Source: a virus (Duplodnaviria; Heunggongvirae; Uroviricota; Caudoviricetes). From it: a DNA stretch of 64,000 nt. The notes under the pieces were generated by a model. It was given only the letters and a program-made list of their open reading frames with translations, did not search any database and was not told where the DNA came from. A program made the position numbers and the translations under genes. The DNA is taken from the IMG/VR virus record IMGVR_UViG_644736364_000008; one strand, given 5' to 3'. Numbering within the stretch: the stretch's first letter is position 1; the number at the start of each line of letters is the position of its first letter. This document shows, one piece after another, positions 1 to 64,000 of the stretch.

Positions 1-483
1 ATGACGAAGAAAAAAGCACATAAACCTGGTTCAGCGACCATCGCGCTTAACAAGCGCGCCCGTCACGAATACTTTATCGAAGAAGAGTTCGAAGCGGGAC
101 TTGCCCTGCAAGGCTGGGAGGTTAAATCCCTGCGCGCAGGAAAAGCCAATATCAGCGACAGCTATGTCCTTCTGCGCGACGGAGAGGCATTTCTGTTTGG
201 CGCTAACATCACGCCAATGGCTGTGGCCTCCACGCATGTGGTGTGCGATCCTACCCGTACCCGCAAGTTACTTCTCAACCAGCGCGAACTGGACTCATTG
301 TACGGTCGCGTCAATCGAGAAGGCTATACCGTAGTGGCGCTCTCCCTGTACTGGAAAAATGCCTGGTGCAAAGTGAAAATCGGCGTCGCCAAAGGTAAGA
401 AACAGCACGATAAACGTTCAGATATCAAAGAACGCGAATGGCAGGTGGATAAAGCGCGTATCATGAAAAATGCCCACCGTTAA
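1..483 (+). CDS. smpB: SsrA-binding protein SmpB
   Basis: 160-aa ORF starting [47 protein letters not shown], recognised as enterobacterial SmpB; sits immediately upstream of tmRNA as in the conserved smpB-ssrA locus. Confidence 0.95.
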
Positions 484-697
484 ACCTATATAAGCGATAC
501 TAATCAAATCCTCACCGCGCCTCCCTATCCGGTGGCGCGAATGAACATCTTATCGACTGTCAAATCTGACACAGATGTAGCCATCCCATTGCTTAATCGA
601 AAAAAAATCATACTATGCAGGCGCTAATTCCAGGATGATAACGCCTTTTGGGCTAGTCATGCTGCTCATAAATCTGGTATACTTACCGTTACACATT

Positions 698-1060
698 GGG
701 GCTGATTCTGGATTCGACGGGATTTGCGAAACCCAAGGTGCATGCCGAGGGGCGGTTGGCCTCGTAAAAAGCCGCAAAAAATAGTCGCAAACGACGAAAA
801 CTACGCTTTAGCAGCTTAATAACCTGCTTAGAGCCCTCTCTCCCTAGCCTCCGCTCTTAGGACGGGGATCAAGAGAGGTCAAACCCAAAAGAGATCGCGT
901 GGAAGCCCTGCCTGGGGTTGAAGCGTTAAAACTTAATCAGGCTAGTTTGTTAGTGGCGTGTCCGTCCGCAGCTGGCAAGCGAATGTAAAGACTGACTAAG
1001 CATGTAGTACCGAGGATGTAGGAATTTCGGACGCGGGTTCAACTCCCGCCAGCTCCACCA
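698..1060 (+). ncRNA. ssrA: tmRNA (transfer-messenger RNA, 363 nt)
   Basis: Begins GGGGCTGATTCTGGATTCGACGGG and ends GGTTCAACTCCCGCCAGCTCCACCA; internal tag-coding region (GCAAACGACGAAAACTACGCTTTAGCAGCTTAA) present; directly downstream of smpB. Confidence 0.93.
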
Positions 1061-1061
1061 A
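1016..1061. repeat. attL: 46-bp direct repeat (3' end of ssrA) flanking the P2-like prophage
   Basis: ATGTAGGAATTTCGGACGCGGGTTCAACTCCCGCCAGCTCCACCAA is repeated exactly at 35112-35157. Confidence 0.8.
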
Positions 1062-1070
1062 ATAAATCAA

Positions 1071-1103
1071 GGGGTTACGTAAAAGCGTAGCCCCTTTTTC
1101 TTT
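1071..1103 (+). terminator. Rho-independent terminator after ssrA
   Basis: GGGGTTACG / CGTAGCCCC stem followed by TTTTTCTTT. Confidence 0.5.
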
Positions 1104-1183
1104 GGTAGTGGCGGCAAAATGGCGACAGACTTTTGCGTCCATCTTGCCTGTCGCCATCTTGAAATCATGCAAAGAGGTTTCAC

Positions 1184-1666
1184 ATGGAAGAACTTCACTT
1201 TGTTTACATCAATGCAAATGGTCGTATCGGAGTTCACTCAATACAGAGCATCAGTTATAGCGAAAATCATATACAGGGCATTTGTAAGAACACCGATCGA
1301 ATAAAAACCTTCCGAAAAGACCGCATTCTTAAACAGTACGATTCACCAGAACAAGCCATTCAGGAATGCGCGTCATTCCTCCCCGAAAACTACTCACATC
1401 TCACTAAGCAGTCTGGTCCGAAAAAAAATACATTCGATGTGTGTTTCACCGGATTTAAGAAAGCAGATAAAGAAAGATTGGTTGATAAGGCGAATGAACA
1501 AGGATTAACGGTAAGAACCTCTGTAACCCAAAGCCTTCAGATGCTCTGTTGCGGTTACAATGCAGGCCCATCAAAAGTATCGGCAGCCAGGATGAAAGGC
1601 ACAATCATCATAGATGAGCCTGGCTTTATACATTTTCTTGAAACGGGTGAGATCCCAGATGAATAA
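1184..1666 (+). CDS. Hypothetical cargo protein with C-terminal BRCT-like domain
   Basis: ATG with AGAGG RBS; C-terminal 75 aa (CFTGFKKADKERLVDKANEQGLTVRTSVTQSLQMLCCGYNAGPSKVSAARMKGTIIIDEPGFIHFLETG) resembles the BRCT domain of NAD-dependent DNA ligase; lies between ogr and attL. Confidence 0.55.
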   Translation: MEELHFVYINANGRIGVHSIQSISYSENHIQGICKNTDRIKTFRKDRILKQYDSPEQAIQECASFLPENYSHLTKQSGPKKNTFDVCFTGFKKADKERLVDKANEQGLTVRTSVTQSLQMLCCGYNAGPSKVSAARMKGTIIIDEPGFIHFLETGEIPDE

Positions 1667-1692
1667 AAACCTGCCGTAGCAGGTTCTCTTTC

Positions 1693-1908
1693 TCAAAAAT
1701 TCATATGCCCCTGACCACCTGGCAATGGATGTGGAGGAGCAGTAGCAATCAGTGCGGGTGTCACAATAAACCGGACCACTGTTTCATGGGTAACAAAAGT
1801 GCTCCCGCAGTTAATATTTTGGCACTGGCAGTAACGCTCTTTGGTGCTTTCAGTTACTTGAAAACTGCTCCTTGTGTGTGCCGCATGACCACACTTTGGA
1901 CAATTCAT
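1693..1908 (-). CDS. ogr: Ogr/Delta-family zinc-finger late transcription activator
   Basis: MNCPKCGHAAHTRSS...TKERYCQCQNINCGSTF...PHPLPGGQ matches P2 Ogr (CxxC...CxxxxC pattern); start taken at internal Met of the 87-aa ORF. Confidence 0.8.
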   Translation of the reverse strand: MNCPKCGHAAHTRSSFQVTESTKERYCQCQNINCGSTFVTHETVVRFIVTPALIATAPPHPLPGGQGHMNF

Positions 1909-1979
1909 CATATCCAGATCCCTACCTTTGCTATCAGAATCATTGTAATGATACACAAAATATCAATATTGAGAACACT

Positions 1980-3080
1980 TTATTCCATTTCAAGATCATC
2001 AATCTTCACTTCGAGTTCAATACTGGTCGTAAAACCATTATCCGGGCTGACGGTATGAGTCAGAGTCGTAATGGTCCATTCCGCATCATCTATCGGTTGT
2101 TTAAAGCCACTAACTTTCACTGGCATTTCCGTGTAAAGATCTGCCCGCCCTTCCGCCAGTTGTAGCGAGAATGACGCAACGCCGCGTTGCAGGCGTTCCC
2201 ACTGCATTTTCGCTGCCCGTTCAGCGTTGCTCCGGTTGGCATAAGTGCGATTAAGTACCAGCACGTTTTCATCCGTACCCACCAGGTAATCGCCCTGCTT
2301 CGCTTCCGGCTCTTTCTTCTGCTTCTTAGTTCTGCGCTTACGCTTCACCGTGGTGCTTTCTTTCTTCGCAGGTTCGCGGGTATGCAACCAGCTGGCAATT
2401 ACGCCCGTGTAGGCTCCGCGATCTGCCAGGGTAAATCGGTGACTGTCGCCGTCCTTGCGTGTGATAGTGATCACTGGCAGAGGTTTACCAGTGGCGCTTT
2501 TGCCCTGCCCCTGCCGGATGAATAACAGATTGCCATTTTTCACCGACGCGATGGCACCGTACTGTCGCGCCAGCCGCATCAGAAAACTGCCGTCACTCTC
2601 ATTAGTCTGGTCTATATGCTCCACGGGCTTATCCGACAGGTCTTTACCCAGTGCCATCTTCAGCTTGTGCCGCGCGGCTATTTCCTTCACCACTTCCCCG
2701 ACGGTGGTCTTATGCCACGATTTTTCACGGCGGGTATTCAGCGTTTCCCGAAAATCAGCACTTCGCGCCCGGATAGTCAGGCGGTCCGGTGCGCCAGTGT
2801 GTTCAATCTCGTCCACTGTGAATGCCCCTTTCGGGAAAAGCGGCTGCCCCTTCCAGCCCAGCGCCAGCGTAATAACCGCACCACGGCGCGGCAGCACGAT
2901 TTTTCCGTCAGCGTCATCCAGCTCCAGATCAAGCTGGTCCGCTTCAAAGCCCCGGTTATCCGTCAGCGTCAAACTCATCAGGCGGTTATCCAGCACAGTG
3001 GTGATATCCCTGCCCTCAATACTGATGCTGAATGCGGGAGTTTTGTTGCCTTTGTTAAGCAGTTCAGAGCTGAAATTCAC
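1980..3080 (-). CDS. Tail protein D (P2 gpD-like)
   Basis: 366-aa ORF at the end of the tail operon, downstream of U and upstream of ogr as in P2. Confidence 0.85.
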   Translation of the reverse strand: MNFSSELLNKGNKTPAFSISIEGRDITTVLDNRLMSLTLTDNRGFEADQLDLELDDADGKIVLPRRGAVITLALGWKGQPLFPKGAFTVDEIEHTGAPDRLTIRARSADFRETLNTRREKSWHKTTVGEVVKEIAARHKLKMALGKDLSDKPVEHIDQTNESDGSFLMRLARQYGAIASVKNGNLLFIRQGQGKSATGKPLPVITITRKDGDSHRFTLADRGAYTGVIASWLHTREPAKKESTTVKRKRRTKKQKKEPEAKQGDYLVGTDENVLVLNRTYANRSNAERAAKMQWERLQRGVASFSLQLAEGRADLYTEMPVKVSGFKQPIDDAEWTITTLTHTVSPDNGFTTSIELEVKIDDLEME

Positions 3081-3562
3081 GACAGCAGCCCTCCCACCGT
3101 TTTACTGATATCGCTTAAGGCAGACGTTGCCGTGTCCTGCAGATTATTCAGTTGCGCACTGAGATCACCGAACATATCGGACAGGGATTCATCCACTCGT
3201 TTGAGCGACAGGGTGAACTCAATCCGGCGCGGCATACCGTCGCGGAAAAACTCCGTTTTAGTCTGATTCAGTCCCTCAATCACATACATGCCGTAAATCG
3301 TGCCGCTGCCTTCAATCAGGGGCCATGCTTTCCCCTGTTCTGCCATCTGCTCCAGTGCCAGCAACGACAGCCTGCCGCCTGTTATTTCCGGCATAAGAAC
3401 ACCGGAAAGCGTCAGCATGTCGTTTTCCGGTCCCAGAAACTGCGTGGACGGACGTCGGTTTACCCGACTGTTTGCCGCATGTCGCCAGCTGCGTTGATAC
3501 TGCAGTTCCTGATACGGAACGGTGCGCAGCATAAACACGTACAATCCCAGCACCATCATCAT
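3077..3562 (-). CDS. Tail protein U (P2 gpU-like)
   Basis: 161-aa ORF between tape measure and gpD, overlapping 4 bp with each neighbour. Confidence 0.8.
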   Translation of the reverse strand: MMMVLGLYVFMLRTVPYQELQYQRSWRHAANSRVNRRPSTQFLGPENDMLTLSGVLMPEITGGRLSLLALEQMAEQGKAWPLIEGSGTIYGMYVIEGLNQTKTEFFRDGMPRRIEFTLSLKRVDESLSDMFGDLSAQLNNLQDTATSALSDISKTVGGLLS

Positions 3563-6500
3563 GCGTCGTATCCCCCCTGATCGCTGTAGTTACTCCTGGC
3601 TTTTGCCTTCAGCCTGCGTTCACGTTCATCAAGCTGGCGTGCCACCTCCCGCGCAATATCCTGCGCACTTTGTCCTGGCTGCGTCTGAATGATGATCTGC
3701 GTCGGTGCCTCAATCCGTTGAACGAGTGGCACAGTGGCTGCGCGACTCACAATTGCTTCTCCACCTTTCGCGGGAAGTGCCAAGGGGTGCAACGGTGGAA
3801 GCTCTGCTGGCGCGGCAGCAACGCCCATCATTCCGGCAACAACGGCAGCCAGTGCAGCTGTATTTCTCCGGCTGGTCACATTTGCCGGGCCGTTAACAAT
3901 TTCCGGCCCGTTTTCACCGACGATGCCAAACTGCCCGCGCGGGATATACCCGCCGCTGTCATACATCCCCGCAAAGCCATATCCCCATGATGGAAAACCA
4001 CCCGATGGCATCATCACTTTACCGTCTGCATTCACCGTCGCAGGTTGCTGACGCGTCACGCTTTCCGGCAGTTTTGCCTTTGCGGCCTCTTTACTGACAA
4101 TGCCGAGCTTCTCCAGCAACCAGGAAACGCCGGATTTCAGGGAGTCCAGCGGATGCATGACCATATTCAGCCCTTCCGCCAGTGCCTCCCCGAATCGCCG
4201 CCCCATTGCCGCTGCGCTCTGCAGTTCGGCAGAGGTCGACTTAACGGGCGTCAGTAGATCAGTAAACCAGCCCCACAGCGCCTGCACTTTGTCGCCAATC
4301 CACTGGAACACGGGCTTAAGCGGTTCGAACGCTGCACTGATGGGACCTGCCGCCGCTTTGAATCCTTCCACCACGCCACCGAGAAATGCGGTGATAGGTT
4401 GCCAGTATTTCCAGACAACCAGCGCCACGCCCGCCAGTGCAGTAACCACAAGACCTATCGGACTGAGCAGAGCACCTAACAGACCAGATATGGCATACAG
4501 GGCAACGCGCAGCATCGCCAGTGGACCAGATGCCAGTACTCGCAGCACCGTGCCTGCGGCGGCCAGTCCACCGCGCAGTACCGCCAGAGGATTCATAAAC
4601 ATCACAGCAACAGCACGTAAACCGGATAATCCAGACCGCAAAAGTGCAACCGGCGCACCTGCTACAGTTTTCAGGACATTTCCCGTCAGTGATGCCGTGC
4701 GGCGCAAAGACGACAACGGCGCAGTAAGTAAACCTGCGGCGTTGCCCGATGAAGCAAGCCCGCGTCGCAGCAGTGCCAGTGGTGCGCCAGCCAGCCAGGA
4801 CAACGCGCTGCTGGTTCGAGTTACTGCTGCCGTAACGGAAGATAACGTTTTGATACCCAACACAGAGAATCCCAGACGGATCACTGCCAGCGGCCCCAGC
4901 ACTGCAGCCAGCGCCACCGCTAAGGTGCCGAGGCCGACGGTAACCGCAGCCACAACAGCCGATGCTTTCATCAGTGTGCCTGTCAGTTCCGGGTTAGCTT
5001 CCACCCAGCGACGCAACGCCCCCGTGACGCTTTTCACCGTGTACAGAATATCCATCAGCGGCTGGCGCAGCGTTTCGCCCAGGCTGCTGAAGGTGTTCTG
5101 CGCTCCGGTTTTGACCAGCAACCACTGCGCAGAAAGTGAATCCTTGTTAATGTCGGATTCTTTCTGCATGGAGCCAAGCGCATCATTGCCCGCTGTCAGT
5201 TTTAACTGACGCTGCAGTTCCGGCAGGTTGTTTGCCAGTTTCGCCGCGTCATCGCCAAACTCTTTACCAAACAACATAGTCATGGCAGACAGGCGCTTGT
5301 CCTGCGGCAGCGCGTTTACCTTCTCCAGCACGCGCTGGATGGTTCCCATCGCATCCTTCGTCATCTGCTTTTCAATCACTTCAGGATTGAGTTTCAGCAG
5401 ATTCATCCCTTCAAAGAAACTCTTGCTTTGCATGGTGGCAATGGACAATTCACGCACCATCGCGTTTGCTGCACTGGCTGCAACCTCTGGCGCAGCGCCC
5501 AGTGTCAGGAAGGTGGAACCCAGCGCCGCCGCTTTACGATAATCCAGACGGTCAGCCACACCGCCCAGACGTTGCATCACATCAATGATGTCTGCCCCTT
5601 TCGACATGGCGTTATCATCCAGATAGTTCAGCGCATCACCGAGCTGTTCAATATTGCGGGTGGGGATTTTGTAGAGCTGGGCGATTTTCCCCAGACTTTC
5701 TGACAGTTCATCCGCTGGCAGCTCAAAGGCTGTTGCCGCCTTTGCTGCCGTACTGGCGAAGGCCAGCAGGTCACGTTTCTGATCTTCCCAGCTGTCGTCA
5801 GGGTTTGCGACGTTCATGCGCGCACCACCTTCAACCAGTGCAGCGAAGTCCACCGCACCGTTTTCCATCGGCAACTGTTCGCTGGCAGCCTTGATGGCAT
5901 CCTGCATTTCATAAAAACGTGCAGTGCGGTTGCCATTATCGTCACGCAGACCACTGACCTGCTTTGCCACACCTTTCATGGCATCTTCCATGCTGGTATA
6001 GCTTTTTACTGCCGCCATCACTGGCGCACCCATTGCCAGCCCTGCAGCCGTGGTGGTGGCTCCGGCACCTGCAATACGATCACGCACCTCCAGCGAACGG
6101 GCATAACTGGCACGCGCTGCATTCATCCTGCGCTGAGCTTCCCCCAGTCGCTTCAGCCGCGCCTCCTGTTTCGAAAGTTCCTGGTTATAACGTGATGTTT
6201 CACGGGCTAAACGGGCAGTTGCTCCCGCATCGTCTTTCGCAGAAATTCCCGCCCGGTACAGTTCAGCACGCACAAGCGCCGTCTGCCGCTGCAGCTTTTT
6301 CTGGCGTTCTTCCAGGCGCTGAACAGCCAGCCGTTGACGGCCCAGAGCAACAACCTGACGTTGCGAAGGCGGCCCCATCGCTCCCAGTTCCTGACTGAGC
6401 AAATTTGCACGCTGGCGGGCATAGTTCAGCCTGTCGCCTAATTTCTGATTTTCTGCCTGCAGCTTTCGGAAGCTGTCCAGACTGCTCCCGGCCTGATCAA

Positions 6501-6636
6501 GCTGCTTTATTGCATCGCGGGATTTTTTGACAGCAGCAGCCAGTTCTCTTGAACTGGCCTGCGCAGATCGAAATGGGCGGGTGAGCTTGTCAACCGCATT
6601 AAGAATGACCTGCAGACGCAGGTTGTTATCACTCAT
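3559..6636 (-). CDS. Tail tape measure protein (P2 gpT-like)
   Basis: 1025-aa ORF with Ala/Gly-rich hydrophobic repeats and coiled-coil N-terminus, downstream of E. Confidence 0.85.
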   Translation of the reverse strand: MSDNNLRLQVILNAVDKLTRPFRSAQASSRELAAAVKKSRDAIKQLDQAGSSLDSFRKLQAENQKLGDRLNYARQRANLLSQELGAMGPPSQRQVVALGRQRLAVQRLEERQKKLQRQTALVRAELYRAGISAKDDAGATARLARETSRYNQELSKQEARLKRLGEAQRRMNAARASYARSLEVRDRIAGAGATTTAAGLAMGAPVMAAVKSYTSMEDAMKGVAKQVSGLRDDNGNRTARFYEMQDAIKAASEQLPMENGAVDFAALVEGGARMNVANPDDSWEDQKRDLLAFASTAAKAATAFELPADELSESLGKIAQLYKIPTRNIEQLGDALNYLDDNAMSKGADIIDVMQRLGGVADRLDYRKAAALGSTFLTLGAAPEVAASAANAMVRELSIATMQSKSFFEGMNLLKLNPEVIEKQMTKDAMGTIQRVLEKVNALPQDKRLSAMTMLFGKEFGDDAAKLANNLPELQRQLKLTAGNDALGSMQKESDINKDSLSAQWLLVKTGAQNTFSSLGETLRQPLMDILYTVKSVTGALRRWVEANPELTGTLMKASAVVAAVTVGLGTLAVALAAVLGPLAVIRLGFSVLGIKTLSSVTAAVTRTSSALSWLAGAPLALLRRGLASSGNAAGLLTAPLSSLRRTASLTGNVLKTVAGAPVALLRSGLSGLRAVAVMFMNPLAVLRGGLAAAGTVLRVLASGPLAMLRVALYAISGLLGALLSPIGLVVTALAGVALVVWKYWQPITAFLGGVVEGFKAAAGPISAAFEPLKPVFQWIGDKVQALWGWFTDLLTPVKSTSAELQSAAAMGRRFGEALAEGLNMVMHPLDSLKSGVSWLLEKLGIVSKEAAKAKLPESVTRQQPATVNADGKVMMPSGGFPSWGYGFAGMYDSGGYIPRGQFGIVGENGPEIVNGPANVTSRRNTAALAAVVAGMMGVAAAPAELPPLHPLALPAKGGEAIVSRAATVPLVQRIEAPTQIIIQTQPGQSAQDIAREVARQLDERERRLKAKARSNYSDQGGYDA

Positions 6637-6762
6637 CGTTGGCCCCGCTTCTCTGAATCGCTTTATACCGCCATTCCAGCACTTCGGTCAGCGGCATAAC
6701 GTCAGTAACGGATGGCGGCCAGTGAAAAATGGTGGCGATATCTGCCACCAGATCGTCAACCG

Positions 6763-7065
6763 TCAGGCTGTCGGTAAACCGGCAAGCACCGACTTCTTCA
6801 ATAAAAAAGTGACAACCTCAACCGACATGGCAGTGAGATCTGCCGGGTCCATCTCTGCAATTTCCTGTGCAGTCAGTGCCGGACTGGAGATGCGGGAGAT
6901 CACGGTCATCATCGCGTTTACATCCATATCCATAATGGCCTGCAGGCGTGTACCGCGCAGCGCACCGGACTGCGGTTTACGCAGCACAATTTCGGTGATT
7001 TCTGTTTTACCGCGCTTGATGGGGGTATCCAGTTGAATGGTCTTTTCAGTCTGCTTATCGCTCAT
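6763..7065 (-). CDS. Tail assembly chaperone E (P2 gpE-like), with likely -1 frameshift extension E'
   Basis: 100-aa ORF between tail tube and tape measure; slippery T TTT TTA heptamer near its 3' end and a 126-bp apparently non-coding gap before T. Confidence 0.75.
   Translation of the reverse strand: MSDKQTEKTIQLDTPIKRGKTEITEIVLRKPQSGALRGTRLQAIMDMDVNAMMTVISRISSPALTAQEIAEMDPADLTAMSVEVVTFLLKKSVLAGLPTA
6802..6808 (-). other. Candidate -1 programmed frameshift site (TTTTTTA) for E+E'
   Basis: Heptamer in XXXYYYZ register of gene E codons ACT TTT TTA, 13 codons before the E stop; P2 E/E' uses the same mechanism. Confidence 0.5.
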
Positions 7066-7119
7066 TTTGCTGTCCTGTCAATTGGGTTCTGGCGCGGTAT
7101 CCCGCGCCGTTCAGATATA

Positions 7120-7635
7120 TCAGAGGCCGAGGGCGTTGCGGTGCGCTTCCATCAGGTCCACACCGTCCACAATTTCCACCATGTTGATAAGGTCCACTTC
7201 ATAGAGCACCTCACCATTGATGGTCAGCTTCGCGTAGCTGTTGGTACTGGTCACTTTGGTGGTGTTGCTTTCGCCCGTCTTCCACTCGCCGGAATCCACT
7301 TCTTTGTGACGTCCACGCACGACAAGCTCCACGGCCTGCACTTCCCCGGTATCGTCACGCTGAATAGAGCCGGTAAAGCGCAGCTGGATGCCATCCACCG
7401 TGGCTTTACCCATCTGTTTAAACAGCAGCAATTCAGTACCACCAATGGAAAATTCTGTGTCCAGCGCACTGTCATCAAGCCCCAGATCCACATCCACCGC
7501 ACCCGGCATTCCGCCGCCGCGATACTTCTCATATTTGCGGGTAAATTTCGGCAGCGTCAGCGACTCAACGATCCCCTGCCAGTTGTTCCCGTCGTTAAAC
7601 AGGTTCAGGTGTTTTAATTTGCGTGGTAAAGCCAT
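7120..7635 (-). CDS. Tail tube protein (P2 FII-like)
   Basis: 171-aa ORF directly downstream of the sheath gene. Confidence 0.85.
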   Translation of the reverse strand: MALPRKLKHLNLFNDGNNWQGIVESLTLPKFTRKYEKYRGGGMPGAVDVDLGLDDSALDTEFSIGGTELLLFKQMGKATVDGIQLRFTGSIQRDDTGEVQAVELVVRGRHKEVDSGEWKTGESNTTKVTSTNSYAKLTINGEVLYEVDLINMVEIVDGVDLMEAHRNALGL

Positions 7636-7644
7636 GTTGTCCCC

Positions 7645-8817
7645 TTACGCGCTGACCTGGCTGGCGAAATTCACCAGGTACTGATCGGTGATGCGCTGAC
7701 GCAGCATCAGGTTTTCAAGTGGCGGCACTGGCGTGTAGTCGTAGTCGATGGTGAGTTTTCCGGCTTTCAGCGTGTCTTTGTCGTTCACCGACTCATCCAG
7801 CCAGCAATCACCACCAATGAGATAGCCCTGACTGACCAGGCTGCGCATTTTGGCGCGGATACCTTCGATAATGTCGCGGGCCAGCGACGGGTTAAGCGGT
7901 TTATCCACCGCCCACATGTGTGCTTCTGCCATCGTGTCCATCAGCACCTGCGCCGTGCGGGTGTAGTTTTCGAAGGCAAAGAGCGGGTCATCACTCAGGC
8001 AGCGGGAACCCCAGAAGCGGAAACCGTCTTTACGCACAAGCGTGGTGACGTCGTTCTGGTTCAGCAGACCTGCATCGGTTGCCGGGTCCTGCAGATCCCA
8101 GAACACATCTGCAGAAATTCCGGTGACACCGTTCACGCCCACGTTGGACAGGCTTTTGTGCCATCCGGTCTGCTCGTCAATTTTGGCGCGCAGACCAAGC
8201 GCACGGGCGGTGGCATATGCCGTTGCTTCGGCATTCAGCACCGTGTCCCAGCCAGTAAAGTCAGGCCAGATCAGCATCCCTTCGCGCTGGCTGAAGTTTT
8301 CACGGTAAGTGATCGCCTCCTGTATCGTCTTGCAGCCATACGCTGACAGGTAAGCAAACCCACGCAGGCTTTGCGCCACGCTCAGCAACTCAGTAGCTAC
8401 CGCCTTGGTGTCGTGACCAGGTACACCCAGAATGCGCGGTTTAACGCCGAGCTGTGACTGGGCAGATAACAGGGCTTTCATACCTGTTTTTTTACCTTCA
8501 GCAGTCACTGCGCCGATGATATTGGTCGTGGTTTCGTCTTCCGTTTCACCCTGCGGCACACGCACAACAACGGTCACGGGTTTTGCCTGGTCAGCGATGG
8601 CATCCAGCGAACGGGCCAGCGTGCCGGACTCACCCGCTTTACCGCTGGCAGTCAGCACATCAGTGATCAGTACGGGTTTATTAAGAGGAAACATTTTTGC
8701 ATCGGCATCATCGCCCGTGCAGACCATGCCCACGATGGCGGTGCTCACCGTGGTAATGGATCGGGTGCCTTCGTTGACTTCAACAACGCGCACCCCGTGG
8801 TGGTAATCCTGAGCCAT
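7645..8817 (-). CDS. Contractile tail sheath protein (P2 FI-like)
   Basis: 390-aa ORF starting [21 protein letters not shown], first gene of the FI-FII-E-T-U-D operon. Confidence 0.9.
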
Positions 8818-8951
8818 AAGGCAGTCTCTCCGGTTGTAGAGGGGGTCTGCCTATGTTCTGGTTGATACACGCAGGGTGCACGCGATGGGTTTTGTATGGA
8901 AAATGGCACAACGACGGGGCGAAAAAATCCCCGCAGGCGCGGGGCAGGAAT

Positions 8952-9554
8952 TTAAATTTCTGGTAGTTTGGGCCAGTTAATATCAGGGGCTGTGCTGATA
9001 TCTATTGCTGCTACCACGTCGATATAGTCAAGAACGGAATCGAGCTTTACTGTTTCTTCCGCAGTTAATTTTCTTCCCGCCTGCAATTTTAGTTGAATCA
9101 GAACAATGGAAGACATGGCATCATCAATCAGTGACTGGCGTTGCAGTTCAGCCCCTTCCACTGCTGCGTTATGTTGCGCTTTGGTATCCGTCACCCATTT
9201 CTCACCATCCCACTTATCGTATGGTGTTAACGGAGCAATAGTGGTTGTCTTTTCAGGGTAATCTCCCGGCACTGTGATTTCTTTTGAGTCCCCCGTTTCG
9301 GTGTTATAGACGATTTCACCGCGATGGTCTGGCACATATTCCCATGATCTCAAATCCAGAGTTCGACAGGACACATAACCTGACTTATATGAACCAGGAG
9401 CATCTAAACACGAATGTGCGGGAATACCGACGCCAACAGCAAGATATTCAGTTGATTCAGAAATATATTCCCGTGTTTCACCATCATAGTTATAGACGGT
9501 AATATTCCCCGCCTTCGTGGCAATAAGTTCGCTATTTAATACGGCTTTATCCAT
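8952..9554 (-). CDS. Tail fibre assembly protein (P2 gpG-like)
   Basis: 200-aa ORF downstream of the tail fibre gene; about 85 percent identical to the second copy at 41993-42595. Confidence 0.8.
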   Translation of the reverse strand: MDKAVLNSELIATKAGNITVYNYDGETREYISESTEYLAVGVGIPAHSCLDAPGSYKSGYVSCRTLDLRSWEYVPDHRGEIVYNTETGDSKEITVPGDYPEKTTTIAPLTPYDKWDGEKWVTDTKAQHNAAVEGAELQRQSLIDDAMSSIVLIQLKLQAGRKLTAEETVKLDSVLDYIDVVAAIDISTAPDINWPKLPEI

Positions 9555-11179
9555 TACGCAGCTCTCACGATATAGTTAAATGCAATATTTCGTGGACGGG
9601 TTTCGCTCCCACCTGTGTTACCAATACTCCCTCGTGTATGTAGCGTTGGTGATGGAATCAGAGTCCCTCCGGCATCGGCAGCATCAAGCCCCCGGCCTTG
9701 CGTATATGCTTTTCTGAAGATTGCCGCCAGTTCCCATTCCTCTTTTGAATCATACCCATCGTTGGCTACAACCATATGGCGGTGTTTTTCCAGCATTCCA
9801 GCCTGAAGGCTCAATAAAGCACGCCCAGCATCAATACCACGCCCATCATCCCAGCCACGAATAAACTCACCACGTAAATCAGGCAATTTATTTGTCGGAT
9901 AAACCTTTGCCAGTTTGGGATATTCTTCAGCCGAAAAAGCCGCTCCGTTGCATTTCAGCCAGCCTGTCGGTGGAGTGGCAGAAGGCCACGGAACAGGGAC
10001 ACCAACAGGTAATGCAGAGCCATCCCCTAAACCAAGATAATCAAGAACGCCCTGTGCGCTGGGCCTGCTAAGAATGGTACGCCCAACACTTGTCAGTGCA
10101 GTTAAGGCAGCTCGATCTTCCCCTGTAAAATAAGGGAGTTTATCTTTTGATGTAGAAAGCCCTGCCAACGCCGTTAAAGTAGCATCCTTTGGCTGCTTCC
10201 CCGCAAGGGAGTTAGTTATTGTCGTGGCAAAGTTCGGATCATTCCCCAGCGCCGCTGCCAGTTCGTTCAGCGTATCCAGTGCCGCAGGTGCAGAACCCAC
10301 CATTGCTGCAATTGCCGATTTCACAAAAGCGGTAGTGGCAATCTGTGTATTGTTGACCGACTGCGCCGCCGTGGGAGCTGTTGGCGTTCCGGTGAGTGCC
10401 GGACTCGACAGCGGCGCTTTTTGTGCCAGTGCATTGTTAATGGTGGTACTGAATTTCGGATCATTGTTAATGGCTGCGGCTATTTCTTTCAGCGTGTCCA
10501 GGGTGGCTGGCGCACCATTAATAAGAGCCGTCAGAGCCGCCTGAACAAACGCGGTGGTCGCAATCTGCGTGGTGTTATTCCCTGCTGCTGGCGTTGGCGC
10601 TTTGGGTGTCCCGGTAAACGTCGGACTTTCTTTGGGTGCATACTGTGAATGCGGGTCCGGTGCGGCAAGATGTTTTGCCATCAGGTCATCCACGTACACC
10701 TTCAGCTCCAGTACCTTATCATCCACATACTTGCGGGTTGCCAGCACGACGGCAGGGTCGATTTTCAGGGTGATATTGTCCGTGCTGCTGGTTATCAGCA
10801 CCATGCGCACGGTCTGGGTACGTCCGCTGCCTTCAGCCAGTTGCGGCTTATAGCTTTCCGGGCAGTTTCCCACGGCAATCAATGCCCCGGACTCATCAAA
10901 CAGGCCCACTTCACGTATCCACCAACCGCCCTCGTTTTCAGGGATCACCTGTTCAGCAATAATCTGGCTGCTGTTCTGCGGGTCGATATAGAGCATATTC
11001 AGCGCAGCCCGGCGTTTCTCATTTACCAATGCTGTCTGCTTGGCGTCCGGCGTTGGCAATGTTCCGCCGCCATCGCCGACCGCCATATGGGTAATTTTTA
11101 AAGGCACACCGAGCGCGGCGGCGCTGGCAAGTTTCGCCGCGCCAATATCCGTCAGCAGGGTATAAAATTTTGTGCTCAT
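9554..11179 (-). CDS. Tail fibre protein (P2 gpH-like)
   Basis: 541-aa ORF with Ala/Thr-rich repeats; C-terminal block [35 protein letters not shown]...[15 protein letters not shown] shared with the tail fibre at 42595-43338. Confidence 0.8.
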   Translation of the reverse strand: MSTKFYTLLTDIGAAKLASAAALGVPLKITHMAVGDGGGTLPTPDAKQTALVNEKRRAALNMLYIDPQNSSQIIAEQVIPENEGGWWIREVGLFDESGALIAVGNCPESYKPQLAEGSGRTQTVRMVLITSSTDNITLKIDPAVVLATRKYVDDKVLELKVYVDDLMAKHLAAPDPHSQYAPKESPTFTGTPKAPTPAAGNNTTQIATTAFVQAALTALINGAPATLDTLKEIAAAINNDPKFSTTINNALAQKAPLSSPALTGTPTAPTAAQSVNNTQIATTAFVKSAIAAMVGSAPAALDTLNELAAALGNDPNFATTITNSLAGKQPKDATLTALAGLSTSKDKLPYFTGEDRAALTALTSVGRTILSRPSAQGVLDYLGLGDGSALPVGVPVPWPSATPPTGWLKCNGAAFSAEEYPKLAKVYPTNKLPDLRGEFIRGWDDGRGIDAGRALLSLQAGMLEKHRHMVVANDGYDSKEEWELAAIFRKAYTQGRGLDAADAGGTLIPSPTLHTRGSIGNTGGSETRPRNIAFNYIVRAA

Positions 11180-11781
11180 GGATTCACTCTCATTGTGTCA
11201 ATAACATGGACCGCCCCGCCTTCATGCGCGGTGCCGCCGGAAATAATTGTTTCGTTGATATACGGATAGATCGTGATTTCTTCGCCAAGATAGCTGGCGG
11301 CTCCCACCCAATGCGGGCCGCTGGTCTGCAGGTTGATGGACATGCCGATCATGTGACGGCTACATGGTTTGGCATCGCTTATCAGTCGCTCAAGTTCCAG
11401 ATAGGTATCTTCAGTGATGCCCTGGTCCTGCACGCCGATATCCAGACGAAACGTGCCCGGTGTCTCTCCGGTCTGCCACCACTCAATAATGCGGATCAGA
11501 AAGCCGAACGGCTCCACCACCCGCCGCACGGCACTGGTGGTCCCTTTATGCTGATGAATATAAAAAGCATCCTTCACCACCTGGCGCTTGACGCTTTCTG
11601 TCCAGCCCTCATCCCAGCGATCCACAGAGAACGCCCAGGCGAGATAAGGTAGGAAACTGACCGGACAGGTTGCCGGATTCCACAAGTCACGCAGCGGCAC
11701 CTGCAGATCAGAAATCCCGCTACAGGTCTGCGCCAGTCGGCGCTCCAGTGAAGTTGAACCCGGTGGCAGCAGACTATTCAT
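11176..11781 (-). CDS. Baseplate protein I (P2 gpI-like)
   Basis: 201-aa ORF between J and H in P2 order. Confidence 0.75.
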   Translation of the reverse strand: MNSLLPPGSTSLERRLAQTCSGISDLQVPLRDLWNPATCPVSFLPYLAWAFSVDRWDEGWTESVKRQVVKDAFYIHQHKGTTSAVRRVVEPFGFLIRIIEWWQTGETPGTFRLDIGVQDQGITEDTYLELERLISDAKPCSRHMIGMSINLQTSGPHWVGAASYLGEEITIYPYINETIISGGTAHEGGAVHVIDTMRVNP

Positions 11782-12682
11782 CCGTTCCTCCGTTGGTTAC
11801 GCTCCACTGCGTACATGATGCGGCCTGTGTTTTGTTCAGGACCACATCAGCCAGCGGTGAAGCCAGCTCCACACGTTGAACCCCCTCAACATGCAGCGCG
11901 GCAAAAATGGCACTACGGCGAATATCCCGACCAAGCCGCGTCTGACTGGCGATGTACTTCTGCAGGCTGGCTTTTGCCGCTGCCATTACCGGCTCTGCTT
12001 CGGGCCCCGGATAGAGAAAAATGGTGGCTTCCACGCGGTACGGGATGATTTCTGCGCTGCGAACCGTAAGACGGTCAGCCACCGGGCGGACGTTCTCACT
12101 GTTCAGGGCTTTCTCCACCACATCCAGCAGGTCTTTTTCTGCTGTTCCGTCGCCTTCGCGGCTAAGGACAGTCAGCACCACCTCTGCAGGTGCCGGGCTG
12201 GTTGCACTGGCATCCGCCACCCGACCGTCGGCGCTTCGGGCATGAAATTCATAAGCTGCAGTTGGCCCCGCAACTGAAAGCCCTTCAAAGGCTGCAGGCA
12301 CACGCAGGCGTAACGCTTCATCACTTTCCATCACTGCCGCAACGGGCGGCACAGCGTCATTATCAGCAGGCGTCACCGTCAGGCGTTTCACGTTGTAATT
12401 GGCAGCGAGCTGGTCCAGATCGCTCCCTATGGCATAAGCCGCCATCACCGCCTGCGCGGCTTCGTTAATGCGCTGGCGCAGAAGCAACTCACGATAAGCG
12501 TTCTCCTGCAACAATTTGGTGACGGGTTCAGATTCCAGTTCCAGCGTGCGGATCACTGCTTCCTGCTCATCTTTCGGATGAAGCGCCACAAATTCTGCCT
12601 TGCGTTCGGCAAGCAGCGTCTCAAAGTCCGGCACATCCACAATCTGCGGTGCAGGCAACTGCGAAAGGTCAATCACTGCCAT
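11774..12682 (-). CDS. Baseplate protein J (P2 gpJ-like)
   Basis: ORF 11774-12721; start placed at internal Met (MAVIDLSQLPAPQIV), which matches the P2 gpJ N-terminus. Confidence 0.8.
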   Translation of the reverse strand: MAVIDLSQLPAPQIVDVPDFETLLAERKAEFVALHPKDEQEAVIRTLELESEPVTKLLQENAYRELLLRQRINEAAQAVMAAYAIGSDLDQLAANYNVKRLTVTPADNDAVPPVAAVMESDEALRLRVPAAFEGLSVAGPTAAYEFHARSADGRVADASATSPAPAEVVLTVLSREGDGTAEKDLLDVVEKALNSENVRPVADRLTVRSAEIIPYRVEATIFLYPGPEAEPVMAAAKASLQKYIASQTRLGRDIRRSAIFAALHVEGVQRVELASPLADVVLNKTQAASCTQWSVTNGGTDE

Positions 12683-13028
12683 TCTCTGCTCCTGTTGATA
12701 CGGAAAGGGACACAGGTACACCGTTATTCCGCCGCCCGGTCAGCTCCACCATCATTGAACCGTCAAAATTGCTGTTGATGGTGATGGAATCCAGCATCAG
12801 CCGTGGCTCCCAGCGACTCAGCGCCACATACACTGCCGACATGACCTGCAGGCGTAATGCCGGATTTTGTGGCTGATCTATCAGTGCCGACAGCAGGGAA
12901 CCATATTCCCGGCGAGCAATGCGGCTACCCTGCGGTGTCAGCAGAATGTCCCGCACCGACTGGCGCAGATGGTCAATATCAGTAATGGCTTTACCGCTGG
13001 TATTGTTCATCCCGCTATAAAGCGTCAT
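12669..13028 (-). CDS. Baseplate wedge protein W (gp25-like)
   Basis: 119-aa ORF between V and J. Confidence 0.75.
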   Translation of the reverse strand: MTLYSGMNNTSGKAITDIDHLRQSVRDILLTPQGSRIARREYGSLLSALIDQPQNPALRLQVMSAVYVALSRWEPRLMLDSITINSNFDGSMMVELTGRRNNGVPVSLSVSTGAENGSD

Positions 13029-13603
13029 ACCGGGCCTCCGGTTGTATCGCCGCCTTTCAGGACGCCAGTATGCTGATGCGCATCAACCACGATCCCGTTA
13101 GAACTCATCGCACCGCCGCCCTGGGTAACGCCGCCATTGATCACTACTTCACTATTAATACGCGTGCGGTCAGCCTCCAGCACAAACTCACTGGTTTTCA
13201 GGGTGATATTGTCGGCAGCCTCAATAACCATGGATTTGATGCCCCTGACATACCAGCGCCCGGTGGCGGGTTCGTATTCAAACCAGCCACCGTCAGGATG
13301 TTCTGTCACGCAGGCGTCCGCCGACGTCGACGGTGGTGCGAACTGATTCGAATAGACAGCGGGCAGCGCAAAGGCGGTCTCCAGATTGCCGCCCAGACTC
13401 AGCAGCACCACCTGCTCACCTTCCGATGGTCGCCACCATGTCCGGGCATTCCCGGCACGCAGGGTCAGCCAGCTGATCCAGTTGGTTTCTAAGTCGCCTG
13501 TTTTCACCCGACAAAGCCAGTTTTCCCGGTCCACTTCGGTGACTACCCCAGTGCGGATCAGGTTGGTGATAAGGCGCATGATTTCGGTTAGTTGTGTGTT
13601 CAT
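13025..13603 (-). CDS. Baseplate spike/assembly protein V
   Basis: 192-aa ORF, first gene of the V-W-J-I-H-G operon. Confidence 0.8.
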   Translation of the reverse strand: MNTQLTEIMRLITNLIRTGVVTEVDRENWLCRVKTGDLETNWISWLTLRAGNARTWWRPSEGEQVVLLSLGGNLETAFALPAVYSNQFAPPSTSADACVTEHPDGGWFEYEPATGRWYVRGIKSMVIEAADNITLKTSEFVLEADRTRINSEVVINGGVTQGGGAMSSNGIVVDAHQHTGVLKGGDTTGGPV

Positions 13604-13741
13604 GAAAATAGACTGCTATATCTCAAAATTGAGAAGTAGCTTTGATAGTTGTATCACGGCTGTCACAAACAACTGGCAAAAAACGACTACTATCTATAAA
13701 TTATTGAGAGTTATCTCATTAACAAAAAAGAAGCTTGGTAA

Positions 13742-15442
13742 ATGGAACACTTAAGACAACTGCAAAATAAAACTTCCCTGTTAGAAAAGTACGGGACTAG
13801 TAACGCACATCTTTTATGGTCATTAGGTCTTTACTTAGATGAATCCGATTTTGATAAGCTAGCATCTGATGGACTTACTGATGGTGGAAACGATAAGAAA
13901 ATAGACTTCATTACCGTAATTAATTCAACGTTATTTATTGCTCAGGGTTACTACTGCAATCAGCAAGCACTTAAAATAGTTGCGCCTGCAAATAAAGCTT
14001 CTGACTTAAACACTGCTTTAGCGTGGATTATGGCAGGCTCAGGAGAGTCTCCAAATGCAAAATTAAGAGCAAAAATTTCTGAGGTTAGAAAATTAATTGA
14101 TGATAACGAAATTGAAGCTGTTGAATTATTATATATCCATAATTGTGCCGAATCTGAGCAGGTTAAAACTGAGCTTGAAACTTGTCGTGACTATCTAGCA
14201 GGTAGATTTGCAGACAAAGAAATTGAGGTAACTTACAGAGAACTTGGTGTTAATAGTCTTGAAAAATTGTATATTGCGCTATCACAACAAATTGTTGTGA
14301 CTGACAATATAAAGTTCAATGGCGAACTTATAAATTCTGTACAAGGTGATGGCTGGACTTCACATGTTGGCTTTGCAAACGGCACTTGGCTAAATTATTT
14401 ATACAAAAATTATGGAGCAGAATTATTTTCTGCTAATTATAGGGGGTTCATGGGATTAAATAAGAGAAGAAAAATAAACTCATCAATTAAGAATACCGCA
14501 GAAACATCCCCAAAAGACTTCTTTGTCTTTAACAATGGTGTATCAATCCTAACAACAAAATTCAACAAAGAAAAAGGGTTGTTGGAAGGAGTTTCAATCA
14601 TAAATGGAGCTCAAACCACTGGTTCTATTGGTTCAGTTCAAGATATACAAAAATTAGATGGCCTAAAAGTCCTTTGTAAGGTTATTGAATGTAATGATGC
14701 GGACAAAGTAAAAAAAATAGTCCAGTATAATAATACTCAGAATCATATTACAACCTGGGATCACTACTCTAACAGCACAGAACAAAAACAGGTGGCAGAA
14801 GAATTTTCCACTCTTGGTTATACATATTCACTGAAACGCGGCTTCGAAAATACTGGTTCTTTATTTGGCATTGAGTCTGTTGCTCAACCGCTGATAGCGT
14901 TACATGGGGATTATGTTAGCGCCAATAGAGGTAAAAACTACGTTTTCGATACAAAATCAGCCTATGACAATGCCTTTCATGATTCGAAAGCCCAGCATAT
15001 TTTATGTGCTTACACTATTTCAAAAGCTATAGAAAAAGTAAAATCTCAAATCCGTGCAAAAGAGAATAAAATTAAAGTAGATGAGGATAACTTATTATTC
15101 CTCCAAAATTTAAAGTCTCGATTCTTTTTAATATCCGTCATCGGAGAAATACTTGAAGAATTAACAGATAAACCTTTGAACAAGAAGAAAATAAAATATA
15201 AATATGATACAGCATTATCTAAAAATAACTCTCTGGATGATTTAATCGACCTTTGGACACCAGTTATAACTGCGATATTACCACATGTTATCCGTGTTTC
15301 AGGTCAAGATTTAACCACCTACTTATCTGTAACAGACAACCCGTTATCTATCGTATCAAAGGAAGTTAAAAACATATTAACATCCTTAAAAGCGTTCCAA
15401 CCGATTGAGCCATTAATTACTCTTTCAAATCACCTTGAATAA
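13742..15442 (+). CDS. Cargo protein, 566 aa, candidate abortive-infection (AIPR-like) protein
   Basis: Low-GC ORF on the opposite strand between V and S; contains FFVFNNGVSILTT...INGAQTTGSIG, reminiscent of an NGxQT core; own AT-rich upstream region. Confidence 0.6.
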   Translation: MEHLRQLQNKTSLLEKYGTSNAHLLWSLGLYLDESDFDKLASDGLTDGGNDKKIDFITVINSTLFIAQGYYCNQQALKIVAPANKASDLNTALAWIMAGSGESPNAKLRAKISEVRKLIDDNEIEAVELLYIHNCAESEQVKTELETCRDYLAGRFADKEIEVTYRELGVNSLEKLYIALSQQIVVTDNIKFNGELINSVQGDGWTSHVGFANGTWLNYLYKNYGAELFSANYRGFMGLNKRRKINSSIKNTAETSPKDFFVFNNGVSILTTKFNKEKGLLEGVSIINGAQTTGSIGSVQDIQKLDGLKVLCKVIECNDADKVKKIVQYNNTQNHITTWDHYSNSTEQKQVAEEFSTLGYTYSLKRGFENTGSLFGIESVAQPLIALHGDYVSANRGKNYVFDTKSAYDNAFHDSKAQHILCAYTISKAIEKVKSQIRAKENKIKVDEDNLLFLQNLKSRFFLISVIGEILEELTDKPLNKKKIKYKYDTALSKNNSLDDLIDLWTPVITAILPHVIRVSGQDLTTYLSVTDNPLSIVSKEVKNILTSLKAFQPIEPLITLSNHLE

Positions 15443-15447
15443 ATAAC

Positions 15448-15474
15448 GGGTGGCCTCCTAGGCCACCCGTTCAT
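15448..15474. terminator. Bidirectional hairpin terminator between the 566-aa cargo gene and S
   Basis: AACGGGTGGCC-TCCTA-GGCCACCCGTT perfect 11-bp stem between convergent stops. Confidence 0.5.
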
Positions 15475-15497
15475 AACTTATTTTTAATCTAAAATTT

Positions 15498-15956
15498 TTA
15501 CGGCTTATTGTTATTAATTAACCATTGATAAAAAACATTCTTAACGTTGTTCTCAATATCATTGTTAATACCCAACAAACGCCGCTCTGCATACCGTACG
15601 TCCGGTCCTTTGCGACTGACGCGATCACGCAGACCGTAATGGTGAACACGGGCAATGCGCTGTACCTTACCTTCAAACTGCACGCTGGCAGAGTCGGCGC
15701 TGGCGGCAGTTTTCAGGTATTTTGTGGTGCGCAGCTTTGCAAACATCTGACGTTTGATACGGCCTTTTTTACTGCGTGCTGTTACCCGTCGCGGTTCATA
15801 GCTGCTGCCGTCAGGGTTGCGCTGCATCCTGATATTCTGCTGCTGTGTCCGGCGAAGTTCCTGCGCCAGCTGGCGCATCATGCGGCTTCTCGAGGCTGGT
15901 TCCAGATTCGCCAGCAAGGCACTCAGCCAGTCGTCCACCTTCTGCAGTTCAGCCAC
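15498..15956 (-). CDS. Tail completion protein S (P2 gpS-like)
   Basis: 152-aa ORF overlapping R; P2 R-S order. Confidence 0.75.
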   Translation of the reverse strand: MAELQKVDDWLSALLANLEPASRSRMMRQLAQELRRTQQQNIRMQRNPDGSSYEPRRVTARSKKGRIKRQMFAKLRTTKYLKTAASADSASVQFEGKVQRIARVHHYGLRDRVSRKGPDVRYAERRLLGINNDIENNVKNVFYQWLINNNKP

Positions 15957-16401
15957 ATTTCACCGTCCACATTTCTTCAGGTGCATCAGGTTCCGCTATA
16001 GCTTCAACGCTCGACACACTGCCGTCAGTGCTGACCAGCACACGTTCCGTCAGTTGCAGGTTCAGGCTGATATCACAGACATCGTTGCGCAGAATATCCA
16101 CCTCAAAGGTGAATAGCTTTTCCCGTAACGCCGGGTTATTGATGGCATCGGGCTGGTTATCCCTCAGCCACAGCAAAACCGGGGCCATCAGCAGATTCTG
16201 GTCGCCGCTGAAATCCTCAATCACCGCGTTCAGTGTGTAACGGTACTCCCACGACATGGAGCTGGCCCCCGTGGCAACCAGCGAACCGTTATCCACAAAC
16301 AGATGCAGTTTGTCCGGGTTATTGCGGACATAAGGCACCGCTTTATTGAGGGCGTGGCGCAGGGATTGTGGTTTGTTCACTGTTTCGCTCCTGACACGCA
16401 A
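15949..16401 (-). CDS. Tail completion protein R (P2 gpR-like)
   Basis: 150-aa ORF downstream of the lysis cassette. Confidence 0.75.
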   Translation of the reverse strand: MRVRSETVNKPQSLRHALNKAVPYVRNNPDKLHLFVDNGSLVATGASSMSWEYRYTLNAVIEDFSGDQNLLMAPVLLWLRDNQPDAINNPALREKLFTFEVDILRNDVCDISLNLQLTERVLVSTDGSVSSVEAIAEPDAPEEMWTVKCG

Positions 16402-16633
16402 TAATCATGTCCACTTTGTCTGCACAGACCGCCCAGGCGGCCTCCGTTTCATCCAGCAACGCGTTCAGATCACCGTTAGTGCGCGGCGTTGCCTGATCCA
16501 GCCGACACGGCGTCACTCGCGGACAACCACTGACGGTAAGCCATACCTCCGGTGAGTGCCGGACGTTTCCGCAGCCGGATAATGTCAGCAGGCAAAGGAG
16601 TATCAGCCCAGCGGCGTAAATCCTCGTTCTCAC
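16343..16633 (-). CDS. LysC-like outer-membrane spanin lipoprotein
   Basis: Signal peptide plus lipobox-like LTLSGC; overlaps the 3' end of LysB in another frame, as for Rz/Rz1-type pairs. Confidence 0.55.
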   Translation of the reverse strand: MRTRIYAAGLILLCLLTLSGCGNVRHSPEVWLTVSGCPRVTPCRLDQATPRTNGDLNALLDETEAAWAVCADKVDMIIACQERNSEQTTIPAPRPQ

Positions 16634-16904
16634 GTTTCAGTTCCTCGATCCGGTGTTGTCGTTGTCTCAGCAGCGTGCTGGTCTGTTCTGCTTCGGCATA
16701 GAGCCGCGCCTGCTCCCGGTTATTGGTTTCAGTCAGAATGGACAGGCTGATAAGCTGGCTATTGCTCTTTGCCAGTGCCTGGCTTTTGCTCTGCAGCTCG
16801 TCTGCCTGCGTGCTGATGGTCTGGCTGGCATCAGCCAGCCGCCACGTCTGCCAGCCCAGCGCCGCCAGTAATAACGTCAGCACAACCAGCAGCAACCGGT
16901 TCAT
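16476..16904 (-). CDS. LysB-like inner-membrane spanin
   Basis: 142-aa ORF with N-terminal TM helix and coiled-coil; follows lysA. Confidence 0.7.
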   Translation of the reverse strand: MNRLLLVVLTLLLAALGWQTWRLADASQTISTQADELQSKSQALAKSNSQLISLSILTETNNREQARLYAEAEQTSTLLRQRQHRIEELKRENEDLRRWADTPLPADIIRLRKRPALTGGMAYRQWLSASDAVSAGSGNAAH

Positions 16905-17350
16905 GCTGCTACCTGTTGCGCCATCTGATTACGGGTGATCCAGAAGGCAATAACGGTCAGTAGATAAAAGACCAGGGTAATAGCCCACCCCGTCCAGGCG
17001 AGACTTACAACAATCAGCAATCGCATCACCCAACTGGTAAATACGTTTTCTTTTCGAGTAATTGTCTTCAGCAAAGATGCCCTTAACTCCTGCCAGAGCG
17101 GGCCATTCTTAATTAACGCAGCCAGTGCTACCGGAATTACCGCCCATGTCAGCAAACAGGCTACCCAAACGCCGGACGCTGCCAGTACCGGAAAAATCCC
17201 CTGCGGATACACCATTGCTGCGATTAACAGCGCCATCCATAACATCAGAAACAGTCCGCTGATTAATTTCTTTTTCATTTCAGTTTGCTCCCTGTAAACA
17301 CCAGGCCATCTCCCGCGCACGGCGGTTATCCAGCCCCTGATTAAAAACAC
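16901..17350 (-). CDS. LysA-like membrane protein (lysis timing)
   Basis: 149-aa ORF with several hydrophobic helices between endolysin and lysB. Confidence 0.6.
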   Translation of the reverse strand: MFLIRGWITAVRGRWPGVYREQTEMKKKLISGLFLMLWMALLIAAMVYPQGIFPVLAASGVWVACLLTWAVIPVALAALIKNGPLWQELRASLLKTITRKENVFTSWVMRLLIVVSLAWTGWAITLVFYLLTVIAFWITRNQMAQQVAA

Positions 17351-17792
17351 CTTTCACATAAACCCAGCGCGGCAACTGTCGGCATGCATCCGCCCAGCGC
17401 CGCTGATTGAGCAATTTCACCAGCGTGGAACTACAGGCATTGCCCGTCCCCACGTTGAAGGCAAACGACACCGTAGCGTCATACACCTTCTGCGGCGGCT
17501 GTTGCTTCACACACCTTTCCAACGCCCGCTCCACTCGTAGCACGTTGGAGATCAGCCCTTCAGCTGCCTGTCGTTCCGTAATAATTTTGCCGGGAATGAC
17601 GCCCGACGTATTACCAATGCCGTCGGTCCAGACACCCGCGCTGCACTGATACGGCTGCAGACGACAGCCTTCATAATCAGCGATCAGTTTCAGTCCCTCC
17701 TCGGAGGTGTGAAGCTGCTGAAACCCCGGCAGCGTGGCAGCAATAGCCAGCACGGCCCCGACAAGGCAGCGTTTAACGATTGATGGATTCAT
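17280..17792 (-). CDS. Endolysin (lysozyme, P2 gpK-like, N-terminal signal-anchor type)
   Basis: 170 aa with hydrophobic N-terminus then LKLIADYEGCRLQPYQCSAGVWTDGIG lysozyme core. Confidence 0.85.
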   Translation of the reverse strand: MNPSIVKRCLVGAVLAIAATLPGFQQLHTSEEGLKLIADYEGCRLQPYQCSAGVWTDGIGNTSGVIPGKIITERQAAEGLISNVLRVERALERCVKQQPPQKVYDATVSFAFNVGTGNACSSTLVKLLNQRRWADACRQLPRWVYVKGVFNQGLDNRRAREMAWCLQGAN

Positions 17793-17988
17793 AGTCCTCC
17801 CGCGAGATCTGCCCGTCGCGCAGAAGCTGGTAGGCTTTGTGTTTGTAGTACCAGTTGATAGCCAGCATCAGCACACCGATCATCAGGCCGCCCAGCGTTG
17901 AGGCATCCTTGATGGACAAATCGCCCAGCCAGGCCAGCACGACGGCGATGCAATACGTGATAAAGGCGCTGATTCGCTCAAGCGTCAT
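17773..17988 (-). CDS. Holin (P2 gpY-like)
   Basis: 71-aa protein with two TM segments and charged C-terminus immediately upstream of the endolysin. Confidence 0.7.
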   Translation of the reverse strand: MTLERISAFITYCIAVVLAWLGDLSIKDASTLGGLMIGVLMLAINWYYKHKAYQLLRDGQISREDYESINR

Positions 17989-17991
17989 AAT

Positions 17992-18195
17992 TCAGTCCCA
18001 TAGCTGGACGGTCTGCACGGTGGTGGTGGTCGGAATGTCCGGCAGCTCCACCTGCAGCCCGTGAGGTAAAAAGGGGCCGTATTCGGCAAGCCCCGGATTT
18101 GCCTTCAGTACCTGCTCCGTGACACCCTGCGTGCGCCCGTAATGACGCCAGCAAAGTGCGTCCACCGTGTCATACTGATGCGCACGCACTTTCAT
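17992..18195 (-). CDS. Tail protein X
   Basis: 67-aa ORF between L and the holin, P2 order. Confidence 0.7.
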   Translation of the reverse strand: MKVRAHQYDTVDALCWRHYGRTQGVTEQVLKANPGLAEYGPFLPHGLQVELPDIPTTTTVQTVQLWD

Positions 18196-18722
18196 CAGAT
18201 AAGCTCCACTGTGCAGTGCGGCGCATCCTGCACCCGGCTGATGGCCCAGCGGGCGTCACGCCATAAATCACCGCTTGCTTCCGCCAGTTCCTCGCCTCGC
18301 TTCGCACCGGATGCCGTGGCGTCATAGTCCTGGTAACGTTCGTTGAGCATGGCGCGTGCCCAGCAGTAAACCGCGTTGAAATAGTGCTGAATGCGCTCGC
18401 TTTTGCCGTCCAGTTGTTCCGCCGGGACTTCTGCCAGCGAGGCATACCCCAGCATCTGCTGGCGTCTGCGAAACTCATACAGCTCTGCGTTGACCTCCGA
18501 AATTGCCGACAGGGCAACCTGTTTTAAACGCGGCTGCGTCACCGTGCCGTCAGTGCGCATCACACTGCGAAACTCCGACAGGTCCACATCAGGCCAGAAC
18601 GGCGTATTCCTGATGATTTCCGCCTGTTCCGGTGCCTGTTCTGGCGCAACAAACTTCATGCTGCTTTCTCCTGAAATAGAGGGCGGTGGACGGGGTTTTG
18701 ATGTGGCAGTGCCTTTCGCCAC
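18195..18722 (-). CDS. Head completion/stabilisation protein (P2 gpL-like)
   Basis: 175-aa ORF downstream of M. Confidence 0.75.
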   Translation of the reverse strand: MAKGTATSKPRPPPSISGESSMKFVAPEQAPEQAEIIRNTPFWPDVDLSEFRSVMRTDGTVTQPRLKQVALSAISEVNAELYEFRRRQQMLGYASLAEVPAEQLDGKSERIQHYFNAVYCWARAMLNERYQDYDATASGAKRGEELAEASGDLWRDARWAISRVQDAPHCTVELI

Positions 18723-18754
18723 CCCGTGCCGCCCGTGCGCGGGGGCACGTTCTG

Positions 18755-19405
18755 TCAGCGGCTGTCATTGCGCAGTCTGCGCTCTAGCTGCTGTTTGTCT
18801 TTTTTCACGCCACAGCGGGGATCGAGCTGTAACGCATGGTTGAGATGATTAAGGGCAGACGCCGGATTTCTTTCACTCAGGACAGCGCCAATCGCTTTAT
18901 GCAGACGCGCCCGTGACTGGTCCGGCATATCCATACCGTCTGTCAGCTCCAGGGTCTTCAGCAACAGATCGGTATCAAAGCCGGTGGCGGCAAGCATTGC
19001 GCTCTGGGCTGCATCTGCCATTTCCTCTGCCAGCACGGTCTGCACGTTGCGGTTACCTAACGGCATCACCCAGCCATGACGCAGGGCGTGACGCCCGATC
19101 TCCAGCGCCCCGGCATAATCTCCGGCATCAATGCGCCACAGCATCACGTACATCAGCACGTCATCCTGTTGAGCGCCTCCGGCAGCCAGGACACCCTCCG
19201 CCCAGGCGGCGTACTTCGGCAGCAGCTCCACCTTGATTTCCGCTTTTTTGACCGTGGACTGAACGCCCTTGAGACGGCGGCGGTCTTCCGCCAGTTGCAG
19301 CAGCATCAGGTCATAGCCCGACGCGTGGCGAACGCTGCCGCCCTCGCGGGCGGCCTGTTCAGCCTGAACGCGCAGGCGATGCTGCCGTGCGGGACTCAGG
19401 CTCAT
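18755..19405 (-). CDS. Terminase small (endonuclease) subunit (P2 gpM-like)
   Basis: 216-aa ORF downstream of the capsid gene N. Confidence 0.75.
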   Translation of the reverse strand: MSLSPARQHRLRVQAEQAAREGGSVRHASGYDLMLLQLAEDRRRLKGVQSTVKKAEIKVELLPKYAAWAEGVLAAGGAQQDDVLMYVMLWRIDAGDYAGALEIGRHALRHGWVMPLGNRNVQTVLAEEMADAAQSAMLAATGFDTDLLLKTLELTDGMDMPDQSRARLHKAIGAVLSERNPASALNHLNHALQLDPRCGVKKDKQQLERRLRNDSR

Positions 19406-19408
19406 GAA

Positions 19409-20467
19409 TTACGCTCCGGTTTCTGCTGCTGCGGCGCTGAAGTCGCCAATCTGGATGTTTTCCACCAGTGCGGCGCAGCGGTAGTCCTCAACCACATAGG
19501 CTTCGTTAACGGATTCAAAGTTTTCAATCCGGTCACGTTTCGGGTTGTCGATAACTGAGCGGCGGCGGGTGTCTTCCTGCCAGTAGATGGACAGGTTATC
19601 CAGACGGGTGATCAGCAGTGCATTCGGCGGGAAGAACGGCGCACGCACGGCCTGCAGGCCACCCATGCGTTTCTGACTGATGATCATATCAGCAGCCAGT
19701 TTTTCACTGTTTTCCTGCTCTTTGTTGACCAGCGGGAAATACTTGTCAGACAGCAGTTCACGACCGCAAATCACCACCAGATCGTCATCGTCCTGGTAGA
19801 CCACATCGATAAGCTCATTGACGGCATCCATCACCACGGCGTCCAGGTTGGCATATTCGCCACCTTTCCCGACTTTCACCGCACCCGGTGTGGTTTCACC
19901 GCCCGTGGTGGTGCTGCCCATGACGTGATCCGGTGCATCTTCACGGATTTTCTGCAGCCAGCCTTTGTTCACATCCTGCAGCAGCGGGTTTTCGCTACGG
20001 TTGGAGGTTTTCGCACGCTTCACGCCGTTAAAGCCGATCATGATGCGGTCCAGAGCCTGACGTTTCACGATGGCGTCACGGATGCGCACCTGGAAATCCT
20101 GAAACTTCGCCCACAGGTCCAGCTTCGCGTAGGTCAGCACCGTGTCAAAGTTGGTCTGCTCGCATTTATATTCCACATCGACCATCAGCGTCGGATCGAC
20201 AGGTTCACGCTCTTTCGCGGTGGTGTCAGTGGTTCCGGCAATGGTGCTGCCAACTCCCAGCCCCAGCAGCTGACCGGACTGCTCAGTCACTGGCGTGACG
20301 TTAATCAGCGTCAGGAAAGCGGCGGACTGCTGGATCTGGTCTTCCAGCGTCTGCTGCACAGACGGCTCCACGGTGAACTTGCTGGACAGTTCTTCAACTG
20401 CCACACCGTTCAGACGCGCCAGCTGCTGCAGGTAAGCGTTAAAAGCAAAGCGGGTATTCTTCTTCAT
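19409..20467 (-). CDS. Major capsid protein (P2 gpN-like)
   Basis: 352-aa ORF downstream of scaffold. Confidence 0.9.
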   Translation of the reverse strand: MKKNTRFAFNAYLQQLARLNGVAVEELSSKFTVEPSVQQTLEDQIQQSAAFLTLINVTPVTEQSGQLLGLGVGSTIAGTTDTTAKEREPVDPTLMVDVEYKCEQTNFDTVLTYAKLDLWAKFQDFQVRIRDAIVKRQALDRIMIGFNGVKRAKTSNRSENPLLQDVNKGWLQKIREDAPDHVMGSTTTGGETTPGAVKVGKGGEYANLDAVVMDAVNELIDVVYQDDDDLVVICGRELLSDKYFPLVNKEQENSEKLAADMIISQKRMGGLQAVRAPFFPPNALLITRLDNLSIYWQEDTRRRSVIDNPKRDRIENFESVNEAYVVEDYRCAALVENIQIGDFSAAAAETGA

Positions 20468-20483
20468 CGGGTTTTGTGCTCCA

Positions 20484-21317
20484 TCAGCAATTGGTCAGAG
20501 TGTCAGCGGGGGCGTTACCGCCTGTTGCACGCTGGCGGTAGTCCTGGCGACTGTCTTCATGACTCAGCTTGTCCACCAGTTCGTTAAAGGCGGTTTGCTG
20601 TGCCTGCAGGGCAGTCTCCAGCTCAGACAGGCGTTCTTCCTGCTCAGACAGGGATTTTTCGGTGCGTGCGCTCAGGTTCTGCTGCTCAGTGGCGACCAGC
20701 TCCACGGCCTTATGCACATCAGAGAACCGGGCGTCATCGGACTGCTCTTTTTTGGTAAACAGCGCCGTGACGCGGGCAAACAGGGACGGTTTGTCGTCCT
20801 GGATTTCTTCCAGTTCGATCACCGTTTCCTCTGCAGCGGTAAAGAGATTGGCAGGATTCTGCTTGCGGTTTGCCAGCAGGTTATGGGCTGCACTGGCGCT
20901 GAATGTCAGCATTTCCGTACCCAGACTGGCAGGGTCATCAGTGGCAGCCAGGCCGACCAGATAGGCTTTGCCCGTATCAGCGAACTTCGGGCTGACTTCC
21001 ATAGAGGTGAATAATTTCTGGCCTTTTTTCACCAGTTCCACCAGGGACTCCGTTGGCTCAACGTCGGCATACAGCGCCATCTTGCCTGCCAGCGGACCTT
21101 CCGTGATTTCTTCAGCAAACAGCGCCGTCACCTTGCCGTAGCGGTTAAAGGTGCTGTCCGGCAGATAAGACTTGATGTGCTCAAGGTTAATCAGCGCGGT
21201 ATACACCGCCGGGTTGTAGCTGGCTGCCATCTGTTCCAGCCATTCACGCTGGATTTCGCGTCCGTCGGTGGTGGCACCTTCCACCCCGATGCGAAAACGC
21301 TTTGCTTTCACTGTCAT
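20484..21317 (-). CDS. Capsid scaffolding protein (P2 gpO-like)
   Basis: 277-aa acidic coiled-coil-rich ORF divergent from P. Confidence 0.8.
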   Translation of the reverse strand: MTVKAKRFRIGVEGATTDGREIQREWLEQMAASYNPAVYTALINLEHIKSYLPDSTFNRYGKVTALFAEEITEGPLAGKMALYADVEPTESLVELVKKGQKLFTSMEVSPKFADTGKAYLVGLAATDDPASLGTEMLTFSASAAHNLLANRKQNPANLFTAAEETVIELEEIQDDKPSLFARVTALFTKKEQSDDARFSDVHKAVELVATEQQNLSARTEKSLSEQEERLSELETALQAQQTAFNELVDKLSHEDSRQDYRQRATGGNAPADTLTNC

Positions 21318-21459
21318 GAGCCGTGCTCCGTTAGAAAAAACTTACTGGAGCCTTATGGTTGCGGTGATGGGGGCAGTGAAACAATGCGCGGTATTTGTAC
21401 CGACAACCACACAAACCGCAGGCGGGGAAAGCCTTCATTCAAGGCTGTAGGTTTGTGCC

Positions 21460-23226
21460 ATGAACACCACACTGACACCCGCAGATCTCGATCCCCGTCG
21501 GCAGGCCATGCTGCTGTACTTTCAGGGATACCGCGTAGCCCGCATTGCTGAAATGCTGGGCGAGAAAGTTGCAACCGTTCACAGCTGGAAAAAACGCGAC
21601 AAGTGGGGTGACTATGGGCCGCTGGATCAGATGCAGCTCACCACCGCCGCACGCTACTGCCAGCTCATTATGAAGGAGCACAAAGAAGGGAAAGATTTCA
21701 AAGAGATTGACCTGCTGGCGCGCCAGTCGGAGCGCCATGCGCGGATCGGCAAGTTTAACAATGGCGGCAACGAAGCCGACTTAAACCCTAACGTCGCCAA
21801 CCGCAACAAAGGCCCGCGCCGTCAGCCGGAAAAGAACGTTTTCACCGATGAACAGATTGAGAAGCTGGAAGAAATCTTCCATTCCTCCATGTTCAACTAC
21901 CAGCGCCACTGGTGGGAAGCCGGAAAAACCAACCGCATCCGCAACCTGCTGAAGTCACGCCAGATCGGCGCGACCTTCTATTTTGCCCGTGAAGCCCTGA
22001 TTGACGCCCTGCTAACCGGGCGTAACCAGATTTTCCTTTCCGCCAGCAAGGCTCAGGCCCACGTCTTTAAGCAGTACATCATCGACTTCGCCAAAGAAGT
22101 GGAGGTGGAGCTGAAAGGCGATCCGATGGTGCTTCCTAACGGGGCCACGCTGTACTTCCTCGGCACCAATGCCCGCACGGCCCAGAGTTACCACGGCAAC
22201 CTGTATCTGGATGAATATTTCTGGATACCGAAATTCCAGGAGCTGCGCAAAGTGGCTTCCGGTATGGCTATTCACAAAAAATGGCGACAAACCTATTTTT
22301 CCACGCCATCCAGCCTGACACACAGTGCTTATCCGTTCTGGTCCGGTGCGCTGTTCAACCGAGGGCGCAACAAAGCCGATAAGGTGGACATCGACCTGTC
22401 CCACAGCAATCTGGCCCCCGGCCTGCTGTGCGCAGACGGGCAGTACCGCCAGATAGTCACTGTGGAAGATGCGGTGCGCGGCGGCTGTAACCTGTTCGAC
22501 CTCGACCAGTTGCGCATGGAGTACAGCCCGGACGAATACCAGAACCTGCTGATGTGTGAGTTCGTGGACGATCTCGCGTCTGTGTTCCCACTCAGCGAGC
22601 TGCAGGCGTGCATGGTGGACAGTTGGGAAGTCTGGACCGACTTTCATGCACTGGCCCTGCGCCCGTTTGGCTGGCGCGAAGTGTGGATCGGATATGACCC
22701 GGCGAAAGGTACGCAGAACGGCGACAGCGCCGGATGCGTGGTGGTGGCGCCGCCAGCCGTGCCGGGCGGTAAGTTCCGCATTCTTGAGCGTCACCAGTGG
22801 CGCGGAATGGACTTCCGCGCCCAGGCTGACGCCATCAAAAAACTGACCGAACAGTACAACGTGACCTATATCGGTATCGACTCAACCGGCGTTGGTCACG
22901 GGGTTTACGAGAACGTGAAAGCGTTTTTTCCTGCCGTCCGGGAGTTTGTCTACAACCCCAACGTTAAAAACGCCCTGGTACTCAAGGCCTACGACATTAT
23001 CAGCCACCGCCGTCTGGAGTTTGACGCCGGACACACCGACATAGCGCAGTCCTTTATGGCAATCCGCCGCGCCACCACCGCCAGTGGCAACCGCCCGACC
23101 TATGAAGCCAGCCGCAGCGAAGAAGCCAGCCACGCCGATCTGGCCTGGGCAACGATGCACGCACTGTTTAACGAACCGCTGCAGGGCGAATCCGCCAATA
23201 CCAGCAATATTGTGGAGATTTTTTGA
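21460..23226 (+). CDS. Terminase large (ATPase) subunit (P2 gpP-like)
   Basis: 588-aa ORF divergent from O, upstream of portal. Confidence 0.9.
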   Translation: MNTTLTPADLDPRRQAMLLYFQGYRVARIAEMLGEKVATVHSWKKRDKWGDYGPLDQMQLTTAARYCQLIMKEHKEGKDFKEIDLLARQSERHARIGKFNNGGNEADLNPNVANRNKGPRRQPEKNVFTDEQIEKLEEIFHSSMFNYQRHWWEAGKTNRIRNLLKSRQIGATFYFAREALIDALLTGRNQIFLSASKAQAHVFKQYIIDFAKEVEVELKGDPMVLPNGATLYFLGTNARTAQSYHGNLYLDEYFWIPKFQELRKVASGMAIHKKWRQTYFSTPSSLTHSAYPFWSGALFNRGRNKADKVDIDLSHSNLAPGLLCADGQYRQIVTVEDAVRGGCNLFDLDQLRMEYSPDEYQNLLMCEFVDDLASVFPLSELQACMVDSWEVWTDFHALALRPFGWREVWIGYDPAKGTQNGDSAGCVVVAPPAVPGGKFRILERHQWRGMDFRAQADAIKKLTEQYNVTYIGIDSTGVGHGVYENVKAFFPAVREFVYNPNVKNALVLKAYDIISHRRLEFDAGHTDIAQSFMAIRRATTASGNRPTYEASRSEEASHADLAWATMHALFNEPLQGESANTSNIVEIF

Positions 23227-24260
23227 TGGGAAAGAGTAAGAAGAACCGCGCTGCGGCGACGAAACAGATCCAGCTTAAAAGTCAAACTACAGCCGAAGCA
23301 TTCAGCTTCGGCGATCCCGTTCCTGTTCTGGACCGCCGAGAACTGCTGGATTATGTGGAATGCGTACAGATGGACCGCTGGTATGAGCCGCCCGTCAGCT
23401 TTGACGGACTGGCGCGCACCTTCCGCGCTGCCGTTCATCATAGTTCCCCGATTGCAGTAAAGTGCAACATTCTGACCAGCACCTACATCCCTCACCCGCT
23501 GCTCAGCCAGCAGGCTTTTTCGCGTTTTGTGCAGGACTATCTGGTATTTGGTAACGCCTACCTGGAGAAACGCACGAACCGCTTCGGTGAAGTTATCGCC
23601 CTTGAACCTGCCTTGGCAAAATACACCCGACGCGGGTTAGACCTGGATACCTACTGGTTTGTGCAATACGGTATGACCACGCAGCCATATCAGTTCACGA
23701 AAGGCAGCATCTTTCATCTGATGGAACCGGACATCAACCAGGAGATCTACGGCCTGCCCGGTTATCTTTCTGCTATTCCATCCGCCCTGCTCAACGAGTC
23801 TGCCACGCTGTTCCGCCGCAAGTATTACATTAACGGCAGTCATGCAGGCTTCATCATGTATATGACCGACGCCGCGCAGAACCAGGAAGATGTGAACAAC
23901 CTCCGCAACGCGATGAAAAGCGCCAAAGGCCCTGGCAACTTCCGCAACCTGTTTATGTACTCGCCTAACGGCAAAAAGGACGGGCTTCAGATCATCCCGT
24001 TGTCAGAAGTCGCAGCGAAAGATGAATTTCTGAACATCAAGAACGTGAGCCGGGACGACATGATGGCTGCACACCGCGTACCGCCTCAGATGATGGGAAT
24101 TTTGCCGAATAATGTTGGGGGGTTTGGGGATGTGGAGAAGGCAAGTCGGGTATTTGTTCGTAATGAATTAATACCTTTGCAAAAACGTTTCGAAGAATTA
24201 AATTTATGGCTAAAAAATAATATTATTACATTCAAAGAATATCAACTATCCCTAGACTAA
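23223..24260 (+). CDS. Portal protein (P2 gpQ-like)
   Basis: 345-aa ORF overlapping P stop by 4 bp, adjacent to the cos region. Confidence 0.9.
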   Translation: MMGKSKKNRAAATKQIQLKSQTTAEAFSFGDPVPVLDRRELLDYVECVQMDRWYEPPVSFDGLARTFRAAVHHSSPIAVKCNILTSTYIPHPLLSQQAFSRFVQDYLVFGNAYLEKRTNRFGEVIALEPALAKYTRRGLDLDTYWFVQYGMTTQPYQFTKGSIFHLMEPDINQEIYGLPGYLSAIPSALLNESATLFRRKYYINGSHAGFIMYMTDAAQNQEDVNNLRNAMKSAKGPGNFRNLFMYSPNGKKDGLQIIPLSEVAAKDEFLNIKNVSRDDMMAAHRVPPQMMGILPNNVGGFGDVEKASRVFVRNELIPLQKRFEELNLWLKNNIITFKEYQLSLD

Positions 24261-24265
24261 TTAAT

Positions 24266-24288
24266 AACCACCTCTATGAGGTGGTTAA
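24266..24288. terminator. Hairpin terminator between Q and the convergent 469-aa cargo gene
   Basis: AACCACCTC-TATG-AGGTGGTT stem-loop. Confidence 0.5.
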
Positions 24289-24307
24289 CAAGAATAAACC
24301 TAATTAA

Positions 24308-25717
24308 TTACTCATCTACTCTGATTTTTTGTTTTTTATTATTTTGAGTTAAGACATTTATGGTAATAGATGTATACGGATGAAAGTCAGGCACTATACT
24401 TTTAACCTCTCCATTTTCAAGAAAATGATGTGCTATTGAAGGAAATAAATCAGGATCTACAGGATATTTAGCATTAGGATTATGATACATATTTAAACCT
24501 TCTGCCCATGTTTCTGTAATATCGCCTTCTTTCACTTCAAAACTAAATGCTGCTGGATATAATGCCTCTGGGTCATGATCATGGCAGTAACCACTCCTAA
24601 ATAATCTAAGGTCACTTCTTCCAAAACCAGCCAGTTTTCCCATCCGATTAAACTTCGATATAGTACCACTATTAGAACTAAGGACGGCCGAAATATTTTC
24701 AGACTCATCCAAGAAGAAAAAGCCTGAAGGAATTTCCTTTTTCTCAAATTGATGCGATATAATTTTCTTAGTTGCTAAACTGTAACATCCATCTTCAGAT
24801 TTAACATGCTCATAGCGAATACCATAAAGATACTGCCAAAGTGCACTATGGGACCAAATCATAGAGTTTGGTTCATGAAAATCAGCAATTGCGAAAATTA
24901 AAGGATTCCCCTTAACATGTTCTAGATCCCAGTATCGAGTTTTCTTTTTCAGTTTAGAATAGAGAGAACTTCCAAATTTAATCGGCATATAATTCTCTAT
25001 TTTCTCTAGCAATTCTTCCTTACTTTTAGGTTCAGATAGCATTTCAGATGATTGATTAATATCATTCCCTGTTGGATTAACCGTTACAGCTTCAATGCAA
25101 ATAGTATTACCATACTTACGTGCCACATAATCAGGGGCATTAAACTGCCTATCTAGCCAAAAGTGTTCCTCTCGTAAATATGCGAAAAGATATAACTCCC
25201 ATAGCCGGGCATCAAAACCTGTTGTCTGAAACTGCTCTATAAAATTCCCGTCGACATCCTCAAAATGATTCATCATTTCCTTGATTATCCCTGTTGCAGG
25301 CGACCAGTTCGCATATTTACCAAATAATGAAAAATGATGATGAAGTTTATCTGGTGTAACTATAGGTGTGAATAAATCCATTGCTTTATAAGTTTCATCA
25401 CCTTGTGGAAATACTTTTACGTTTAATTTAGTATGCTTCCGCATTAATTTCTTTAGTTTTGCTCGTGCAGAATTCATTTCTGAAACACTAGTAAATAGGT
25501 CAATACATCTATATCTCCCACTTAAGTCTCTTGCTAAAACAATACCGCTATAATCTTCATCGATTTGATCCAATAATAGTGCCCCTAGCAGGAACTCTCT
25601 CGGACTACAGTACCACTCAAACTCATAGCCTAAAAGTTCAGTATTTGGCATTCTGGTCCAATCAACAAAAGCATTAAACCTCTCTTTACTCATTTTTTTT
25701 ATATCAAGAAAAGACAT
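24308..25717 (-). CDS. Hypothetical cargo protein, 469 aa (no recognisable motif)
   Basis: Low-GC ORF between portal gene Q and cos; no P-loop or nuclease motif detectable by eye. Confidence 0.6.
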   Translation of the reverse strand: MSFLDIKKMSKERFNAFVDWTRMPNTELLGYEFEWYCSPREFLLGALLLDQIDEDYSGIVLARDLSGRYRCIDLFTSVSEMNSARAKLKKLMRKHTKLNVKVFPQGDETYKAMDLFTPIVTPDKLHHHFSLFGKYANWSPATGIIKEMMNHFEDVDGNFIEQFQTTGFDARLWELYLFAYLREEHFWLDRQFNAPDYVARKYGNTICIEAVTVNPTGNDINQSSEMLSEPKSKEELLEKIENYMPIKFGSSLYSKLKKKTRYWDLEHVKGNPLIFAIADFHEPNSMIWSHSALWQYLYGIRYEHVKSEDGCYSLATKKIISHQFEKKEIPSGFFFLDESENISAVLSSNSGTISKFNRMGKLAGFGRSDLRLFRSGYCHDHDPEALYPAAFSFEVKEGDITETWAEGLNMYHNPNAKYPVDPDLFPSIAHHFLENGEVKSIVPDFHPYTSITINVLTQNNKKQKIRVDE

Positions 25718-25815
25718 CTTTCTACCTCATCACGAAAAAATATTTTTTCCTAAAAAGACTTAAGTTAGCTTAATCTATTGATAAAAAAAAGCTAAGTAAC
25801 GACCAAATACGCGCG

Positions 25816-25834
25816 CTCGTATCCCCGCCACGCC
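25816..25834. other. Putative cos site (cohesive end)
   Basis: Reverse complement reads GGCGTGGCGGGGATACGAG, closely resembling the P2 cohesive end GGCGAGGCGGGGAAAGCAC as I recall it; located between Q side and A side as in P2. Confidence 0.5.
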
Positions 25835-26038
25835 TGCCCGCTTTATGTAGTGGTTTTCATGCACCTGCATGATCTACGCAAAAGCCCGCCAGTTCTGGCG
25901 GGCCTTAGCAAAAACGATCCTCAAACGATCATGCGATCTCATGCGGCATAGACATGCACTACAGAGCTAACGCCTCGCAAGGGCTCGTTGTTCAACCTTG
26001 CTGACGCCAGAAGCAAGTTCAGACGCCAGCAACGTTTC

Positions 26039-26272
26039 TTAATGCAGCCAGCTGTCGTCTTCCCACACCTTCTGCATAATTTTCATCACTTGTTTTCTTT
26101 CTTCGTCCAGTTGCAGTCCGGTTAGTTCCACACCGTTAGAGCTACCTTTGCGAATGCGAATTACCGTTTTGGGATACAGGGGGCGCAGATTGCGGTAAAG
26201 CTCGGATTCAAGGGCGTCCAGGGTAGACTGGCTAATCTTCTGCTCTTTATCGATCATTATTTCAATGCGCAT
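26039..26272 (-). CDS. DinI-family protein
   Basis: MRIEIMIDKEQKISQSTLDALESEL...DSWLH resembles DinI (MRIEVTIAK...); start taken at internal Met of the 101-aa ORF. Confidence 0.65.
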   Translation of the reverse strand: MRIEIMIDKEQKISQSTLDALESELYRNLRPLYPKTVIRIRKGSSNGVELTGLQLDEERKQVMKIMQKVWEDDSWLH

Positions 26273-26282
26273 AAAAGTCACC

Positions 26283-26471
26283 TCAGCTGATGACATCCAT
26301 TGAGCGGTTGTATTCGTGGGTTCTGATTTTTGCCATGAGTTCATCAGTCAATTCAGAAACCCACTGCAGAGCCAGCCCCTTCTCTTCATCACTACACTCA
26401 CTAGCCGCTACAAGCTTAAGAAAAAAATCAATGCGCTGGAGCTTCAAAGACTCCAAAAAATAGTCCTGCAT
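26283..26471 (-). CDS. Small SOS-regulated protein (62 aa), possible antirepressor
   Basis: Internal ATG preceded by AGGAGG RBS; LexA box 45 bp upstream; upstream of dinI-like gene. Confidence 0.5.
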   Translation of the reverse strand: MQDYFLESLKLQRIDFFLKLVAASECSDEEKGLALQWVSELTDELMAKIRTHEYNRSMDVIS

Positions 26472-26512
26472 CTTTCCTCCTATGACACCACACGCAATGC
26501 TGTATGCATAAC

Positions 26513-26532
26513 CACTGTTTATATTTACAGTA
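26513..26532 (-). promoter_or_regulatory. LexA (SOS) box
   Basis: CACTGTTTATATTTACAGTA matches the CTGT-N8-ACAG consensus (TACTGTATATATATACAGTA); overlaps a promoter-like AT-rich region. Confidence 0.6.
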
Positions 26533-26624
26533 TATAATAATCTTACTGATGTAAAACGATTTTTTACGTTCATCAGCCTGATATGCCTGGTATTATTAAG
26601 AGCACGAATTGTTAACCCGCGTAA

Positions 26625-26981
26625 TTAATACAGGTTCCGCCACTGATCATCTTCCTGCAAACGCTGGTTCCGATAGAAGATACGCAGGCCTGCTCCTGAC
26701 GGAATACTGCCTCCGCGAAGGAGTAAATCGACCTCTTTCTCGCTGCCATCAAATCCTCTGGACTTCAGCTCATACACGAGCTGCAGTCGCTGATGGTCTG
26801 TAATTCGCTGTTTGTAGTCTTTACGCCGTTTCGGTTTCACCAGGCGTAACCTTGCTGCCAGTTCCCGGCGCTCTTTTTTGCTCATACTGTGCAGGTAATC
26901 GTGCAACTCCTTGTCATCCATGCTGGTAATGTCCGTTCTGGGGTCCCCATCAGCTGATTTATCTTTCTCCTGTTGGTTCAA
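26625..26981 (-). CDS. 118-aa ORF, possibly the displaced C-terminal part of replication protein A
   Basis: Begins at a TTG right at the A stop; becomes in-frame with A if one copy of the 26-bp tandem repeat is removed. Confidence 0.45.
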
Positions 26982-29065
26982 ATTTTCAGCAAGGGGACAG
27001 TTATTGCCACGAGTCCAAGGGGACAGTTATTGCCACGAGTCCAAGGGGCGCAAGCGCCCTGGTCGGCTGCCGCCTCCTGAATGTCAACGGCCTTACGAAC
27101 CATTTTCCACTTCACCGCATGAGTGCAGATCTTGCCCTCTGCAATGGGTGACCAGATGCCATAAATACGAATACCGTGATCGCCATAGGCGGTCGGCTCT
27201 TCGTTGATTTCATAAGCGGTTCTGATGAGGTGATATTTGCGGGGAACCAGTACGCCGCCCTGCTTCATGATGTAGGTGGCAAAACAACCAGCATCAGCAG
27301 CGGCTAGGATGGCATCAAGGCGCGGGTTATCCAGTACCGGCGCACCTGCTTTTTTGTCCCCCTGTTGCCTTGCCGCCTGACCAGCCAGCAATCGCAGTTC
27401 ACGGTAAGCCTGACGCCCCGGAATGCCAAAGAAGCGGAATTGCTGAACACGATGCAGAGACGCCCAGGCATTAACGTATTCAGCGTTATCACGCAGGGAT
27501 TTACCCGTTTCCTTGCTGATCTCGCCAGCCAGACCACGCCCGTCAATGTTCTTACTGATGTATTTCGCGATGTAGCTTGTTGGCGTACCTTTGCGCGGGT
27601 TTATCAGCTCAGACTTAAAGCGTGGTTCCGTGTTATTACCCAGCTCCTCGCGGTCTTCACGAATGGCAAACTTACGCAACAAAGCAGTAATGGCGCGGCG
27701 ATCTTTTTTGCGCATAAAACACAACAGGTGCCAGTGAACTGTACCGTCATGATGCGGCTCAGCCACCCGCACGCCATACCAGCGTAATCCGGCTTTGTGC
27801 ATCGCCTTACGAAATGCAGCAAACATACCGACCAGATAATCACTGCTTTGTCTTACCGTCGCATTTGTCCAGGTCGGGTTGGGCCTGCCGTTATTTAGCG
27901 TGGAATGGAAACGTGACGGACAGGTGATGGTGTAGAAAACGGCGCAGTCACCGCGCATTTCCGCGATAAGCTCCAGACCTTTAACACAGGCCATCATCTC
28001 ATTGCGGCGATGCGCAGGGTTGCTGCTGCTGGCGTTTACCACGTCTTCCATATCCAGCGTGTCGCCGTCTTCGTTCACCAGTTCATGAGAACGGAAAAAC
28101 TCCAGCGACTTACGGCGCTGCTCACGTTTATGCATCACGGCTTCATAGCTGACATAGGGAGATGCTTTTTTGCTGACCAGGCAAACAGCACGCAACTGCT
28201 CTTCCCGCCATTCGCAACGCATCTTCCATAATTTCCGATACCACCAGTCGGCGCATAACATACGCGCCAGCGAACCCGGAATGAGTTCATAAGGCACGGG
28301 TTTACGGCGGTTTCTTTTCCGACGGAGTTGCTCAAACGCAGGCGGGATAACATCCAGACGCAGGGTTTCCGCTGCCACCTTTTCCCATGTTTTGCGGATT
28401 TCTTCTGGCTTAATGTCATCGGTGGCATACAAATCACCACAAGCTGCATCAAGGCACATGCTCATATGCGCGGCGACAAGGGTAGACAGGCGCTTCACCT
28501 GATCCTGACTCATTTCAGGCAGGATCAGCAGGCCGTCCAGCCCTTCATGGCTTGCCATAAAGCGAAAAGAAGTGGATAGCTGACAGTCGCGTACATGCTC
28601 CAGTCGTTCCAGACATGGCTTAATCGTCTCACGCAAATAGCGGGAATAAGCCTTTGGCCTGCCCAGGCTGCTGAAGTATTCAATACGTTGCATCAGCGGC
28701 TTGCTGATATGGGAAGGCTGGGCGTTAACGTCCGCCAGAATGACCATGTCTGGATTAAAACGCTGCTGCTCATGCGCCAGCTTTGCCCGGCTAATGAGCT
28801 TATCCTGCTCCATTTCGCGTTGGACAGGATCACGGGATTCATTAAAGAAATAACGCTCCCAGGCCTGATCACTCAGTGCCTCGCGGCGCAGCTGTTCCTG
28901 CTCGTTATCGGCAGCGTACAGAGTGATCAGGTTTGAAAGCGCAGAAACCGGCGCGACTTCCGCCGGGTCCAGATAAGGGTTAATGGCCTTTTTCGGGCTG
29001 TTCCATGAGAACGCTGCGGCAGCCTCGTTAAAGCCGCAGCAGTTGTTCATATCGGCATGACTCAT
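26978..29065 (-). CDS. Replication initiation endonuclease A (rolling-circle, P2 gpA-like)
   Basis: 695-aa ORF containing the YIAKYISK active-site tyrosine pair. Confidence 0.85.
26991..27048. repeat. Perfect 26-bp tandem duplication (2.2 copies) at the 3' end of gene A
   Basis: AAGGGGACAGTTATTGCCACGAGTCC repeated head-to-tail, then AAGGGG. Confidence 0.85.
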
Positions 29066-29919
29066 GCACGTACTCCGTACACGGCTGAACTATCCACGCC
29101 ACGCGAATAATCAAATCCCACCCAGCAGCGTGTCCCGGAAACAGCGATGATTTCTGTTGCAGATTTACTCTCACCAGCTGCTACGCCGATGCTGCGTTTT
29201 GCCTTGATGTAGTGGTGAGTAAAATTGCGATACAGCGAACGGATCAGGGATGTGTCACTGTTAGAAACAATGACCGGATGTCCTTCTGATGACCGATGTT
29301 CAAGAAGGGATGCCAGGTGATACTGGTCATCTTCAGTGAAGCCGTCAGTGTGATAGTCGGAAAACGTACCGTCATAAGGCGGATCGCAATACACCACATC
29401 CCCCGCCTTCAACATCGCCAGCGTTTCATCAAAGCTGGCGCATATAAACGTTGCCCGCTGGGCTTTCTCTGCAAATGCGCGAATTTCTTTTTCAGGGAAA
29501 TACGGATTTTTATAATTACCGTACGGAATGTTGAAATGCCCGCTCTTGTTATAGCGACATAACCCACGGTAACCATGACGATTGAGATACAGGAAATATA
29601 CCGCTTTCATGAAATCAGTAATTTCAATGGAGTAATTAAACTCCTGCCTTATGTTGTAATAAGCCACATCCCTGTTTGCTTCCTCAAATAAAGCTCTGGC
29701 ACGAGATATAAACGCCTCGCAATCAGCAGCAACCTTTTTATAGAGGTTGATTAAATCAGGATTAATATCCGCAACAAGATAGCTGGGGTAATCCGTCTCC
29801 ATCATCACAGCACAGGAACCCGCGAAAGGTTCAACCAGTCGCGAGCCAGCAGGAAGATGTTTTTTCAGTTCGGACATAATGGCGGTTTTATTTCCCGCCC
29901 ATTTCAGGATGGTGCTCAT
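29062..29919 (-). CDS. DNA adenine methyltransferase (Dam-like, orphan)
   Basis: [11 protein letters not shown]...FAGSCAV (AdoMet motif) ... DPPY (motif IV); ATGA overlap with the upstream gene and 4-bp overlap with A. Confidence 0.85.
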
Positions 29920-30143
29920 ACAACACCTCCGTTGTAATGTTTGCCTTTCAGCTCTGCGATTTCCTGACAGGTAATGCAAAGCTGCACTCCAGGAATGGCG
30001 CGGCGTCGTGCTGGCGGAATTGGCGCTTCACATTCAATACAAAGCACACGAGACACGCCCGGTGTTTTGGCACGGGCAGCACGGATATAGCGCTGGCGTT
30101 CTTCTTCAACGCGCTGCTGTACGAGATCCATTGCATCTGCCAT
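29916..30143 (-). CDS. TraR/DksA-family C4 zinc-finger protein
   Basis: CIECEAPIPPARRRAIPGVQLCITCQ. Confidence 0.6.
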   Translation of the reverse strand: MADAMDLVQQRVEEERQRYIRAARAKTPGVSRVLCIECEAPIPPARRRAIPGVQLCITCQEIAELKGKHYNGGVV

Positions 30144-30382
30144 TAGTGGATCTCCTGCGCTTCGTTCTGGATTGCTTCAGCAGTCACACGCAGCAGTTCT
30201 GCCGCTTCGACGTGGTTTAGCTGGCGGGATGTGATATGACACGCCAGGCTATCAAGGCGAGCTGCCATTGCTTCAGCCCTTGCCCGGCGTTCTTCCAGAC
30301 GAGCCTCTGTCAGTAAAATATTAAGCCCTGCATCATCCGGTCCGGTTTTAGTCGTGAGGGTTTCAATATTACGCATAATCAA
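30143..30382 (-). CDS. Hypothetical early protein
   Basis: 79-aa ORF in the early operon. Confidence 0.45.
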   Translation of the reverse strand: MIMRNIETLTTKTGPDDAGLNILLTEARLEERRARAEAMAARLDSLACHITSRQLNHVEAAELLRVTAEAIQNEAQEIH

Positions 30383-30443
30383 TTCTCCTGAATTTAGATA
30401 AAGGGATGCCCGGCGGGTTTACGCCATTAATTTCATTAGTTGC

Positions 30444-30785
30444 TTAATTCGGCATGGTTAGCCGTCTGGGAAATAAGCTCACCACTGCACGAAAATGATT
30501 CATTGCTTTAATCAACTCCCGCTTTTCGTCAGTGGTCAGCTCATTAATGCTGATGCTATGACGTTCAGCTGGAATTTTTGCCATAAAGAATATGGCAGCC
30601 AGTGCTCGTTTATTTTGTTCGTTATTGATATCCCGTGGATCACGCATATCTTTAATAAACCGCTCAAGCTCTGACTCAATATTCAGGCCAAATACTTTCG
30701 CCCTTAACTCCGCAATGTGATTAAGTCCATTCAGGCGTTCACCGGGGCTTAATGGAACAGTCGCCGCAGCGCCATTAATTGCCAT
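30444..30785 (-). CDS. Hypothetical early protein
   Basis: 113-aa ORF in the early operon downstream of cII. Confidence 0.5.
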   Translation of the reverse strand: MAINGAAATVPLSPGERLNGLNHIAELRAKVFGLNIESELERFIKDMRDPRDINNEQNKRALAAIFFMAKIPAERHSISINELTTDEKRELIKAMNHFRAVVSLFPRRLTMPN

Positions 30786-30807
30786 AATTCATATCCCCAA
30801 AACGCAA

Positions 30808-31032
30808 CTATCGTTCTTTGTTCTTACGGTAACGTTCAAGAGGAGATACATTTTTTCGTATCGTCTCTTTAACCTGCTCTCCCCGTAAAAACGTCCCATC
30901 CCTTAGCGTGAAAAAGTAACTGCCATCGCCCGACAACGACGGATAACAACAGAGCAAATCATCTTCAGGTACTGAATAACTCTCCCCTCTGTAACGAAAC
31001 TGATAAACCACTTCACTTTCCGCTGCATACAT
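30808..31032 (-). CDS. Hypothetical early protein
   Basis: 74-aa ORF; an overlapping alternative-frame ORF (30903-31229) makes the exact gene model uncertain. Confidence 0.4.
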   Translation of the reverse strand: MYAAESEVVYQFRYRGESYSVPEDDLLCCYPSLSGDGSYFFTLRDGTFLRGEQVKETIRKNVSPLERYRKNKER

Positions 31033-31206
31033 TTTGACTTTCTCCGTTTCCTCGTGGTCAATTCAGACAGCAATTCATCTTGTGAATGACATGGATGCCA
31101 GCGTTTACCATCCTCACCCATGATCCAGCCGTGACCGTAGTGCATTGCCGGGCTTTGTTTTACCAGCAGCGATGCAAATGATGGTTCTTTCGTCAGCATA
31201 AGCACC

Positions 31207-31716
31207 TCACAGCAAACCGAATGAAGCACCGAGGCCAGTCACGGTATCAACTGCACTCACCATCGCAGGATTAGCCTGTAAACGGGCCTGCAATGAAACA
31301 GCCGCCAGCGCCATCAGTCGTGTTACAGAGTTAATGCTGCTGATAGCATCACGACGACCGGCACTAGTTTTTACATCACCAGATACCGCACCTGCTGCAA
31401 CACGCCCGATCTCTGCAGTTGCGCTCATGACGTAATGCGGCAGTTTCTCTTTTGCCACCTCATTAATCGGTACACATGGCAGACAATGAATCTGTGCCAG
31501 AAAACCATCTACCAGCGTTGAATCTTCAGTCAGATCGGTAAGCAGCCAGATTTCTGGTGCGGTTAATAAATGAGGCTGAGCTGGGTTCAGCTTGTTCCGC
31601 AGAATCTGCACATTCATGCCTGCACGTTCTGCCAGTTGCACCAGGTTGTGACGCAGTGCAAAAGCCCTACAGGCTTCATCGAAATGCGGATGTTTGGAAA
31701 TCTTGTAATCAAACAT
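31207..31716 (-). CDS. cII: Phage regulatory protein CII (186 type)
   Basis: 169 aa, the length I recall for 186 CII; position right after apl. Confidence 0.7.
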
Positions 31717-31748
31717 GGTGCCCCCTTAGAAAGTTCCCATAATTGAAC

Positions 31749-31991
31749 TTACTTACCAACAATGACGCGGAAGTTGGAATGACCGAGGGATTCACGGACC
31801 TGATCAGTTTTGTACATCAGATAACGAAGGCTTACGCGGCCTTTATTTTTTTCTTTCTTGACCATGTACTTAGCAAGTTGACCATGGTGAATTTTTTGGT
31901 AAACAGAGCCACGGGAAATGCCCTCCCACTCTGCGAACTCTGCAGGCGTAGCCATCTCTTTTGGTACACGAATTGAAATATCAGTACTCAT
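31749..31991 (-). CDS. apl: Apl/Cox-like excisionase and switch regulator
   Basis: 80-aa HTH protein, first gene of the lytic operon divergent from cI. Confidence 0.65.
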   Translation of the reverse strand: MSTDISIRVPKEMATPAEFAEWEGISRGSVYQKIHHGQLAKYMVKKEKNKGRVSLRYLMYKTDQVRESLGHSNFRVIVGK

Positions 31992-32112
31992 AGTGCAGTA
32001 TCTCTTACTTTGTGTGCGTGTTAGTTCGTTTTAGCTCGTCTCTTTAACTCTCACATCAAGAGACACGAAGACATTACGATCTTGATTCAAGATTGTCAAA
32101 TGGAGATTACCA
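31992..32112. promoter_or_regulatory. Lysis-lysogeny switch region (divergent promoters and operators)
   Basis: 121-bp intergenic between apl and cI; inverted repeat ATCAAGA-N18-TCTTGAT and direct repeats TAGTTCGTT / TAGCTCGTC. Confidence 0.45.
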
Positions 32113-32745
32113 ATGTTAAACATCAGAATGGGTTCCGATACGGGAGGTAAGGCAGCTATTGAGAGGCTGCTTGAGGCTTATGGATTCACAACTAAGCAGG
32201 CATTAAGCGAGCACCTGAATGTCTCAAAAAGTACTATGGCAAACAGAGTGTTACGTGACAGTTTTCCTGCTGACTGGATAATTCAGTGTGCACTAGAAAC
32301 CGGTGTTTCGTTACTTTGGTTAGCCACTGGACAGGGAAGCATGAAAGAAGGATACGAGTCTGAGAAAAGATCTCATAACGAGAACAAACAAGCAATTAAA
32401 CCGTTATCCAAACTCATAACTCCATCTATTCCTAAAGGAACCTTGGAAAATGGACAACTCAGTATTGATGAAGAGATTTTCCTAGACCACAGCATATTAC
32501 CTGCAGATTATGAAGAATCGATGTTCTTAGAAACCCCTACTGATTGTTATCTCATCGATAAATCAGTTAAACAAGTCAGCAATGGATTCTGGCTTATCAA
32601 TATTGATGGAATGATTATTATTGCAAAAATCATGCGGATTCCCGGCAATAAGATTGTAGTAAATCAAGATGAAGCGTCTTTCGAGTGCTCTGCCGATGAT
32701 GTGGAAGTTATTGGGCGTGCAGTCAAAGTAATAAAGAGTATCTAA
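32113..32745 (+). CDS. cI: CI immunity repressor (186 type)
   Basis: 210-aa ORF with N-terminal HTH-like region, upstream of int. Confidence 0.75.
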   Translation: MLNIRMGSDTGGKAAIERLLEAYGFTTKQALSEHLNVSKSTMANRVLRDSFPADWIIQCALETGVSLLWLATGQGSMKEGYESEKRSHNENKQAIKPLSKLITPSIPKGTLENGQLSIDEEIFLDHSILPADYEESMFLETPTDCYLIDKSVKQVSNGFWLINIDGMIIIAKIMRIPGNKIVVNQDEASFECSADDVEVIGRAVKVIKSI

Positions 32746-32747
32746 AC

Positions 32748-33767
32748 ATGACTGTCAGAAAACAGCCAAACGGTAAATGGTTGTGCGAGTGCTATCCCAA
32801 TGGACGCAATGGCAAGCGCGTGCGTAAGCAATTTGCTACGAAAGGCGAAGCCATTGCTTTTGAAAGCTTCACAATGGAAGAAGTGAACAAAAAACCATGG
32901 CTGGGGGAAAAGGAAGATCGGCGACACCTATCAGAATTAATTGAGCAGTGGTATTCCCTGTATGGTCAAACACTCGCAGACCCCAAGCGCCTCATAGCGA
33001 AACTTAGAATTATCTGTAATGGTCTAGGCGATCCCATCGCTTCAGAACTGACAGCCGGTGACTTTACGAAATACCGCGAAGCACGGTTAAAAGGTGAAGT
33101 ACGAAATGAAGATGGCACGTTTATGTCGCCCGTTAAGCCCCGCACGGTAAACCTTGAACAGCGCAATCTATCATCTGTTTTTGGTACACTGAAAAAGCTG
33201 GGCCACTGGTCAGCCCCCAACCCGCTTGCTGGGCTGCCAACATTTAAAATTGCTGAGAGTGAATTGGCGTTCCTGACCCCGGAAGAAATTAAACGTCTGC
33301 TGGATGCCTGCGCCGATTCTCAAAGCTCCAGCCTGCTTTTGATTGCAAAAATATGCCTGGCCACCGGCGCACGCTGGAGCGAAGCCGAAAACCTGCAGAG
33401 TCATCAGGTATCAAAATACCGTATCACTTATACCAAGACCAAAGGCAAGAAAAACCGAACTGTGCCTATTTCTAAGGATTTATATGAAGAACTGCCTAAG
33501 AATAGGGGGAAGTTATTCACCCCATGCAGAAAAGCCTTTGAGCGTGCAGTAAAGCGAGCCGGTTTAGAACTACCAGAAGGCCAATGTACCCATGTTCTGC
33601 GCCATACATTTGCCAGTCATTTTATGATGAACGGTGGAAATATACTGGTACTGCGCGATATTCTTGGACATGCCGATATAAAAATGACGATGATTTACGC
33701 TCATTTTTCCCCAGATCATCTTGAAGATGCAGTAACTAAAAACCCATTAGCAACCTTGATGGATTAA
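32748..33767 (+). CDS. int: Tyrosine integrase
   Basis: 339 aa with HVLRHTFASH...LGHADIKMTMIYAHF catalytic-region motifs. Confidence 0.9.
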   Translation: MTVRKQPNGKWLCECYPNGRNGKRVRKQFATKGEAIAFESFTMEEVNKKPWLGEKEDRRHLSELIEQWYSLYGQTLADPKRLIAKLRIICNGLGDPIASELTAGDFTKYREARLKGEVRNEDGTFMSPVKPRTVNLEQRNLSSVFGTLKKLGHWSAPNPLAGLPTFKIAESELAFLTPEEIKRLLDACADSQSSSLLLIAKICLATGARWSEAENLQSHQVSKYRITYTKTKGKKNRTVPISKDLYEELPKNRGKLFTPCRKAFERAVKRAGLELPEGQCTHVLRHTFASHFMMNGGNILVLRDILGHADIKMTMIYAHFSPDHLEDAVTKNPLATLMD

Positions 33768-33771
33768 GCAC

Positions 33772-34995
33772 ATGCGCAACATTATCGAATTAGAACAGAT
33801 ATCGGAAGAACTAAAAAAACATGAACTATTGCAACCCCCATTCATTGCCGAGGGAAAACTAATTTCTGACTTTTCTAAGAGAGTCGAGTGCTATTTAGAA
33901 TTAATTGACTCCATTAGAAATAAATATCCTGACAACGAGATAATTAAACAAGTAAAGATTCGCACAAAATCAATAATATATTTATCTGATAAAATAATAG
34001 AAACTCTTAAGCTATTTTTAATAGGAAATGTTAAAGAAGCTTATAAAAAATTCGATTTGGCAATTACCAAGTCATCAATGCATACTCATCTTTATAAGAT
34101 GACTGTTCCTCTAACTAAATTATGCAACCCACACACCCCTTTATTTCGCGTAAGGAAAAGTGAGTGCATCCTAAAACAAAGAGAAGAATTATTTCATATA
34201 CCATTTAAAAATAGACATTTAGTTAGCGCACAAAGATTTTCTGTATCCGGTCTTCCATGTTTATATCTTGGAACATCAATATTTGTATGTTGGCAAGAAA
34301 TGGGAAAACCTGACTTTGATAAACTTTACATATCTTCCTTCATATCCGATAAAGAAAATTCAAATATAAGAATTTTAGATCTTGGGTACAATTTAACATC
34401 TGCACTTCGTACAAAACCGGGAGATCTTTGGTATTCATTCGAACAAGGTTCAGATGATGATTACGATCTAAATAATGATAATTTCATGGATCAAATTAAT
34501 GATAAAATTTCAAAGTTGATTGCATGGCCTTTAGTCCTTGCATGTAACTATACAAAAGATAATGAAAACGCAAGTTTTAATAAAGAATACATAATACCAA
34601 ACCTATTAATGCAATGGATTAGTAGTGACAGAAACAAAAATATATCAGGGATATCGTATCGATCAACAAAGATATTAAACCAAAAAGATAGCGATATTGG
34701 GATTAATGTAATTATCCCCCCAAAAATAGAAAACATAGTTGAAACCAATGATACCCACTGTCCTGTTTTAAAAAAAATATTTAGAGTTACAAACCCTGTT
34801 TCCTGGACTGTGTTTAGTACACTAGAAGCCACCCCCTATCTATACAAAAATAATTTTAATTTTTCGACCTATAATCCCGCAAAAGGATGGATTGAAGACT
34901 TTGATGAATCCCTTGTTGAACATTATGAAAATACCACTTTTAGAAAAGTTGAACTCCTTATTCATCAAATGATGAAGTATGAATATTTAAAATAA
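33772..34995 (+). CDS. RES-domain protein (407 aa), candidate NAD+-targeting toxin/abortive-infection effector
   Basis: LFRVRK...AQRFSVSGLPCLYLGTSIFVCWQE...IRILDLGYNLTS parallels RES toxin motifs (YRY...GGRWNPP..FPAIYLADS...E...LAVLDLT in MbcT); low-GC; 4 bp after int stop. Confidence 0.6.
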   Translation: MRNIIELEQISEELKKHELLQPPFIAEGKLISDFSKRVECYLELIDSIRNKYPDNEIIKQVKIRTKSIIYLSDKIIETLKLFLIGNVKEAYKKFDLAITKSSMHTHLYKMTVPLTKLCNPHTPLFRVRKSECILKQREELFHIPFKNRHLVSAQRFSVSGLPCLYLGTSIFVCWQEMGKPDFDKLYISSFISDKENSNIRILDLGYNLTSALRTKPGDLWYSFEQGSDDDYDLNNDNFMDQINDKISKLIAWPLVLACNYTKDNENASFNKEYIIPNLLMQWISSDRNKNISGISYRSTKILNQKDSDIGINVIIPPKIENIVETNDTHCPVLKKIFRVTNPVSWTVFSTLEATPYLYKNNFNFSTYNPAKGWIEDFDESLVEHYENTTFRKVELLIHQMMKYEYLK

Positions 34996-35111
34996 GAGTG
35001 GCGGCATAATGGCGGCAAAGAGTTAAAAACACATAAAACAAGGTAATACATCGTAAACTTAAGTGATTGAAAATTAACATAAATAGTTGTTTTGCAACAT
35101 GTTATAATGGT

Positions 35112-35157
35112 ATGTAGGAATTTCGGACGCGGGTTCAACTCCCGCCAGCTCCACCAA
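35112..35157. repeat. attR: second copy of the 46-bp ssrA 3'-end repeat
   Basis: Exact repeat of 1016-1061. Confidence 0.8.
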
Positions 35158-35284
35158 TCATGATTGGACGGTGTAAGGACAACACCAACAAAAACAGGAA
35201 GTTAGAAGTCTCAGCAGGACACCGACCAGACGGTGAGGAGACATAAAAGGATACGCAAAGGAGCCGCGGCTCCGAAGTGAAATG

Positions 35285-35310
35285 AAAGCCCGCTGATGCG
35301 GGCTTTTTTG
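35285..35310 (+). terminator. Rho-independent terminator
   Basis: GCCCGC-TGAT-GCGGGC followed by TTTTTT. Confidence 0.5.
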
Positions 35311-35735
35311 CTTCTTCTCTTTAGCCTGATTCGACACTCTCAATGCGGCCATAAACAACAACCCACTTTTCTTATACCGTAGCCTGTCCCCCTCTTCCTG
35401 CTTTCTAACCATAACAGATGTGAGCGTTTGCTATGAGCGATATATAGTCATTCGTACCCTCCGATACTAATCATCACAGAAATTAATATATTCATTCCTT
35501 ACTGAAAAGCTATGAAGTAGATATATAGGATTGGGGCGCGTATGGCACTGGACAGTTATGCATCTCCGAATATTATTCCGGAGCTAAGACAACCGAATGC
35601 CGCAGCAGGTAAGATCACGCTAGGGGGGCTGGACAGAATGGCTGTTACGCCCAGTGTGAAGAAAAGAAGGCTAAGTATGGTAGAATTTCCATACGCACAG
35701 ACCTTGTTATCCGACTATACAGCCTGGAAGGCACT

Positions 35736-36524
35736 ATGACAAATCTACAACTGGAAGAAAGATTTAGGGCGCTTGAGAAAGATTACGATGCGCTCATTTC
35801 CACAAAATATACTGCGCAGAACGTTCTCACTCACACTATGGAAACCTATGTTGATTCTGGTAAATATAAAAACTGGATCGCCAGAGTGAAAAAGTTAATA
35901 GAGGACAGCTACGGAAAAGAGTCTGATTATTACAATGACTTCAATACTGTAAACAGCAGGTGGTCTTCTAATTACAATACACTGATCAAAAGTTATAAAC
36001 CGTTGTTTGATGCGGCGAGAGATGATCTTGCGCACTCTGCTGTCAGTACTAATACTCCTCAAGAAGGTTCGCCGCTGAGCCTCGTACTTAATATTCTTAA
36101 CAGGTTTCCGACCTTTGTTCGCCAGTTAAAGAGGCGGTACAACGGCCGTGCGCCGCTTGAAGTTAATGATGAGTATGACGTACAGGATTTGATTTATGCA
36201 CTGCTGACGCTTCATTTTAATGATATTAGGGCGGAAGAGTATACCCCCAGCTTTGCGGGCGCGGCCTCAAGACAGGACTTTCTTTTGAAAAAAGAGAAAA
36301 TTGTGATAGAGGTGAAGAAAACCCGTGAATCTCTGGGAGCGGGTAAAGTTGGTGGAGAGTTGCTTATTGATATGGCGCGCTACCGCGCTCACCAAGACTG
36401 CGATACGTTGATCTTGTTTGTATATGACCCGGATTGCTACATAAATAATCCTTTGGGCGTGAAAACCGATCTGGAATCTAAAGACGCGGAAGGAAAAGTG
36501 AAGGTTGTTATTGCGCAGTTCTGA
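35736..36524 (+). CDS. Hypothetical protein with PD-(D/E)xK-like nuclease signature
   Basis: 262 aa; GGAAGG RBS; C-terminal half has DIRAEEYTP ... KIVIEVKKT (D...E-x-K pattern); N-terminal coiled-coil. Confidence 0.5.
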   Translation: MTNLQLEERFRALEKDYDALISTKYTAQNVLTHTMETYVDSGKYKNWIARVKKLIEDSYGKESDYYNDFNTVNSRWSSNYNTLIKSYKPLFDAARDDLAHSAVSTNTPQEGSPLSLVLNILNRFPTFVRQLKRRYNGRAPLEVNDEYDVQDLIYALLTLHFNDIRAEEYTPSFAGAASRQDFLLKKEKIVIEVKKTRESLGAGKVGGELLIDMARYRAHQDCDTLILFVYDPDCYINNPLGVKTDLESKDAEGKVKVVIAQF

Positions 36525-36557
36525 CACGCTTAAGTGTCACCTTACAGGATTAGGTTT

Positions 36558-36606
36558 GCGGCCGTGCCAGCAGGACGAGCATGAAAAAGGCCGCTGGCAC
36601 GGCCGG
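36558..36606. terminator. Long hairpin between convergent genes
   Basis: 12-bp perfect inverted repeat GGCCGTGCCAGC ... GCTGGCACGGCC. Confidence 0.4.
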
Positions 36607-36611
36607 ATTTG

Positions 36612-36905
36612 TCATCTTTGCCAGGTCAAATCAAAATCTACGTGAAAATCCGCAGGCTTAAGCTCGCAACTGCCACCACGCCCAATTAACGACGTTATGT
36701 TTACAACGTTTGAACCTGTTGAGATGGCAAGTTGAGTGTCATCTGTAAACGTGATGATTAGCATTTCAGTCTGATGAACCTGTACTCCAGTTTTCTGAAA
36801 ACCAATCTGGACAGATTTCACCGTTTTCCCAACCATTTCACGGGCTTGATTGATAGAGTAATTAGCTTCAACTTGTAGGTCATTCCTGAACTTGGGTAGT
36901 GTCAT
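36612..36905 (-). CDS. Hypothetical small protein (97 aa)
   Basis: ORF downstream of, and same strand as, the GIY-YIG gene. Confidence 0.45.
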   Translation of the reverse strand: MTLPKFRNDLQVEANYSINQAREMVGKTVKSVQIGFQKTGVQVHQTEMLIITFTDDTQLAISTGSNVVNITSLIGRGGSCELKPADFHVDFDLTWQR

Positions 36906-37115
36906 TTTACATCCTCTTTAGTGAAGTTTTCGCTATTTAAATCAGCAGCATTCCTTTTAAATCACTGGCATGTCAGCAGTGGATAGTCTGAGTGTAACGT
37001 CCAGTGAGGGGAATAAATATTGGTCAGACTTTGCACAAAAGAGCCAACTATCGCGGGCTCTCTCTCATCATGTGCGAAAATTGACCACAATATGAAATCC
37101 AGTTCCATTCCGAAA

Positions 37116-37940
<825 letters not shown>

Positions 37941-38043
37941 TCAATTGACAACTTATAATCCCTACTAGTTAGCATTATGATTTCCAGAGTGAGGAATATA
38001 AAAATCTCTGTTTCTGGCACATAACAGCCCTTAAGATCGTAGC

Positions 38044-38096
38044 TCGCCATCATGGGGTGTCGGGGGGCGGAGGTTCAAATCCTCTCGTGCCGACCA
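38044..38096 (+). tRNA. Partial tRNA-Pro (3' fragment only; anticodon region to CCA)
   Basis: CATGGGGTGTCGGGGGGCGGAGGTTCAAATCCTCTCGTGCCGACCA matches the 3' part of tRNA-Pro(GGG); no complementary 5' acceptor strand (CGGCACG) upstream. Confidence 0.6.
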
Positions 38097-38110
38097 AAAA
38101 TCCCTTAAGA

Positions 38111-38137
38111 ACCAGCCTATTATGGCTGGTTTTTTTA
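38111..38137 (+). terminator. Rho-independent terminator after the tRNA fragment
   Basis: ACCAGCC-TATTAT-GGCTGGT followed by TTTTTTT. Confidence 0.55.
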
Positions 38138-38337
38138 TGATTGTTTTTTATGCGGAGAAATACCGGGGAATAATTGGGGTAAAACACCTTTAGGCTATTC
38201 ACTTAGCCTACCACCATCAAAATCTTTCCGAATGTATCCATCTCTTTTTTCTTATGCAGCTAAAACGAAGTCTTGATACTGTTTATTTACACAGATAAGA
38301 ATAATACTGTCTACAAACGCAGTACAAAAGAAGTGTT

Positions 38338-38517
38338 ATGCGTATTGAGATCTCCATAGCCAAAGACAAAATGACCAAATGCCAAACGGCGCTGTGGACG
38401 CGTTAAAGGAAGAATTAACCCAACACATTGGCAAGCGTTATGACGATGTGGAGATGATCGTAAAAGCCACCAGCAACGATAGTTTTTCAGTTAGACATAC
38501 TGCAGATAAAGATTGAG
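38338..38517 (+). pseudogene. dinI-like gene interrupted by a frameshift
   Basis: Frame 1 [16 protein letters not shown]... stops after 22 codons; a shifted frame continues ...[32 protein letters not shown], together resembling DinI. Confidence 0.45.
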
Positions 38518-38880
38518 CTAAAACTTTCGTTCAGGAAACTCTGAATGATACCTGAGAGTCTACTGAAGAGTTGTTTGTTCACTAGTTAGCACGTAGGAAA
38601 TCATTCAATACTCGCACTATCGGAAGTTCACCAGCCAGTCGTAGCACGTCCTTGCAAACGACGTGCCTACGGTTTCAATCACCTCTCACCATCAATTCTA
38701 TCAATAATAATTAAACAGCGCCTAGACAAAATAAATAACAACAAGTCAACAACCTCGACAGGATGCCGATGGGATGATGAAGAGATAAGAAAGAATAACC
38801 AGTAAAGCCCTAAAACGTCAGCGTTCAGACGCGTTTTTTACTTAATCGGTAACAAATACGTTGTATCATAGCAAAATAAA

Positions 38881-40830
38881 ATGATTGTTCTAAATCAGAT
38901 TAACTCCTCACTTTTGTACAATGTCGCTTACAGGTATACCATGAAATCCGAGACGCTAACTGTCCAACAACTTTTTCAAGACCGCCGACAATACTGTGTT
39001 CCATTCTATCAACGTGCCTATGTATGGACTCAGCAAGACCAGTGGTCAGCTCTACTGGAGGATATCCTAGAGAAAGTACAATCCCGGCTCTCGGGTACAA
39101 AACCAACTCCCCATTTCCTTGGTGCGGTTGTACTGGAACCTCAATCAAAAAAAGGATTATTAGGTGTAGATTCCATACATATTATTGATGGTCAGCAACG
39201 ATTGACCACTCTTCAATATGTTCTGGCATCCATCCGATTAGCATTACGTGCTACGGATCTTTCCAGCTTAGAGGCTCTCATTTCGCCTTGCCTGAAAAAC
39301 TCAAACGAAGACACAATGCGAAATAAAGAAGTAGAACGCTTCAAACTGTGGCCAACTTTTCGGGATCAAACTCATTTTATTCAAAGTTTTAATGTTGAAA
39401 ATATTGACGATCTCCGGGACGTATTCTCTGATAGTTTCACGCAGCATGGTACGTTGCGTAAGCATTTTAATCACCCGCCATCACTAGAAGCATTATGTTT
39501 TTTTACTGAAGCCTTTATAAAATGGATTAAAATAGAAAACCACTCACCACAAGAAAATGCTGTAGCTCTAATTGAGGCTGTCTTAACAGATCTGAAACTG
39601 GTAAGCATATTTCTCGAAGCTGAAGATGATGCCCAAATAATTTTTGAAACATTAAATGGGCGAGGGGCGGAACTTCATGCTACGGATCTTATTCGCAACT
39701 ATATCTTTATGTGCGCTGAGCATGAAAATATTAATGCTATTGAATTATATGAAAATGAGTGGAAGAGCTTTGAAGATAAATACTGGTCGGAAAAACAACG
39801 CCGTGGACGTATTAATAAACCACGCATGGAGTGGCTAGTACATGCGACATTGCAATCAGAAAGGCAACGTGAAATTGATCTGTCTCGCCTTTACAATGAG
39901 TATCGTGATTATGTAAGTAAGGACTTGTCTTCACAACGAGCAGATCTGCAAGTAAAGCGCCTCAAACAATATGCATCACAATATAAAGAATTGGTTGATG
40001 GTTTTGGCACAACCCCCATCTCACACTTTGGATATCGCATCGCAGACTATGATGTGACGACACTTTATCCGCTTGCTTTGTTCATTTCGATAGCTAACAT
40101 CGCTGATGATGAGAAAGCAGCCATGTATAATGATCTTGTCTCCTACGTAGTACGAAGAGCCGTATGTGGCCTGACGCCAAAGAATTACAACAATGTATTT
40201 ATGAATGTATTGCGGCACTTGGCTAAAACGGAAATTTCCAGTGTTGAGTTACGTAATATCCTCAATAACTTAAATGGCGAAGCCTCACGTTGGCCTGGTG
40301 ACTCAGAATTTCTCAACGCTTGCATCAATGCTCCACTTTATCCTGGCAGGCTCGACGCACCGAAAATGCGCTCAATGTTAACGGAACTTGAAAGAGAACT
40401 TTGTCGCCAAGTAAAGACAGAAAAGCCTGATGTTCCAAATCTTTCTAATCTCGATATCGATCATCTTATGCCTCAAAGTTGGTATTCCTGTTGGCCTCTC
40501 GAAAATGGTCGTATGGTGACAAATTCAGATGCTACGGTATTGAACCAAATTGTTCTGTCTGGAACCGATCTTACCCCTGAACAGCTACTGGTAAGGAAAC
40601 GGCAACAAGCGATATCTACTTTGGGAAATCTAACTTTGCTTAACCTTAGCGTAAACCGTTCTGTTCAGAATGCTGTATTTCTGAAAAAACGTGATGCTCT
40701 CATCGTCCACACCAATCTACGACTGAACATTCCACTTATAGTTAAGGATAAATGGGATGAGGATGAAATCCTGGAGCGGGGTAAAAAGTTGGGGGAAATT
40801 GCATTGAAAGTATGGCCAAAACACGATTAA
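38881..40830 (+). CDS. GmrSD-family type IV restriction endonuclease (DUF262 + DUF1524/HNH-like)
   Basis: N-terminal IIDGQQRLTTLQY (DGQQR motif) and C-terminal DIDHLMPQSW ... GNLTLLNLSVNRSVQN His-Me finger motifs; alternative start at 38941. Confidence 0.75.
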   Translation: MIVLNQINSSLLYNVAYRYTMKSETLTVQQLFQDRRQYCVPFYQRAYVWTQQDQWSALLEDILEKVQSRLSGTKPTPHFLGAVVLEPQSKKGLLGVDSIHIIDGQQRLTTLQYVLASIRLALRATDLSSLEALISPCLKNSNEDTMRNKEVERFKLWPTFRDQTHFIQSFNVENIDDLRDVFSDSFTQHGTLRKHFNHPPSLEALCFFTEAFIKWIKIENHSPQENAVALIEAVLTDLKLVSIFLEAEDDAQIIFETLNGRGAELHATDLIRNYIFMCAEHENINAIELYENEWKSFEDKYWSEKQRRGRINKPRMEWLVHATLQSERQREIDLSRLYNEYRDYVSKDLSSQRADLQVKRLKQYASQYKELVDGFGTTPISHFGYRIADYDVTTLYPLALFISIANIADDEKAAMYNDLVSYVVRRAVCGLTPKNYNNVFMNVLRHLAKTEISSVELRNILNNLNGEASRWPGDSEFLNACINAPLYPGRLDAPKMRSMLTELERELCRQVKTEKPDVPNLSNLDIDHLMPQSWYSCWPLENGRMVTNSDATVLNQIVLSGTDLTPEQLLVRKRQQAISTLGNLTLLNLSVNRSVQNAVFLKKRDALIVHTNLRLNIPLIVKDKWDEDEILERGKKLGEIALKVWPKHD

Positions 40831-41080
40831 TGCAATTAATAAAATGATTATAGTGGCCTTACATTAGTAAGGCCGCTACTCACTATTAAATACTTTAATT
40901 TGCATCAAGAACAGCAGTGTCAGCCCTAGGTCTCGGACTTTGTACCGCTTATCTTGTCTTCAAAAATCAGCTCGCATCCTGCACAGTTCAGCGCATTACG
41001 TTGTAGATCTGTGTTCTGGTCATTTGTTGACACACGTACATAGCCAATAAGCATGGTAGATCTCCCTGACAAAAGCAGGA

Positions 41081-41575
41081 ATGATGCCATTTGCTCGTTA
41101 TTTCTGCATTTTCATAAACGTTGGTTTGGGAGAAGCGGCAAAACGGAATGTGGGCAACGGGGAAAACCAAATCCCTGATATGTCTTTCTGGACGGTTACT
41201 GGTGGCAATGGAAATTTTGTGATTCGTCAACCTGACGGGCTAATCATTCAGATGGTTACTGTAAGTATAAGCGGCCCAGTGGCGATGAATGGAATGACTG
41301 ATAATGCTTATGCCATCACAGGTTCTAATAAGTCTTATATTGCCACAGCCACATTGCCCTTTGTATTTCCTAATAAGGTGCTGGGCGTTATCCCTCTGGT
41401 ATCAACAACAGCTTATGGTGGTGTATCCAGTAATATTACAGGTTCATACGCGACGGCGGTTTGTTCTTTTGCCGCTGTCAGGGGGAATAATACGATTGTG
41501 TTCAAAGTCGACAAACCACTGAATGCAGCCTTTCCTTCAGATACCAGCGTCTCAGCGTTAATCATTGGACGGTAA
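41081..41575 (+). CDS. Alternative tail-fibre C-terminal cassette (S'v-like)
   Basis: Gly/Ser/Thr-rich 164-aa ORF in inverted orientation; its codons 11-18 (FINVGLGE) carry the crossover site. Confidence 0.55.
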   Translation: MMPFARYFCIFINVGLGEAAKRNVGNGENQIPDMSFWTVTGGNGNFVIRQPDGLIIQMVTVSISGPVAMNGMTDNAYAITGSNKSYIATATLPFVFPNKVLGVIPLVSTTAYGGVSSNITGSYATAVCSFAAVRGNNTIVFKVDKPLNAAFPSDTSVSALIIGR

Positions 41576-41577
41576 TA

Positions 41578-42021
41578 ATGAACTCAGTATTCTTTTCACC
41601 CGGAAGTAAAAGTTTTTATCTGCAAGAATTGTTTCCAGAATATGAGGATGCGGGAACGCTTCCTGATGATGTTATTGAAATTACCAGAGAAACATATGAG
41701 CAATTTCTTGGTCTGCATCCAGAAGGGAAAGAAATTGGCGCTGACAGTTCAGGACGGCCAGTATGGATTAATTCCCCACCCCCTTCAAAAGAGGATGAGG
41801 TGTTGACGGCTGAAATGAAAAAAATATCTTTGGTTTCAGAAGTCAATACCTACATCAATACCCATCAGTGGCCTGGCAAAGCTGCTATTGGTCGTCTGAA
41901 AGGCGAGGAACTGGCGCAATATAATTCGTGGCTGGATTATCTGGACGCACTGGAACTGGTCGATACTTCCTGTGCGCCAGATATTGAATGGCCTACGCCT
42001 CCGGCAGTTCAGGCCAGATGA
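41578..42021 (+). CDS. Alternative tail-fibre assembly protein (U'-like)
   Basis: 147-aa ORF following S'v; 3' end overlaps the convergent tfa gene. Confidence 0.6.
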   Translation: MNSVFFSPGSKSFYLQELFPEYEDAGTLPDDVIEITRETYEQFLGLHPEGKEIGADSSGRPVWINSPPPSKEDEVLTAEMKKISLVSEVNTYINTHQWPGKAAIGRLKGEELAQYNSWLDYLDALELVDTSCAPDIEWPTPPAVQAR

Positions 42022-42595
42022 CATCCGGCGCTGTGCTGGTATTTGTTGCCGTCACCGCGTCAATGTAATCCAGCACAGCGTTAAGCCGGGTTGTTTCTGC
42101 CTGCATCAGCTTCCGTCCGGCCTGTAATTTCAGCTGAATCAGACCGATGGAAGCCATTGCAGCATCAATCAGTGACTGACGCTGTGCTTCTGCCGCGTCT
42201 ACTGCGGCGCTATGCTGTGCCTCAGTATCGGTCACCCATTTCTCACCATCCCATTTATCGTATGGCGTTAATGGGGCAATAGTGGTTGTATTTTCGGGGT
42301 AATCACCCGGTGCTGTGATTTGTTTTGATTCTCCCGTTTCGGTGTTATAGACGATTTCACCGCGATGGTCTGGCACATATTCCCATGAATTTAAATTCAC
42401 AGAACGACAGATAGCATAACCCGCCTTATGTATACCTGGTGCATCCAGACAGGAATATGCCGGGATACCAACACCAACGGCAAGATATTCACTTGAAGTG
42501 GAAATATATTCCCGAGTTTCACCATCATAGTTATAAACGGTAATATCCCCTGCCTTTGTAGCAACAAGTCCACTATTTAATATTGCTTTATCCAT
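41993..42595 (-). CDS. Tail fibre assembly protein (U/Tfa)
   Basis: 200 aa, about 85 percent identical to the P2-like copy at 8952-9554. Confidence 0.8.
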   Translation of the reverse strand: MDKAILNSGLVATKAGDITVYNYDGETREYISTSSEYLAVGVGIPAYSCLDAPGIHKAGYAICRSVNLNSWEYVPDHRGEIVYNTETGESKQITAPGDYPENTTTIAPLTPYDKWDGEKWVTDTEAQHSAAVDAAEAQRQSLIDAAMASIGLIQLKLQAGRKLMQAETTRLNAVLDYIDAVTATNTSTAPDVIWPELPEA

Positions 42596-43338
42596 TATGC
42601 TGCTCTCACGATATAGTTAAATGCAATGTTGCGTGGACGGGTATCGACGGGGTTAACGGCCACTGTACCCGACACGGACTGGTCATTACCGTTGCTAACG
42701 GTAATGTTACTACTGGTTGATCCAATCCCTACTGAATCGGTAAATTTAGCACCTGAGCCGCTCAAAGTTCCCGAGATGATAGCTAGCTCCACATAAAAAG
42801 TACCTACAGTTGGCTCTTGTGTTGACAGCACCGCACGCCTTGAATCAACGCCGCGCCCATCATCCCAGCCACGAATAAACTCACCACGTAAATCAGGCAA
42901 TTTATTTGTCGGATAAGCCTTTGCCAGTTCCGGGTATTCTTCAGCAGAAAAAGCCGCACCGTTGCATTTCAGCCAGCCTGTTGGCGGTGTGGCTGAAGGC
43001 CATGGAACAGGCACACCAACAGGTAATGCAGAGCCTTCTCCCAAACCAAGGTTTTCGAGAGCCGTTTTCACCGTGCCGTCCGATTTGATATCGCTAAACG
43101 GATTCTTGCGGCTTAACAGCAGCGCACGAAGCGCGGTAAGCAGCTGGTCGTGCCGCGCCTTCTCCAGACTGGCACCGGATGCCTCCACCACGCTGCAGAG
43201 TTCTTCCTGCAACATGTCAAAGTAGTCATCATCCAGATCGGTGGCAGGCGTGCCTGTCTGGGGGTTACCACGGGTAAAACCGTTCTTACCCGCGCCGAAC
43301 TTATCCTTCTGCGCGGTTTTCGTGTCTATACGATGCAT
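42595..43338 (-). CDS. Tail fibre protein (constant N-terminus plus variable C-terminus)
   Basis: 247 aa; shares [40 protein letters not shown]...[15 protein letters not shown] with P2-like H. Confidence 0.8.
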
Positions 43339-43341
43339 GGA

Positions 43342-43926
43342 TTACTCCGGATATTTAAAAATTACGTAGGTATGCGAAGGGCAGAGTTTGTTAAGCACAC
43401 ATTCGACGACGGTGTCGCCCCAGATACGCAGCGCGGAATCACAGGGATCGCCACATGTCATCCAGGTGCTGTTGGTGGCGGCTGGCATGTTGACCTGCCA
43501 GTAATACCGCCATTCCGGCGCATTCACCGCGTCAGTACAGGCCGATGAGCAGGTGAACGTGCTTTTGTCGTATCGCGTGATGGTGGCGTCTGGTCTGCCC
43601 AGGGCAGCAAGCTGTGCAAGGTAAAAATCCTCATTGATGCCGCCCGCCAGGTTAACCTTCGCATCCAGTCGTTGCTGACGCTGGCGAAGGGTCTGTGTTC
43701 CTGCGGGAATACATTCATCCGGCAGGCCGCACAGACGCTCCCAGCGATTTATCAGTTCGGTGGTGGTGCGCGGATCCAGCTCCCGCATCAGGGCATCCGC
43801 ACGCTGATGAACGCGGGTTAATGACTGTGCCGCACCGGCAATCGCCGGATCGCTGGCTGACCACGCCGGACCGGGCGGCAGCAGTGCCGACAACAGACGG
43901 ATGTAATCATCGTTTGTCACGCCCAT
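43342..43926 (-). CDS. Baseplate protein (Mu gp48 / e14 YmfQ-like)
   Basis: 194-aa ORF between baseplate J-like gene and tail fibre. Confidence 0.6.
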
Positions 43927-44975
43927 GAAATCGTCCCCAGAACCGCCAGTTCATTTTTTGCAATGGAGATATTTTCCGCCGGTGCAAGCAATTGATGGCT
44001 GTATTCCCCGTTCGCACCGGAAATCGCTTCACTGATACGCGACACCTTCAGTTCTCCCTGCGGATAACCATCACGCAGCAGGAACGAACGCAACTCCGCG
44101 GTGATGGCAGCCCGTATTTCCGGTGTATCCGGCGTCACACGGATATGAAAATCCACCGTATGCGCCACCGGCCTGAACACATACAAATCAGAGCCTGCCA
44201 CCGGGGCCAGTGGCCCGATATGTTGTCTTGCCGCCGTTTCCGTTGATTCTTCCGGAATGGGATTAATCAGGTCACTGCTGGCAATCATCACACCGACAGT
44301 CCCCGTTCCCATCCAGTGACGGTATGCCCATGCGCGGGTAATGCCGGGCAATTCTTTAGCCCAGACAACATAGTCCCCGTCAGCCCCGCCCTGAGGCGTC
44401 CAGTAATACCGCTCAATGACGCGGGCGCGCCACGTTTCCAGCTCTTCAGTATCAAATCCACCTGTCAGAGTGTCTGCCACGCCGGAAGACGGCAGACCAT
44501 TAACCGGCGTGACCAGGATTAATGACGTACCGTCGTCAGCGTTACCGACCGCGCCTGCACTTGAGCAGGCGATCGGCACGCGCAGGACACCACCGGCGCT
44601 GGTTGCATCGGCAGTTGCCGTGTACTGAATCAGGTCATCGCGCTGAATAACACTCCCGGCGGTCACCTTCAGGCCATCGCTGACGCCTTCCCAGCGCATA
44701 TACCCGCTGGCAGTCGTGGCCCCCTTGCGCGGACACCGTTTCATCGCAGCATGTCGCGCCAGCCAGGACTCATCGCACAGGTCAGGCAGCATGTTCATTG
44801 CCAGATAATCGATGTACCCGTAAACCGTATGCAGCGCCGCCGCATACACCTTTGCCCGCACGTCTTCATCCATGCGCCGGAGCGTGTCGCTGACGTCCAG
44901 CCTGGCGAATAAATCGTTACGGAGCATACTGATATTTTCTGCCAGCGTCGGGCGCTGAAATTCACTGTCCGCCAT
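43917..44975 (-). CDS. Baseplate J-like protein (Mu gp47-like)
   Basis: 352-aa ORF in Mu-type baseplate order. Confidence 0.7.
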
Positions 44976-45390
44976 GCGTTATCGCACTCCACAGATCATC
45001 TAAAGAAATCATTACCGGTCCGTCACGACGCCAGAGAGTGATACTGTTACCCAGTTCATTAATCCCGGTGCGGAGGATATCCAGATCAATACGGGACACC
45101 ACGCCGTCATCAATCATCCATTGCAGGCATTCGCGGATATACCCCCTTACCGTCTGCACCAGCTGATTGGTCAGTTTGCTGCGCTGAAGCAGCCACAGTC
45201 GGGAGCCGTAACGGTCATTCTGTACCGCAGGCCAGGTATCCCCCCACCATCCCATCGGGACGTCGGCGTTGTCATCAGGCTCCGCCCGCCGCCAGGTAAA
45301 CAGGGAAATCACCACGGCGCGGGTCAGCGGATCCAGCGGTGCGCTGGCGCAGGTGCGTTTACCGTTCACCGTCAGCCACAGTTCCATCAT
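44962..45390 (-). CDS. Baseplate wedge protein (gp25/W-like, Mu gp46-like)
   Basis: 142-aa ORF between the V-like and J-like genes. Confidence 0.6.
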   Translation of the reverse strand: MMELWLTVNGKRTCASAPLDPLTRAVVISLFTWRRAEPDDNADVPMGWWGDTWPAVQNDRYGSRLWLLQRSKLTNQLVQTVRGYIRECLQWMIDDGVVSRIDLDILRTGINELGNSITLWRRDGPVMISLDDLWSAITHGGQ

Positions 45391-45935
45391 GCCTCCATCG
45401 CTTTATCAGGTTTGTCGGTGTTACTGCCCTGACCGTTCTCTCTGTGACGATGCCCGTTATAGGCAAGCCGCATCGCTGACATGGTGGTGCCGCTGGAGTC
45501 GCACAGGTCTTTCACCTGTCCTGTCACTTCCAGGTCCATTTCAAAACGTGCTTCAGGTGCATTGCGAAACGTGATCGTTTTACCTGCACCGTCCACCACG
45601 ATCCCCTCCCGGGTCAGCGTCACAGACTGCCCCTGATCGTCATAGACCGCCACCTCACCCGTCTGCAGCCCTTTCAGGCGGTAGCGCCGGTCCGACACCG
45701 TAACAACCACCGCATGAGAACGGTCACCATCCGGAAACAACACCACCGCTTCCGCACCGCTGTTTGCCCTTGCGGTAAAACCGTAGGGTTCAAGATGTTC
45801 AACCCCGGCTTTGGGTTCACCGGCAATCAGGGACACATCCACGGTCTGACATTTCGTGGCGGCACTGATGCTTTTCACCACTGCCCGCCCAATCAGGCCG
45901 AGGAGTTGTCGCTGCATGGCTTCAATCGTACTCAT
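45387..45935 (-). CDS. Baseplate assembly protein V-like (Mu gp45-like)
   Basis: 182-aa ORF downstream of the hub gene. Confidence 0.65.
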   Translation of the reverse strand: MSTIEAMQRQLLGLIGRAVVKSISAATKCQTVDVSLIAGEPKAGVEHLEPYGFTARANSGAEAVVLFPDGDRSHAVVVTVSDRRYRLKGLQTGEVAVYDDQGQSVTLTREGIVVDGAGKTITFRNAPEARFEMDLEVTGQVKDLCDSSGTTMSAMRLAYNGHRHRENGQGSNTDKPDKAMEA

Positions 45936-47014
45936 CAGAACGGGTCCTCCTGTACTCTGGCTTTTTTCTTTTTCCGCGCGCCGGGGGCTTCGGGTTCAGG
46001 CAGATAAGCATCAGGTGGGCCGACACGGATTTCCGTCAGGGTGCCGTTCTGGTCCTGAGTAAACGTGACTTCCGAGACAAGCAGTTCGGTATTGTCGAAA
46101 CCACAGACCGGATCGAAGACAATCACCCGCTGGTTGGGCTGCCACAGCGTACCGTTACCCTGTCGCCAGCCCTGCACCACATAGGTGGTTTCATCCGTCC
46201 GCGCCGCCCGTTGTCGGGCTTCAAAGTCAGCACGCGCAATACAGCCTGCCCCCGTAGCCTGCCCTGTCTGCCTGATATACATCGGACGGTAACGGGCAAT
46301 AAATGCGTCCTCTGTGCGGGCCCGCAGCGCGCTGGTGGTGGCCTCACCGAAATCATCGTCGTTTCCAGCACGCTGCCCCGCCACCTGGTAAACAGAAAAC
46401 CGCTCCCGGATACTCTTCTCCGTATCGCAGGAAAGGATGTTTTCCCCGAGTACCAGCGCAGTATGTGCCCGCGTTGAGCCAATACCGCCAATCACCAGCC
46501 TGCCGTGTGGGTCGTCGTAAGCCAGTGCCTGCTGCTGACCGAGTATTTTGTTGATTACCTCAATCACCGTTTCACCGTGATCGGGCTGGACGTCAGGAAT
46601 AACACCCGACGGCGCACCGTTGTTCACCACCTCAATGCCGAAAGGCGCAGCAAGCGCCTGCGCAATCTGTACCAGCGATCGTCCGTTAAACTGTGTCGGT
46701 TCGGCTGCACAGTCAATCAGGTCAGCGGTCAGACTGCGTCCGGCAATACCGGTGCTGACCGAACGGGCATCGTAACGAACGGGCGTCGCCTCCACCCAGC
46801 CGGTGATCACCAGCTCATCACCAATCAGCACCTCCACTTTTGAACCGTTTTTAATGCGCGGCTGAAGCGTGGTGATACCCTCATCACCCGGCCACTGGCG
46901 GGTGATCTCCACACTGAAATCCCGCGCCAGCCGTTCAATACCGGCACCGATGCGCACCGATGTCCAGCCATTCCACTCCCGGCCATTTACCCGTAGCGTG
47001 ACGTTATCGTTCAT
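45935..47014 (-). CDS. Baseplate hub / tail protein (gpD-like, Mu gp44-like)
   Basis: 359-aa ORF after the DNA circularisation gene. Confidence 0.65.
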   Translation of the reverse strand: MNDNVTLRVNGREWNGWTSVRIGAGIERLARDFSVEITRQWPGDEGITTLQPRIKNGSKVEVLIGDELVITGWVEATPVRYDARSVSTGIAGRSLTADLIDCAAEPTQFNGRSLVQIAQALAAPFGIEVVNNGAPSGVIPDVQPDHGETVIEVINKILGQQQALAYDDPHGRLVIGGIGSTRAHTALVLGENILSCDTEKSIRERFSVYQVAGQRAGNDDDFGEATTSALRARTEDAFIARYRPMYIRQTGQATGAGCIARADFEARQRAARTDETTYVVQGWRQGNGTLWQPNQRVIVFDPVCGFDNTELLVSEVTFTQDQNGTLTEIRVGPPDAYLPEPEAPGARKKKKARVQEDPF

Positions 47015-48381
47015 TGCACTGGCACCTTCAGAGGGATCACCGGCACAAAGCCGGGATGCGTAATGGCATTACGCCGGATAATGTCCGCGTCACGCGCCGC
47101 GTTATCAAACCAGGTCGCCGCCAGCACCAGCGCGGGTAAAACCTCATCCGGTGTGCGCTGAATGATCCGTGCAGACTGTTCAAGGCGCGTGTTGATATCC
47201 GCATTCAGATCTGCTTTCACCCGGCGCAGCGCCAGAAACAGCACATCACTGGTTGTACGGGACAACTCCTTATCAATTGCCGTATTCAGTGTGTCGCGAA
47301 TGTCGGTCAGTTCTTCCCACGTTGGCAGGTCAACCGTGTTTTTCACCGCCGGTGCATTGTTCAGTGCCGGATGCGTGACAGAAGGCCAGCCGGTGCTCTG
47401 CGCGGGTGTTGTTGACTGCCCCACTGTGGCATTCTGCATCACCGCGGAAGTTGTGGGCGCAGGCAATCGTGTGACGGCATACGCCGCTTCGCTGATTGCG
47501 GTCGTACGAAGGGTGCTGGCAACCACGTTACGCTGCTGCGTCGCCGTGGCGGTGGTTTTACTGTCCGTTTTCCAGACGCCGCGCGGTTGCAGATCGCTGC
47601 CGAGGCTGACACCGGAAAGCGTTTTGATCATGGTGACCAGGTCGCTGGCGTTACCATAAAGGCGTTTCCCGGTACGCCACATTTTCTGCACCTGCTCAAC
47701 GAAATTTTTGCCTGACGATGGCGGCGGCAGAAGTACCGAGATATCCCCCTGCAACAGCCTGGCGGCATCCGATACGGCAGAATCCACCACTTTCATCGCA
47801 TCAGAAACATACCCAAGCATTGTGCTGGCATTACCGACGACGTCGTTCTGCACAAAATCTGCCACGCCATCGATACTGAAACCACTGAAGCTGTCACTGA
47901 TGCAGTCATCCAGTGCAGAACAGGATGACATCAGCGTCTGCGCCGTCGCCGCACCTGAAGTGGGGTAAGAGAGTTCTCCCGCTTCGACAAACTTCAGGTC
48001 AAAGCGGACAATACGCCCTTCACTCTTCGATGTGCTGACCCGAACTTCCCCGTCAACACAGACTTTCAGCTCACCGTAAGTCGGATGGACAAGCGTGCCG
48101 GGACCGGGTTTATTCAGCGCGTCAATCAGGCGATCGCGCTGGTCAAAGCAGTCATCTCCCACCACATAAGCTGTGATGGACGGGCGGAAAGTGATTTTCC
48201 CCAGGTCTTCGGTATAGGGTTTGTCGCGGTTCGGGTATTCGTGCGTTTCCACACGACGACCGGTTCCCGCACTTTCTTCTTCAACCTTAAACGGCACACC
48301 GCGAAATGACGCGTCCTGAAGTCTGTCTTTCCACGTCATATAAACTCCGTACATAAAAAATCCCACCGGAGTGGGACTCAT
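47011..48381 (-). CDS. DNA circularisation protein N-like (Mu gp43-like)
   Basis: 456-aa ORF containing MTWKDRLQDASFRGVPF, downstream of tape measure. Confidence 0.65.
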   Translation of the reverse strand: MSPTPVGFFMYGVYMTWKDRLQDASFRGVPFKVEEESAGTGRRVETHEYPNRDKPYTEDLGKITFRPSITAYVVGDDCFDQRDRLIDALNKPGPGTLVHPTYGELKVCVDGEVRVSTSKSEGRIVRFDLKFVEAGELSYPTSGAATAQTLMSSCSALDDCISDSFSGFSIDGVADFVQNDVVGNASTMLGYVSDAMKVVDSAVSDAARLLQGDISVLLPPPSSGKNFVEQVQKMWRTGKRLYGNASDLVTMIKTLSGVSLGSDLQPRGVWKTDSKTTATATQQRNVVASTLRTTAISEAAYAVTRLPAPTTSAVMQNATVGQSTTPAQSTGWPSVTHPALNNAPAVKNTVDLPTWEELTDIRDTLNTAIDKELSRTTSDVLFLALRRVKADLNADINTRLEQSARIIQRTPDEVLPALVLAATWFDNAARDADIIRRNAITHPGFVPVIPLKVPVQ

Positions 48382-48399
48382 TAACAGATTAATTTTTCA

Positions 48400-50235
48400 T
48401 TACCTGCCAAAGCGCGTATAGCCAACATCATGGCTGACATCAAAACCGCTGGATCGCGTTTCCATAACCCGCATACCCGGAGGTGAATTCACAAAAGAGA
48501 CCTTGATCTCACCATCAACTTTTGGCGCAGAAGCTTTGTTAATCATGAAGGGATTCGGGCCTGTGGCACCGGAGGCGTTGTTTGACTGAGCCGGATCCAC
48601 CGCCTGATAAGGTGTGTATCCCCGTGCCGGTATTCCCGTCCCATAAGCATCATAAGCACCCGCGCCCCACTGCGCAGAGTTAATGGCATCGACCGTGTCA
48701 CCGGAACTGTCGGTAAACCACTCAATAATTGGCTTCAGCTTGTCCCACATATCCTGAAACCACTTAACAACCGGTCCCCAGTTATTGATTACCATCCCCA
48801 GCGGCGACCAGGCAAAAACCTTCTTCAGAAGTTCCCGGCCAGCCTCAAAATAAGGACCAATGGTTTCCCAGAGCTTCTTGAAATAAGGTCCGACAACATC
48901 CCAGTTAGTGATAATTAATCCCGCAGCCAGGGCTATCGCCGTCGCAATCATGCCAATCGGCGTCATCGACATGATCCTGCTGACAATACTGATGGCACCG
49001 CCAACGCCCATCAATCCCAGTTTCAGAATCGCAAGACCGGCAGCAAGCCCGACGACGCCGCGAATAACCCGGGGATTTTCATCCGCAAACTTCGTGAATT
49101 TCTCCCCCAACTCCCCCAGCCATTGCGTGATATTTTTAGCGTCACCAGAAAATGCGCCGCCAATAGCCGCAAGGCCGTTAGTTGCGGTCCCTGTCATTGC
49201 CTCCCACAGGTTGGACAGCGTACCAAGCTGTGCCTGAACACGTTTATTCAGACTGGCCTGTTTATTCATCTTCTGCTGGATCTGGTCGTAGCCATCCTTT
49301 CCTTTATCGATTAGTGCATTGACCACCTGAAGGGTTTCGGCATCATCACCAAATATTGCCTTAAGTACACCAGTTCGCTTAACGTCGGTCAGTTTTCGCA
49401 GCTTTGCCAGTTGCCTGAACATGTTATCAAGACCGCCAAAACTCCCTTTGCCGTCAGTAAAATCGAGCTGTACCCCGAGTTTCTGGCGGGCCATGACTTT
49501 ATTGACGTCCCTGATTTTCTTAACGCTTAATCCGGACTGGATAACTTTTCGCAGGGCGTTACCTGCCGACTCCCCGTTCATCCCCATCTGATCCATCATG
49601 ACGCTGATGGGGGCAAGGCTCTGTGCAGCCTGAAGACCGTCCTTGTTCACCATCTTCAGAACAGAGCTGGTTTTAGTGAAGAAGGACAACATGTTGGTAT
49701 CGTCAACGCCCAGATAAAACGCCTTCTGGATAGTGTCGAACAGCCCCATCATGTCTTCTGACGCCGTTCCGGTAGCATCCTGCATCTTTGCGGCAAACTC
49801 GGCAGCCGCTTCCGGTGTTTTTTTCAGTTGTACCGCAAGATAAGCTGTCGCTTTACCCACACCGCCAAGAATGTTTTCTGCCGGGATCCCCTGACGCACC
49901 AGCATCTGCATCATGTTCTGGAAATCAGCCGTTGTACCGGGTAGCTGGTTACCCAGACCAATAGCCAGTTTATTGATGTCCTGAAAGCGCTTTCCGACCT
50001 CACCGTTCGCATCCATCATGGCAACTTTCAGCCCGGTGGCGGCGTTTTCCTGATCGGCATAAGATTTCAGGGAAAGCGTCAGACCCGCAGCCAGTCCGCC
50101 ACCAAGCGCCAGCCCACCCTGTGACGCTTCTTCCGCCTGGCGTTTAAATCCCCGGATTTTCTTTTGCATTTTCGACAGCGCGGGAGAAAGCCTGTCGACA
50201 CCGGTGATCAACGCCTTAAGCTCAAATTCAGCCAT
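48400..50235 (-). CDS. Tail tape measure protein
   Basis: 611-aa ORF with hydrophobic Gly/Ala-rich central segment, downstream of the chaperone pair. Confidence 0.8.
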   Translation of the reverse strand: MAEFELKALITGVDRLSPALSKMQKKIRGFKRQAEEASQGGLALGGGLAAGLTLSLKSYADQENAATGLKVAMMDANGEVGKRFQDINKLAIGLGNQLPGTTADFQNMMQMLVRQGIPAENILGGVGKATAYLAVQLKKTPEAAAEFAAKMQDATGTASEDMMGLFDTIQKAFYLGVDDTNMLSFFTKTSSVLKMVNKDGLQAAQSLAPISVMMDQMGMNGESAGNALRKVIQSGLSVKKIRDVNKVMARQKLGVQLDFTDGKGSFGGLDNMFRQLAKLRKLTDVKRTGVLKAIFGDDAETLQVVNALIDKGKDGYDQIQQKMNKQASLNKRVQAQLGTLSNLWEAMTGTATNGLAAIGGAFSGDAKNITQWLGELGEKFTKFADENPRVIRGVVGLAAGLAILKLGLMGVGGAISIVSRIMSMTPIGMIATAIALAAGLIITNWDVVGPYFKKLWETIGPYFEAGRELLKKVFAWSPLGMVINNWGPVVKWFQDMWDKLKPIIEWFTDSSGDTVDAINSAQWGAGAYDAYGTGIPARGYTPYQAVDPAQSNNASGATGPNPFMINKASAPKVDGEIKVSFVNSPPGMRVMETRSSGFDVSHDVGYTRFGR

Positions 50236-50376
50236 GTGTGCGTTTCTCCTGCTCTATCCTGTTTGCCTGACTGACCAGCAAGGGAATTTCACTGATCGGC
50301 ATATTCAGCAATTCGAAGGGATTAATGCGCCAGTAGCTGGCGCAGTCAAAGAAGCGATCAGTGAGGTATTCAGCCG

Positions 50377-50646
50377 TCAGGCCTGGAGGAAAAAACCAGC
50401 CACAAGCCACGCCGCAGCATTCAGGTCTGCCGGAGACATCTGGTCGACAGAGTTTTGCGGCACTTTCGCCAGCCGCACAATGTATTTCGATACCACATGC
50501 GCCAGAAGTCTGACGGACTCATCCTGATTCATCTGGTAGGGATACCCCAGCTCGCGGACATCTTTCCCGGTGGGCTCATCAAACTCCAGTACGGAGAGTG
50601 TCTCGCCATGAGCGGTAATCGGTTTCTTTAACTCAAGCTCTTTCAT
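50377..50646 (-). CDS. Tail assembly chaperone (with probable -1 frameshift extension, 50228-50410)
   Basis: 89-aa ORF between tube and tape measure; T TTT TTC heptamer at 50389-50395 and an overlapping open -1 frame. Confidence 0.6.
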   Translation of the reverse strand: MKELELKKPITAHGETLSVLEFDEPTGKDVRELGYPYQMNQDESVRLLAHVVSKYIVRLAKVPQNSVDQMSPADLNAAAWLVAGFFLQA

Positions 50647-51002
50647 TACTGGTAATCCCCTTCTTCACCGTGGAACTCAAGATCAACCGTCCCTTCTTCG
50701 GCATTATGGTTCGCTTCGCCGTGCAGCCAGGCAGACGACAGTACATAGACCTGACCGTTCGCCAGCTCGGCAGTGATGGTCATCTCATCAGACGAGGTGA
50801 TTTTGCTCACCGGAAAATTCTTCGGCACCTTGAAGGTCCCTTTAACATAAGGCGCACGGTGAGTTTCCTTGCGGTCCACTGAACCGTCCAGGCCGATGAT
50901 GTCATCATTGACCGTCCTGTTCATGGGCACCTCAATGCCGCCGGTCAGCGATAGCTGCTGACCGTCAATTTTGAAATAACAGGTTCCCCCGATACGGGCC
51001 AT
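50646..51002 (-). CDS. Tail tube protein (Mu-like)
   Basis: 118-aa ORF immediately after the sheath gene. Confidence 0.7.
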   Translation of the reverse strand: MARIGGTCYFKIDGQQLSLTGGIEVPMNRTVNDDIIGLDGSVDRKETHRAPYVKGTFKVPKNFPVSKITSSDEMTITAELANGQVYVLSSAWLHGEANHNAEEGTVDLEFHGEEGDYQ

Positions 51003-52498
51003 TATGCGGACTCCTCTGAATACTGAAGACGGAACTGGTTAACCACGGCAAAGACACGCAACTGGTTAACATAGTCAGGCGGGAACAGCGTGTTCAGGCG
51101 GTTCGGATCGCTGGCATCACGCTCCACAACCAGGTACTGCTTAAAAAGTTCGTAGTTTTCCACGATCCCCGCACGCTCAAGCTGACGGTAGGTTGCCAGC
51201 AGTTCCCCTTTGATCACCGCCGGGGTGACAATCGCCTGACCGGGACCAAAGCGGGTACCGTCGCTGGCAAGCTTGTGACGCCCGTACTTACTGGTAATGA
51301 CGGATTTCAGTTTGCGCAGTACATACGCACTGGTATGCAGCGTCTCGCTGTCGAGGTAGCTGTTATCCGCAACCCCGTAAGCGTTTTTCCTGTACGTGGT
51401 GACATCACGCTGAATGCGCAGTACCCCGCTTTCGACATACGCCGTTGCCACGCCATGAGACAGCAGGGTCTTTTGTTCGGTCATCGTGAACCGTTTCCCC
51501 TTCGGCGCAGGCAGCATACCCACCAGCTCACCGGTCTGCGTGGGACGTGCCGGATCGTTGCGGATAAACACCGCTGCGCGGGCGGTACGGCTTGCCGCCA
51601 GCTCGTCGGCAGGCGTCTGGGTGTCTTTTTCGTACCCCGCCAGGGTAATGTGCTGCTGGTTAAACTGGTCACCTGCGGTCACCAGTTCTGACAGCGTGCC
51701 GGTCTTTGCCGTATACACATGACCATACAGCTGACGCGCATAGCTCCAGCGACCGCTGGTATCGTTCATCTCGGTCACCAGCGTGTTAACGGAGGCCGTG
51801 TCGTTGAACGGCAGGCCGATATAATCAAACGGCTCATCCGCCATTGCAGCCACAGCGCCGGTGAGAACCGGAGCACCCGTTCCGGCGGTACCCGTCACCA
51901 CGGCAATCTGTACGCCCGCTGGCAGCACTTCGCCCCCACCAAAGCCGTAGTAATTGAGGCTGACAGGAATTTCATTCCCGCAAAGCCCCTTATGACGCGC
52001 GGTCAGTGTGACCACGCCTGCCGAAGATGAAGCCGTAAACGGCAGGGTCGGAACGGCATTGATGGCATCCTGGATACTGCTGGCAATCATCGTAACGTTA
52101 TCGCCGTTAGTCACCGGTACCTGCACGCGGGTACGTCCCACATACACATTCACCGTGCCGGTTTCGGTTGCCGCCCCGGTCACCGTCAGCGTAACCGTTG
52201 CCGCCGCGCCTGTGGATTCAGGAACGGCAATCACATACAGCTCGCCAAACGGGTCAGTCTGGCGATAAGCCTCGACCATACGCGCCAGCTGACTTCCCGC
52301 ACCACAAATCTGGCGTGCATAGTCTGCCGACGGCATCAGTACCAGACTGTTGGCAACAATCTCTGCACCGTTATTGGCATGACCAATCAGCAGCGATGCT
52401 CCGCTGTCCTGTGCAGTATTCGCAGCCTGGTTATCCATTTCCGCATAAAACAGCGGAACCAGCGTATTCGACGGAATGGTGTTAAAGCTTATCGTCAT
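51002..52498 (-). CDS. Contractile tail sheath protein (Mu-like)
   Basis: 498-aa ORF upstream of tube/chaperone/tape measure. Confidence 0.8.
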   Translation of the reverse strand: MTISFNTIPSNTLVPLFYAEMDNQAANTAQDSGASLLIGHANNGAEIVANSLVLMPSADYARQICGAGSQLARMVEAYRQTDPFGELYVIAVPESTGAAATVTLTVTGAATETGTVNVYVGRTRVQVPVTNGDNVTMIASSIQDAINAVPTLPFTASSSAGVVTLTARHKGLCGNEIPVSLNYYGFGGGEVLPAGVQIAVVTGTAGTGAPVLTGAVAAMADEPFDYIGLPFNDTASVNTLVTEMNDTSGRWSYARQLYGHVYTAKTGTLSELVTAGDQFNQQHITLAGYEKDTQTPADELAASRTARAAVFIRNDPARPTQTGELVGMLPAPKGKRFTMTEQKTLLSHGVATAYVESGVLRIQRDVTTYRKNAYGVADNSYLDSETLHTSAYVLRKLKSVITSKYGRHKLASDGTRFGPGQAIVTPAVIKGELLATYRQLERAGIVENYELFKQYLVVERDASDPNRLNTLFPPDYVNQLRVFAVVNQFRLQYSEESA

Positions 52499-52660
52499 CG
52501 GTGTTCACCTTTTTATTCACGCGCCGGATATCACCCGCTGCTTCACGGCGCAGCCAGTAGTTGTTCTCATCAACATTTCGCCCTTCGGCGGGCAAAAGGT
52601 CGCCGCGGGCAGGGTCAGGCACTGACCGCCCTTTAACAGGTTTCACAAACATGATGATCC

Positions 52661-53221
52661 TCAGGAAGGAAGGGGTATTTCGGTGTGATGTTCGATATCG
52701 CCGTCAGACCCGTTACCGGGATCGAGATAATCAACATCAATCGCCAGCGTTCGCAGTTCATCCAGACTGTTCAGGTCATCCTGCTGGCGGGTATCGTCTT
52801 CGGTCAGCTCTCTGATGACCGAAAAATCGAACTGATAAATCAGCTCATGACGATTCAGATCCAGCAGCGTGCCGCCGTCATAGGTAATCGGGTTACCGCA
52901 CGCTTCCGGGTTCCAGCCCAGCAGGGCCTTAAAGAGCATCTGCCGGACATCGTCCACCACATCATACGAGGCAAACTGACCGCGCTCATCACGTCCGTTA
53001 CTCAGTATGACAACCACGGAGAAGCCCTCTTTCAGCTCCTGCCAGTAGTCGGTCTGGCTTTTGTTTTCTCCCGGAGAGTCATCACCCGGTACCACATATG
53101 CCGCCGGGAGTCTCAGCTTTCCGACCTCCGGCAGATTTTTGAACTGTGCCGCGCCTGCCACCCGGTTTTCAAAATACGGGCAGCGGGCACGCAGCGCAGC
53201 AATAACAGGCGTCAGTTTCAT
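52661..53221 (-). CDS. Virion protein (Mu gp37-like, putative tail completion)
   Basis: 186-aa ORF between head and tail modules. Confidence 0.45.
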   Translation of the reverse strand: MKLTPVIAALRARCPYFENRVAGAAQFKNLPEVGKLRLPAAYVVPGDDSPGENKSQTDYWQELKEGFSVVVILSNGRDERGQFASYDVVDDVRQMLFKALLGWNPEACGNPITYDGGTLLDLNRHELIYQFDFSVIRELTEDDTRQQDDLNSLDELRTLAIDVDYLDPGNGSDGDIEHHTEIPLPS

Positions 53222-53724
53222 CTGCGTCGTCGCTCCGGCTTCAGTGATTTACGTAATTCCCGCGCCAGAAAATAGCGTGTCCAGCTGCGGTTCTTTTCAA
53301 GCGTTTCCACCATAAAGTTATTACGTGGAGCCAGTCGCCAGCCGCTGCCACCGGATGCACCACGATGATGGCTGCGACGACGCTTTGCCCCTCGCCTCAC
53401 GCCATAGAACAAAAAAGCCGGATAAAAATCACCGGTGATACGGCGGTTTCCCTCTCCATTACGCTGGTTAGGGGCTATACGTGCCATAAAACCAGGGCGA
53501 TGTTTACTGGCTCTGGGTACCATGTAACCAATCGAACGAGCCAGGCGTCCGGTCTGATAACCGGGGTTTTCACCCGGTGCCGACCGCGCACGGCGCATCA
53601 CCAGCCGACGGGCATCACGCATATGACGCTGACCAATCGTGACAAACGCCCGCCGGACACGGGCGCGGTTAAAGCGCATCTCCGCGGGCTGCTGAAAATC
53701 AACGTGCAAAAAGGAAGTCGTCAT
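53218..53724 (-). CDS. Virion morphogenesis-type protein (putative neck)
   Basis: 168-aa basic ORF in the head-tail joining region. Confidence 0.4.
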   Translation of the reverse strand: MTTSFLHVDFQQPAEMRFNRARVRRAFVTIGQRHMRDARRLVMRRARSAPGENPGYQTGRLARSIGYMVPRASKHRPGFMARIAPNQRNGEGNRRITGDFYPAFLFYGVRRGAKRRRSHHRGASGGSGWRLAPRNNFMVETLEKNRSWTRYFLARELRKSLKPERRRR

Positions 53725-54109
53725 TGTTGCCTCCGTGACTCTGCCTACATTCGCCCAGCTCCGTACACTCCAGCAGCAGAAAGCGCCGCGCCCCGTTCAG
53801 ATCGCGCTGACGTTTCACCCGGTACACACTGTCACCGCAGACCACCTCATAATCAGCGGTAATCCCCCGGCGGTAACGAATGGTGATGTAATGGGTGATG
53901 GCGTCCCCGGTCTGCGCGGTTTCCTGCCAGGTGGTGGCACTGGTCTGGATAACCTTCGCCCATGTCCGGAACGTAATCAGGTATTGAGGCTCCACGCCAA
54001 AGTTATCCGCGGGCATATCCACCCGCAGGCGGATCAGGACGCGTTTATTCAGTTCACCGGGGTCCGGCAGAATGTAGGTTGCGCTGGTCTGCGCCTGACG
54101 AATTTTCAT
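53699..54109 (-). CDS. Head-tail adaptor-like protein
   Basis: 136-aa ORF in the head-tail joining region. Confidence 0.4.
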   Translation of the reverse strand: MKIRQAQTSATYILPDPGELNKRVLIRLRVDMPADNFGVEPQYLITFRTWAKVIQTSATTWQETAQTGDAITHYITIRYRRGITADYEVVCGDSVYRVKRQRDLNGARRFLLLECTELGECRQSHGGNNDDFLFAR

Positions 54110-54429
54110 TGCGGAAAGTACCTGTACGGGCCGACAAGCCAGCCAAAACTCTGCGGCATGTCGAGTTTCTCCACTTCCGTAACCGACGAGCGGTTTTCGT
54201 AAAAATGGCTGATAAGCATCAGCATCCCCAGACGAATATCATCCGGCAGGTGCAGCCCGTCCGGATCGCTGTCCGGAATGGTTTCATCCGGTGCATAGAG
54301 CTTCCGGTTCAGATACGTTTCCGTCCGCTTTTGTGCCGCACAGGCCAGCAGTTGCAGATGGCGGTCATCAGCATCGAAATCCTCATCCAGCCGGAGTTGG
54401 GCTTTAATCTCTTCCATTGTCAGAAGCAT
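54106..54429 (-). CDS. Head-tail connector (gp6-like) protein
   Basis: 107-aa ORF starting MLLTMEEIKAQLRLDEDFDADD, typical of gp6-like connectors. Confidence 0.5.
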   Translation of the reverse strand: MLLTMEEIKAQLRLDEDFDADDRHLQLLACAAQKRTETYLNRKLYAPDETIPDSDPDGLHLPDDIRLGMLMLISHFYENRSSVTEVEKLDMPQSFGWLVGPYRYFPQ

Positions 54430-54431
54430 AC

Positions 54432-54632
54432 TCAGCCCTCTTTACTGGTCGTGGCTTTTTTCTCTTTTGCCGCTTTACTGCTTTTTGCACTGATTCCGCG
54501 CTCTGCTAACCCGGCCTGAAGTGCAATCTCCTGCACCCGGGCAGGAAGCGCCCCATCGTCATACTCACCGGCCCGAATGACCTCAACACGCATACCGTCC
54601 GGTGACCATTTCAGATCTTGTTTCAGGATCAT
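54432..54632 (-). CDS. Small hypothetical head-region protein
   Basis: 66-aa ORF between capsid and connector. Confidence 0.35.
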   Translation of the reverse strand: MILKQDLKWSPDGMRVEVIRAGEYDDGALPARVQEIALQAGLAERGISAKSSKAAKEKKATTSKEG

Positions 54633-54681
54633 GATTCTTCACCCGTCAGAACAGGGGGCGCGGTTCCGCGCCCCTGAGTGA

Positions 54682-55887
54682 TTACGCCGCTGCAATCTTC
54701 AGCAGTTTGATGGCCTGCGAATCGACCAGCATCCCGCCGGTGCGCTTGGTGGTATAAAAACCGACAAACGGTTTATTGGTGTACGGGTCACGCAGAATGC
54801 GGGTGCCGATACGGTCAACGATGGTGTAACCCCGTTTGAAGTTACCAAATGCAATGGCTTTCGCATCAGCGGCGATATCCGGCATCTGTTCGTTTTCAGC
54901 GATACCGTAACCCGCCAGAGAGGACGGCTGCCCCAGTTCCAGCCCCGGACGCCACAGATAGTTACCCTCGCTGTCTTTAAGCAGACGGATGGCAAACAGG
55001 CTGTTGTTGTTCATCATGAACTTCGCGCCAGTGCGGTGTGCCTTACGCAGCGTGTAAATCAGTTTGATAATGGCGTCTGCGGTCACCGCCGTCGCTTCGC
55101 CGGATACAATATGCTGAAGTTTGCCGAACGCCCGGACCTTATCGGTTTCATCAGTGGATTCATACGCCAGGAACCCTTTCGGCTTCTTGGTACCATCGCC
55201 GGTGGTAAAGGCAATTTCTTCCTGTTCGGCAAATTCGGTTGCCAGCTCGCTGTTGATCCATGCTTCCACGTTGAAAAAGGCATCATCCAGCATTTTCTGG
55301 GTGGCCTGCGGGTTACCGTAGATTTCCCCCATGAAAGGTTCAATCAGGCCCAGTTTTGAGGTGGCAGTCTGGGAGCGCGCGTCAGTCTCGCCAACCCATC
55401 CGGAAGCCGTGCCGCCCAGATTCACCAGTTTTTTGTAGTCGGAACCACCAACGGTGATCACCGTGGCTTCCTGGCGCATCACCACTTCATCTTTCAGCAG
55501 GGTGAGAATGTTGCGATCCAGTGCTTCCGGCACGGCATAGCCGCCGTCTTCATCGGTGCCCACCTGCAATGCCTTGCGCTCCAGATCGCGCAGACCATCT
55601 TCACGGCCTTTACGCAGGAAGCCCACAAACGCTTCTTTATGCTCGGTGGCCAGTTTATTTTGCGCACCACCTGCCGGACGTTTCAGCTCAAGCAGCTCTT
55701 TTTCAAGATCGCTTTTGAGGTTTTCCAGCTCGCTGAGTTTCCCGTTCAGGGTTTCCACCTGCCCGGCAAGTTTGCCTTTTTCCTGCTCAATCGCATCCAC
55801 GCGCTTGTCGTTCTTTGCTTTGAAGTCGTCAAACTTCTGCTGCAGCTCCTGCGCGACCTGTTCGACATCTTTAATATCAACCGCCAT
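54682..55887 (-). CDS. Major capsid protein (HK97 fold)
   Basis: 401-aa ORF with N-terminal coiled-coil delta-like region, directly after the prohead protease. Confidence 0.85.
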   Translation of the reverse strand: MAVDIKDVEQVAQELQQKFDDFKAKNDKRVDAIEQEKGKLAGQVETLNGKLSELENLKSDLEKELLELKRPAGGAQNKLATEHKEAFVGFLRKGREDGLRDLERKALQVGTDEDGGYAVPEALDRNILTLLKDEVVMRQEATVITVGGSDYKKLVNLGGTASGWVGETDARSQTATSKLGLIEPFMGEIYGNPQATQKMLDDAFFNVEAWINSELATEFAEQEEIAFTTGDGTKKPKGFLAYESTDETDKVRAFGKLQHIVSGEATAVTADAIIKLIYTLRKAHRTGAKFMMNNNSLFAIRLLKDSEGNYLWRPGLELGQPSSLAGYGIAENEQMPDIAADAKAIAFGNFKRGYTIVDRIGTRILRDPYTNKPFVGFYTTKRTGGMLVDSQAIKLLKIAAA

Positions 55888-55901
55888 CGTATTTCTCCTG
55901 A

Positions 55902-56588
55902 TTAGAAGTTCAGATTTTTCAGTGCATTCAGTGCAGAGCCCACATCCTCAGCGTCGCGCAGGGACAGTGCGCCATAGCCCCCGGCCATGAATGCTTTGGC
56001 CTGGGTACGGGAGAGTCCGACATCACGCAGGACTCTTTCGATTTTTTTCTGTTCGGGGATTTCCCCGCGGGCCAGTGCGTTCTTGACGTCGCTGATCCGC
56101 GCCTCGTCGTTAGACGGGAACGTCACCAGGCTGACTTCCCAGAGGTCGATTTCTTTCAGCAGAAAGGCTTCTTTGCTCCGGTCGTATTCCCAGTCTTTCA
56201 GGACGTACCCAATAGAAAGGCCGGTTAACGAACCGGCCTTCATGTGTGCATGTGCGCGTTTTGCGAGGGGATCATCATCAATAAGCAACCGTCCCCTGAC
56301 GTAAAGCCCGACATCGTCTTCCTTCATTTCGGTGTAAACACCGATGGGTTCATCCATGCGGTGCTGCCAGAGCAGCGCAGGTAACGCTTTTCTGTCACTC
56401 CACGCCCGCAGGGAAGCAGCAAATGCCCCGGACATCACCACATCATCGTGGCTGTCCTTTACACCAAAGACGGAGCCATACCCTTCAAACTCACCGGAGT
56501 CACTGACAGATTTCAGACTCAGCGGTACATCAAGACGTTGTTTCGTCTGCATTGGCGTTATCCTTCTGCTTACCGGCTTTACTGCCAT
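55902..56588 (-). CDS. Prohead serine protease (HK97 family)
   Basis: 228-aa ORF between portal and capsid. Confidence 0.8.
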   Translation of the reverse strand: MAVKPVSRRITPMQTKQRLDVPLSLKSVSDSGEFEGYGSVFGVKDSHDDVVMSGAFAASLRAWSDRKALPALLWQHRMDEPIGVYTEMKEDDVGLYVRGRLLIDDDPLAKRAHAHMKAGSLTGLSIGYVLKDWEYDRSKEAFLLKEIDLWEVSLVTFPSNDEARISDVKNALARGEIPEQKKIERVLRDVGLSRTQAKAFMAGGYGALSLRDAEDVGSALNALKNLNF

Positions 56589-57771
56589 CGGAGGGTTTCG
56601 TGGTCATGTTCATCGGTGTGAGATAGACATCCCCACCGGGACGGGGATTCATATCTTCCAGGTCGCGGCAGTCATTGGGAGAGTAAATTCCCCAGTTAAT
56701 CCCGGTGGCGTAGGCTTCAAAACGGGACTTCATATCCCCGCGCAGTAACGCCCCGGCGTTAAATTTGGCGTAATAAACGCCCTGCTTACTTTTTCGAACC
56801 AGTCCGGTGTTGATCCGCTGCTCGATGCGGGTCAGATACGGCACCAGTGAATAGTTGATAAATCCCAGCCCCAGCTCTTCAATATTGTTGAAGGTGGCGC
56901 GATCGGTGTTCTGCACCATGTGCAACGGCACCCGGAACAGACGACAGATTTCTTCAAGCTGAAACTTGCGGGTTTCCAGGAACTGGCTGTCCTCGGCGTT
57001 CAGCGCCATCGACTTCCAGTCCAGCCCCATCTCAAGGATCATCGGGCGGTGAGCATTACCAAGCCCGGTGTGACGCTCCTCAAAATCTTTCTTCAGGCGC
57101 TCGTAAGCCTGATCTGACAGCGTCTGCTCTGTACGCAACACACCCGACGTCACCGCACCATTGCTGAACAGTCTGGCCCCGTGCTCTTCGGTCGCAGCTG
57201 CCAGCGATATTGCCTCGCGGGCATAGGCGATGGGATTCAGCCCCACCAGACCGTCCAGCGTCAGCGTGCGCACATGCCAGATATCTTCCTGGCTCAGCAC
57301 ATCCGTGGAGCCGTCCGAGAATGTGACCTGATAGACCGGCTCCCAGCTACTGTTAAGCTTCGGTACCACACAGCCAGGATCGACGGGCAGCAGTTCAGCC
57401 ACTTCGCCAAATGCTTTCACTTTGTAGGCGTAAAAGTTTCCCCGCAGGCACAGACAGGTGACCACCAGCTCCCAGAACTCCTGCGGCGTCATATAGCCAT
57501 TGGGATGCGTGGAGATCAGCTTATGCAGACGTTCGCCGGTGGCCCTCTGTTTCAGGCTGCCGTTCAGGTGATACAGATTGCAGGGCAACATCCCGACCGA
57601 CTCTGCCAGCACCCTGACGCAGGAAAAAACCGCCGTCAGTCGCATGGCCCGCTGGCTGCTGATCTGCTTTCCGGTATAGGTGTCGTATGACAGCCCGATA
57701 GCCTCCGCCAGCTCTGCTGGCGTGGTCACCGGCGCGTCACTTTTTCGTTGAAATAATCCCGAAAAGAACAC
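56530..57771 (-). CDS. Portal protein (HK97 family)
   Basis: 413-aa ORF downstream of terminase large subunit. Confidence 0.8.
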   Translation of the reverse strand: MFFSGLFQRKSDAPVTTPAELAEAIGLSYDTYTGKQISSQRAMRLTAVFSCVRVLAESVGMLPCNLYHLNGSLKQRATGERLHKLISTHPNGYMTPQEFWELVVTCLCLRGNFYAYKVKAFGEVAELLPVDPGCVVPKLNSSWEPVYQVTFSDGSTDVLSQEDIWHVRTLTLDGLVGLNPIAYAREAISLAAATEEHGARLFSNGAVTSGVLRTEQTLSDQAYERLKKDFEERHTGLGNAHRPMILEMGLDWKSMALNAEDSQFLETRKFQLEEICRLFRVPLHMVQNTDRATFNNIEELGLGFINYSLVPYLTRIEQRINTGLVRKSKQGVYYAKFNAGALLRGDMKSRFEAYATGINWGIYSPNDCRDLEDMNPRPGGDVYLTPMNMTTKPSDGSKAGKQKDNANADETTS

Positions 57772-57964
57772 TATTTACCTCCGCCGACAGACAGCTGTGT
57801 ACGATCGAGATATCGCGCCACCAGCCACGACCAGAACAGGCACAGCGCCCCGGCAACAACAAAACCCGCCGGGGGATAAATCAGCCAGGCACCATATGCC
57901 AGCAAAAGCGCACCCAGCACGCCCACCAGAGGCGCGAGAATCAGCATGATCATAATTACCTCAG

Positions 57965-59698
57965 TTAAAGCGAGCGGATCCCGTAGGACTCAATGTGGTC
58001 AGACAGCGTGTCTTCTTTCTCGTACAACATGGCTCTGCCAACCGCCATAATCAGCGCAACTGCACCATCGATTTTGTTTTCCGCCTGCTCTTTGACGGGT
58101 TTCACCACATCATCGTTACCCGGAATGGTTTTGCCGACCACGTTGCCGATACACCAGGTCATGATGGGATTGCCATCATGATGAAAGCGCCCCGATTCAA
58201 TTGCCGCTTCCAGCTCTTTCATCGGGTCGGACATGTTGGTGTAGTTCTGAATGATAGTGATGGGGTTCAGGTCTTCATCAGCAAGGTCATGTGACAACCC
58301 GGTCGCCCCGAAGGGGTCGATGGGTGACTCACTGACCGGGCTGATTTTGTTCGCCGCTTTGGCCTCCTCGAGGATGTAGCGATAATCCACCTCCGCACCA
58401 TCGGTAACGGTCAGAACGCCCATTTCCACCCATTTCTGAAAGCGTTCGGCTGTCCGTCGATCTTCATTTTTCTCGACGCTGTACACCGTGTCATACGGTA
58501 CCCAGAAACGCGGGGCCACACTGTAGTAATGCGTTTTACCGTCAATCTCGCGGGTATAAAGTCGCGCCATGCTGTTCATATCCAGCTTACGCGCCAGGTC
58601 AAAGGCCAGAATGCACGGCTGCCCCTCGAACTGCTCAAGGGTCAGTGATTTATCCTCGCAGCTCTGCCAGCTCACCAGGTTGAAATACGCCGAACGCGCC
58701 GACACCCAGATATTGAGGTGTTTTGTTTTAAAGACGTTTGCCAGACGGGCGTTATTTTTCGCACGCTGCTGCTGACTTAACAAAAATTCGCGATAAACCG
58801 ACACGCCAATATTTGGATTGGCTTTTTCCAGCACCTGCGGGTCGGTCCAGTCGTCACCTTCATCAACGGTATAGATGATCCCGAACAGTTCATCGTTAGG
58901 CACCGAGCCATTGAGCATCTCGATGACTTCCCGCCGCTTGTCGTAGCACGGCCCCTCAATGTTGTACCCGGCGGTGGTGATAGCCCACATCAGTGGCTGA
59001 CGTCGCGCCCCCATCCCGGTAAGCATCGTGGTGTAAAGCGCATCGGTGGCGTGCTCGTGATATTCATCCACCACCGCACAGTGGGGTGATGAACCATCAC
59101 CGGGGTTACCGATCAGCGGTTCAAACCGCGCGCCATCCTCCGGACGGTTCATGTTTGAGGCGTTAACCTCAATCCCGAACGCTTCCGTCAGCATGGGTGT
59201 GCGTTTACACATCAGTCGAGCCGGGCGAAAGACTTCCCACGCCTGTTTCTCTGTCGTGGCACCGGAATACACTTCCGCGCCAAACTCGTTATCACAGGCA
59301 AAACAATACAGGGCAACACCGGCAGAGATTGCCGATTTGCCGTTCTTACGGGGGATTTCGGTATACACCTCCCGGAAGCGGCGCAGCCGGGAGCCTTTAT
59401 TGACCCAGCCAAACGCGCAGCAGATCACAAAGAGCTGCCACGGCTCCAGCGTGATGGGCATCCTCTTAAATGCCCACTCACCCTTGGTGTGCGGCAACAG
59501 CTGAATAAATTTGGCGGCCCGTTCAGCCAGGTCCTTGTCGAAGCGGTAACGAAACGACTTACTTTTTTCCGCCATCAGGTCATCAAGATGGCGCTGGCAG
59601 GCCTGAATCACAAACTGGCAGGCCACAATCTTTCCGCGCACGACATCCCGGGCATACTGATTGGCAGCATTTACGTTGGGGTAAGATTTCCGGCTCAT
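57965..59698 (-). CDS. Terminase large subunit
   Basis: 577-aa ORF upstream of portal, overlapping the small subunit stop. Confidence 0.85.
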
Positions 59699-60198
59699 GA
59701 TTCGATGATTTTCAGAAACGGGTTAGTGGCTTTCTTCTGCCCCGCCAGGCCAATCAGACGCTGACGGCTGCTGGGGTCGAGTCCGAGCATTGCCCCCGTG
59801 CTGCTCATCTCGGACTCCTGTTCTTTTTTGGCTGTCAGCTCCGGATTTTTGACCCTGCCGCCCATTGCGCCGGTGATGGTATTGCCCTGTATGGCAATAT
59901 TTTTCACAGCACGTCGCCAGAACTCATAGGCCACGCACCACCGCTCAAGCACCGCGAGGTCAGTCACGCACAGCAGGCCCTGACCGCAGAGTTCTTTGGT
60001 TGTCAGTTGCCACATGATCGTGGCGAGAGGGAGATCTTCTTCAGCGAACCACTCCGGTGGCTCAACACCTTTGATGGGCGTAAAAACAGGTTCATCTTTG
60101 TTCAGGGCTCGCTTGCCGGGGTTTCCGGCCAGCGCCTTGCGCGCCGTTGGCTTGGGGCGACGCCCGGAACGCCCCGCCGTTCCAGCCATATGCGGCAC
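59695..60198 (-). CDS. Terminase small subunit
   Basis: 167-aa ORF immediately upstream of the large subunit. Confidence 0.65.
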
Positions 60199-60314
60199 TC
60201 CTGGTTAAATTTCATTTTTCGCGGGTATAAAAAAACGATGGGGCGGGCAGTCCGGAAGACGTCAGGTCACAGGGATTTGACCCGCCCCTCCCCTCAGAAA
60301 GTTGAGAATTATTA

Positions 60315-60665
60315 TCACTTCAGTCGTTCACGGGCCGTCTTCGCCTTATGACACGGCCAGCACAGGCTCTGCAGATTGCAGTCTGCATCAGTGCCGCCAT
60401 GCGCTTTAGGGATGATGTGGTCAACGGTTTTCGCCTCACGCACCACACCGACATGCAGGCACAACTGACACAGGCCTTTGTCACGCTTCAGCACGCGCGC
60501 GCGGATAACATCCCACTTCGAACCGTAGCCGCGCTGGTGACGGGATTGTCCTGGCTTGTATTGTTTCCAGCCTTCGCTTTTGTGGCTTTCACAATAGCCT
60601 GACGGATCAGTGGTGGTTTGGCGGCAGCCGCGAACGCGGCAGGCTTTTGGGGTTCGTGGGGGCAT
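60315..60665 (-). CDS. HNH endonuclease (terminase-associated)
   Basis: Cys-rich CxxC ... DHIIPKAHGG ... N ... CWPCH motifs; position just upstream of terminase genes. Confidence 0.85.
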   Translation of the reverse strand: MPPRTPKACRVRGCRQTTTDPSGYCESHKSEGWKQYKPGQSRHQRGYGSKWDVIRARVLKRDKGLCQLCLHVGVVREAKTVDHIIPKAHGGTDADCNLQSLCWPCHKAKTARERLK

Positions 60666-60767
60666 TTAAAGTGGGATCTAACTCTAATAATTTAAAAAAT
60701 TTAATTGGGTCTTGATATTAATCACATAGACTCAATGCTCTTTAGTTCTTACATAGGTGGTTGTATT

Positions 60768-61208
60768 ATGAGTATCCCCAGTTTAGATGTTCATAAAGTT
60801 GTTAAGTGCGCAGAGCATAAAAAGGCTTTAGATGCAATATCTCTCAAACTTAAGAATAACATTATTGACTCAAGCTCTGAATACGATTTTCTTGGCGACA
60901 CAATAATTTTCAATAAAGATAAAAAAAATAGGTTAACCCTCAAACTTTCAACATATGAACTAGAACTTATTTTCAAAGAAACACTGCTAGTCATTGATGA
61001 AGCTCCTGTATTGAAGTTTGCTGCCATTGACCCAACCGATGAAAATAACAACGAGCTGATTGATTTATTTTTATCCAAAGGTGGATTTATTTATATTAGA
61101 GAATACAAATCCGAGCCACATTATGAGTATGGCGACACTTCTCTATTTTTACATATACTTGACGCTACTCTTAAAGAGCTTAAATCTGCAAACAAAATAT
61201 CCTATTAA
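60768..61208 (+). CDS. Hypothetical moron protein
   Basis: AT-rich ORF on the opposite strand (track 60705-61208; AGGTGG RBS before the internal ATG at 60768). Confidence 0.45.
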   Translation: MSIPSLDVHKVVKCAEHKKALDAISLKLKNNIIDSSSEYDFLGDTIIFNKDKKNRLTLKLSTYELELIFKETLLVIDEAPVLKFAAIDPTDENNNELIDLFLSKGGFIYIREYKSEPHYEYGDTSLFLHILDATLKELKSANKISY

Positions 61209-61314
61209 ATAAATTTTTGCTAACATAGCCCCGCGCCATGACAAGATTTTCTGTTCTAGATGCAAGGGCTATGTGTGAATATCTATAAACAAAAACCCCA
61301 TCCGGTGATTTTTG

Positions 61315-61566
61315 TCATTTTTTAGCCATCTCAATTGCGGCATCAAAAAGTCGTTCAAGAATAAAATCAGGGTACTGTAATTTTTCTTGCTCGATATGAA
61401 GCTCATAAATTTTCCCTTCCCACTCCCATTTAAAATTAAATCCAGAAGCAGAAGGTGCGAAATGTGTTTTAGCTTTAGGGTTAGCGTAACCAGCAACAGT
61501 CAACACATCAAACTTAAAATCTTGAGGTTTAATACGCATAATCATATCCTTTGCCAAGTTCATCAT
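61315..61566 (-). CDS. Hypothetical small protein (83 aa)
   Basis: AT-rich ORF between the lysis cassette and the HNH/terminase genes. Confidence 0.4.
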   Translation of the reverse strand: MMNLAKDMIMRIKPQDFKFDVLTVAGYANPKAKTHFAPSASGFNFKWEWEGKIYELHIEQEKLQYPDFILERLFDAAIEMAKK

Positions 61567-61636
61567 TATTCTTCTCGATTATAAAACAATGAATAAAATC
61601 ATTAAAGCATAGACGTTAAATATCCTCAAAATGTGA

Positions 61637-62074
61637 TTAGTTGGGACATTGCGTCCTGATATACTCCTGCAAGTAATTGACCTGTGAGGTTATCTTGTCG
61701 ATTCCACTTCGGAGACGGTAATAATGGAGTTCAGCATCTGCTGTAAGTCTAGGGCTTTCTCCATCGCCCATGCCGCTGGCTCCGGTCGTTGACTTTGTAC
61801 AGGTGGCGGCGACTTGCAGGCGCTTATGCCCAGCAGAAACATCAGCACGAAGACTTTCGATAGTCGCATTAGCATCAGCAAGCTCCTTTGTATATCTGGC
61901 ATCGAGTTCAGCTACATTACGTTGACGCTTCTGCATATCAGCGATGATGGATGTGGCTTTATCGCGCTGTACTTTGTAGACGATGGCGTCATCACGGTAA
62001 TTATCAACAGCCCATGACAAGCAGACGATGATGCAGATAACCAGAGCGGATATAATCACCGTTACTCTGCTCAT
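61637..62074 (-). CDS. Rz: i-spanin Rz
   Basis: [23 protein letters not shown]... closely resembles lambda Rz. Confidence 0.8.
61690..61869 (-). CDS. Rz1: o-spanin Rz1 lipoprotein, embedded in Rz in the +1 frame
   Basis: Embedded ORF with signal peptide and lipobox (FLLGISAC) followed by a Pro-rich segment. Confidence 0.6.
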
Positions 62075-62547
62075 ACCTGAATCTCTTTGACCGTTCCGCC
62101 GGCTTCTTTGAATTTTGCAATCAGGCTGTCAGCCTTATGCTCAAACTGACCATAACCAGCTCCCGGCAGTGAAGCCCAGATATTGCTGCAACGGTCGATA
62201 GCCTGACGAATATCACCGCGATCAATCATCGGTAAAGCACCACGCTCTTTAATCTGCTGCAGTGCAACAGCATCCTGGCTTTTTGGAGAGAAGTCTTTCA
62301 GTCCAAGCTGTTTACGGTATGCATCCCACCAGCGGGAAAGAAGCTGGTAGCGCCCGGCAGCCGTTGATTTGAGTTTTGGGTTTAGCGTGACAAGTCTGCG
62401 AGGGTGATCGGAGTAATCAGTGAATATTTCTCCGCCCACAATGACGTCATAACCATGATTACGTGTCGGTTGTAGCCCATTATCCGTTCCTTCTGACCAG
62501 GCCACCATATCGAGGAAAGCTTTACGCTGAGGATTAAGATTTTGCAT
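62071..62547 (-). CDS. R: Endolysin (lambda R-like lytic transglycosylase)
   Basis: 158 aa; near-identical over most of its length to lambda R ([17 protein letters not shown]...[19 protein letters not shown]). Confidence 0.9.
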
Positions 62548-62839
62548 TTTTCACCCCTGTCAGTCGTTCCCAGAAGTACGTCAGTGCAACCGAACCCATC
62601 GCACCACTAATCCCCGCAGTTGCGAGAATCATGTAAATACTGAATCCACTTTCGATACTGATTAGGCCACCAATAACACCGGTGAATCCTGATACAACTA
62701 TCTGAGCGAGGGCATTTATCCAGCTCCACGTTGCTTTACTCTGCTTCACATCAATCAGGTAACGGACAAGCCCCCCCCAACCTGCGATGATCAGCAAAAC
62801 AAGCCAGAACGCTCCGGCAAGATTCTCTTTTTCGTGCAT
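62534..62839 (-). CDS. Putative holin
   Basis: ORF 62534-62938; internal Met followed by multiple TM segments; overlaps endolysin start. Confidence 0.55.
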   Translation of the reverse strand: MHEKENLAGAFWLVLLIIAGWGGLVRYLIDVKQSKATWSWINALAQIVVSGFTGVIGGLISIESGFSIYMILATAGISGAMGSVALTYFWERLTGVKNAKS

Positions 62840-62990
62840 ATGAATAGCCGCAGTTTCGCCTCCGACAGAAAATCGGAGCGTGAAATGATATGTTGATTTA
62901 TTATTAATTCGAAAATTACATTCTAATTCATCAGGCATTGATGATTTTATAATAATAAAGGCCGTTCGTTACGGCCTTTATTATTGATAT

Positions 62991-63326
62991 TTATTTTACA
63001 TCCCAAGGTAGTTCCTCAAGAGAGAAGACTAATTCATTATCAATAATTTCGTATTCTGCATAACCTTCAACCTCTCCTGAGAAGTTATTGTCAACGCATC
63101 CTTCATAATAGCTATATGGTGCTATAAAGTGAAACCCATATTCATCTATCTCTGTGATTTCAAAATTGTAGTAATCGTAAGAATATCGAATATCATCATC
63201 AGAAATAGAACTAAGTACATAGTTATTAAATTTATCGGAATGCTTAACGATAAGTTCTGACAACGCGTCAAGATTCTCTGGAGAGATATTTCCTAACGGT
63301 AATCTGTACTCAACGGCATTAATCAT
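62991..63326 (-). CDS. Highly acidic 111-aa protein
   Basis: AT-rich ORF between Q and the lysis genes; about 24 Asp/Glu versus 7 basic residues. Confidence 0.5.
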   Translation of the reverse strand: MINAVEYRLPLGNISPENLDALSELIVKHSDKFNNYVLSSISDDDIRYSYDYYNFEITEIDEYGFHFIAPYSYYEGCVDNNFSGEVEGYAEYEIIDNELVFSLEELPWDVK

Positions 63327-63511
63327 ACAACCTCCTTTTTAACTGATATGAGGTTATATAATGTGTTTCAGTACAAGTAAATAAAAACCCGCTCAACAGC
63401 GGGTTCGTGAAAATTATCAACGGCAGACATACAAAGCCCATCGTTGAGAAAATCTTATCCATATTTTTTGAAAAATGCAAGCTTCATGTCACTATCTTCG
63501 GCGAAAATCAC

Positions 63512-63979
63512 TTATCTCGTCACCTTTCTCAATTGTGTTTCAGCATATGCTTCTTCCTGCCAGCACTTTGTTACTAGTTTATCAATTACGTCTGCATATC
63601 CTTTGTACCACTGATAATCAGTCAGGTCTGGAACCAGCTTCTGGACATGACGTCGTGCCAGTGTAGTCGGTAAACGGCTAAACCGGTTTCCATTGCAACG
63701 CCCACAAGTCTTATAAACAGGCGTGCCATGAAGCCGGGTTCTTTTTTCATCCAGGACAATACCTTTACCCTTACACCCTCTGCACGCCGTGCTGACTTCT
63801 CCCTTGCCATGACAATGCTGACACAGTTCCTTCACCCACTCTTCTTTGATAACGGATTCCCCGCTTCTGGAATGTTTCACCACTTCGCGCAATACATTAT
63901 GAAATCCAGTACCAGTACAATGCTCACAGCGAGCCTTACTTGCCGCAGACCTGGAATAATCAGCAAAGGCAAAATTCAC
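63512..63979 (-). CDS. Q: Late-gene antiterminator Q (lambdoid)
   Basis: 155 aa with CEHCTGTG ... CQHCHGKGE ... CRGCKGKG ... CGRCNG zinc-binding motifs; directly upstream of the lysis cassette. Confidence 0.65.
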   Translation of the reverse strand: MNFAFADYSRSAASKARCEHCTGTGFHNVLREVVKHSRSGESVIKEEWVKELCQHCHGKGEVSTACRGCKGKGIVLDEKRTRLHGTPVYKTCGRCNGNRFSRLPTTLARRHVQKLVPDLTDYQWYKGYADVIDKLVTKCWQEEAYAETQLRKVTR

Positions 63980-64000
63980 AAGGTAAGGGATGATCTGTAA

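Follow-up and report, generated by a model that had tools for sequence, protein, structure and literature searches.

A recurrent 26-nt tandem duplication at the predicted replication-origin nick splits gene A in P2-like prophages

The closest described counterparts of the locus considered here are the A genes of phages P2 and 186, whose products share with it the Phage_GPA domain and the HUH and YxxKY motifs. The phage replication origin is located within the A coding sequence, in its 3′ third, where a hairpin is followed by the nick half-site (CTYG/G, the slash marking the nick), 10 nt and AATAACTGT, and then by the part encoding the C-terminal tail. The position of the P2 nick has been determined experimentally (PMC8537503). 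P2 A (28034..30319) encodes 761 aa, as the earlier note had stated, and 186 A encodes 694 aa. Two Elveevirus phages, 4LV2017 and Escherichia phage Cartapus, and the phage vB_EcoM-813R9 also resemble the locus, with A genes that are 92–96% identical at the DNA level and an unchanged gene order (dam, A, a small ORF, a dinI-like gene and defence cargo). They differ from it in having an intact A with one ori copy; a single A ORF of 803–804 aa with one copy of the repeat is the state of all annotated relatives, including vB_EcoM-813R9, Klebsiella 4LV2017, Cartapus and RE2010.

Illegitimate recombination and aberrant termination at rolling-circle origins were reportedly described by Michel and Ehrlich in 1986 and by Gros et al. 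in 1987 for M13/f1 and for plasmids of the pC194 type. In those systems, junctions fall exactly at the initiator nick, look-alike half-sites signal termination and tandem origins permit the gain or loss of the intervening DNA. Those events came to light in experiments with plasmids and filamentous phages and are mostly deletions or hybrid replicons, whereas the events described below are natural, recurrent short tandem duplications that lie inside the gene of the initiator itself, in a temperate tailed phage, with a role of the initiator that is only putative.

The window, by which we mean the whole 64,000-nt stretch of DNA that was analysed, carries a P2-like prophage (Elveevirus-type, Peduoviridae) of Escherichia coli MS7163/N53 whose insertion site adjoins ssrA. 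Its gene A (26978..29065, minus strand) encodes a 695-aa rolling-circle initiator of the P2 gpA-type HUH class. The match to PF05840 (Phage_GPA) spans residues 188–510 and covers the full profile (E = 4e-128, 427 bits); the HUH motif HHDGTVHWH (aa 438–446) and the two-tyrosine YxxKY motif YIAKYISK (aa 498–505) both align with those of P2 and 186. The product is native up to residue 683 and then continues for 12 frameshifted residues to a stop, an ending that the ORF translation gives just as the earlier note had read it. The detached 3′ part (26625..26981, minus strand; native residues 687–804) is a 118-aa ORF; in the string ATTTGA, its TTG start shares bases with the stop codon of A. An uninterrupted full-length A frame is thus absent from the window, which has 695 aa plus 118 aa where relatives have 804 aa.

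Between the two parts lies a tandem array on the minus strand. Tandem Repeats Finder (TRF) reports one array, 26990–27048, with a period of 26, 2.3 copies, 100% matches, no indels and a score of 118. Its layout is CCCCTTG at 27048..27042, a first copy of GACTCGTGGCAATAACTGTCCCCTTG at 27041..27016 and a second copy at 27015..26990. A run of 33 unbroken matches between positions 26 nt apart is too long to be chance. The perfect 26-bp duplication with a partial third copy that had been placed at 26991–27042 is the same array with a one-base shift. The ancestral single-copy allele consists of a 19-nt segment with CCCCTTG on either side, and the duplicated allele reads CCCCTTG-19-CCCCTTG-19-CCCCTTG. 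Deleting one copy yields an ORF of 2415 nt and 804 aa, exactly the A span of the window minus 26 nt, which gives a precise value to the product of about 800 aa that had been expected from joining A to the downstream ORF. A scan for promoters and terminators around the repeat returned nothing relevant.

A point beyond the earlier note is that the repeated unit appears, from alignment to annotated origins, to be the core of the replication origin, and that its boundary falls at the predicted nick. The window sequence GCGCCCCTTG/GACTCGTGGCAATAACTGT aligns with P2 GCGCCTCG/GAGTCCTGTCAATAACTGT at the annotated nick (29892) and with 186 at its annotated nick (28576). This places the predicted A-protein nick, CCCCTTG/GACTCG, at 27041..27042 on the minus strand for the first copy, and the duplication creates a second identical predicted site between 27016 and 27015. 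Directly 5′ of the predicted nick, both the sequence and DNA folds give a GC-rich hairpin, GGGCGC-TT-GCGCCC (27046..27059, minus strand); 186 has GGGCGC-TTCT-GCGCCC and P2 has GCGGC-ATC-GCCGC at the same position. The conserved ori core GCAATAACTGT (27023..27033, minus strand, with a second copy at 27007..26997) occurs in P2 and 186 as TCAATAACTGT, and the spacing from the predicted nick to AATAAC, a motif also contained in the phiX174 ori, is 10 nt in the window, P2 and 186. Of the 104 single-copy loci compared, 102 have the same 26-nt core. A search for the ori sequence string gave chance matches only. The 5′ half-site CTYG/ is common to the nicks of P2, 186, the window and phiX174. The window departs from P2 and 186 in its half-site, CTTG and not CTCG, in a second CCCCTTG 26 nt downstream, in the length of its intact A (804 aa versus 761 and 694 aa) and in the interruption of A by the duplicated ori core.

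Since the relatives are single-copy with A intact at 804 aa, and since NCBI's PGAP pipeline labels the identical MS7163 locus 'replication endonuclease, frameshifted', the two-copy state is a mutation, most probably a disabling one, and not a native iteron. Of the two readings offered earlier, the frameshifting duplication that truncates A therefore stands; the iteron-like native feature survives only in that the repeated unit is a predicted cis-acting nick-site core. Where an iteron would have several native conserved copies, the element is single-copy at over 100 related loci and throughout the phage records. Likewise, in place of a native split gene or a programmed frameshift, relatives carry a single-frame A, and a split A occurs in few, scattered cases. 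With one copy and a single ORF in relatives, native iteron and native split gene were both rejected. The refutation that had been proposed, a related functional phage such as 186 with the identical two-copy repeat and the same A stop, fails because 186 A carries a single copy of the element. Phage 186 was also rejected as a model for the same stop, as its A continues for 83 codons past its one ori copy; the near-equal lengths of 186 A (694 aa) and the truncated A (695 aa) are a coincidence. After induction, the window prophage would most likely replicate poorly or not at all. The truncated A retains the whole catalytic domain, and the overlapping TTG might in principle allow translation of the 118-aa ORF.

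The duplication is not confined to this prophage. Carriers were counted with junction-specific 30–35-mers; a 59-nt whole-array BLAST query is unsuited to this purpose, as single-copy sites are matched twice and joined. A junction-specific 31-mer was found in 7 of 5,426 E. coli genomes, that is 7 of about 2,470 that bear the core, and in none of 50,697 phage records. Five IMG/VR contigs and three metagenome contigs are further carriers; IMG/VR holds at least 120 single-copy loci, and allele frequencies there are bounds. A scan of GTDB species representatives revealed no variant alleles, and one metagenome match (L027) was discarded as a chance match to the anchors. The nearest flanking haplotype is a non-carrier for almost every +26 carrier. 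For 19KM1863 a single difference over 1,030 nt separates the two haplotypes, and for the carrier L029 none does; the other carriers are 13–60 differences away. On a neighbour-joining tree, Fitch parsimony requires 10 changes for 12 carriers, where randomly labelled tips require 11.6 on average and 9 at minimum. The +26 allele thus has about ten independent origins among related prophages, on ~10 unrelated haplotypes, a recurrence that the earlier note did not contain. In all carriers, removal of one copy restores the full A ORF and no second A lesion is present. The suggestion that the duplication is recent agrees with its being the sole lesion of A in every carrier and with each allele occurring in one or two near-identical genomes. 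One base distinguishes the two copies in the carrier L020, whose allele has therefore persisted for some time.

Companion tandem insertions, also a new observation, all start at the same predicted nick. Ten E. coli genomes carry (GACTCG) in 2–5 copies, and one further allele is a 21-nt duplication without microhomology. Whether the allele is +6 to +24, +21 or +26, the junction of the rearrangement falls at the nick predicted by homology, and the second copy always begins with GACTCG, the 5′ side of that nick. Prophages with identical flanks may differ in allele, as in one pair with +24 and +18 and another with +26 and +6. The two recurrent insert sizes end at ACTCG/ (+6) and CCCCTTG/ (+26), both CTYG sites, and no other CTYG motif occurs in the 40 nt downstream of the predicted nick. 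Taking the locus as a whole, we consider it highly probable that a 26-nt duplication at the predicted ori nick shifts the frame of A, and that it is a recurrent mutation and not a native state.

How the duplication forms is a closer question. Aberrant rolling-circle termination by protein A is the mechanism we favour over plain replication slippage, at roughly even odds of being correct. On this view, rolling-circle replication would itself generate the duplication. As a round finishes, synthesis would continue beyond the regenerated nick, and protein A, which remains attached to the 5′ end (GACTCG...), would cleave and join at a downstream look-alike half-site, CTYG/, and not at the true nick. 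The circle would then be closed with 6 additional nt (ACTCG/) or 26 additional nt (CCCCTTG/), and a +26 genome, still packaged, could lysogenise and become trapped as a born-defective prophage. According to Khan (2005), in the part quoted in PMC5037232, rolling-circle synthesis normally proceeds ~10 nt past the nick before termination. Read-through of this kind requires the nick to lie on the A-coding strand, a placement suggested by analogy with how the phiX174 ori is oriented and by the hairpin 5′ of the nick.

Slipped-strand mispairing between the 7-bp CCCCTTG repeats, 26 bp apart, is a serious contender that we rate somewhat short of an even chance; the duplication would be equally disabling, the position of the nick would be incidental and the adjacent GC hairpin would possibly assist. 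The ancestral allele has exactly the flanking repeats that this explanation needs, and the product CCCCTTG-19-CCCCTTG-19-CCCCTTG, hence the +26 length itself, is exactly what it predicts, a point against the A-mediated model. Changes in hexamer copy number from 2 to 5 resemble microsatellite slippage, and the single +21 allele, which ends at TGTCC/ and so at no CTYG site, also counts against A. P2-type and 186-type origins, which have no such repeats, have no insertions either (0 in at least 120 and in 22 loci, respectively), a comparison that is powerless at a rate of ~0.6%. In many respects the locus resembles an ordinary microhomology-mediated frameshift pseudogene of a decaying prophage, with a 7-bp flanking repeat, an out-of-frame insertion, the label 'frameshifted' and confinement to prophages. 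It differs in its roughly ten recurrences, in the lack of a reciprocal deletion and in accompanying insertions whose microhomology is slight or absent. Slippage should normally produce the reciprocal 26-nt deletion at least as frequently, yet its junction occurs in 0 of 5,426 E. coli genomes and in no IMG/VR contig. Only 1 nt of microhomology is available for the first hexamer duplication, which nevertheless recurred ~9 times, the 21-nt duplication arose with none, and all three classes of insertion have one boundary at the predicted nick.

An extension of the favoured A-mediated mechanism, which we regard as unlikely though worth stating, is that the ori in Elveevirus-type A is a self-inflicted hotspot, at which A itself writes the +6 and +26 alleles and replication competence is switched on and off reversibly. 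A +26 prophage would be precisely healable, because it has two tandem nick sites and an active A could start at one and terminate at the other.

It is very improbable that the two-copy state is functional and maintained, either as an iteron-like doubling of the origin or as a split A translationally coupled at ATTTGA. Both ORFs are intact in all carriers, the TTG overlaps the A stop codon, the L020 allele has persisted, and phrog_23581, a 118-aa family in PHROGs, aligns with the split tail ORF end to end. Against maintenance, the state is rare among core-bearing E. coli genomes and absent from the phage records searched, and PGAP calls the gene a pseudogene; no lineage maintains the allele, because carriers are scattered on the tips of the tree with single-copy nearest neighbours. 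A sequencing or assembly artefact is scarcely credible and has nothing specific in its favour. Homopolymer errors do account for other split A genes in public assemblies, but an exact 26-nt duplication is atypical as an error; it is present in seven complete genomes, which come from different laboratories, hosts and countries, and eight more contigs carry it as well.

Taken singly, the window would be one more prophage pseudogene, already flagged by an annotation pipeline. The wider pattern is of a specific and recurrent route to the loss of replication competence in P2-like prophages, at the initiator's own predicted nick. The natural products (+6, +21 and +26, with no deletions) can be used to test the termination fidelity of a two-tyrosine HUH initiator in vivo. 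Prophages of this kind often carry defence cargo, such as PD-T7-1, and a 31-nt junction probe distinguishes an intact from a disabled A when the mobility of such prophages is to be judged.

The protein databases also contain stand-alone tail ORFs of 86–99 aa, which were rejected as further cases of split A, as their loci have a normal single-copy ori; those loci show scattered homopolymer frameshifts, many of them in low-quality assemblies. A Pfam search of the tail detected no domain, and AlphaFold2 predicts a helical structure at low confidence (pLDDT 62.5, pTM 0.32). The tail ORF matches profile positions 656–759 of phrog_91, 'nicking at origin of replication'. About 80 C-terminal residues of the A tail are strongly conserved, and the detached tail has a pN/pS of 0.18, which indicates purifying selection.

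The truncated replication gene A (29065..26978, minus strand) encodes a 695-residue P2-type protein (Pfam Phage_GPA, E = 4e-128) with the HUH motif HHDGTVHWH at residues 438-446 and the two-tyrosine motif YIAKYISK at residues 498-505. Its domain and motifs are those of the P2 gpA family, the broken reading frame being the sole departure. Tandem Repeats Finder reports one array, at 26990-27048 (period 26, 2.3 copies, 100% identity), which agrees with the perfect 26-bp duplication described near the end of A in the earlier note. The native A sequence is followed by 12 out-of-frame residues and a stop, leaving the catalytic domain whole. The rest of the gene persists as a detached 118-residue ORF (26981..26625, minus strand) whose TTG start overlaps the A stop codon. 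Deleting one copy in silico joins the two parts in an unbroken 2415-nt ORF of 804 residues, close to the 800 or so claimed, and the P2 record bears out the length given for its A protein, 761 residues; the factual points of the earlier note all hold. At its other end, the A start codon shares 4 nt (ATGA, 29062-29065) with a dam-like methyltransferase gene (29979..29062), an overlap that suggests translational coupling as noted in the 186 record for orf84 and A.

The two-copy state is non-native. Among 50,697 phage records searched by BLAST, 56 cover the region, and they match 801 query bases with ~775 of their own, 26 fewer. Phages vB_EcoM-813R9, Klebsiella 4LV2017 and Cartapus each align with one copy and are annotated with one uninterrupted A CDS, 2412-2415 nt long. 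Escherichia coli MS7163 and N53 are 100% identical to the window, and the MS7163 locus already carries the PGAP label 'replication endonuclease, frameshifted'. The proposal of a mutation that splits A is upheld by these records, and the pseudogene status of the split gene is part of existing annotation.

The repeated unit coincides with the predicted origin of replication. The P2 record places a 'nick site at ori' at 29892, within A, an experimentally determined origin whose nick-site sequence is conserved across Peduovirinae (PMC8537503); the 186 record assigns an origin at 28576 by similarity. With the nick marked by a slash, P2 (GCGCCTCG/GAGTCCTGTCAATAACTGT), 186 (GCGCCCTCTCG/GAGTTCTGTCAATAACTGT) and the window (GCGCCCCTTG/GACTCGTGGCAATAACTGT, predicted) align gap-free from the nick onward, and AATAAC lies 10 nt from it in all three. 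In each, a short GC hairpin lies on the 5' side with its end 4-6 nt from the nick; in the window it is GGGCGC-TT-GCGCCC (27059..27046, minus strand, from DNA folding). This alignment puts the window nick at 27042/27041, so that the duplicated 26 nt would start exactly at the nick, and the duplication makes a second, identical predicted site at 27016/27015. The 26-nt core is unchanged in 102 of 104 single-copy loci, even though their flanks, 1,030 positions in all, show a median of 45 differences. The alternative of a native iteron-like repeat, which related functional phages such as 186 were to reveal by carrying the same repeat and stop, fails because related phages lack the two-copy state and 186 has one copy, with A continuing 83 codons past it. 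Judged by its sequence, the element is a P2-family ori rather than an iteron array.

The duplication (+26) is rare relative to the core. A 31-mer spanning the new junction, which cannot seed on single-copy DNA, matches seven of 5,426 complete E. coli genomes (MS7163, N53, M8, two Res13 isolates, EC261 and 19KM1863) and none of the 50,697 phage records; the core is present in ~2,470 E. coli genomes. With anchored gap-pattern scans, eight more +26 loci were recovered, five from IMG/VR and three from metagenomes. Gene neighbors vary among carriers: the upstream gene is dam in some and a hypothetical gene in others, and the defense cargo downstream differs. When the flanks of 127 loci were compared (700 nt upstream and 330 nt downstream of the core), the nearest neighbor of almost every carrier was a non-carrier: 19KM1863 differs from a single-copy locus at one flank position, another carrier (L023) from phage Cartapus at seven, with other carriers lying 13-60 differences away, and carrier L029 and L024, a locus with one extra GACTCG (+6), have identical 1,030-nt flanks and differ in the ori allele only. 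Fitch parsimony on a neighbor-joining tree requires 10 changes for 12 carriers, indistinguishable from random labeling (mean 11.6, minimum 9), and deletion of one copy restores the full 804- or 790-residue ORF in all carriers. Together, these results indicate that +26 is recurrent, young in each lineage and found in prophages only. In one carrier (L020, 2820-2895) the copies differ at one base (AACTATCC versus AACTGTCC), which reflects either a duplication of greater age or allelic conversion; the ACTATCC variant also occurs at a single-copy locus.

Intermediate-length matches represent further insertion types at the same spot. Arrays of two, three, four or five GACTCG hexamers, found in 10 E. 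coli genomes and seven metagenomic or viral contigs, keep the frame and encode (Thr-Arg)n; in the same tree analysis, the expanded state requires nine changes for 10 taxa. A 21-nt duplication was seen once, with the junction TGTCC/GACTCG and no microhomology. In all classes the second copy begins with GACTCG, predicted to be the 5' side of the nick. The 1,030-nt flanks of L011 (ETEC-2265, five hexamers) and L012 (strain 120899, four) are identical, and this pair, like L029 and L024, shows that the ori site alters faster than flanking substitutions build up. Neither the reciprocal 26-nt deletion nor any shorter anchor spacing was found in the E. coli genomes or IMG/VR. At L303 (~2950-3000), on a Klebsiella pneumoniae UCI 26 scaffold, terminase/portal sequence in opposite orientation replaces that left of the ori hairpin. 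The junction contains an N (GAGTGNTTGCGCCCCTTGGACTCG) and reflects either the joining of scaffold pieces or a rearrangement with its breakpoint at the origin.

The +26 product fits both aberrant termination by protein A and replication slippage. A route mediated by A is given about an even chance. In the general rolling-circle scheme the initiator remains linked to the 5' end (PMC5714925), and synthesis passes the regenerated nick by ~10 nt before second-tyrosine cleavage and strand closure, according to Khan 2005 as relayed in PMC5037232. P2, 186, the window and phiX174 (origin annotated at 4306, CCCCCAACTTG/ATATTAATAAC) share the 5' nick half-site CTYG. Within 40 nt downstream of the window nick only two CTYG motifs occur, ending at +6 (ACTCG) and +26 (CCCCTTG), which are the two recurrent insert sizes; the single +21 allele does not end at CTYG. 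Termination by protein A at such a pseudo-site would yield the observed alleles and never deletions, and if mis-terminated genomes could still be packaged and lysogenize, this would explain why the alleles are found only as prophages. Read-through would require a nick on the A-coding strand, a placement favored by the phiX174-like motif orientation and the hairpin 5' of the nick. Slippage by mispairing between the two CCCCTTG repeats, judged slightly less likely, yields precisely the +26 allele; alone, however, it leaves unaccounted for the missing reciprocal deletion, some nine independent first hexamer duplications at 1-nt microhomology, the 21-nt duplication lacking any, and the boundary at the predicted nick common to all classes. 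The A-mediated and slippage routes are compatible, and shifts among two to five hexamers could arise by either. The closest known phenomena are ordinary microhomology-mediated duplication and the illegitimate recombination that occurs at the nick sites of rolling-circle replicons such as M13 and those of pC194 type; full-text searches of the literature gave no account of a P2-family ori as a hotspot of recurrent duplication.

Past the ori core, A proteins comprise a variable, gap-rich linker and ~80 strongly conserved residues (...KERRELxARLRxVKPKRRK...), with counterparts in A of P2 and 186. This tail aligns to the PHROG profile 'nicking at origin of replication' over its positions 656-759, has a pN/pS of 0.18 against 0.03 in the 233 codons upstream, and is modeled by AlphaFold2 as helical at low confidence (pLDDT 62.5). 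This layout explains why the in-frame insertions at the nick are tolerated, whereas +26 separates a selected domain, so that the +26 prophage has likely lost replication despite its intact catalytic domain. The 118-position profile phrog_23581 matches the detached ORF along its whole length, placing such split genes already in the PHROGs source genomes as 'proteins of unknown function'.

The prophage adjoins the tmRNA gene ssrA (698-1060, plus strand, tag ANDENYALAA), its likely attachment site since P2-like similarity starts at ~1063. The late region (1,063 to ~24,200) shares 95-97% identity with P2-like phages, and the prophage therefore looks complete apart from A. A PD-T7-1 defense gene (24308-25717, minus strand; 469 residues, PADLOC PDLC04073, E = 1e-196; also phrog_8571) lies between the late operon and a dinI-like gene, where cargo varies among P2-like phages; relatives carry a retron effector, HEPN, DarT/macro, AIPR or OLD-like AAA cargo there. 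A DinI/Tum-like gene (26039-26344, minus strand; Pfam DinI, phrog_189) lies downstream of A, as in the SOS-inducible phage 186, and suggests that this prophage is SOS-inducible as well, which if true bears on assessing its remaining replication ability. A second, unrelated SfII/SfV-like prophage starts near 42.85 kb (~42850 to beyond 50000), and its genes for tail, baseplate and tape measure share 97-98% identity with those of Shigella phages SfII, SfI and SfV.

Follow-up and report, generated by a model that had tools for sequence, protein, structure and literature searches.

What does the low-GC gene that lies between the integrase and the right attachment site of a P2-like prophage encode, and could its product act alone, as a RES-domain enzyme with no antitoxin at its side? 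The question arises from a 64,000-nucleotide stretch of viral DNA (the window; IMG/VR record IMGVR_UViG_644736364_000008), in which a sequence-only reading had singled out a large RES-like protein as integrase-proximal cargo. The gene occupies positions 33772..34995 of the + strand, is complete, opens with ATG and encodes 407 amino acids followed by a stop codon; its extent, its place between int and attR and its low GC content (approximately 0.30-0.31, vs 0.45-0.53 in the surrounding prophage flanks) are as that reading described them. The product is identical to WP_001244285.1 of E. coli MS7163, where it is annotated as 'hypothetical protein', and matches the PHROGs family phrog_7835, of unknown function (E = 5e-180). 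NCBIfam and PADLOC yielded zero matches for the protein, and literature searches for YopC (its homologue in phage SPbeta), WP_001244285 and phrog_7835 returned no relevant result.

A first search gave 296 homologues, and an exhaustive one gave 2,738 representatives after clustering at 50% identity; since they are mostly 360-420 aa in length and are matched end to end, the open reading frame corresponds to a real gene and not to a chance occurrence. The small ORF on the opposite strand (34548-34832), regarded from the start as noise, was rejected as a gene: 24% of codon-shuffled versions have an open stretch of 94 codons or more on the antisense strand, which places this ORF within chance expectation, and its length is not conserved among homologues.

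The prophage and its presumed lysogenic transcription unit

The element is delimited by a 46-bp exact repeat of the 3' end of the tmRNA gene (ssrA, 698-1060). The left prophage boundary, attL, lies at the 3' end of this gene (1016..1061) and the identical right copy, attR, at 35112..35157, so that the window holds a prophage of approximately 34 kb integrated in ssrA. It is of the P2-like, or Fels-2-like, type (Peduoviridae). The Prophage CI repressor gene (32113..32745, +), whose counterparts in orthologous loci carry the Pfam domains Phage_CI_repr and Phage_CI_C, is the first gene of a presumed cI-int-RES lysogenic operon; the tyrosine integrase gene, int (32748..33767, +), begins 2 nt past it, and is itself separated from the RES-like gene by a 4-nt spacer (GCAC). 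The latter is the last prophage gene, its stop codon standing 117 bp from attR; the integrase coordinates and the att repeat thus bear out the earlier statement that it starts 4 bp past int and has attR downstream. To the left are genes for a cox/apl-type excisionase, CII, Fil, DUF2732, a DksA-like protein, Dam, and gpA.

Neither the gap between int and the ORF nor the stretch from the ORF to attR contains a terminator-like site, and this layout fits a lysogenic transcript that probably includes cI, int, and the ORF. The first terminator-like site on the + strand past these genes is a strong bidirectional intrinsic-terminator-like hairpin at 35284-35307 (GAAAGCCCGC...GCGGGCTTTT), approximately 130 bp beyond attR; the lysogenic transcript could therefore read through attR. 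The window is identical to sequence of E. coli MS7163, a urine isolate, and the combination of int and this ORF occurs in only 3 of 5,426 complete E. coli genomes. According to RefSeq, the gpA homologue of MS7163 (replication endonuclease; - strand, at window positions of approximately 26,700-29,100, calculated from the locus offset) is frameshifted, so that the prophage may be replication-defective (cryptic), with the cI-int-RES module retained. Directly past attR lies a second ssrA island (35158-41000), which encodes a 262-aa hypothetical protein (35736-36524, +), a 97-aa ORF (36612-36905, -), a LEM-3-like GIY-YIG protein (37116-37922, -), a DinI-like pseudogene, and a DUF262 (GmrSD-like) protein; it looks like a defence-type island adjoining the prophage.

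A RES core with unrelated flanks

The match of the window protein to the Pfam RES profile (PF08808) reaches 12.2 bits (E = 0.19), below the gathering score of 23.2 bits, and spans aa 141-205 and profile positions 11-75. Among enterobacterial homologues, 30 of 45 show the same sub-threshold match, and so do 46 of the 126 distant ones, the lowest E being 7.6e-6; the top score among individually scanned family members (22.4 bits) belongs to YopC of the Bacillus phage SPbeta. The profile search suggested by the sequence-only reading thus failed at the cut-off for the window protein itself, and found its support in the recurrence of the match among homologues.

The most informative comparison is provided by the aRES proteins, stand-alone RES-domain proteins that are encoded in defence islands without an operonic partner (Osterman et al., bioRxiv 10.64898/2026.01.28.702374, January 2026). 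Three of these, from E. coli UC5, K. pneumoniae, and Enterobacter chengduensis, protect E. coli from diverse phages with growth arrest; they deplete NAD+, generating nicotinamide and ADPR-1''-phosphate, and defence is abolished by point mutations of the predicted active-site residues R182, R184, R215, Y225, E236, and S334 (bioRxiv 10.64898/2026.01.28.702374). With sequences taken from Table S4 of that preprint, BLASTP aligned window residues 124-327 with residues 180-364 of aRES-UC5 (25% identity, E = 7e-8). Alignment by hhalign of the window family (126 sequences) with the aRES family (24 sequences) gave a probability of 92.3% (E = 5.6e-7); when the same comparison was performed by domain, the RES cores gave 93.4%, the N-terminal domains 0.7%, and the C-terminal tails 0.6%.

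The core of the window protein displays the RES/ART three-dimensional fold, an assignment supported both by the recurring sub-threshold RES match and by the direct alignment with aRES. The catalytic domain takes up aa ~119-345 (34126..34806, +), and the fold reaches to approximately residue 327-345, beyond residues 120-205. The original description had placed approximately 115 N-terminal and 175 C-terminal residues outside the core; the core and the N-terminal part (aa 1-118) hold, but only ~60-80 C-terminal residues lie outside, most of the 'unknown' 175 being the second half of the RES fold, and the domain limits are corrected accordingly. Within the domain, a low-confidence, poorly conserved acidic insert is encoded at 34387-34506 (aa 206-245, +). 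The only long stretch with pLDDT below 50, the acidic, Asp/Asn-rich LWYSFEQGSDDDYDLNNDNF (34426-34473, aa 219-234), sits in this insert, between the two halves of the fold; aRES proteins also have an insert at the equivalent position.

The motifs on which the RES assignment was initially based, LFRVRK, AQRFSVSGLPCLYLGTSIFVCWQE, and IRILDLGYNLTS, are all present in the translation, and all six residues mutated in aRES are conserved. R126 and R128, on the 'LFRVRK' strand (R-V-R codons 34147..34155, +), align to aRES R182 and R184. R155, Y165, and E176 ('QRFSVSGLPCLYLGTSIFVCWQE', 34234..34299, +), which provide the R and E of the RES motif and the NAD-binding Tyr, align to R215, Y225, and E236. 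S298 ('YRSTK') and N312 ('GINVIIP'), both encoded within 34663..34707 (+), align to S334, the S of the RES motif, and to N349. The R, E, S motif and the NAD-binding Arg and Tyr are thus represented in full by R126, R128, R155, Y165, E176, and S298. R155, Y165, and E176 do not vary in any of the 124 full-length members (124/124), which come from many phyla; R128 is kept in 123 (99%) and R126 in 119 (96%), being otherwise K; position 298 is S in 113 (91%) and T in 10, and N312 is present in 120.

The R155-x9-Y165-x10-E176 spacing mirrors R47-x10-Y58-x10-E69 of MbcT, whose toxicity requires R47 and Y58 (PMC6436930); R128 is probably the counterpart of MbcT R27, in region 1. Profile searches of the PDB with two alignments of the window family picked up no RES chains, only spurious helical-bundle matches to the N-terminal domain, and phmmer of the aRES RES domain against the PDB found nothing, so that the mapping of residues onto MbcT relies on spacing and on the aRES alignment.

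The regions that surround the core differ from those of aRES. The N-terminal domain (aa 1-118; 33772..34125, +) is all-alpha, with AF2 helices spanning residues 2-109 at pLDDT 90-98, and is proposed to be a regulatory or sensor module, while the C-terminal extension (aa 346-407; 34807..34992, +) is unrelated to the aRES C-terminus. Mean pairwise identity within the family is 45-67% for the RES core, 20-32% for the N-terminal domain, 19-36% for the C-terminal tail, and 11-15% for the insert; the core is thus approximately twice as conserved as the peripheral parts, and the insert is the least conserved part of the family. Such a variable periphery, as read from these alignments, is the pattern that would be expected if peripheral parts contacted fast-changing partners. 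A profile search with the N-terminal domain by itself, which addressed its possible shuffling onto other effectors, returned two family fragments.

The aRES N-terminus consists of a Zn-ribbon (CxxC...CxxC) followed by HEPN_RES_NTD1 (PF18870), and aRES membership was defined by hhsearch matches to RES and to PF18870, the latter at 80% or more (bioRxiv 10.64898/2026.01.28.702374). The window protein has no CxxC...CxxC Zn-ribbon, and PF18870 was absent from it and from approximately 170 family members by hmmscan (the preprint's own criterion uses hhsearch), whereas the aRES controls scored 21-41 bits on PF18870 and 53-55 bits on RES, as compared to at most ~22 bits for RES in the window family. 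In databases, PF08808 is precomputed for aRES homologues, alone or together with PF18870, and their NCBI name is 'RES family NAD+ phosphorylase', whereas members of the window family have no precomputed Pfam match and are named 'hypothetical'. The homologue lists of the two families do not overlap. 'Bacillus subtilis', whose phage SPbeta carries yopC, is absent from the gene list of the preprint, and the window family was therefore evidently missed by the aRES pipeline. The likenesses are nevertheless considerable: both families consist of stand-alone proteins of ~400-460 aa, with homologous RES cores, and both are found in Enterobacteria and in many other phyla, often near defence genes. The window protein itself, at 407 aa, falls within the 300-600 aa that characterize stand-alone aRES proteins, lacks an operonic partner, and has its active-site residues intact. 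Since the cores are homologous, the flanks unrelated, and PF18870 missing, the window protein belongs to a sister family and not to aRES as defined.

The full-length architecture, with N- and C-terminal extensions, is conserved across phyla. The isolated phages RE2010, Cartapus, and SopEPhi carry a family gene at the matching position, annotated as 'putative RES protein, NAD+ binding domain' in Cartapus and as orfY, 'similar to YopC', in SopEPhi; the SPbeta member, yopC, encodes 442 aa (3683-5011, NC_001884.1).

Partners, and the slot between int and the attachment site

Known Xre-RES toxins (MbcT, P. putida Res, NatT, VPA0770, ParT) are single-domain proteins of 140-250 aa that are always accompanied by an upstream Xre/MbcA/ParS-type antitoxin which plugs the active site. 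The window protein has approximately 180 extra residues (407 aa, in a family that is typically 360-420 aa), a similarity to RES that lies under the Pfam threshold, and no adjacent co-oriented antitoxin gene, having int and cI upstream and attR downstream. In order to search for a partner more widely, a one-genome-per-species scan based on a 17-sequence alignment was performed, which identified 262 relatives; neighbourhoods were taken from the best 80 of these, which belong to Proteobacteria, Bacteroidota, Acidobacteriota, Planctomycetota, Firmicutes, Myxococcota, and others. Genes in the fetched loci were called by a crude longest-ORF heuristic, which generates spurious ORFs in high-GC contigs.

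Clustering of neighbours in these best 80 of 262 relatives revealed two recurrent contexts only, the P2-like cI-int arrangement (8 loci) and a Bacteroidota block (7 loci). BLAST clustering of small flanking ORFs in the same set, YopB included, yielded no conserved family; a Pfam scan of 62 small ORFs lying upstream on the same strand in the 80 loci found no HTH family, YopB serving as a positive control (HTH_26, 3.6e-17); and scans of 143 larger neighbours together with these 62 ORFs pointed to no conserved partner. Enterobacterial homologues at 70% and 42% identity also occupy the cI-int-X-attR position, with unrelated genes past att, and a Serratia homologue stands alone in a chromosomal, non-phage context. 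The absence of a visible antitoxin partner, noted at the outset for the window, thus holds in all three neighbour searches, and a consistent Xre-type antitoxin next to homologues was not seen, with SPbeta yopB-yopC as the exception. There, yopB (75 aa, Cro/C1-type HTH, 3348-3575) lies 108 bp upstream of yopC on the same strand, and is the sole HTH neighbour seen in the family. YopB may be a regulator peculiar to that lineage, or a partner akin to an antitoxin; only its HTH domain was detected, and no MbcA/ParS-type toxin-binding domain.

In the Bacteroidota block, a conserved co-oriented set of genes approximately 4 kb upstream of the RES-like gene, the pair encoding an AAA_21/AAA_15 ATPase (~580 aa) and an HNH protein (~293 aa) has a Septu-like appearance. 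The block continues with a GHKL ATPase (~507 aa, MzaB-like according to PADLOC), a 220-aa protein, and the RES-like gene (365 aa), which overlaps the 220-aa gene by 14 nt. This arrangement may represent a multi-gene defence system with the RES-like protein as effector. Near the distant members are R-M genes of types I and IV and PbeA, mad2, SNF2, and STAND genes, but housekeeping genes too, and the association with defence genes, taken from a neighbour listing with crude gene calling, is suggestive.

The position of the gene was examined in 80 viral contigs from IMG/VR whose integrase is 89-97% identical to that of the window, by inspecting the interval from int to the ssrA att core. This slot is empty (146-147 bp) in approximately 17 of the 80 loci and holds the RES-like family in 22, with alleles 37-94% identical to that of the window, which makes this family the commonest slot cargo in ssrA-integrating P2-like prophages of E. 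coli, Salmonella, and Klebsiella. A family of 251-380 aa fills it in 15 loci and one of 506-514 aa in 8, both with no assigned function and not in PADLOC; the latter is probably the family of gp49 (516 aa) from Klebsiella phage ST437-OXA245phi4.1. Three loci contain a defence gene of the dCTP-deaminase type (PADLOC E = 2e-146) and 1 contains an Argonaute-associated REase-like gene, the other filled slots holding small multi-gene cassettes or single genes that occur once or twice. A two-gene cassette of 261 plus 255 aa is recurrent in the slot; this cassette and the 251-380-aa and 506-514-aa families are candidates for uncharacterised defence genes. With its att repeats, its fixed gene order, and contents that vary from empty to at least seven cargo types across the 80 loci, the slot behaves as a cargo hotspot.

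The int-att interval has been reported as a minor defence hotspot of P2-like phages, accounting for 3% of P2 systems (NAR 2026, PMC13586616). The int-att slot and the P2 accessory hotspots described previously (Rousset et al. 2022, PMC9122126; PMC13586616) have in common variable cargo at a fixed position in conserved prophages, but the main hotspots are in the tail region and in the gpA-gpQ interval, whereas the RES-like cargo is located between int and att. Word searches of PMC9122126 and PMC13586616 found no mention of the RES-like family.

Possible mechanism, competing explanations, and novelty

Taken together, these observations make it fairly likely, in our judgement, that the gene encodes a stand-alone RES enzyme carried as int-att cargo of a Fels-2/P2-like prophage and functioning as a self-contained, NAD+-cleaving abortive-infection protein. 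In the lysogen, the gene would probably be co-transcribed with cI and int, and its product would stay inactive as long as the cell is healthy. Upon sensing of infection by another phage, the RES site would cleave NAD+, probably by phosphorolysis to nicotinamide and ADPR-1''-phosphate as in aRES and MbcT; the resulting depletion of NAD+ would halt the infected cell's growth and so prevent the phage from propagating. The N-terminal helical domain, the insert, and the C-terminal tail would provide autoinhibition and/or recognition of the trigger, replacing a separate antitoxin. Such an organization would resemble that of DSR1/DSR2 SIR2 proteins and of TIR or SEFIR effectors, in which an NAD+-destroying domain is joined to domains that hold it off until a phage is sensed (the trigger being the tail tube protein for DSR2); DSR1/DSR2 and TIR effectors, however, employ a SIR2 or TIR fold and generate ADPR, whereas the window protein has an ART/RES fold and its expected product is ADPR-1''P.

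The same fold could serve a narrower chemistry. In an alternative that we consider unlikely, the protein would be a protein- or nucleic-acid-directed ADP-ribosyltransferase with a specific host or phage target, and not a bulk depleter of NAD+, with a possible role in exclusion or lysogenic conversion; the RES toxin ParT, which modifies Prs, offers a model for such an activity. Nevertheless, no detectable relative is closer in sequence than the aRES proteins, whose activity depletes NAD+ with ADPR-1''P as product, and the R...Y...E spacing matches that of the NAD+ phosphorylase MbcT, both of which argue for the NAD+-cleaving reading. That the protein is an orphan or remnant Xre-RES toxin, having lost its antitoxin or being neutralized in trans by CI or another HTH protein, with a role in prophage addiction, appears very unlikely. 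The yopB-yopC pair of SPbeta and the fact that in P2-like prophages the gene always follows those of the HTH repressor CI and of int are what could be expected of it, but the 62 small upstream ORFs without HTH, the conservation of neighbours in two lineage-specific contexts only, the YopB protein without a detected MbcA/ParS-type domain, and the solitary chromosomal Serratia homologue all speak against it, as do a length of 2-3 times that of TA-type RES toxins and an architecture kept in full across phyla. A degraded TA module as the main explanation was rejected, given that none of the neighbour searches found a conserved partner.

The gene could also benefit the phage that bears it, as a counter-defence or host-takeover enzyme that destroys NAD+-derived immune signals or reprograms metabolism at induction. 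Enzymes that handle NAD+ or ADPr in counter-defence do exist in phages (PMC9503650), and the isolated phages RE2010, Cartapus, SopEPhi, and SPbeta carry the gene. Its location in the lysogenic cI-int unit and outside the lytic genes, the occupation of the same slot in other loci by a known defence gene (dCTP deaminase), the many homologues that are chromosomal, non-phage, and placed beside R-M and other defence genes, and the defensive nature of the closest characterised relatives nevertheless render this explanation the least probable of those considered here.

With the NAD+-cleaving abortive-infection protein as the preferred reading, the central idea of a stand-alone RES protein as an anti-phage NADase, already contained in the sequence-only reading, is correct but no longer new, owing to the aRES preprint; the interpretation given there is supported in part. 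Judging from its sequence relationships, the window protein most likely represents a sister type of the aRES defence system. The novelty lies in the family itself, which is large (2,738 clusters at 50% identity) and distinct from aRES, combines an aRES-like core with unrelated flanks, is typically int-att cargo of prophages, and is invisible to Pfam, NCBIfam, and PADLOC. More tentatively, and with some doubt on our part, it may be another class of stand-alone antiphage RES proteins, put together independently of aRES ('type II aRES'), whose N-terminal domain, variable insert, and C-terminal tail would constitute a new built-in sensor and autoinhibitor for a phage cue other than that of aRES; its different surface might also let it escape aRad1-type inhibitors that target aRES.

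If the abortive-infection reading is confirmed, the known architectural space of RES-based immunity would be roughly doubled, and a function would be assigned to a widespread 'hypothetical protein' family that includes phrog_7835, SPbeta YopC, and Salmonella SopEPhi orfY. It would also imply that the transcript carrying cI and int in the lysogen serves prophages for the expression of an abortive-infection effector. Two families with a common catalytic core and unrelated regulatory domains offer a natural comparison for the study of how an NAD+-cleaving domain is controlled without an antitoxin. A minor point concerns the preprint Methods, which give the accession of the RES Pfam family as 'PF00808', a number that denotes a histone-fold family; the intended entry is evidently PF08808 (bioRxiv 10.64898/2026.01.28.702374); the mix-up matters for anyone reproducing the aRES detection pipeline.

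Follow-up and report, generated by a model that had tools for sequence, protein, structure and literature searches.

The DNA analysed here is a stretch of 64,000 nucleotides from a Caudoviricetes record of the IMG/VR database (IMGVR_UViG_644736364_000008), and it is referred to below as the window. The tmRNA gene ssrA lies near its left end, at positions 698–1060 on the plus strand, and was called by both ARAGORN and Rfam. The last 25 nucleotides of this gene (1036–1060) form the first copy of an attachment-site core that is used by both of the prophages described below. This 25-mer has two copies in the window, at 1036–1060 and at 35132–35156, and it is the same as the published attP/attB sequence of the ssrA-integrating phage PhiNP (PMC6456863). 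Two prophages stand in tandem at ssrA (698–35156), the P2-like prophage A being placed between the gene and prophage B, which is of the type found in Escherichia coli UTI89. Prophage A (1061–35111) is absent from UTI89, and a query of 18.9 kb taken from it (window 1061–20000) matched Escherichia phage 500465-1 at 98% identity, with 83% query coverage. Its P2-type integrase (32748–33767, plus strand; Pfam Int_N and Phage_integrase) is the sole integrase in the window.

A second copy of the ssrA 3′ end, 45 nt long (35112–35156, plus strand), marks the junction of the two prophages and is the attL of prophage B. It is followed by the phage-borne flank on the P′ side of an ssrA-type attP (35157–35309, plus strand), which is common to the attP of phage LLS, to strain CFT073, to a dog isolate and to IMG/VR contig L021 at 89–95% identity. 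The depositors of phage LLS marked attP and a 'tmRNA pseudogene' at the homologous position, and the flank behind them is the same. The remainder of prophage B in the window (40932–64000) holds an invertase remnant and tail fibre, Mu-like tail, HK97-like head, lysis and antiterminator genes. Prophage B also has early genes like those of e14 and KplE1, and it extends past the window end.

ST95-type E. coli chromosomes (UTI89, APEC O1 and IHE3034) have the same sequence as the window from approximately 35157 onward. UTI89 therefore stands in here for the right end and the integrase of prophage B, the identity having been checked over 37000–39500 and 35310–38060. In UTI89, prophage B ends about 12 kb past the window end with an integrase, three small open reading frames and, as attR, a third copy of the ssrA 3′ end that is slightly degenerate, after which come a flank 90% identical to window 35157–35309 and then glaH. 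This attR copy (2943132–2943159; 5133–5160 of locus L003) has lost CTCCA, 5 nt, from the 3′ end of ssrA and carries two mismatches besides, and such degeneracy might impair prophage excision. The prophage B integrase is 86% identical to that of phage LLS, and it showed no significant similarity to the proL-type, Eeyore-family integrase of the avian pathogenic (APEC) strain E19057. The ssrA repeats at both ends, together with the LLS-type integrase, identify prophage B as an ssrA-integrating phage and, judged from these sequences, it would be excised at ssrA.

Between the ssrA-type flank and the tRNA fragment that is the subject of this study lies a variable cargo slot of prophage B (35310–38046). 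In the window, this slot encodes a DpnII/MboI-type REase-domain protein (35736–36524, plus strand; Pfam/PADLOC), a hypothetical protein (36612–36905, minus strand) and the GIY-YIG protein PD-T4-3 (37116–37889, minus strand; PADLOC E = 7e-137). CFT073, the dog isolate and L021 instead hold unrelated cargo of about 0.9 kb, which comprises AbiTii in CFT073 and two unknown open reading frames in the dog isolate. The order of ssrA, cargo, tRNA-Pro relic and DinI-like pseudogene recurs in all three, and the only sequence that they have in common with the window is 35112–35309 and the stretch from 38047/38051 onward. Strains SE11 and L26 carry the GIY-YIG cassette, at 89% identity, within unrelated prophage cargo, with homology ending at 38021. 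In some strains the IS66-family element ISCro1 is inserted at window position 37982 (strain 729_270514_x_12), 57 nt upstream of the relic, and in others the cargo slot is interrupted by IS3-family elements.

The tRNA-Pro piece lies 2.9 kb inside prophage B. Its distance from ssrA is 2.9 kb in UTI89 and 37 kb in the window, where the gene is farther upstream because an extra element is present. In an alignment with the native E. coli proL locus, positions 38051–38096 (plus strand) were identical to tRNA-Pro(GGG) from C31, in the last pair of the anticodon stem, to A76 at 45 of 46 positions, and this block retains the anticodon loop, the T arm, the 3′ acceptor strand and the CCA end. The single difference is a T to G change at 38067, in the variable loop. 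This change is common to 17 IMG/VR contigs, including one (L030) with an Eeyore-family integrase about 1 kb upstream, and it is thus a lineage marker and not necessarily a sign of decay. The 28-mer GGAGGTTCAAATCCTCTCGTGCCGACCA, which covers the T arm and acceptor, has one copy in the window, with none expected from 100 shuffles.

To the left of the identity block, an imperfect tRNA-like extension at 38039–38050 (plus strand) corresponds to approximately proL positions 19–30, with 3 mismatches in 12–13 nt, and includes the left half of the anticodon stem. Compared by eye, these 12 nt gave 10 of 13 matches to the tRNA as against 5 of 13 to the Eeyore-type P arm, and they are likely to be a putative left core-type integrase site. 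They carry CCATC where proL has CCGTC; the CFT073 relic has the same CCATC, and the dog-isolate relic has CCATT. No exact match to this left part of the window copy, GTAGCTCGCCATC, as a living tRNA-Pro variant was found in 185,579 species genomes, and its 21-mer occurs only in three viral contigs, which have the same flanking sequence. Left of 38039 similarity to proL is lost in the alignment, and both the 5′ acceptor strand and the D arm are absent.

The whole of 38039–38138 consists of GTAGCTCGCCATCATGGGGTGTCGGGGGGCGGAGGTTCAAATCCTCTCGTGCCGACCA, a 10-nt spacer, the hairpin AAGAACCAGCC-TATTAT-GGCTGGTTTTT and a T-run, and over 100 nt the relic with its terminator shares approximately 87% identity with the proL locus of the chromosome. 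The intrinsic terminator (38107–38138, plus strand) has a stem of 11 pairs at 38107–38134 followed by the T-run, with a dG of -16.8 kcal/mol and z = -5.4. It is borne by the phage and homologous to the terminator of native proL, from which its stem differs by compensatory changes (CCAGCC/GGCTGG versus CCAACC/GGTTGG). The first-pass annotation, made from the letters alone, had described some 50 nt matching the anticodon-to-CCA part of tRNA-Pro(GGG), a strong terminator behind them and the loss of the 5′ acceptor and D arms, and these measurements bear out all three descriptions.

Beyond the terminator are three direct repeats, GGAGAA/GGGGAA/GGGGTA (38154–38181, plus strand), which start at 38154, 38165 and 38176 and are 11 bp apart. 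Repeats of this GGGGAA-like kind are kept in phages Eeyore, Flotzy and Phi06_2987, in Salmonella phage Gifsy-2 and in the IMG/VR copies. By analogy with P′1–P′3 of phage lambda, they are probably the arm-type integrase sites of a P′ arm. The flank 3′ of the CCA in the window is of the phage type and not of the native proL type, and the window has the features of a proL-type attP, namely an identity block from the anticodon loop to CCA and a P′ arm with terminator and repeats.

The next gene to the right is a DinI-like pseudogene (38338–38555, plus strand), known from the RefSeq annotation of the identical UTI89 sequence, which is the first gene of a module common to the proL-integrating relatives. 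A GmrSD-type (type IV, modification-dependent) restriction enzyme follows at 38881–40830 on the plus strand, with Pfam GmrSD_N and GmrSD_C domains, a full-length PADLOC match to mREase_IV and a RefSeq start at 38941. Defence genes are accordingly found around the relic, the REase-domain protein and PD-T4-3 on one side and the GmrSD enzyme just beyond it on the other. Both the DinI-like gene, which has a frameshift and an internal stop, and the pin/fin-type invertase remnant (40932–41054) are pseudogenes, and both are in the same state in E19057.

Software for tRNA detection gave no call at the fragment. ARAGORN, run on the whole window, returned the tmRNA at 698–1060 as its sole call, the tmRNA was also the sole match in the window to Rfam at gathering score, and a permissive Rfam scan of 37900–38250 listed no tRNA match. 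These results rule out a complete but unusual tRNA; the folding of 38020–38096 as a complete tRNA was an outcome that the first-pass annotation had named as fatal to its reading. A decayed full-length tRNA-Pro with its 5′ half at 38015–38050 was also considered. An acceptor-like TGGCACA at 38015–38021 is able to pair with the 3′ acceptor strand, but resemblance to the proL 5′ half upstream of the fragment was not significant in the window (shuffle p = 0.15) and the motif that includes TGGCACA recurs in the SE11 cassette, where no tRNA part accompanies it. The decayed full-length gene is therefore unproven.

The TGGCACA motif belongs to a stub to the left of the att core (38003–38038, plus strand), whose motif, ending in TCTGTTTCTGGCACA, also occurs in IMG/VR contigs L028 and L029 and in the SE11 GIY-YIG cassette, and which forms the joint between cassette and att remnant. 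A motif of about 20 nt, AACGTC.GCTCCTGGCACA, is common to the GIY-YIG cassette of an unrelated SE11 prophage and to proL-type att remnants of viral contigs (window 38003–38021; approximately 6905–6927 of locus L013 in SE11; L028; L029), and it may be a recurrent recombination joint. Left flanks related to that of the window are found in contigs L028, L029 and L031. The Rfam tRNA model aligns end to end with the related L028 copy at 21.8 bits (threshold 29), with a 20-nt insert replacing the D arm, and the attR of E19057 reaches 18.1 bits against the same model and threshold. On the strength of these two hits, the phage arms of the proL type may be descended from the capture of a whole tRNA gene.

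Homologous copies of the proL 3′ segment, with the terminator and the downstream arm, are carried by phages Eeyore, Flotzy and Phi06_2987, and window 38051–38179 is 82% identical to Eeyore. In these free-phage copies identity to proL runs from exactly CATGGGG to CCA, at 46 of 46 positions. The gene order in Eeyore and Flotzy is integrase, proL 3′ piece with terminator, DinI, and invertase or tail fibres, and a proL piece adjacent to the integrase is the layout of a working attP. The relic resembles the attP of these three phages in its C31–A76 segment, its homologous terminator and its GGGGAA-repeat arm, and also in the DinI-like gene followed by invertase or tail-fibre genes that comes next, as known from the order in Eeyore and Flotzy. 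It differs from a working proL-type attP in that no integrase is adjacent, a defence cassette stands in place of the P arm and the host prophage uses another site. Neither the Eeyore nor the E19057 integrase matched the window by tblastn, which, with the ARAGORN and Rfam results, upholds the earlier statement that the window holds no intact tRNA-Pro gene and no cognate integrase. To the left of the window core there is no homology to the P arm of E19057 or Eeyore; the PD-T4-3 cassette and a 36-nt stub are found there instead. The ssrA-type attP of PhiNP and LLS has the same 25-nt core as the working site of prophage B, and LLS also shares the flank and the 86%-identical integrase; unlike prophage B, LLS and Ayreon have no proL relic. 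A literature search found no described proL-integrating coliphage and no description of the relic.

The strain E19057 carries a related, partly degraded prophage in a genuine proL gene. At one end of it the order is yejM, a complete tRNA-Pro, which was called by ARAGORN, and phage flank. Apart from an IS2, the sequence 3′ of the CCA in E19057 is 98–99% identical to window 38039–41182 (3.1 kb); the terminator, DinI-like pseudogene, GmrSD enzyme (98.3% identical between the two) and invertase remnant all fall within this stretch. The proL attL of E19057 and the relic are therefore alike from the anticodon loop rightward, and they differ in that the former is fused to the host proL 5′ half behind yejM as a complete tRNA, whereas the relic has no 5′ half. 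At the other end of the E19057 prophage are an integrase 77% identical to that of Eeyore, an attR with native proL flank, and then yejO and narP. The attR (NZ_CP126934 1974888–1974965; 7889–7966 of locus L006) is annotated by PGAP as a second, 78-nt tRNA-Pro, a call that ARAGORN does not make, and it is probably a pseudo-tRNA formed as a hybrid of phage arm and tRNA, with a compensated acceptor stem (CGGCGCG). The phage flank is found behind an annotated tRNA-Pro, as the attL of a resident prophage, in approximately 120 of 5426 complete E. coli genomes. In a proL lysogen the phage-type flank thus belongs to the proximal junction, attL, where it completes the tRNA; the native type of flank follows the CCA at the E19057 attR and at empty proL sites.

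These flank types bear directly on how the fragment came to lie where it does. The 3′ part of a tRNA gene without its 5′ half has the classic look of an attR, and the window contains neither proL nor a cognate integrase, so that the fragment could be read as the distal junction of a former tRNA-Pro island or prophage that was later parted from its tRNA and integrase by rearrangement or deletion. However, an attR has native flank after the CCA, as the true attR of E19057 does, and the fragment has the phage type; the integrase-proximal phage arm is missing on its left. Moreover, the prophage in which the site lies is delimited by ssrA repeats and has no intact proL at its other end, and ssrA prophages that hold different cargo carry this relic too. 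The proL gene of UTI89 is intact and unoccupied, between yejM and narP, 473 kb from the fragment. An attR origin is hardly credible on this evidence. Integration of prophage B into a pseudo-site by a proL-type integrase was rejected as well, as no proL-like sequence is present at its right end and its integrase is of the LLS/ssrA type.

The first-pass annotation had offered two explanations of the fragment. The phage-carried, attP-like sequence that it had mentioned last agrees with the Eeyore-type attP and with the phage-type flank; its view of the fragment as the distal side of an integration at this place does not. Likewise, the past tRNA-Pro integration at this place, followed by rearrangement or deletion, is contradicted by the flank, by the ssrA-bounded prophage and by the intact proL of UTI89, which became apparent when the gene was located, empty, at 473 kb and the flanks were compared with the native locus and with E19057. 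Its title for the feature, a relic attachment site, is a fair one and has been kept.

The fragment is very probably the phage-borne half of a proL-type attachment site, now disused, that was left behind by a swap of the integrase/att module in an ssrA prophage. In phages of this group that integrate at proL, a copy of the tRNA gene from the anticodon loop to CCA lies just downstream of the integrase, and behind it come the phage's own copy of the proL terminator and an arm that bears three GGGGAA repeats. When such a phage integrates, a crossover in or near the anticodon loop would exchange the 3′ part of the host proL for the phage copy. Because the phage copy replaces the 3′ part of the gene, proL would remain intact and properly terminated. 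Prophage B has the right-hand module of such a phage, with the att remnant, the DinI-like pseudogene, the GmrSD enzyme, the invertase remnant and the tail fibres. The segment that begins directly behind yfdR, takes in the integrase and ends at the left margin of the att core would have been exchanged for one of the ssrA type. We infer the direction and the mechanism of this swap from the homology pattern: the early-gene segment yfdP–yfdR is 97.8% identical in prophage B and the E19057 prophage, homology ends just after yfdR, and it resumes at the att core, which points to an exchange of the block through the integrase to the P arm. As a result, the old proL site would have been stranded 2.9 kb inside prophage B, with defence cargo between the working ssrA site and the relic. 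The left boundary common to the relics is right at the edge of the att core (38047–38051), and such a shared boundary could mean that the junction was made by site-specific and not by general recombination.

Relics of the same kind are decaying in different ways. The CFT073 relic has CAA in place of CCA, the dog-isolate relic has two substitutions, a 2-nt deletion in the acceptor and changes in the terminator stem and T-run, and the Gifsy-2 relic has a 7-nt deletion. Unlike these sister relics with their differing damage, all attP, attL and attR copies examined are exact over the 46 nt. The window copy differs from E19057 at two positions in approximately 100 nt, in keeping with the 98–99% identity of the 3.1 kb around it; special conservation of the relic is therefore unsupported, and no extra constraint is seen. 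The Gifsy-2 remnant (NC_010393 44256–44334) lies beyond sseI, close to the right end of that phage, and is a truncated att remnant of the proL type with T arm, acceptor, terminator and GGGG repeats. It is like the relic in its T-arm/acceptor segment, its similar terminator, its GGGG repeats and the same G variant, and it differs in being shorter, through the 7-nt deletion in its anticodon-side part, and in belonging to another phage, from another genus. Toward sseI, the nearest 4 kb or so contain no annotated integrase, and in the opposite direction the record stops after about 1.5 kb.

The good state of the window copy raises the question of present use. The core and the whole P′ arm are nearly intact, with one mismatch in 46 nt and the CCATC for CCGTC change in the left half-site, and a copy in this state could still be a target for a proL-type integrase acting in trans. 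The relic would then be a usable secondary site, either entered by a proL-type phage to give a 'prophage in prophage' or recombined by a trans-acting integrase with proL 473 kb away. The frequency of proL-type phages in E. coli (about 120 of 5426 genomes) would provide the opportunity, and a precedent is available in the 'attB-in-prophage' sequences of Nakamura et al. (2021), which are copies of chromosomal att loci, 81–87% identical to their sources, located near prophage ends and shared between prophages by recombination (PMC8112680). The relic is like them in being an approximately 87% identical copy of the proL locus inside prophage B. The attB-in-prophage sequences are derived from protein-coding or intergenic loci (yecE, ykgJ-ecpE and ompW; PMC8112680), whereas the source of the relic is a tRNA gene. 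Also, occupation by other phages has been demonstrated for those sites (PMC8112680), and for the relic no example was found among the genome records listed (60 of 249), in none of which was the window left flank joined to a different right flank. The numbers of records with the left flank and with the full junction differ by only a handful, and the records inspected among them have IS insertions. In addition, the decay of the sister relics argues against selection for use. Service as a secondary site is accordingly quite improbable.

A role at the RNA level was also weighed. The terminator, with or without the tRNA-like 3′ structure, might end or stabilize the cargo transcripts, or a small tRNA-derived RNA might be made. 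The terminator is strong, the cargo genes of CFT073 and the dog isolate are on the plus strand and run into the relic and its terminator, and a promoter-like site with 10 of 12 matches lies on the plus strand at 37879–37906. However, the adjacent gene in the window is on the opposite strand, and promoter-like sites are barely above shuffled sequence in number (5 found versus 2.6 ± 1.6). The terminator stem and T-run are mutated in the dog isolate, and no Rfam family matches at the fragment. Co-option as an RNA element is therefore very unlikely. As a stranded half-site, the relic most likely does nothing today, except possibly ending rightward transcription, because it has neither a 5′ tRNA half that it could complete nor a cognate integrase, and its original P arm is gone.

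A more speculative role concerns the cargo slot. The ssrA att flank (35112–35309) and the proL att relic (from 38047) might act as 'bookends' for swaps of defence genes by homologous recombination among the ssrA prophages of E. coli, or the near-intact core might still be used by proL-type integrases as a secondary site. Taken together, these possibilities are rather unlikely. If the bookends were real, the relic would persist as a recombination anchor, and possibly as a terminator, for a cargo hotspot.

The relic is a product of ordinary phage mosaicism and a fresh example, in vestigial form, of the well-known class of tRNA-gene attachment sites. It illustrates clearly how integration modules are exchanged in temperate phages, both parental kinds of site being known from sequenced virions and lysogens. 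Orphan tRNA fragments such as this one can mislead programs that call island or prophage boundaries; the true boundary here is the ssrA repeat 2.9 kb upstream. The relic is also a landmark for a small and sharply bounded slot in which anti-phage genes vary among uropathogenic and avian pathogenic lineages of E. coli.

Follow-up and report, generated by a model that had tools for sequence, protein, structure and literature searches.

Results

The gmrSD gene and its product

The window, the whole stretch of 64,000 nucleotides that was analysed, is DNA of E. coli MS7163 (ST95). It contains an intact open reading frame of 649 aa on the plus strand (38881..40830), found exactly as an earlier note made from the sequence alone had claimed, and the translation contains the motifs IIDGQQRLTTLQY, DIDHLMPQSW and NLSVNRSVQN listed there. 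That note had read the motifs as the GmrSD architecture and had suggested a profile search for DUF262 and DUF1524. Both domains were matched well over the Pfam gathering cut-offs: GmrSD_N (PF03235) at aa 28-276 of the 649-aa reading frame, with a full-length profile match (E 7e-34), and GmrSD_C (PF07510) at aa 471-639 (E 4e-20). The PADLOC model mREase_IV (PDLC03655) reached 1415 bits, with residues 21-649 aligned to profile positions 1-629 of 629. The inactivating mutations that, by the note's own account, would refute the idea are absent; DGQQR is intact at residues 83-87 within GmrSD_N, as are D507, H508, and N522 in GmrSD_C.

The true start of gmrSD is almost certainly the ATG at 38941, which is M21 of the long reading frame. 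This start is preferred because it is the one used in RefSeq, in the published sequences and in the PADLOC profile, and because an AGG lies 9-11 nt upstream of it. The coding sequence would then comprise 38941..40830 (+) and encode a single-chain GmrSD type IV restriction enzyme of the UTI89 type ('UT') with 629 aa. The 649-aa reading was rejected since no Shine-Dalgarno sequence is present at 38881.

In public annotation the enzyme is concealed as 'DUF262 domain-containing protein'. NCBIfam gave no match for GmrSD, for the neighbouring nuclease CMoRE described below, or for the two neighbours of these proteins. The sole solved relative found by sequence was PDB 9jfl_B, likewise named 'DUF262 domain-containing protein' (E 3.5e-8), and the match covers the N-terminal domain only; phmmer against the PDB retrieved no BrxU chain even at E = 10. 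When the phage collection was searched with the DNA and by tblastn, no sequenced phage isolate carrying the UT gmrSD was found, the best protein matches having about 24% identity.

Identity to published enzymes

The window protein is identical at 629/629 residues to the GmrSD of the uropathogenic E. coli UTI89 (UTI89_C2960, the 'UT enzyme' or EcoUTI89GmrSD; WP_000834402.1). It is an exact string match to UTI89GmrSD in Fig. S1 of He 2015, and the gmrSD DNA is 100% identical to that of UTI89. Going by its sequence the enzyme is already known, namely as the published and studied UTI89 GmrSD of a well-studied family, and the GmrSD architecture proposed in the earlier note stands. He 2015 had already described the UT enzyme and placed its gene in an SfII-like prophage, immediately past the tail-fibre genes. 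The UTI89 locus has the same neighbours as the window and differs in that MS7163 has an extra P2-like prophage inserted between ssrA and the locus.

The closest studied relatives are Eco94GmrSD and CT596 GmrSD, the prototype glc-hmC-dependent type IV enzymes, which have the same length, are collinear, share DGQQR and D507-H508-N522, and occupy the same prophage position just past the tail-fibre genes. The window protein aligns without gaps to both Eco94GmrSD and UTI89GmrSD (single-chain, collinear, 629 aa). Compared with Eco94GmrSD the identity is 93.0%, and 29 of the 44 substitutions fall within the first 160 residues. D507, H508, and N522 as well as E271, E273, E278, and K280 are conserved between the two proteins; one substitution, I276S, is located within the ExEx4ExK stretch. 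Between the UT gene and the CT596/Eco94-type allele 67 synonymous and 43 non-synonymous codon differences were counted, and the exact UT protein is present on at least 1000 contigs, which together suggests that the UT gmrSD is under purifying selection. More remote is BrxU from the pEFER BREX island, which shares the DUF262 plus DUF1524 design and the NTP-stimulated cleavage of modified-cytosine DNA but is very distant in sequence, plasmid-borne, embedded in BREX, and also cuts 5mC DNA.

A cassette inside the former pin gene

The gmrSD gene is carried by an acquired cassette of 2,247 bp (38686..40932; slot B), delimited by an alignment with strain CX21, by the left edge in YZ3E2001, and by the GC content. 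The cargo-free strain CX21 aligns to the window at 38272-38685 and 40933-41192, with only the 3' part of pin in between; relative to this dinI-pinE-fibre order the cassette replaces 422 bp of pin (approximately codons 42-181). The alignment with YZ3E2001 gave the same left cassette edge as CX21. The GC content of 38730-40932 is 40.5% (0.405) versus 0.56 in the tail genes. The conserved left flank of slot B is formed by a DinI-like pseudogene (38338..38555, +) with a frameshift and an internal stop in the RefSeq annotation, homologous to the intact dinI beside pinE in CX21.

On the right, gmrSD is convergent with what is left of a Pin-type serine invertase gene (40932..41054, -), and it sits inside the former pin gene. 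The remnant was recognised by a Pfam Resolvase N-terminal match, by blastn, and by comparing its translation with PinE. It comprises 41 codons identical to residues 1-41 of K-12 PinE, followed by Thr and a stop codon; its catalytic domain is largely gone and its DNA-binding domain is missing, so that it is not functional in cis, and it is labelled 'recombinase family protein, incomplete' in RefSeq. The earlier note had considered a loss of the invertase as possible, and these 41 codons are all of pin that remains.

Of 5426 complete E. coli genomes, 298 covered at least 80% of a query for the gmrSD-Δpin junction. Relatives inserted at ssrA, at tRNA-Pro, and at icd share this junction. From the identical junction at three attachment sites we infer that gmrSD was acquired once and then passed on by recombination in the conserved flanks. 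In a prophage with the ancestral order att-(int)-dinI-pin-fibre, the 2.25-kb low-GC gmrSD cassette replaced the distal two-thirds of pin.

The fibre segment

The earlier note had placed gmrSD just beyond the tail-fibre genes, and indeed fibre and fibre-assembly genes adjoin it on the right, where Pfam matches to Caudo_TAP (twice), Collar, and the gp53-like C-terminal domain (tail-fibre/fibre-assembly) were obtained. An invertible fibre segment of 1.9 kb (41136..43034) carries alternative fibre C-termini and two fibre-assembly genes. It is bounded by a left inverted repeat, the crossover site, of 20 nt (41116..41135), which is 95% complementary to the right inverted repeat (43035..43054) and coincides with the segment boundaries of e14. 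The orientation of the segment is opposite to that in MG1655 e14, the tfaP/tfaE segment of e14 aligning inverted relative to its flanks. As pin is truncated, the fibre segment would be locked in cis.

Relationship to e14 and the Shigella phages

The resemblance of the baseplate and fibre module to e14, pointed out in the earlier note, amounts to 95-98% identity to the K-12 e14 remnants (97.8% for terminase, ymfR, and beeE; 95.7% for jayE, ymfQ, and stfP). The comparison with e14 that the note had proposed showed by blastn that the homology takes in the terminase, the baseplate, the fibre, and 122 nt at the start of pinE before ending at pin codon 41 (window 40933). The Shigella phages SfII, SfI, SfIV, and SfV (gtrABC, oac) belong to the same family; SfII is 97.7% identical over 17 kb of morphogenesis genes, and on these identities the host prophage is of the SfII/e14 type. 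The cargo of SfII is found at the same position as here, between the fibre-assembly gene and att/int, and no invertase was found in the SfII stretch examined. The kind of cargo differs: the Sf genes modify the O-antigen and block adsorption, whereas the window cargo consists of nucleases against incoming DNA.

A second cargo block and att sequences

To the left of slot B a second variable cargo block, slot A, was identified (35310..38046); between these flanks strain MIN6 has an AbiTii gene in place of the window's cargo. Slot A contains a DpnII/MboI-like nuclease-domain protein (35736-36524; Pfam DpnII-MboI, E 1e-48), a 97-aa orphan (36612-36905), and, 1 kb from gmrSD, the gene for CMoRE, which equals PD-T4-3 (37116..37889, -), a GIY-YIG type IV endonuclease for 5hmC/5ghmC DNA. 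The latter scored 453 bits with the PADLOC model PD-T4-3 and is identical at 257/257 residues to PDB 9U7U, the CMoRE of APEC O1; its accession WP_000353910.1 is the one given in PMC12923530. CMoRE degrades 5hmC/5ghmC DNA, and CMoRE systems restrict T2, T4, and T6, although the APEC O1 enzyme is weak when expressed from its native promoter (PMC12923530). It shares with GmrSD the target class, the DNA of T-even phages, and the prophage cargo region but differs in having a GIY-YIG fold, another sensing domain, and a tetrameric state, with no NTP requirement described (PMC12923530). UTI89, too, has CMoRE 1 kb from gmrSD.

At 38039..38096 (+) a 58 nt 3' fragment of tRNA-Pro is found, an att-junction relic from a tRNA-Pro-integrating relative, followed by its predicted terminator (38107-38134); homology to the end of the TW14425 prophage sets in within the tRNA-Pro gene of that strain, beside yejM. 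A 46 bp copy of the ssrA 3' end (35112..35157, +), with a second copy at 1016-1061, represents the att repeat belonging to the P2-like prophage; the SfII/e14-type prophage region starts here.

Expression signals

A LexA box with the perfect consensus TACTGTCTACAAACGCAGTA is situated at 38305..38324 (+), upstream of the dinI pseudogene and on the strand of gmrSD. It is the only match without mismatch in the window; with at most one mismatch six matches were found against 1.1 expected. No terminator-like site was predicted between the LexA box and gmrSD, and a promoter consensus scan of the plus strand from 38600 to 38940 gave no match; no convincing sigma-70 promoter was predicted directly upstream of gmrSD. 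A manually selected candidate, TTAATC-16-TATCAT (38842-38869; 8/12), was considered too weak to claim. gmrSD could become SOS-inducible through transcription running on from the LexA-controlled dinI promoter.

Discussion

Activity of the UT enzyme

We consider it highly probable that the UT GmrSD is a type IV enzyme directed against modified cytosine and that its cassette was acquired once, in the pin gene of the prophage. What can be said about the enzymology is taken from published work and from relatives. Eco94GmrSD cleaves glc-5hmC and 5hmC DNA, stimulated by ATP, loses its activity upon the exchanges D507A/H508A/N522A, and restricts T4 Δip1 more than 10^6-fold (He 2015). The UT allele is reported to restrict T2, T6, and RB69 and to differ from Eco94GmrSD and CT596 GmrSD in that the T4 inhibitor IPI* does not affect it and in that it fails to restrict T4 (He 2015; RB69 paper). 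Once purified, the UT protein showed no activity in any of the in-vitro conditions tried (He 2015 supplement).

This inactivity would be explained if the UT GmrSD were crippled or silent and the exclusion of T-even phages in ST95 really came from CMoRE/PD-T4-3, from the second GmrSD homologue encoded by UTI89, UTI89_C5048 (He 2015 supplement), or from both. In agreement with this, the restriction assays are worded as having been done in 'E. coli UTI89 strain' (He 2015 supplement), in which CMoRE is encoded 1 kb from gmrSD, and the differences from the active Eco94 protein are concentrated in the N-terminal part and include I276S. Against it, every residue shown to be essential in Eco94GmrSD is conserved, the pattern of substitutions suggests purifying selection, and the exact protein is distributed very widely. 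Failure in vitro is common in the GmrSD family, for which co-purification of GroEL and a preference for long substrates have been described (He 2015). Moreover, both the RB69 paper and He 2015, in its main text, credit the restriction to 'the UT enzyme'. Since CMoRE restricts T4 and UTI89 does not, and since the APEC O1 CMoRE is weak from its native promoter, the reported host range does not resemble that of CMoRE. We regard a crippled UT enzyme as unlikely.

For an active UT GmrSD the following course can be proposed by analogy with Eco94GmrSD, to which it is 93% identical, and with the family including BrxU. At the N-terminus, the DUF262 (ParB-like) domain would bind NTP or dNTP and license the enzyme, and the C-terminal His-Me-finger (HNH-type) domain DUF1524 with D507-H508-N522 would cut DNA containing hydroxymethylcytosine or glycosyl-hydroxymethylcytosine. 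Host DNA, which lacks these bases, would be spared, and by this means the resident prophage may exclude superinfecting T-even-like phages.

Origin of the cassette

The earlier note had equated the position of gmrSD with the pin-mcrA end of e14 and had suggested that restriction genes for modified DNA are swapped at a conserved cargo site. The positional correspondence is borne out by strain 181.1, in which the gmrSD-Δpin module, with an allele 1 aa from Eco94, lies in an e14-type prophage at icd/iraM/ymgK, the site of pin-mcrA in K-12. Like GmrSD, the McrA of e14 is a type IV HNH enzyme that stands alone at the invertase/att end of its prophage, and the two prophages belong to one family; McrA differs in having 277 aa, in recognising 5mC, and in being unrelated outside the HNH idea. 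One could take gmrSD and mcrA for alternative versions of a single exchangeable cassette, swapped like for like at one insertion point beyond pin: both encode type IV enzymes of the HNH type, both lie at that end of an e14-family prophage which is distal to the fibre, and gmrSD takes the place of mcrA in strain 181.1. The breakpoints, however, differ: gmrSD replaces pin from codon 42 onward and converges on the remnant, whereas mcrA comes after a complete pin gene, on its 3' side, and points the same way. Beyond pin codon 41 no DNA homology to e14 was found, nor any between the two cassettes or their immediate flanks, and the proteins match different PADLOC models (PDLC03656 for McrA, PDLC03655 for the window protein). 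A like-for-like exchange is quite improbable; the sequences instead identify gmrSD and mcrA as independent acquisitions in one variable region. Of the suggested swap, the shared variable region stood, and the replacement of one cassette by the other did not.

That the protein belongs to another DUF262/DUF1524 branch, as an SspE-like phosphorothioate sensor or a BrxU-like enzyme in BREX acting on 5mC too, has very little probability, for although weaker PADLOC matches to SspE (58 bits) and the Orf5/HEC-06 models exist and the UT substrate range differs from that of CT596/Eco94, the mREase_IV match runs end to end against at most 58 bits in the N-terminal domain for SspE, the identity to Eco94GmrSD is 93%, and the annotation of the window includes no ssp, dnd or brx genes, gmrSD being solitary prophage cargo.

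The cargo region across prophages

Between the fibre/invertase genes and att the e14/SfII family carries mcrA, gmrSD, CMoRE, AbiTii, RES-domain and orphan genes, or DUF4365; in other cases there are gtr genes (SfII) or no cargo at all (CX21). Junction queries in the 5426 complete E. coli genomes yielded 329 for McrA, 298 for GmrSD, and 611 for CMoRE, these sets being counted separately and possibly overlapping; the junction of pin with the fibre genes is present in about 2100 of the genomes. P2-like phages with a related invertase (TB06053, ATCC 8739) have no cargo beside it, so that the slot belongs to the e14/SfII family, and the idea that it is a general feature of Pin invertases was rejected.

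The fibre-to-att cargo region itself is no novelty, having long been familiar through the gtr genes that Sf phages carry there. Modestly new are the location of CMoRE/PD-T4-3 directly after an intact pinE in O157-type prophages and the location of the APEC O1 CMoRE 1 kb from gmrSD. A literature search of titles and abstracts found no description of an invertase-adjacent defence hotspot, which is not proof of absence, and no mention of the pairing of UT GmrSD with CMoRE was found in the GmrSD papers (He 2015, RB69 paper) or in the CMoRE paper.

With more reserve, and as a view that we ourselves hold to be somewhat doubtful, we propose that the short pin-att stretch of the e14/SfII family may be a preferred exchange site for solitary type IV nucleases, that GmrSD and CMoRE could form a layered pair in ST95, and that gmrSD could be SOS-inducible. 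The UT GmrSD (IPI*-insensitive; T2, T6, RB69) and CMoRE (T4) could be a complementary pair against T-even phages in ST95. If this is true, strain-level phenotypes historically credited to 'UT GmrSD' may need re-attribution.

The locus shows at base-pair resolution that the entry of a defence gene into a prophage cost the phage its own host-range switch. One small prophage region recurrently holds three unrelated nucleases, all of which target modified phage DNA. Two of them, the UT GmrSD (2008-2015) and the CMoRE of APEC O1 (2026), have been studied separately and adjoin each other in the same strains. This adjacency bears on how restriction phenotypes of uropathogenic and avian-pathogenic ST95 strains are read, and it matters when T-even-like phages are to be chosen for therapy against such strains.

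The gmrSD gene and its product

An ORF scan of the window revealed an uninterrupted reading frame on the plus strand at 38881-40830 (649 aa), which contains the motifs from which the earlier note had proposed a GmrSD-like type IV restriction enzyme. A profile search for the two domains concerned, DUF262 and DUF1524, as the note had suggested, yielded GmrSD_N (PF03235, E 7e-34, aa 28-276, full profile) and GmrSD_C (PF07510, E 4e-20, aa 471-639). In addition, all 629 positions of the PADLOC profile mREase_IV (PDLC03655, 1415 bits) are matched by residues 21-649, and we consider these matches to be far beyond chance. The GmrSD architecture was thereby confirmed; only the start had to be corrected. 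M21 (ATG at 38941) is the first residue in RefSeq, in the published sequences and in the PADLOC profile, and an AGG is situated 9-11 nt upstream of this ATG, whereas a ribosome-binding site is absent at 38881. The start at 38881 was therefore set aside in favour of a product of 629 aa starting at 38941.

The translation is character-for-character the 'UTI89GmrSD' of He et al. (2015, Fig. S1), that is UTI89_C2960 or the 'UT enzyme'. At least 1000 contigs carry exactly this protein sequence, for which public databases give no more than the name 'DUF262 domain-containing protein'. In MS7163, UTI89, APEC O18, IHE3034 and many others the gmrSD region is found with 100% identity; with MS7163, an E. 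coli ST95 isolate of urinary origin, the match is also 100% over the window's first 25 kb (NZ_CP026853.1 from position 2839341). Compared with the biochemically characterised Eco94GmrSD the identity is 93.0%, with 29 of the 44 differences within the first 160 residues. DGQQR (83-87), the catalytic D507/H508/N522 and E271/E273/E278/K280 are all conserved between the two proteins, and no inactivating mutation of the kind considered in the earlier note is present in DGQQR or the H-N-N motif.

The UT allele is separated from the CT596/Eco94-type one by 67 synonymous and 43 non-synonymous codon differences, and this synonymous excess shows signs of purifying selection on gmrSD. Codons 1-160 (window 38941-39420) account for 28 non-synonymous and 40 synonymous differences, the other 469 codons for 15 and 27, respectively. 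The first part of the gene looks like a recombinant, more divergent segment rather than a case of simple positive selection. In MS20654 (locus L001/H1, NZ_CP082083.1) an IS3 insertion has broken gmrSD, and the DUF262 and HNH parts are annotated as genes of their own; this recalls the artificial division into two chains, GmrS and GmrD, in the original CT596 clone.

Replacement of pin by the gmrSD cassette

The comparison with e14 that the earlier note had called for showed that the homology spans the region upstream of pinE and the first 122 nt of pinE and ends at 40933. What is left of the gene codes for residues 1-41 of PinE and then Thr before a stop codon; the suspected loss of the invertase is thus borne out. 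The relative CX21, integrated at dusA, has the cargo-free order int-dinI-pinE-fibre. It aligns to window 38272-38685, where the alignment ends 10 bp inside the 3' end of pinE, and resumes at 40933. From these edges it follows that 422 bp of pin gave way to 2,247 bp (38686-40932). The alignment with YZ3E2001 has the same left edge, and the GC content is 40.5% in 38730-40932 versus 56% for the tail genes. gmrSD and the truncated pin converge, whereas the mcrA of e14 lies behind an intact pinE and is read in the same direction as pinE.

In 40932-43054, the invertible fibre segment of 1.9 kb (41136-43034) and the 20-nt inverted repeats that bound it are both intact, but the invertase beside them is cut to 41 codons. 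The segment lies in the orientation opposite to that of MG1655 e14. The e14 segment was reported in a 2025 paper to be inverted by invertases in trans, giving StfE2, a protein that blocks T2 adsorption.

The junction of gmrSD with the pin remnant (gmrSD-Δpin) is identical in prophages at three attachment sites, namely ssrA (UTI89, MS7163, MIN6), tRNA-Pro next to yejM (TW14425) and icd (strain 181.1). For the proposed swap with pin-mcrA, strain 181.1 is the decisive case. Its flank icdC-iraM-ymgK and the right flank of e14 share 90-94% identity, and consequently a prophage of the e14 family occupying the site of e14 itself has gmrSD-Δpin where K-12 has pin-mcrA. The GmrSD allele of 181.1 is one residue from Eco94GmrSD. 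As the breakpoint is shared, the sequences argue for a single acquisition that would then have spread through the conserved flanks. The swapping of nucleases at a conserved site, as put forward in the earlier note, is supported to this extent; a cassette-for-cassette replacement of mcrA is ruled out because position and orientation of gmrSD differ from those of mcrA.

Cargo beside pin in relatives

In O157:H7 and strain 107, WP_000355475.1 directly follows an intact pinE. This protein is the O157 CMoRE (PD-T4-3), identified in a 2026 study as a GIY-YIG type IV enzyme for 5hmC/5ghmC DNA. Other relatives carry orphans together with a RES-domain protein, a DUF4365 protein, one orphan or, in CX21, no cargo. 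Junction fragments were compared by megablast with 5426 complete E. coli genomes (at least 80% coverage). The CMoRE-pin junction was present in 611 genomes, gmrSD-Δpin in 298, and pin-mcrA-attR in 329, many of which are K-12 laboratory derivatives. In SfII, the O-antigen conversion genes oac and gtrABC occupy the corresponding fibre-to-att interval; as a site for cargo, this is therefore the locus of lysogenic conversion that has long been known in the family. In P2-like phages with a related invertase, no cargo was found beside the invertase.

Neighbours of gmrSD

The gene at 37116-37889 (minus strand) codes for a protein identical in 257 of 257 residues to PDB 9U7U, the crystallised CMoRE of APEC O1. 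Consequently, two enzymes aimed at hydroxymethylcytosine DNA are situated 1 kb apart. APEC O1 CMoRE is reported to be weak from its native promoter. Mentions of GmrSD or 'prophage' were not found in the CMoRE paper, nor was PD-T4-3 in the accessible parts of the GmrSD papers.

Between both genes lies a 58-nt relic of the tRNA-Pro 3' part (38039-38096, its terminator within 38039-38134), at which the homology to the tRNA-Pro-integrated prophage of TW14425 begins exactly. Within an ssrA-sited prophage this fragment is the relic of an earlier att junction and as such evidence of mosaic assembly. Next comes a frameshifted dinI-like pseudogene (38338-38555), which shares its strand with gmrSD and has a perfect LexA box, TACTGTCTACAAACGCAGTA (38305-38324), in front of it. 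No terminator was predicted in the 385 bp between the pseudogene and gmrSD, so that SOS-dependent transcription may read through into gmrSD. In addition, gmrSD must be served by signals of its own, since TW14425 has IS2 in the upstream spacer and 181.1 is without dinI.

CMoRE belongs to a variable block (35310-38046), in place of which MIN6 (locus L012, 3282-4217) carries a single AbiTii gene between flanks identical to those of the window: the tRNA-Pro relic on one side and the sequence following the 3' end of ssrA on the other. The block is a second variable slot beside that of gmrSD. It also contains the gene of a 262-aa protein (35736-36524, plus strand) that has a restriction-nuclease domain of the DpnII/MboI type at its C-terminus (Pfam E 1e-48) and also matches, less strongly, the Argonaute-associated 'Aga helical-REase' models and the EcbAgaN structure; it is adjoined by a 97-aa orphan (36612-36905, minus strand). 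No methyltransferase gene was found beside these two genes, and the DpnII/MboI-like protein may be another solitary defence nuclease.

The two prophages at ssrA

Downstream of the tmRNA gene ssrA (698-1060) a P2-like prophage (about 1062-35111) is integrated in tandem. It is delimited by att repeats (1016-1061, 35112-35157), each a 46-bp copy of the ssrA 3' end. UTI89 is without this prophage, and ssrA there directly abuts the gmrSD locus. In the P2-like prophage the gene for the replication endonuclease (26625-29065) has a frameshift according to its annotation, and this prophage may therefore be defective. As defence cargo of its own it carries PD-T7-1 (24308-25717, minus strand; PADLOC 652 bits), situated between portal gene and replication region, as well as an AIPR/AbiU-like protein (13742-15442, plus strand), between baseplate gene V and a virion morphogenesis gene. 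Candidate uncharacterised cargo at the att ends are a 407-aa ORF just after the integrase (33772-34995, plus strand), without Pfam or PADLOC match, and at the other end a 160-aa ORF (1184-1666, plus strand) with only a weak PDC-S48 match.

The second, gmrSD-carrying prophage of the SfII/e14 type extends from 35158 past the window end, with its integrase about 12 kb beyond. Its morphogenesis genes are 97.7% identical over 17 kb to the Shigella phages SfII, SfI, SfIV and SfV, and the identity to the surviving e14 pieces of K-12 (aaaE-ymfR-beeE; jayE-ymfQ-stfP) is 95.7-97.8%. The ssrA 3' end with about 150 bp downstream (35125-35309) recurs as a 185-bp imperfect direct repeat (91%) in the compared locus L004 (35248-35426), where it marks the distal end of the SfII-like prophage, beyond the integrase and three further genes, one coding for a STAS-like DUF4325 protein. 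This repeat exceeds the normal length of an att core.

Function of the enzyme

Substrate class and phage range are taken from the literature; identity, intact motifs, signs of selection and genomic history are from this analysis. According to these papers, Eco94GmrSD cleaves glucosyl-5hmC and 5hmC DNA with stimulation by ATP, loses activity in the mutants D507A, H508A and N522A, and restricts T4 Δip1 more than 10^6-fold. For the UT enzyme they report insensitivity to the T4 inhibitor IPI* and restriction of T2 and T6 but not of T4, with or without IPI, and a separate RB69 paper reports restriction of RB69. He et al. (2015) assign these gmrSD genes to SfII-like prophages, where they directly follow the tail-fibre genes, state that the prophage could not be induced in their hands, and describe the purified UT protein as a folded monomer inactive on T4, T2 and T6 DNA under all the conditions that were tried.

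We consider it very likely that the window protein is a functional UT-type GmrSD. The main alternative, a silent allele with the restriction phenotype belonging to neighbouring genes, is improbable: the catalytic residues are conserved in the UT allele, the selection pattern counts against silence, and UTI89 reportedly does not restrict T4, the opposite of the CMoRE range. In a functional UT-type GmrSD the DUF262 domain would bind NTP and license the C-terminal His-Me-finger nuclease, which would cut the glycosyl-hmC or hmC DNA of incoming T-even-like phages and so protect the lysogen and hence the prophage.

Overall, the observation in the earlier note was correct and its interpretation is supported. 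The literature already covers the enzyme and its family, its location on a prophage and the fact that this location is a general site for cargo. What is added is modest: the base-pair account of the pin replacement and the icd-site counterpart of e14 in 181.1, as well as the finding that three unrelated type IV nucleases recur next to pin and that GmrSD and CMoRE are adjacent.
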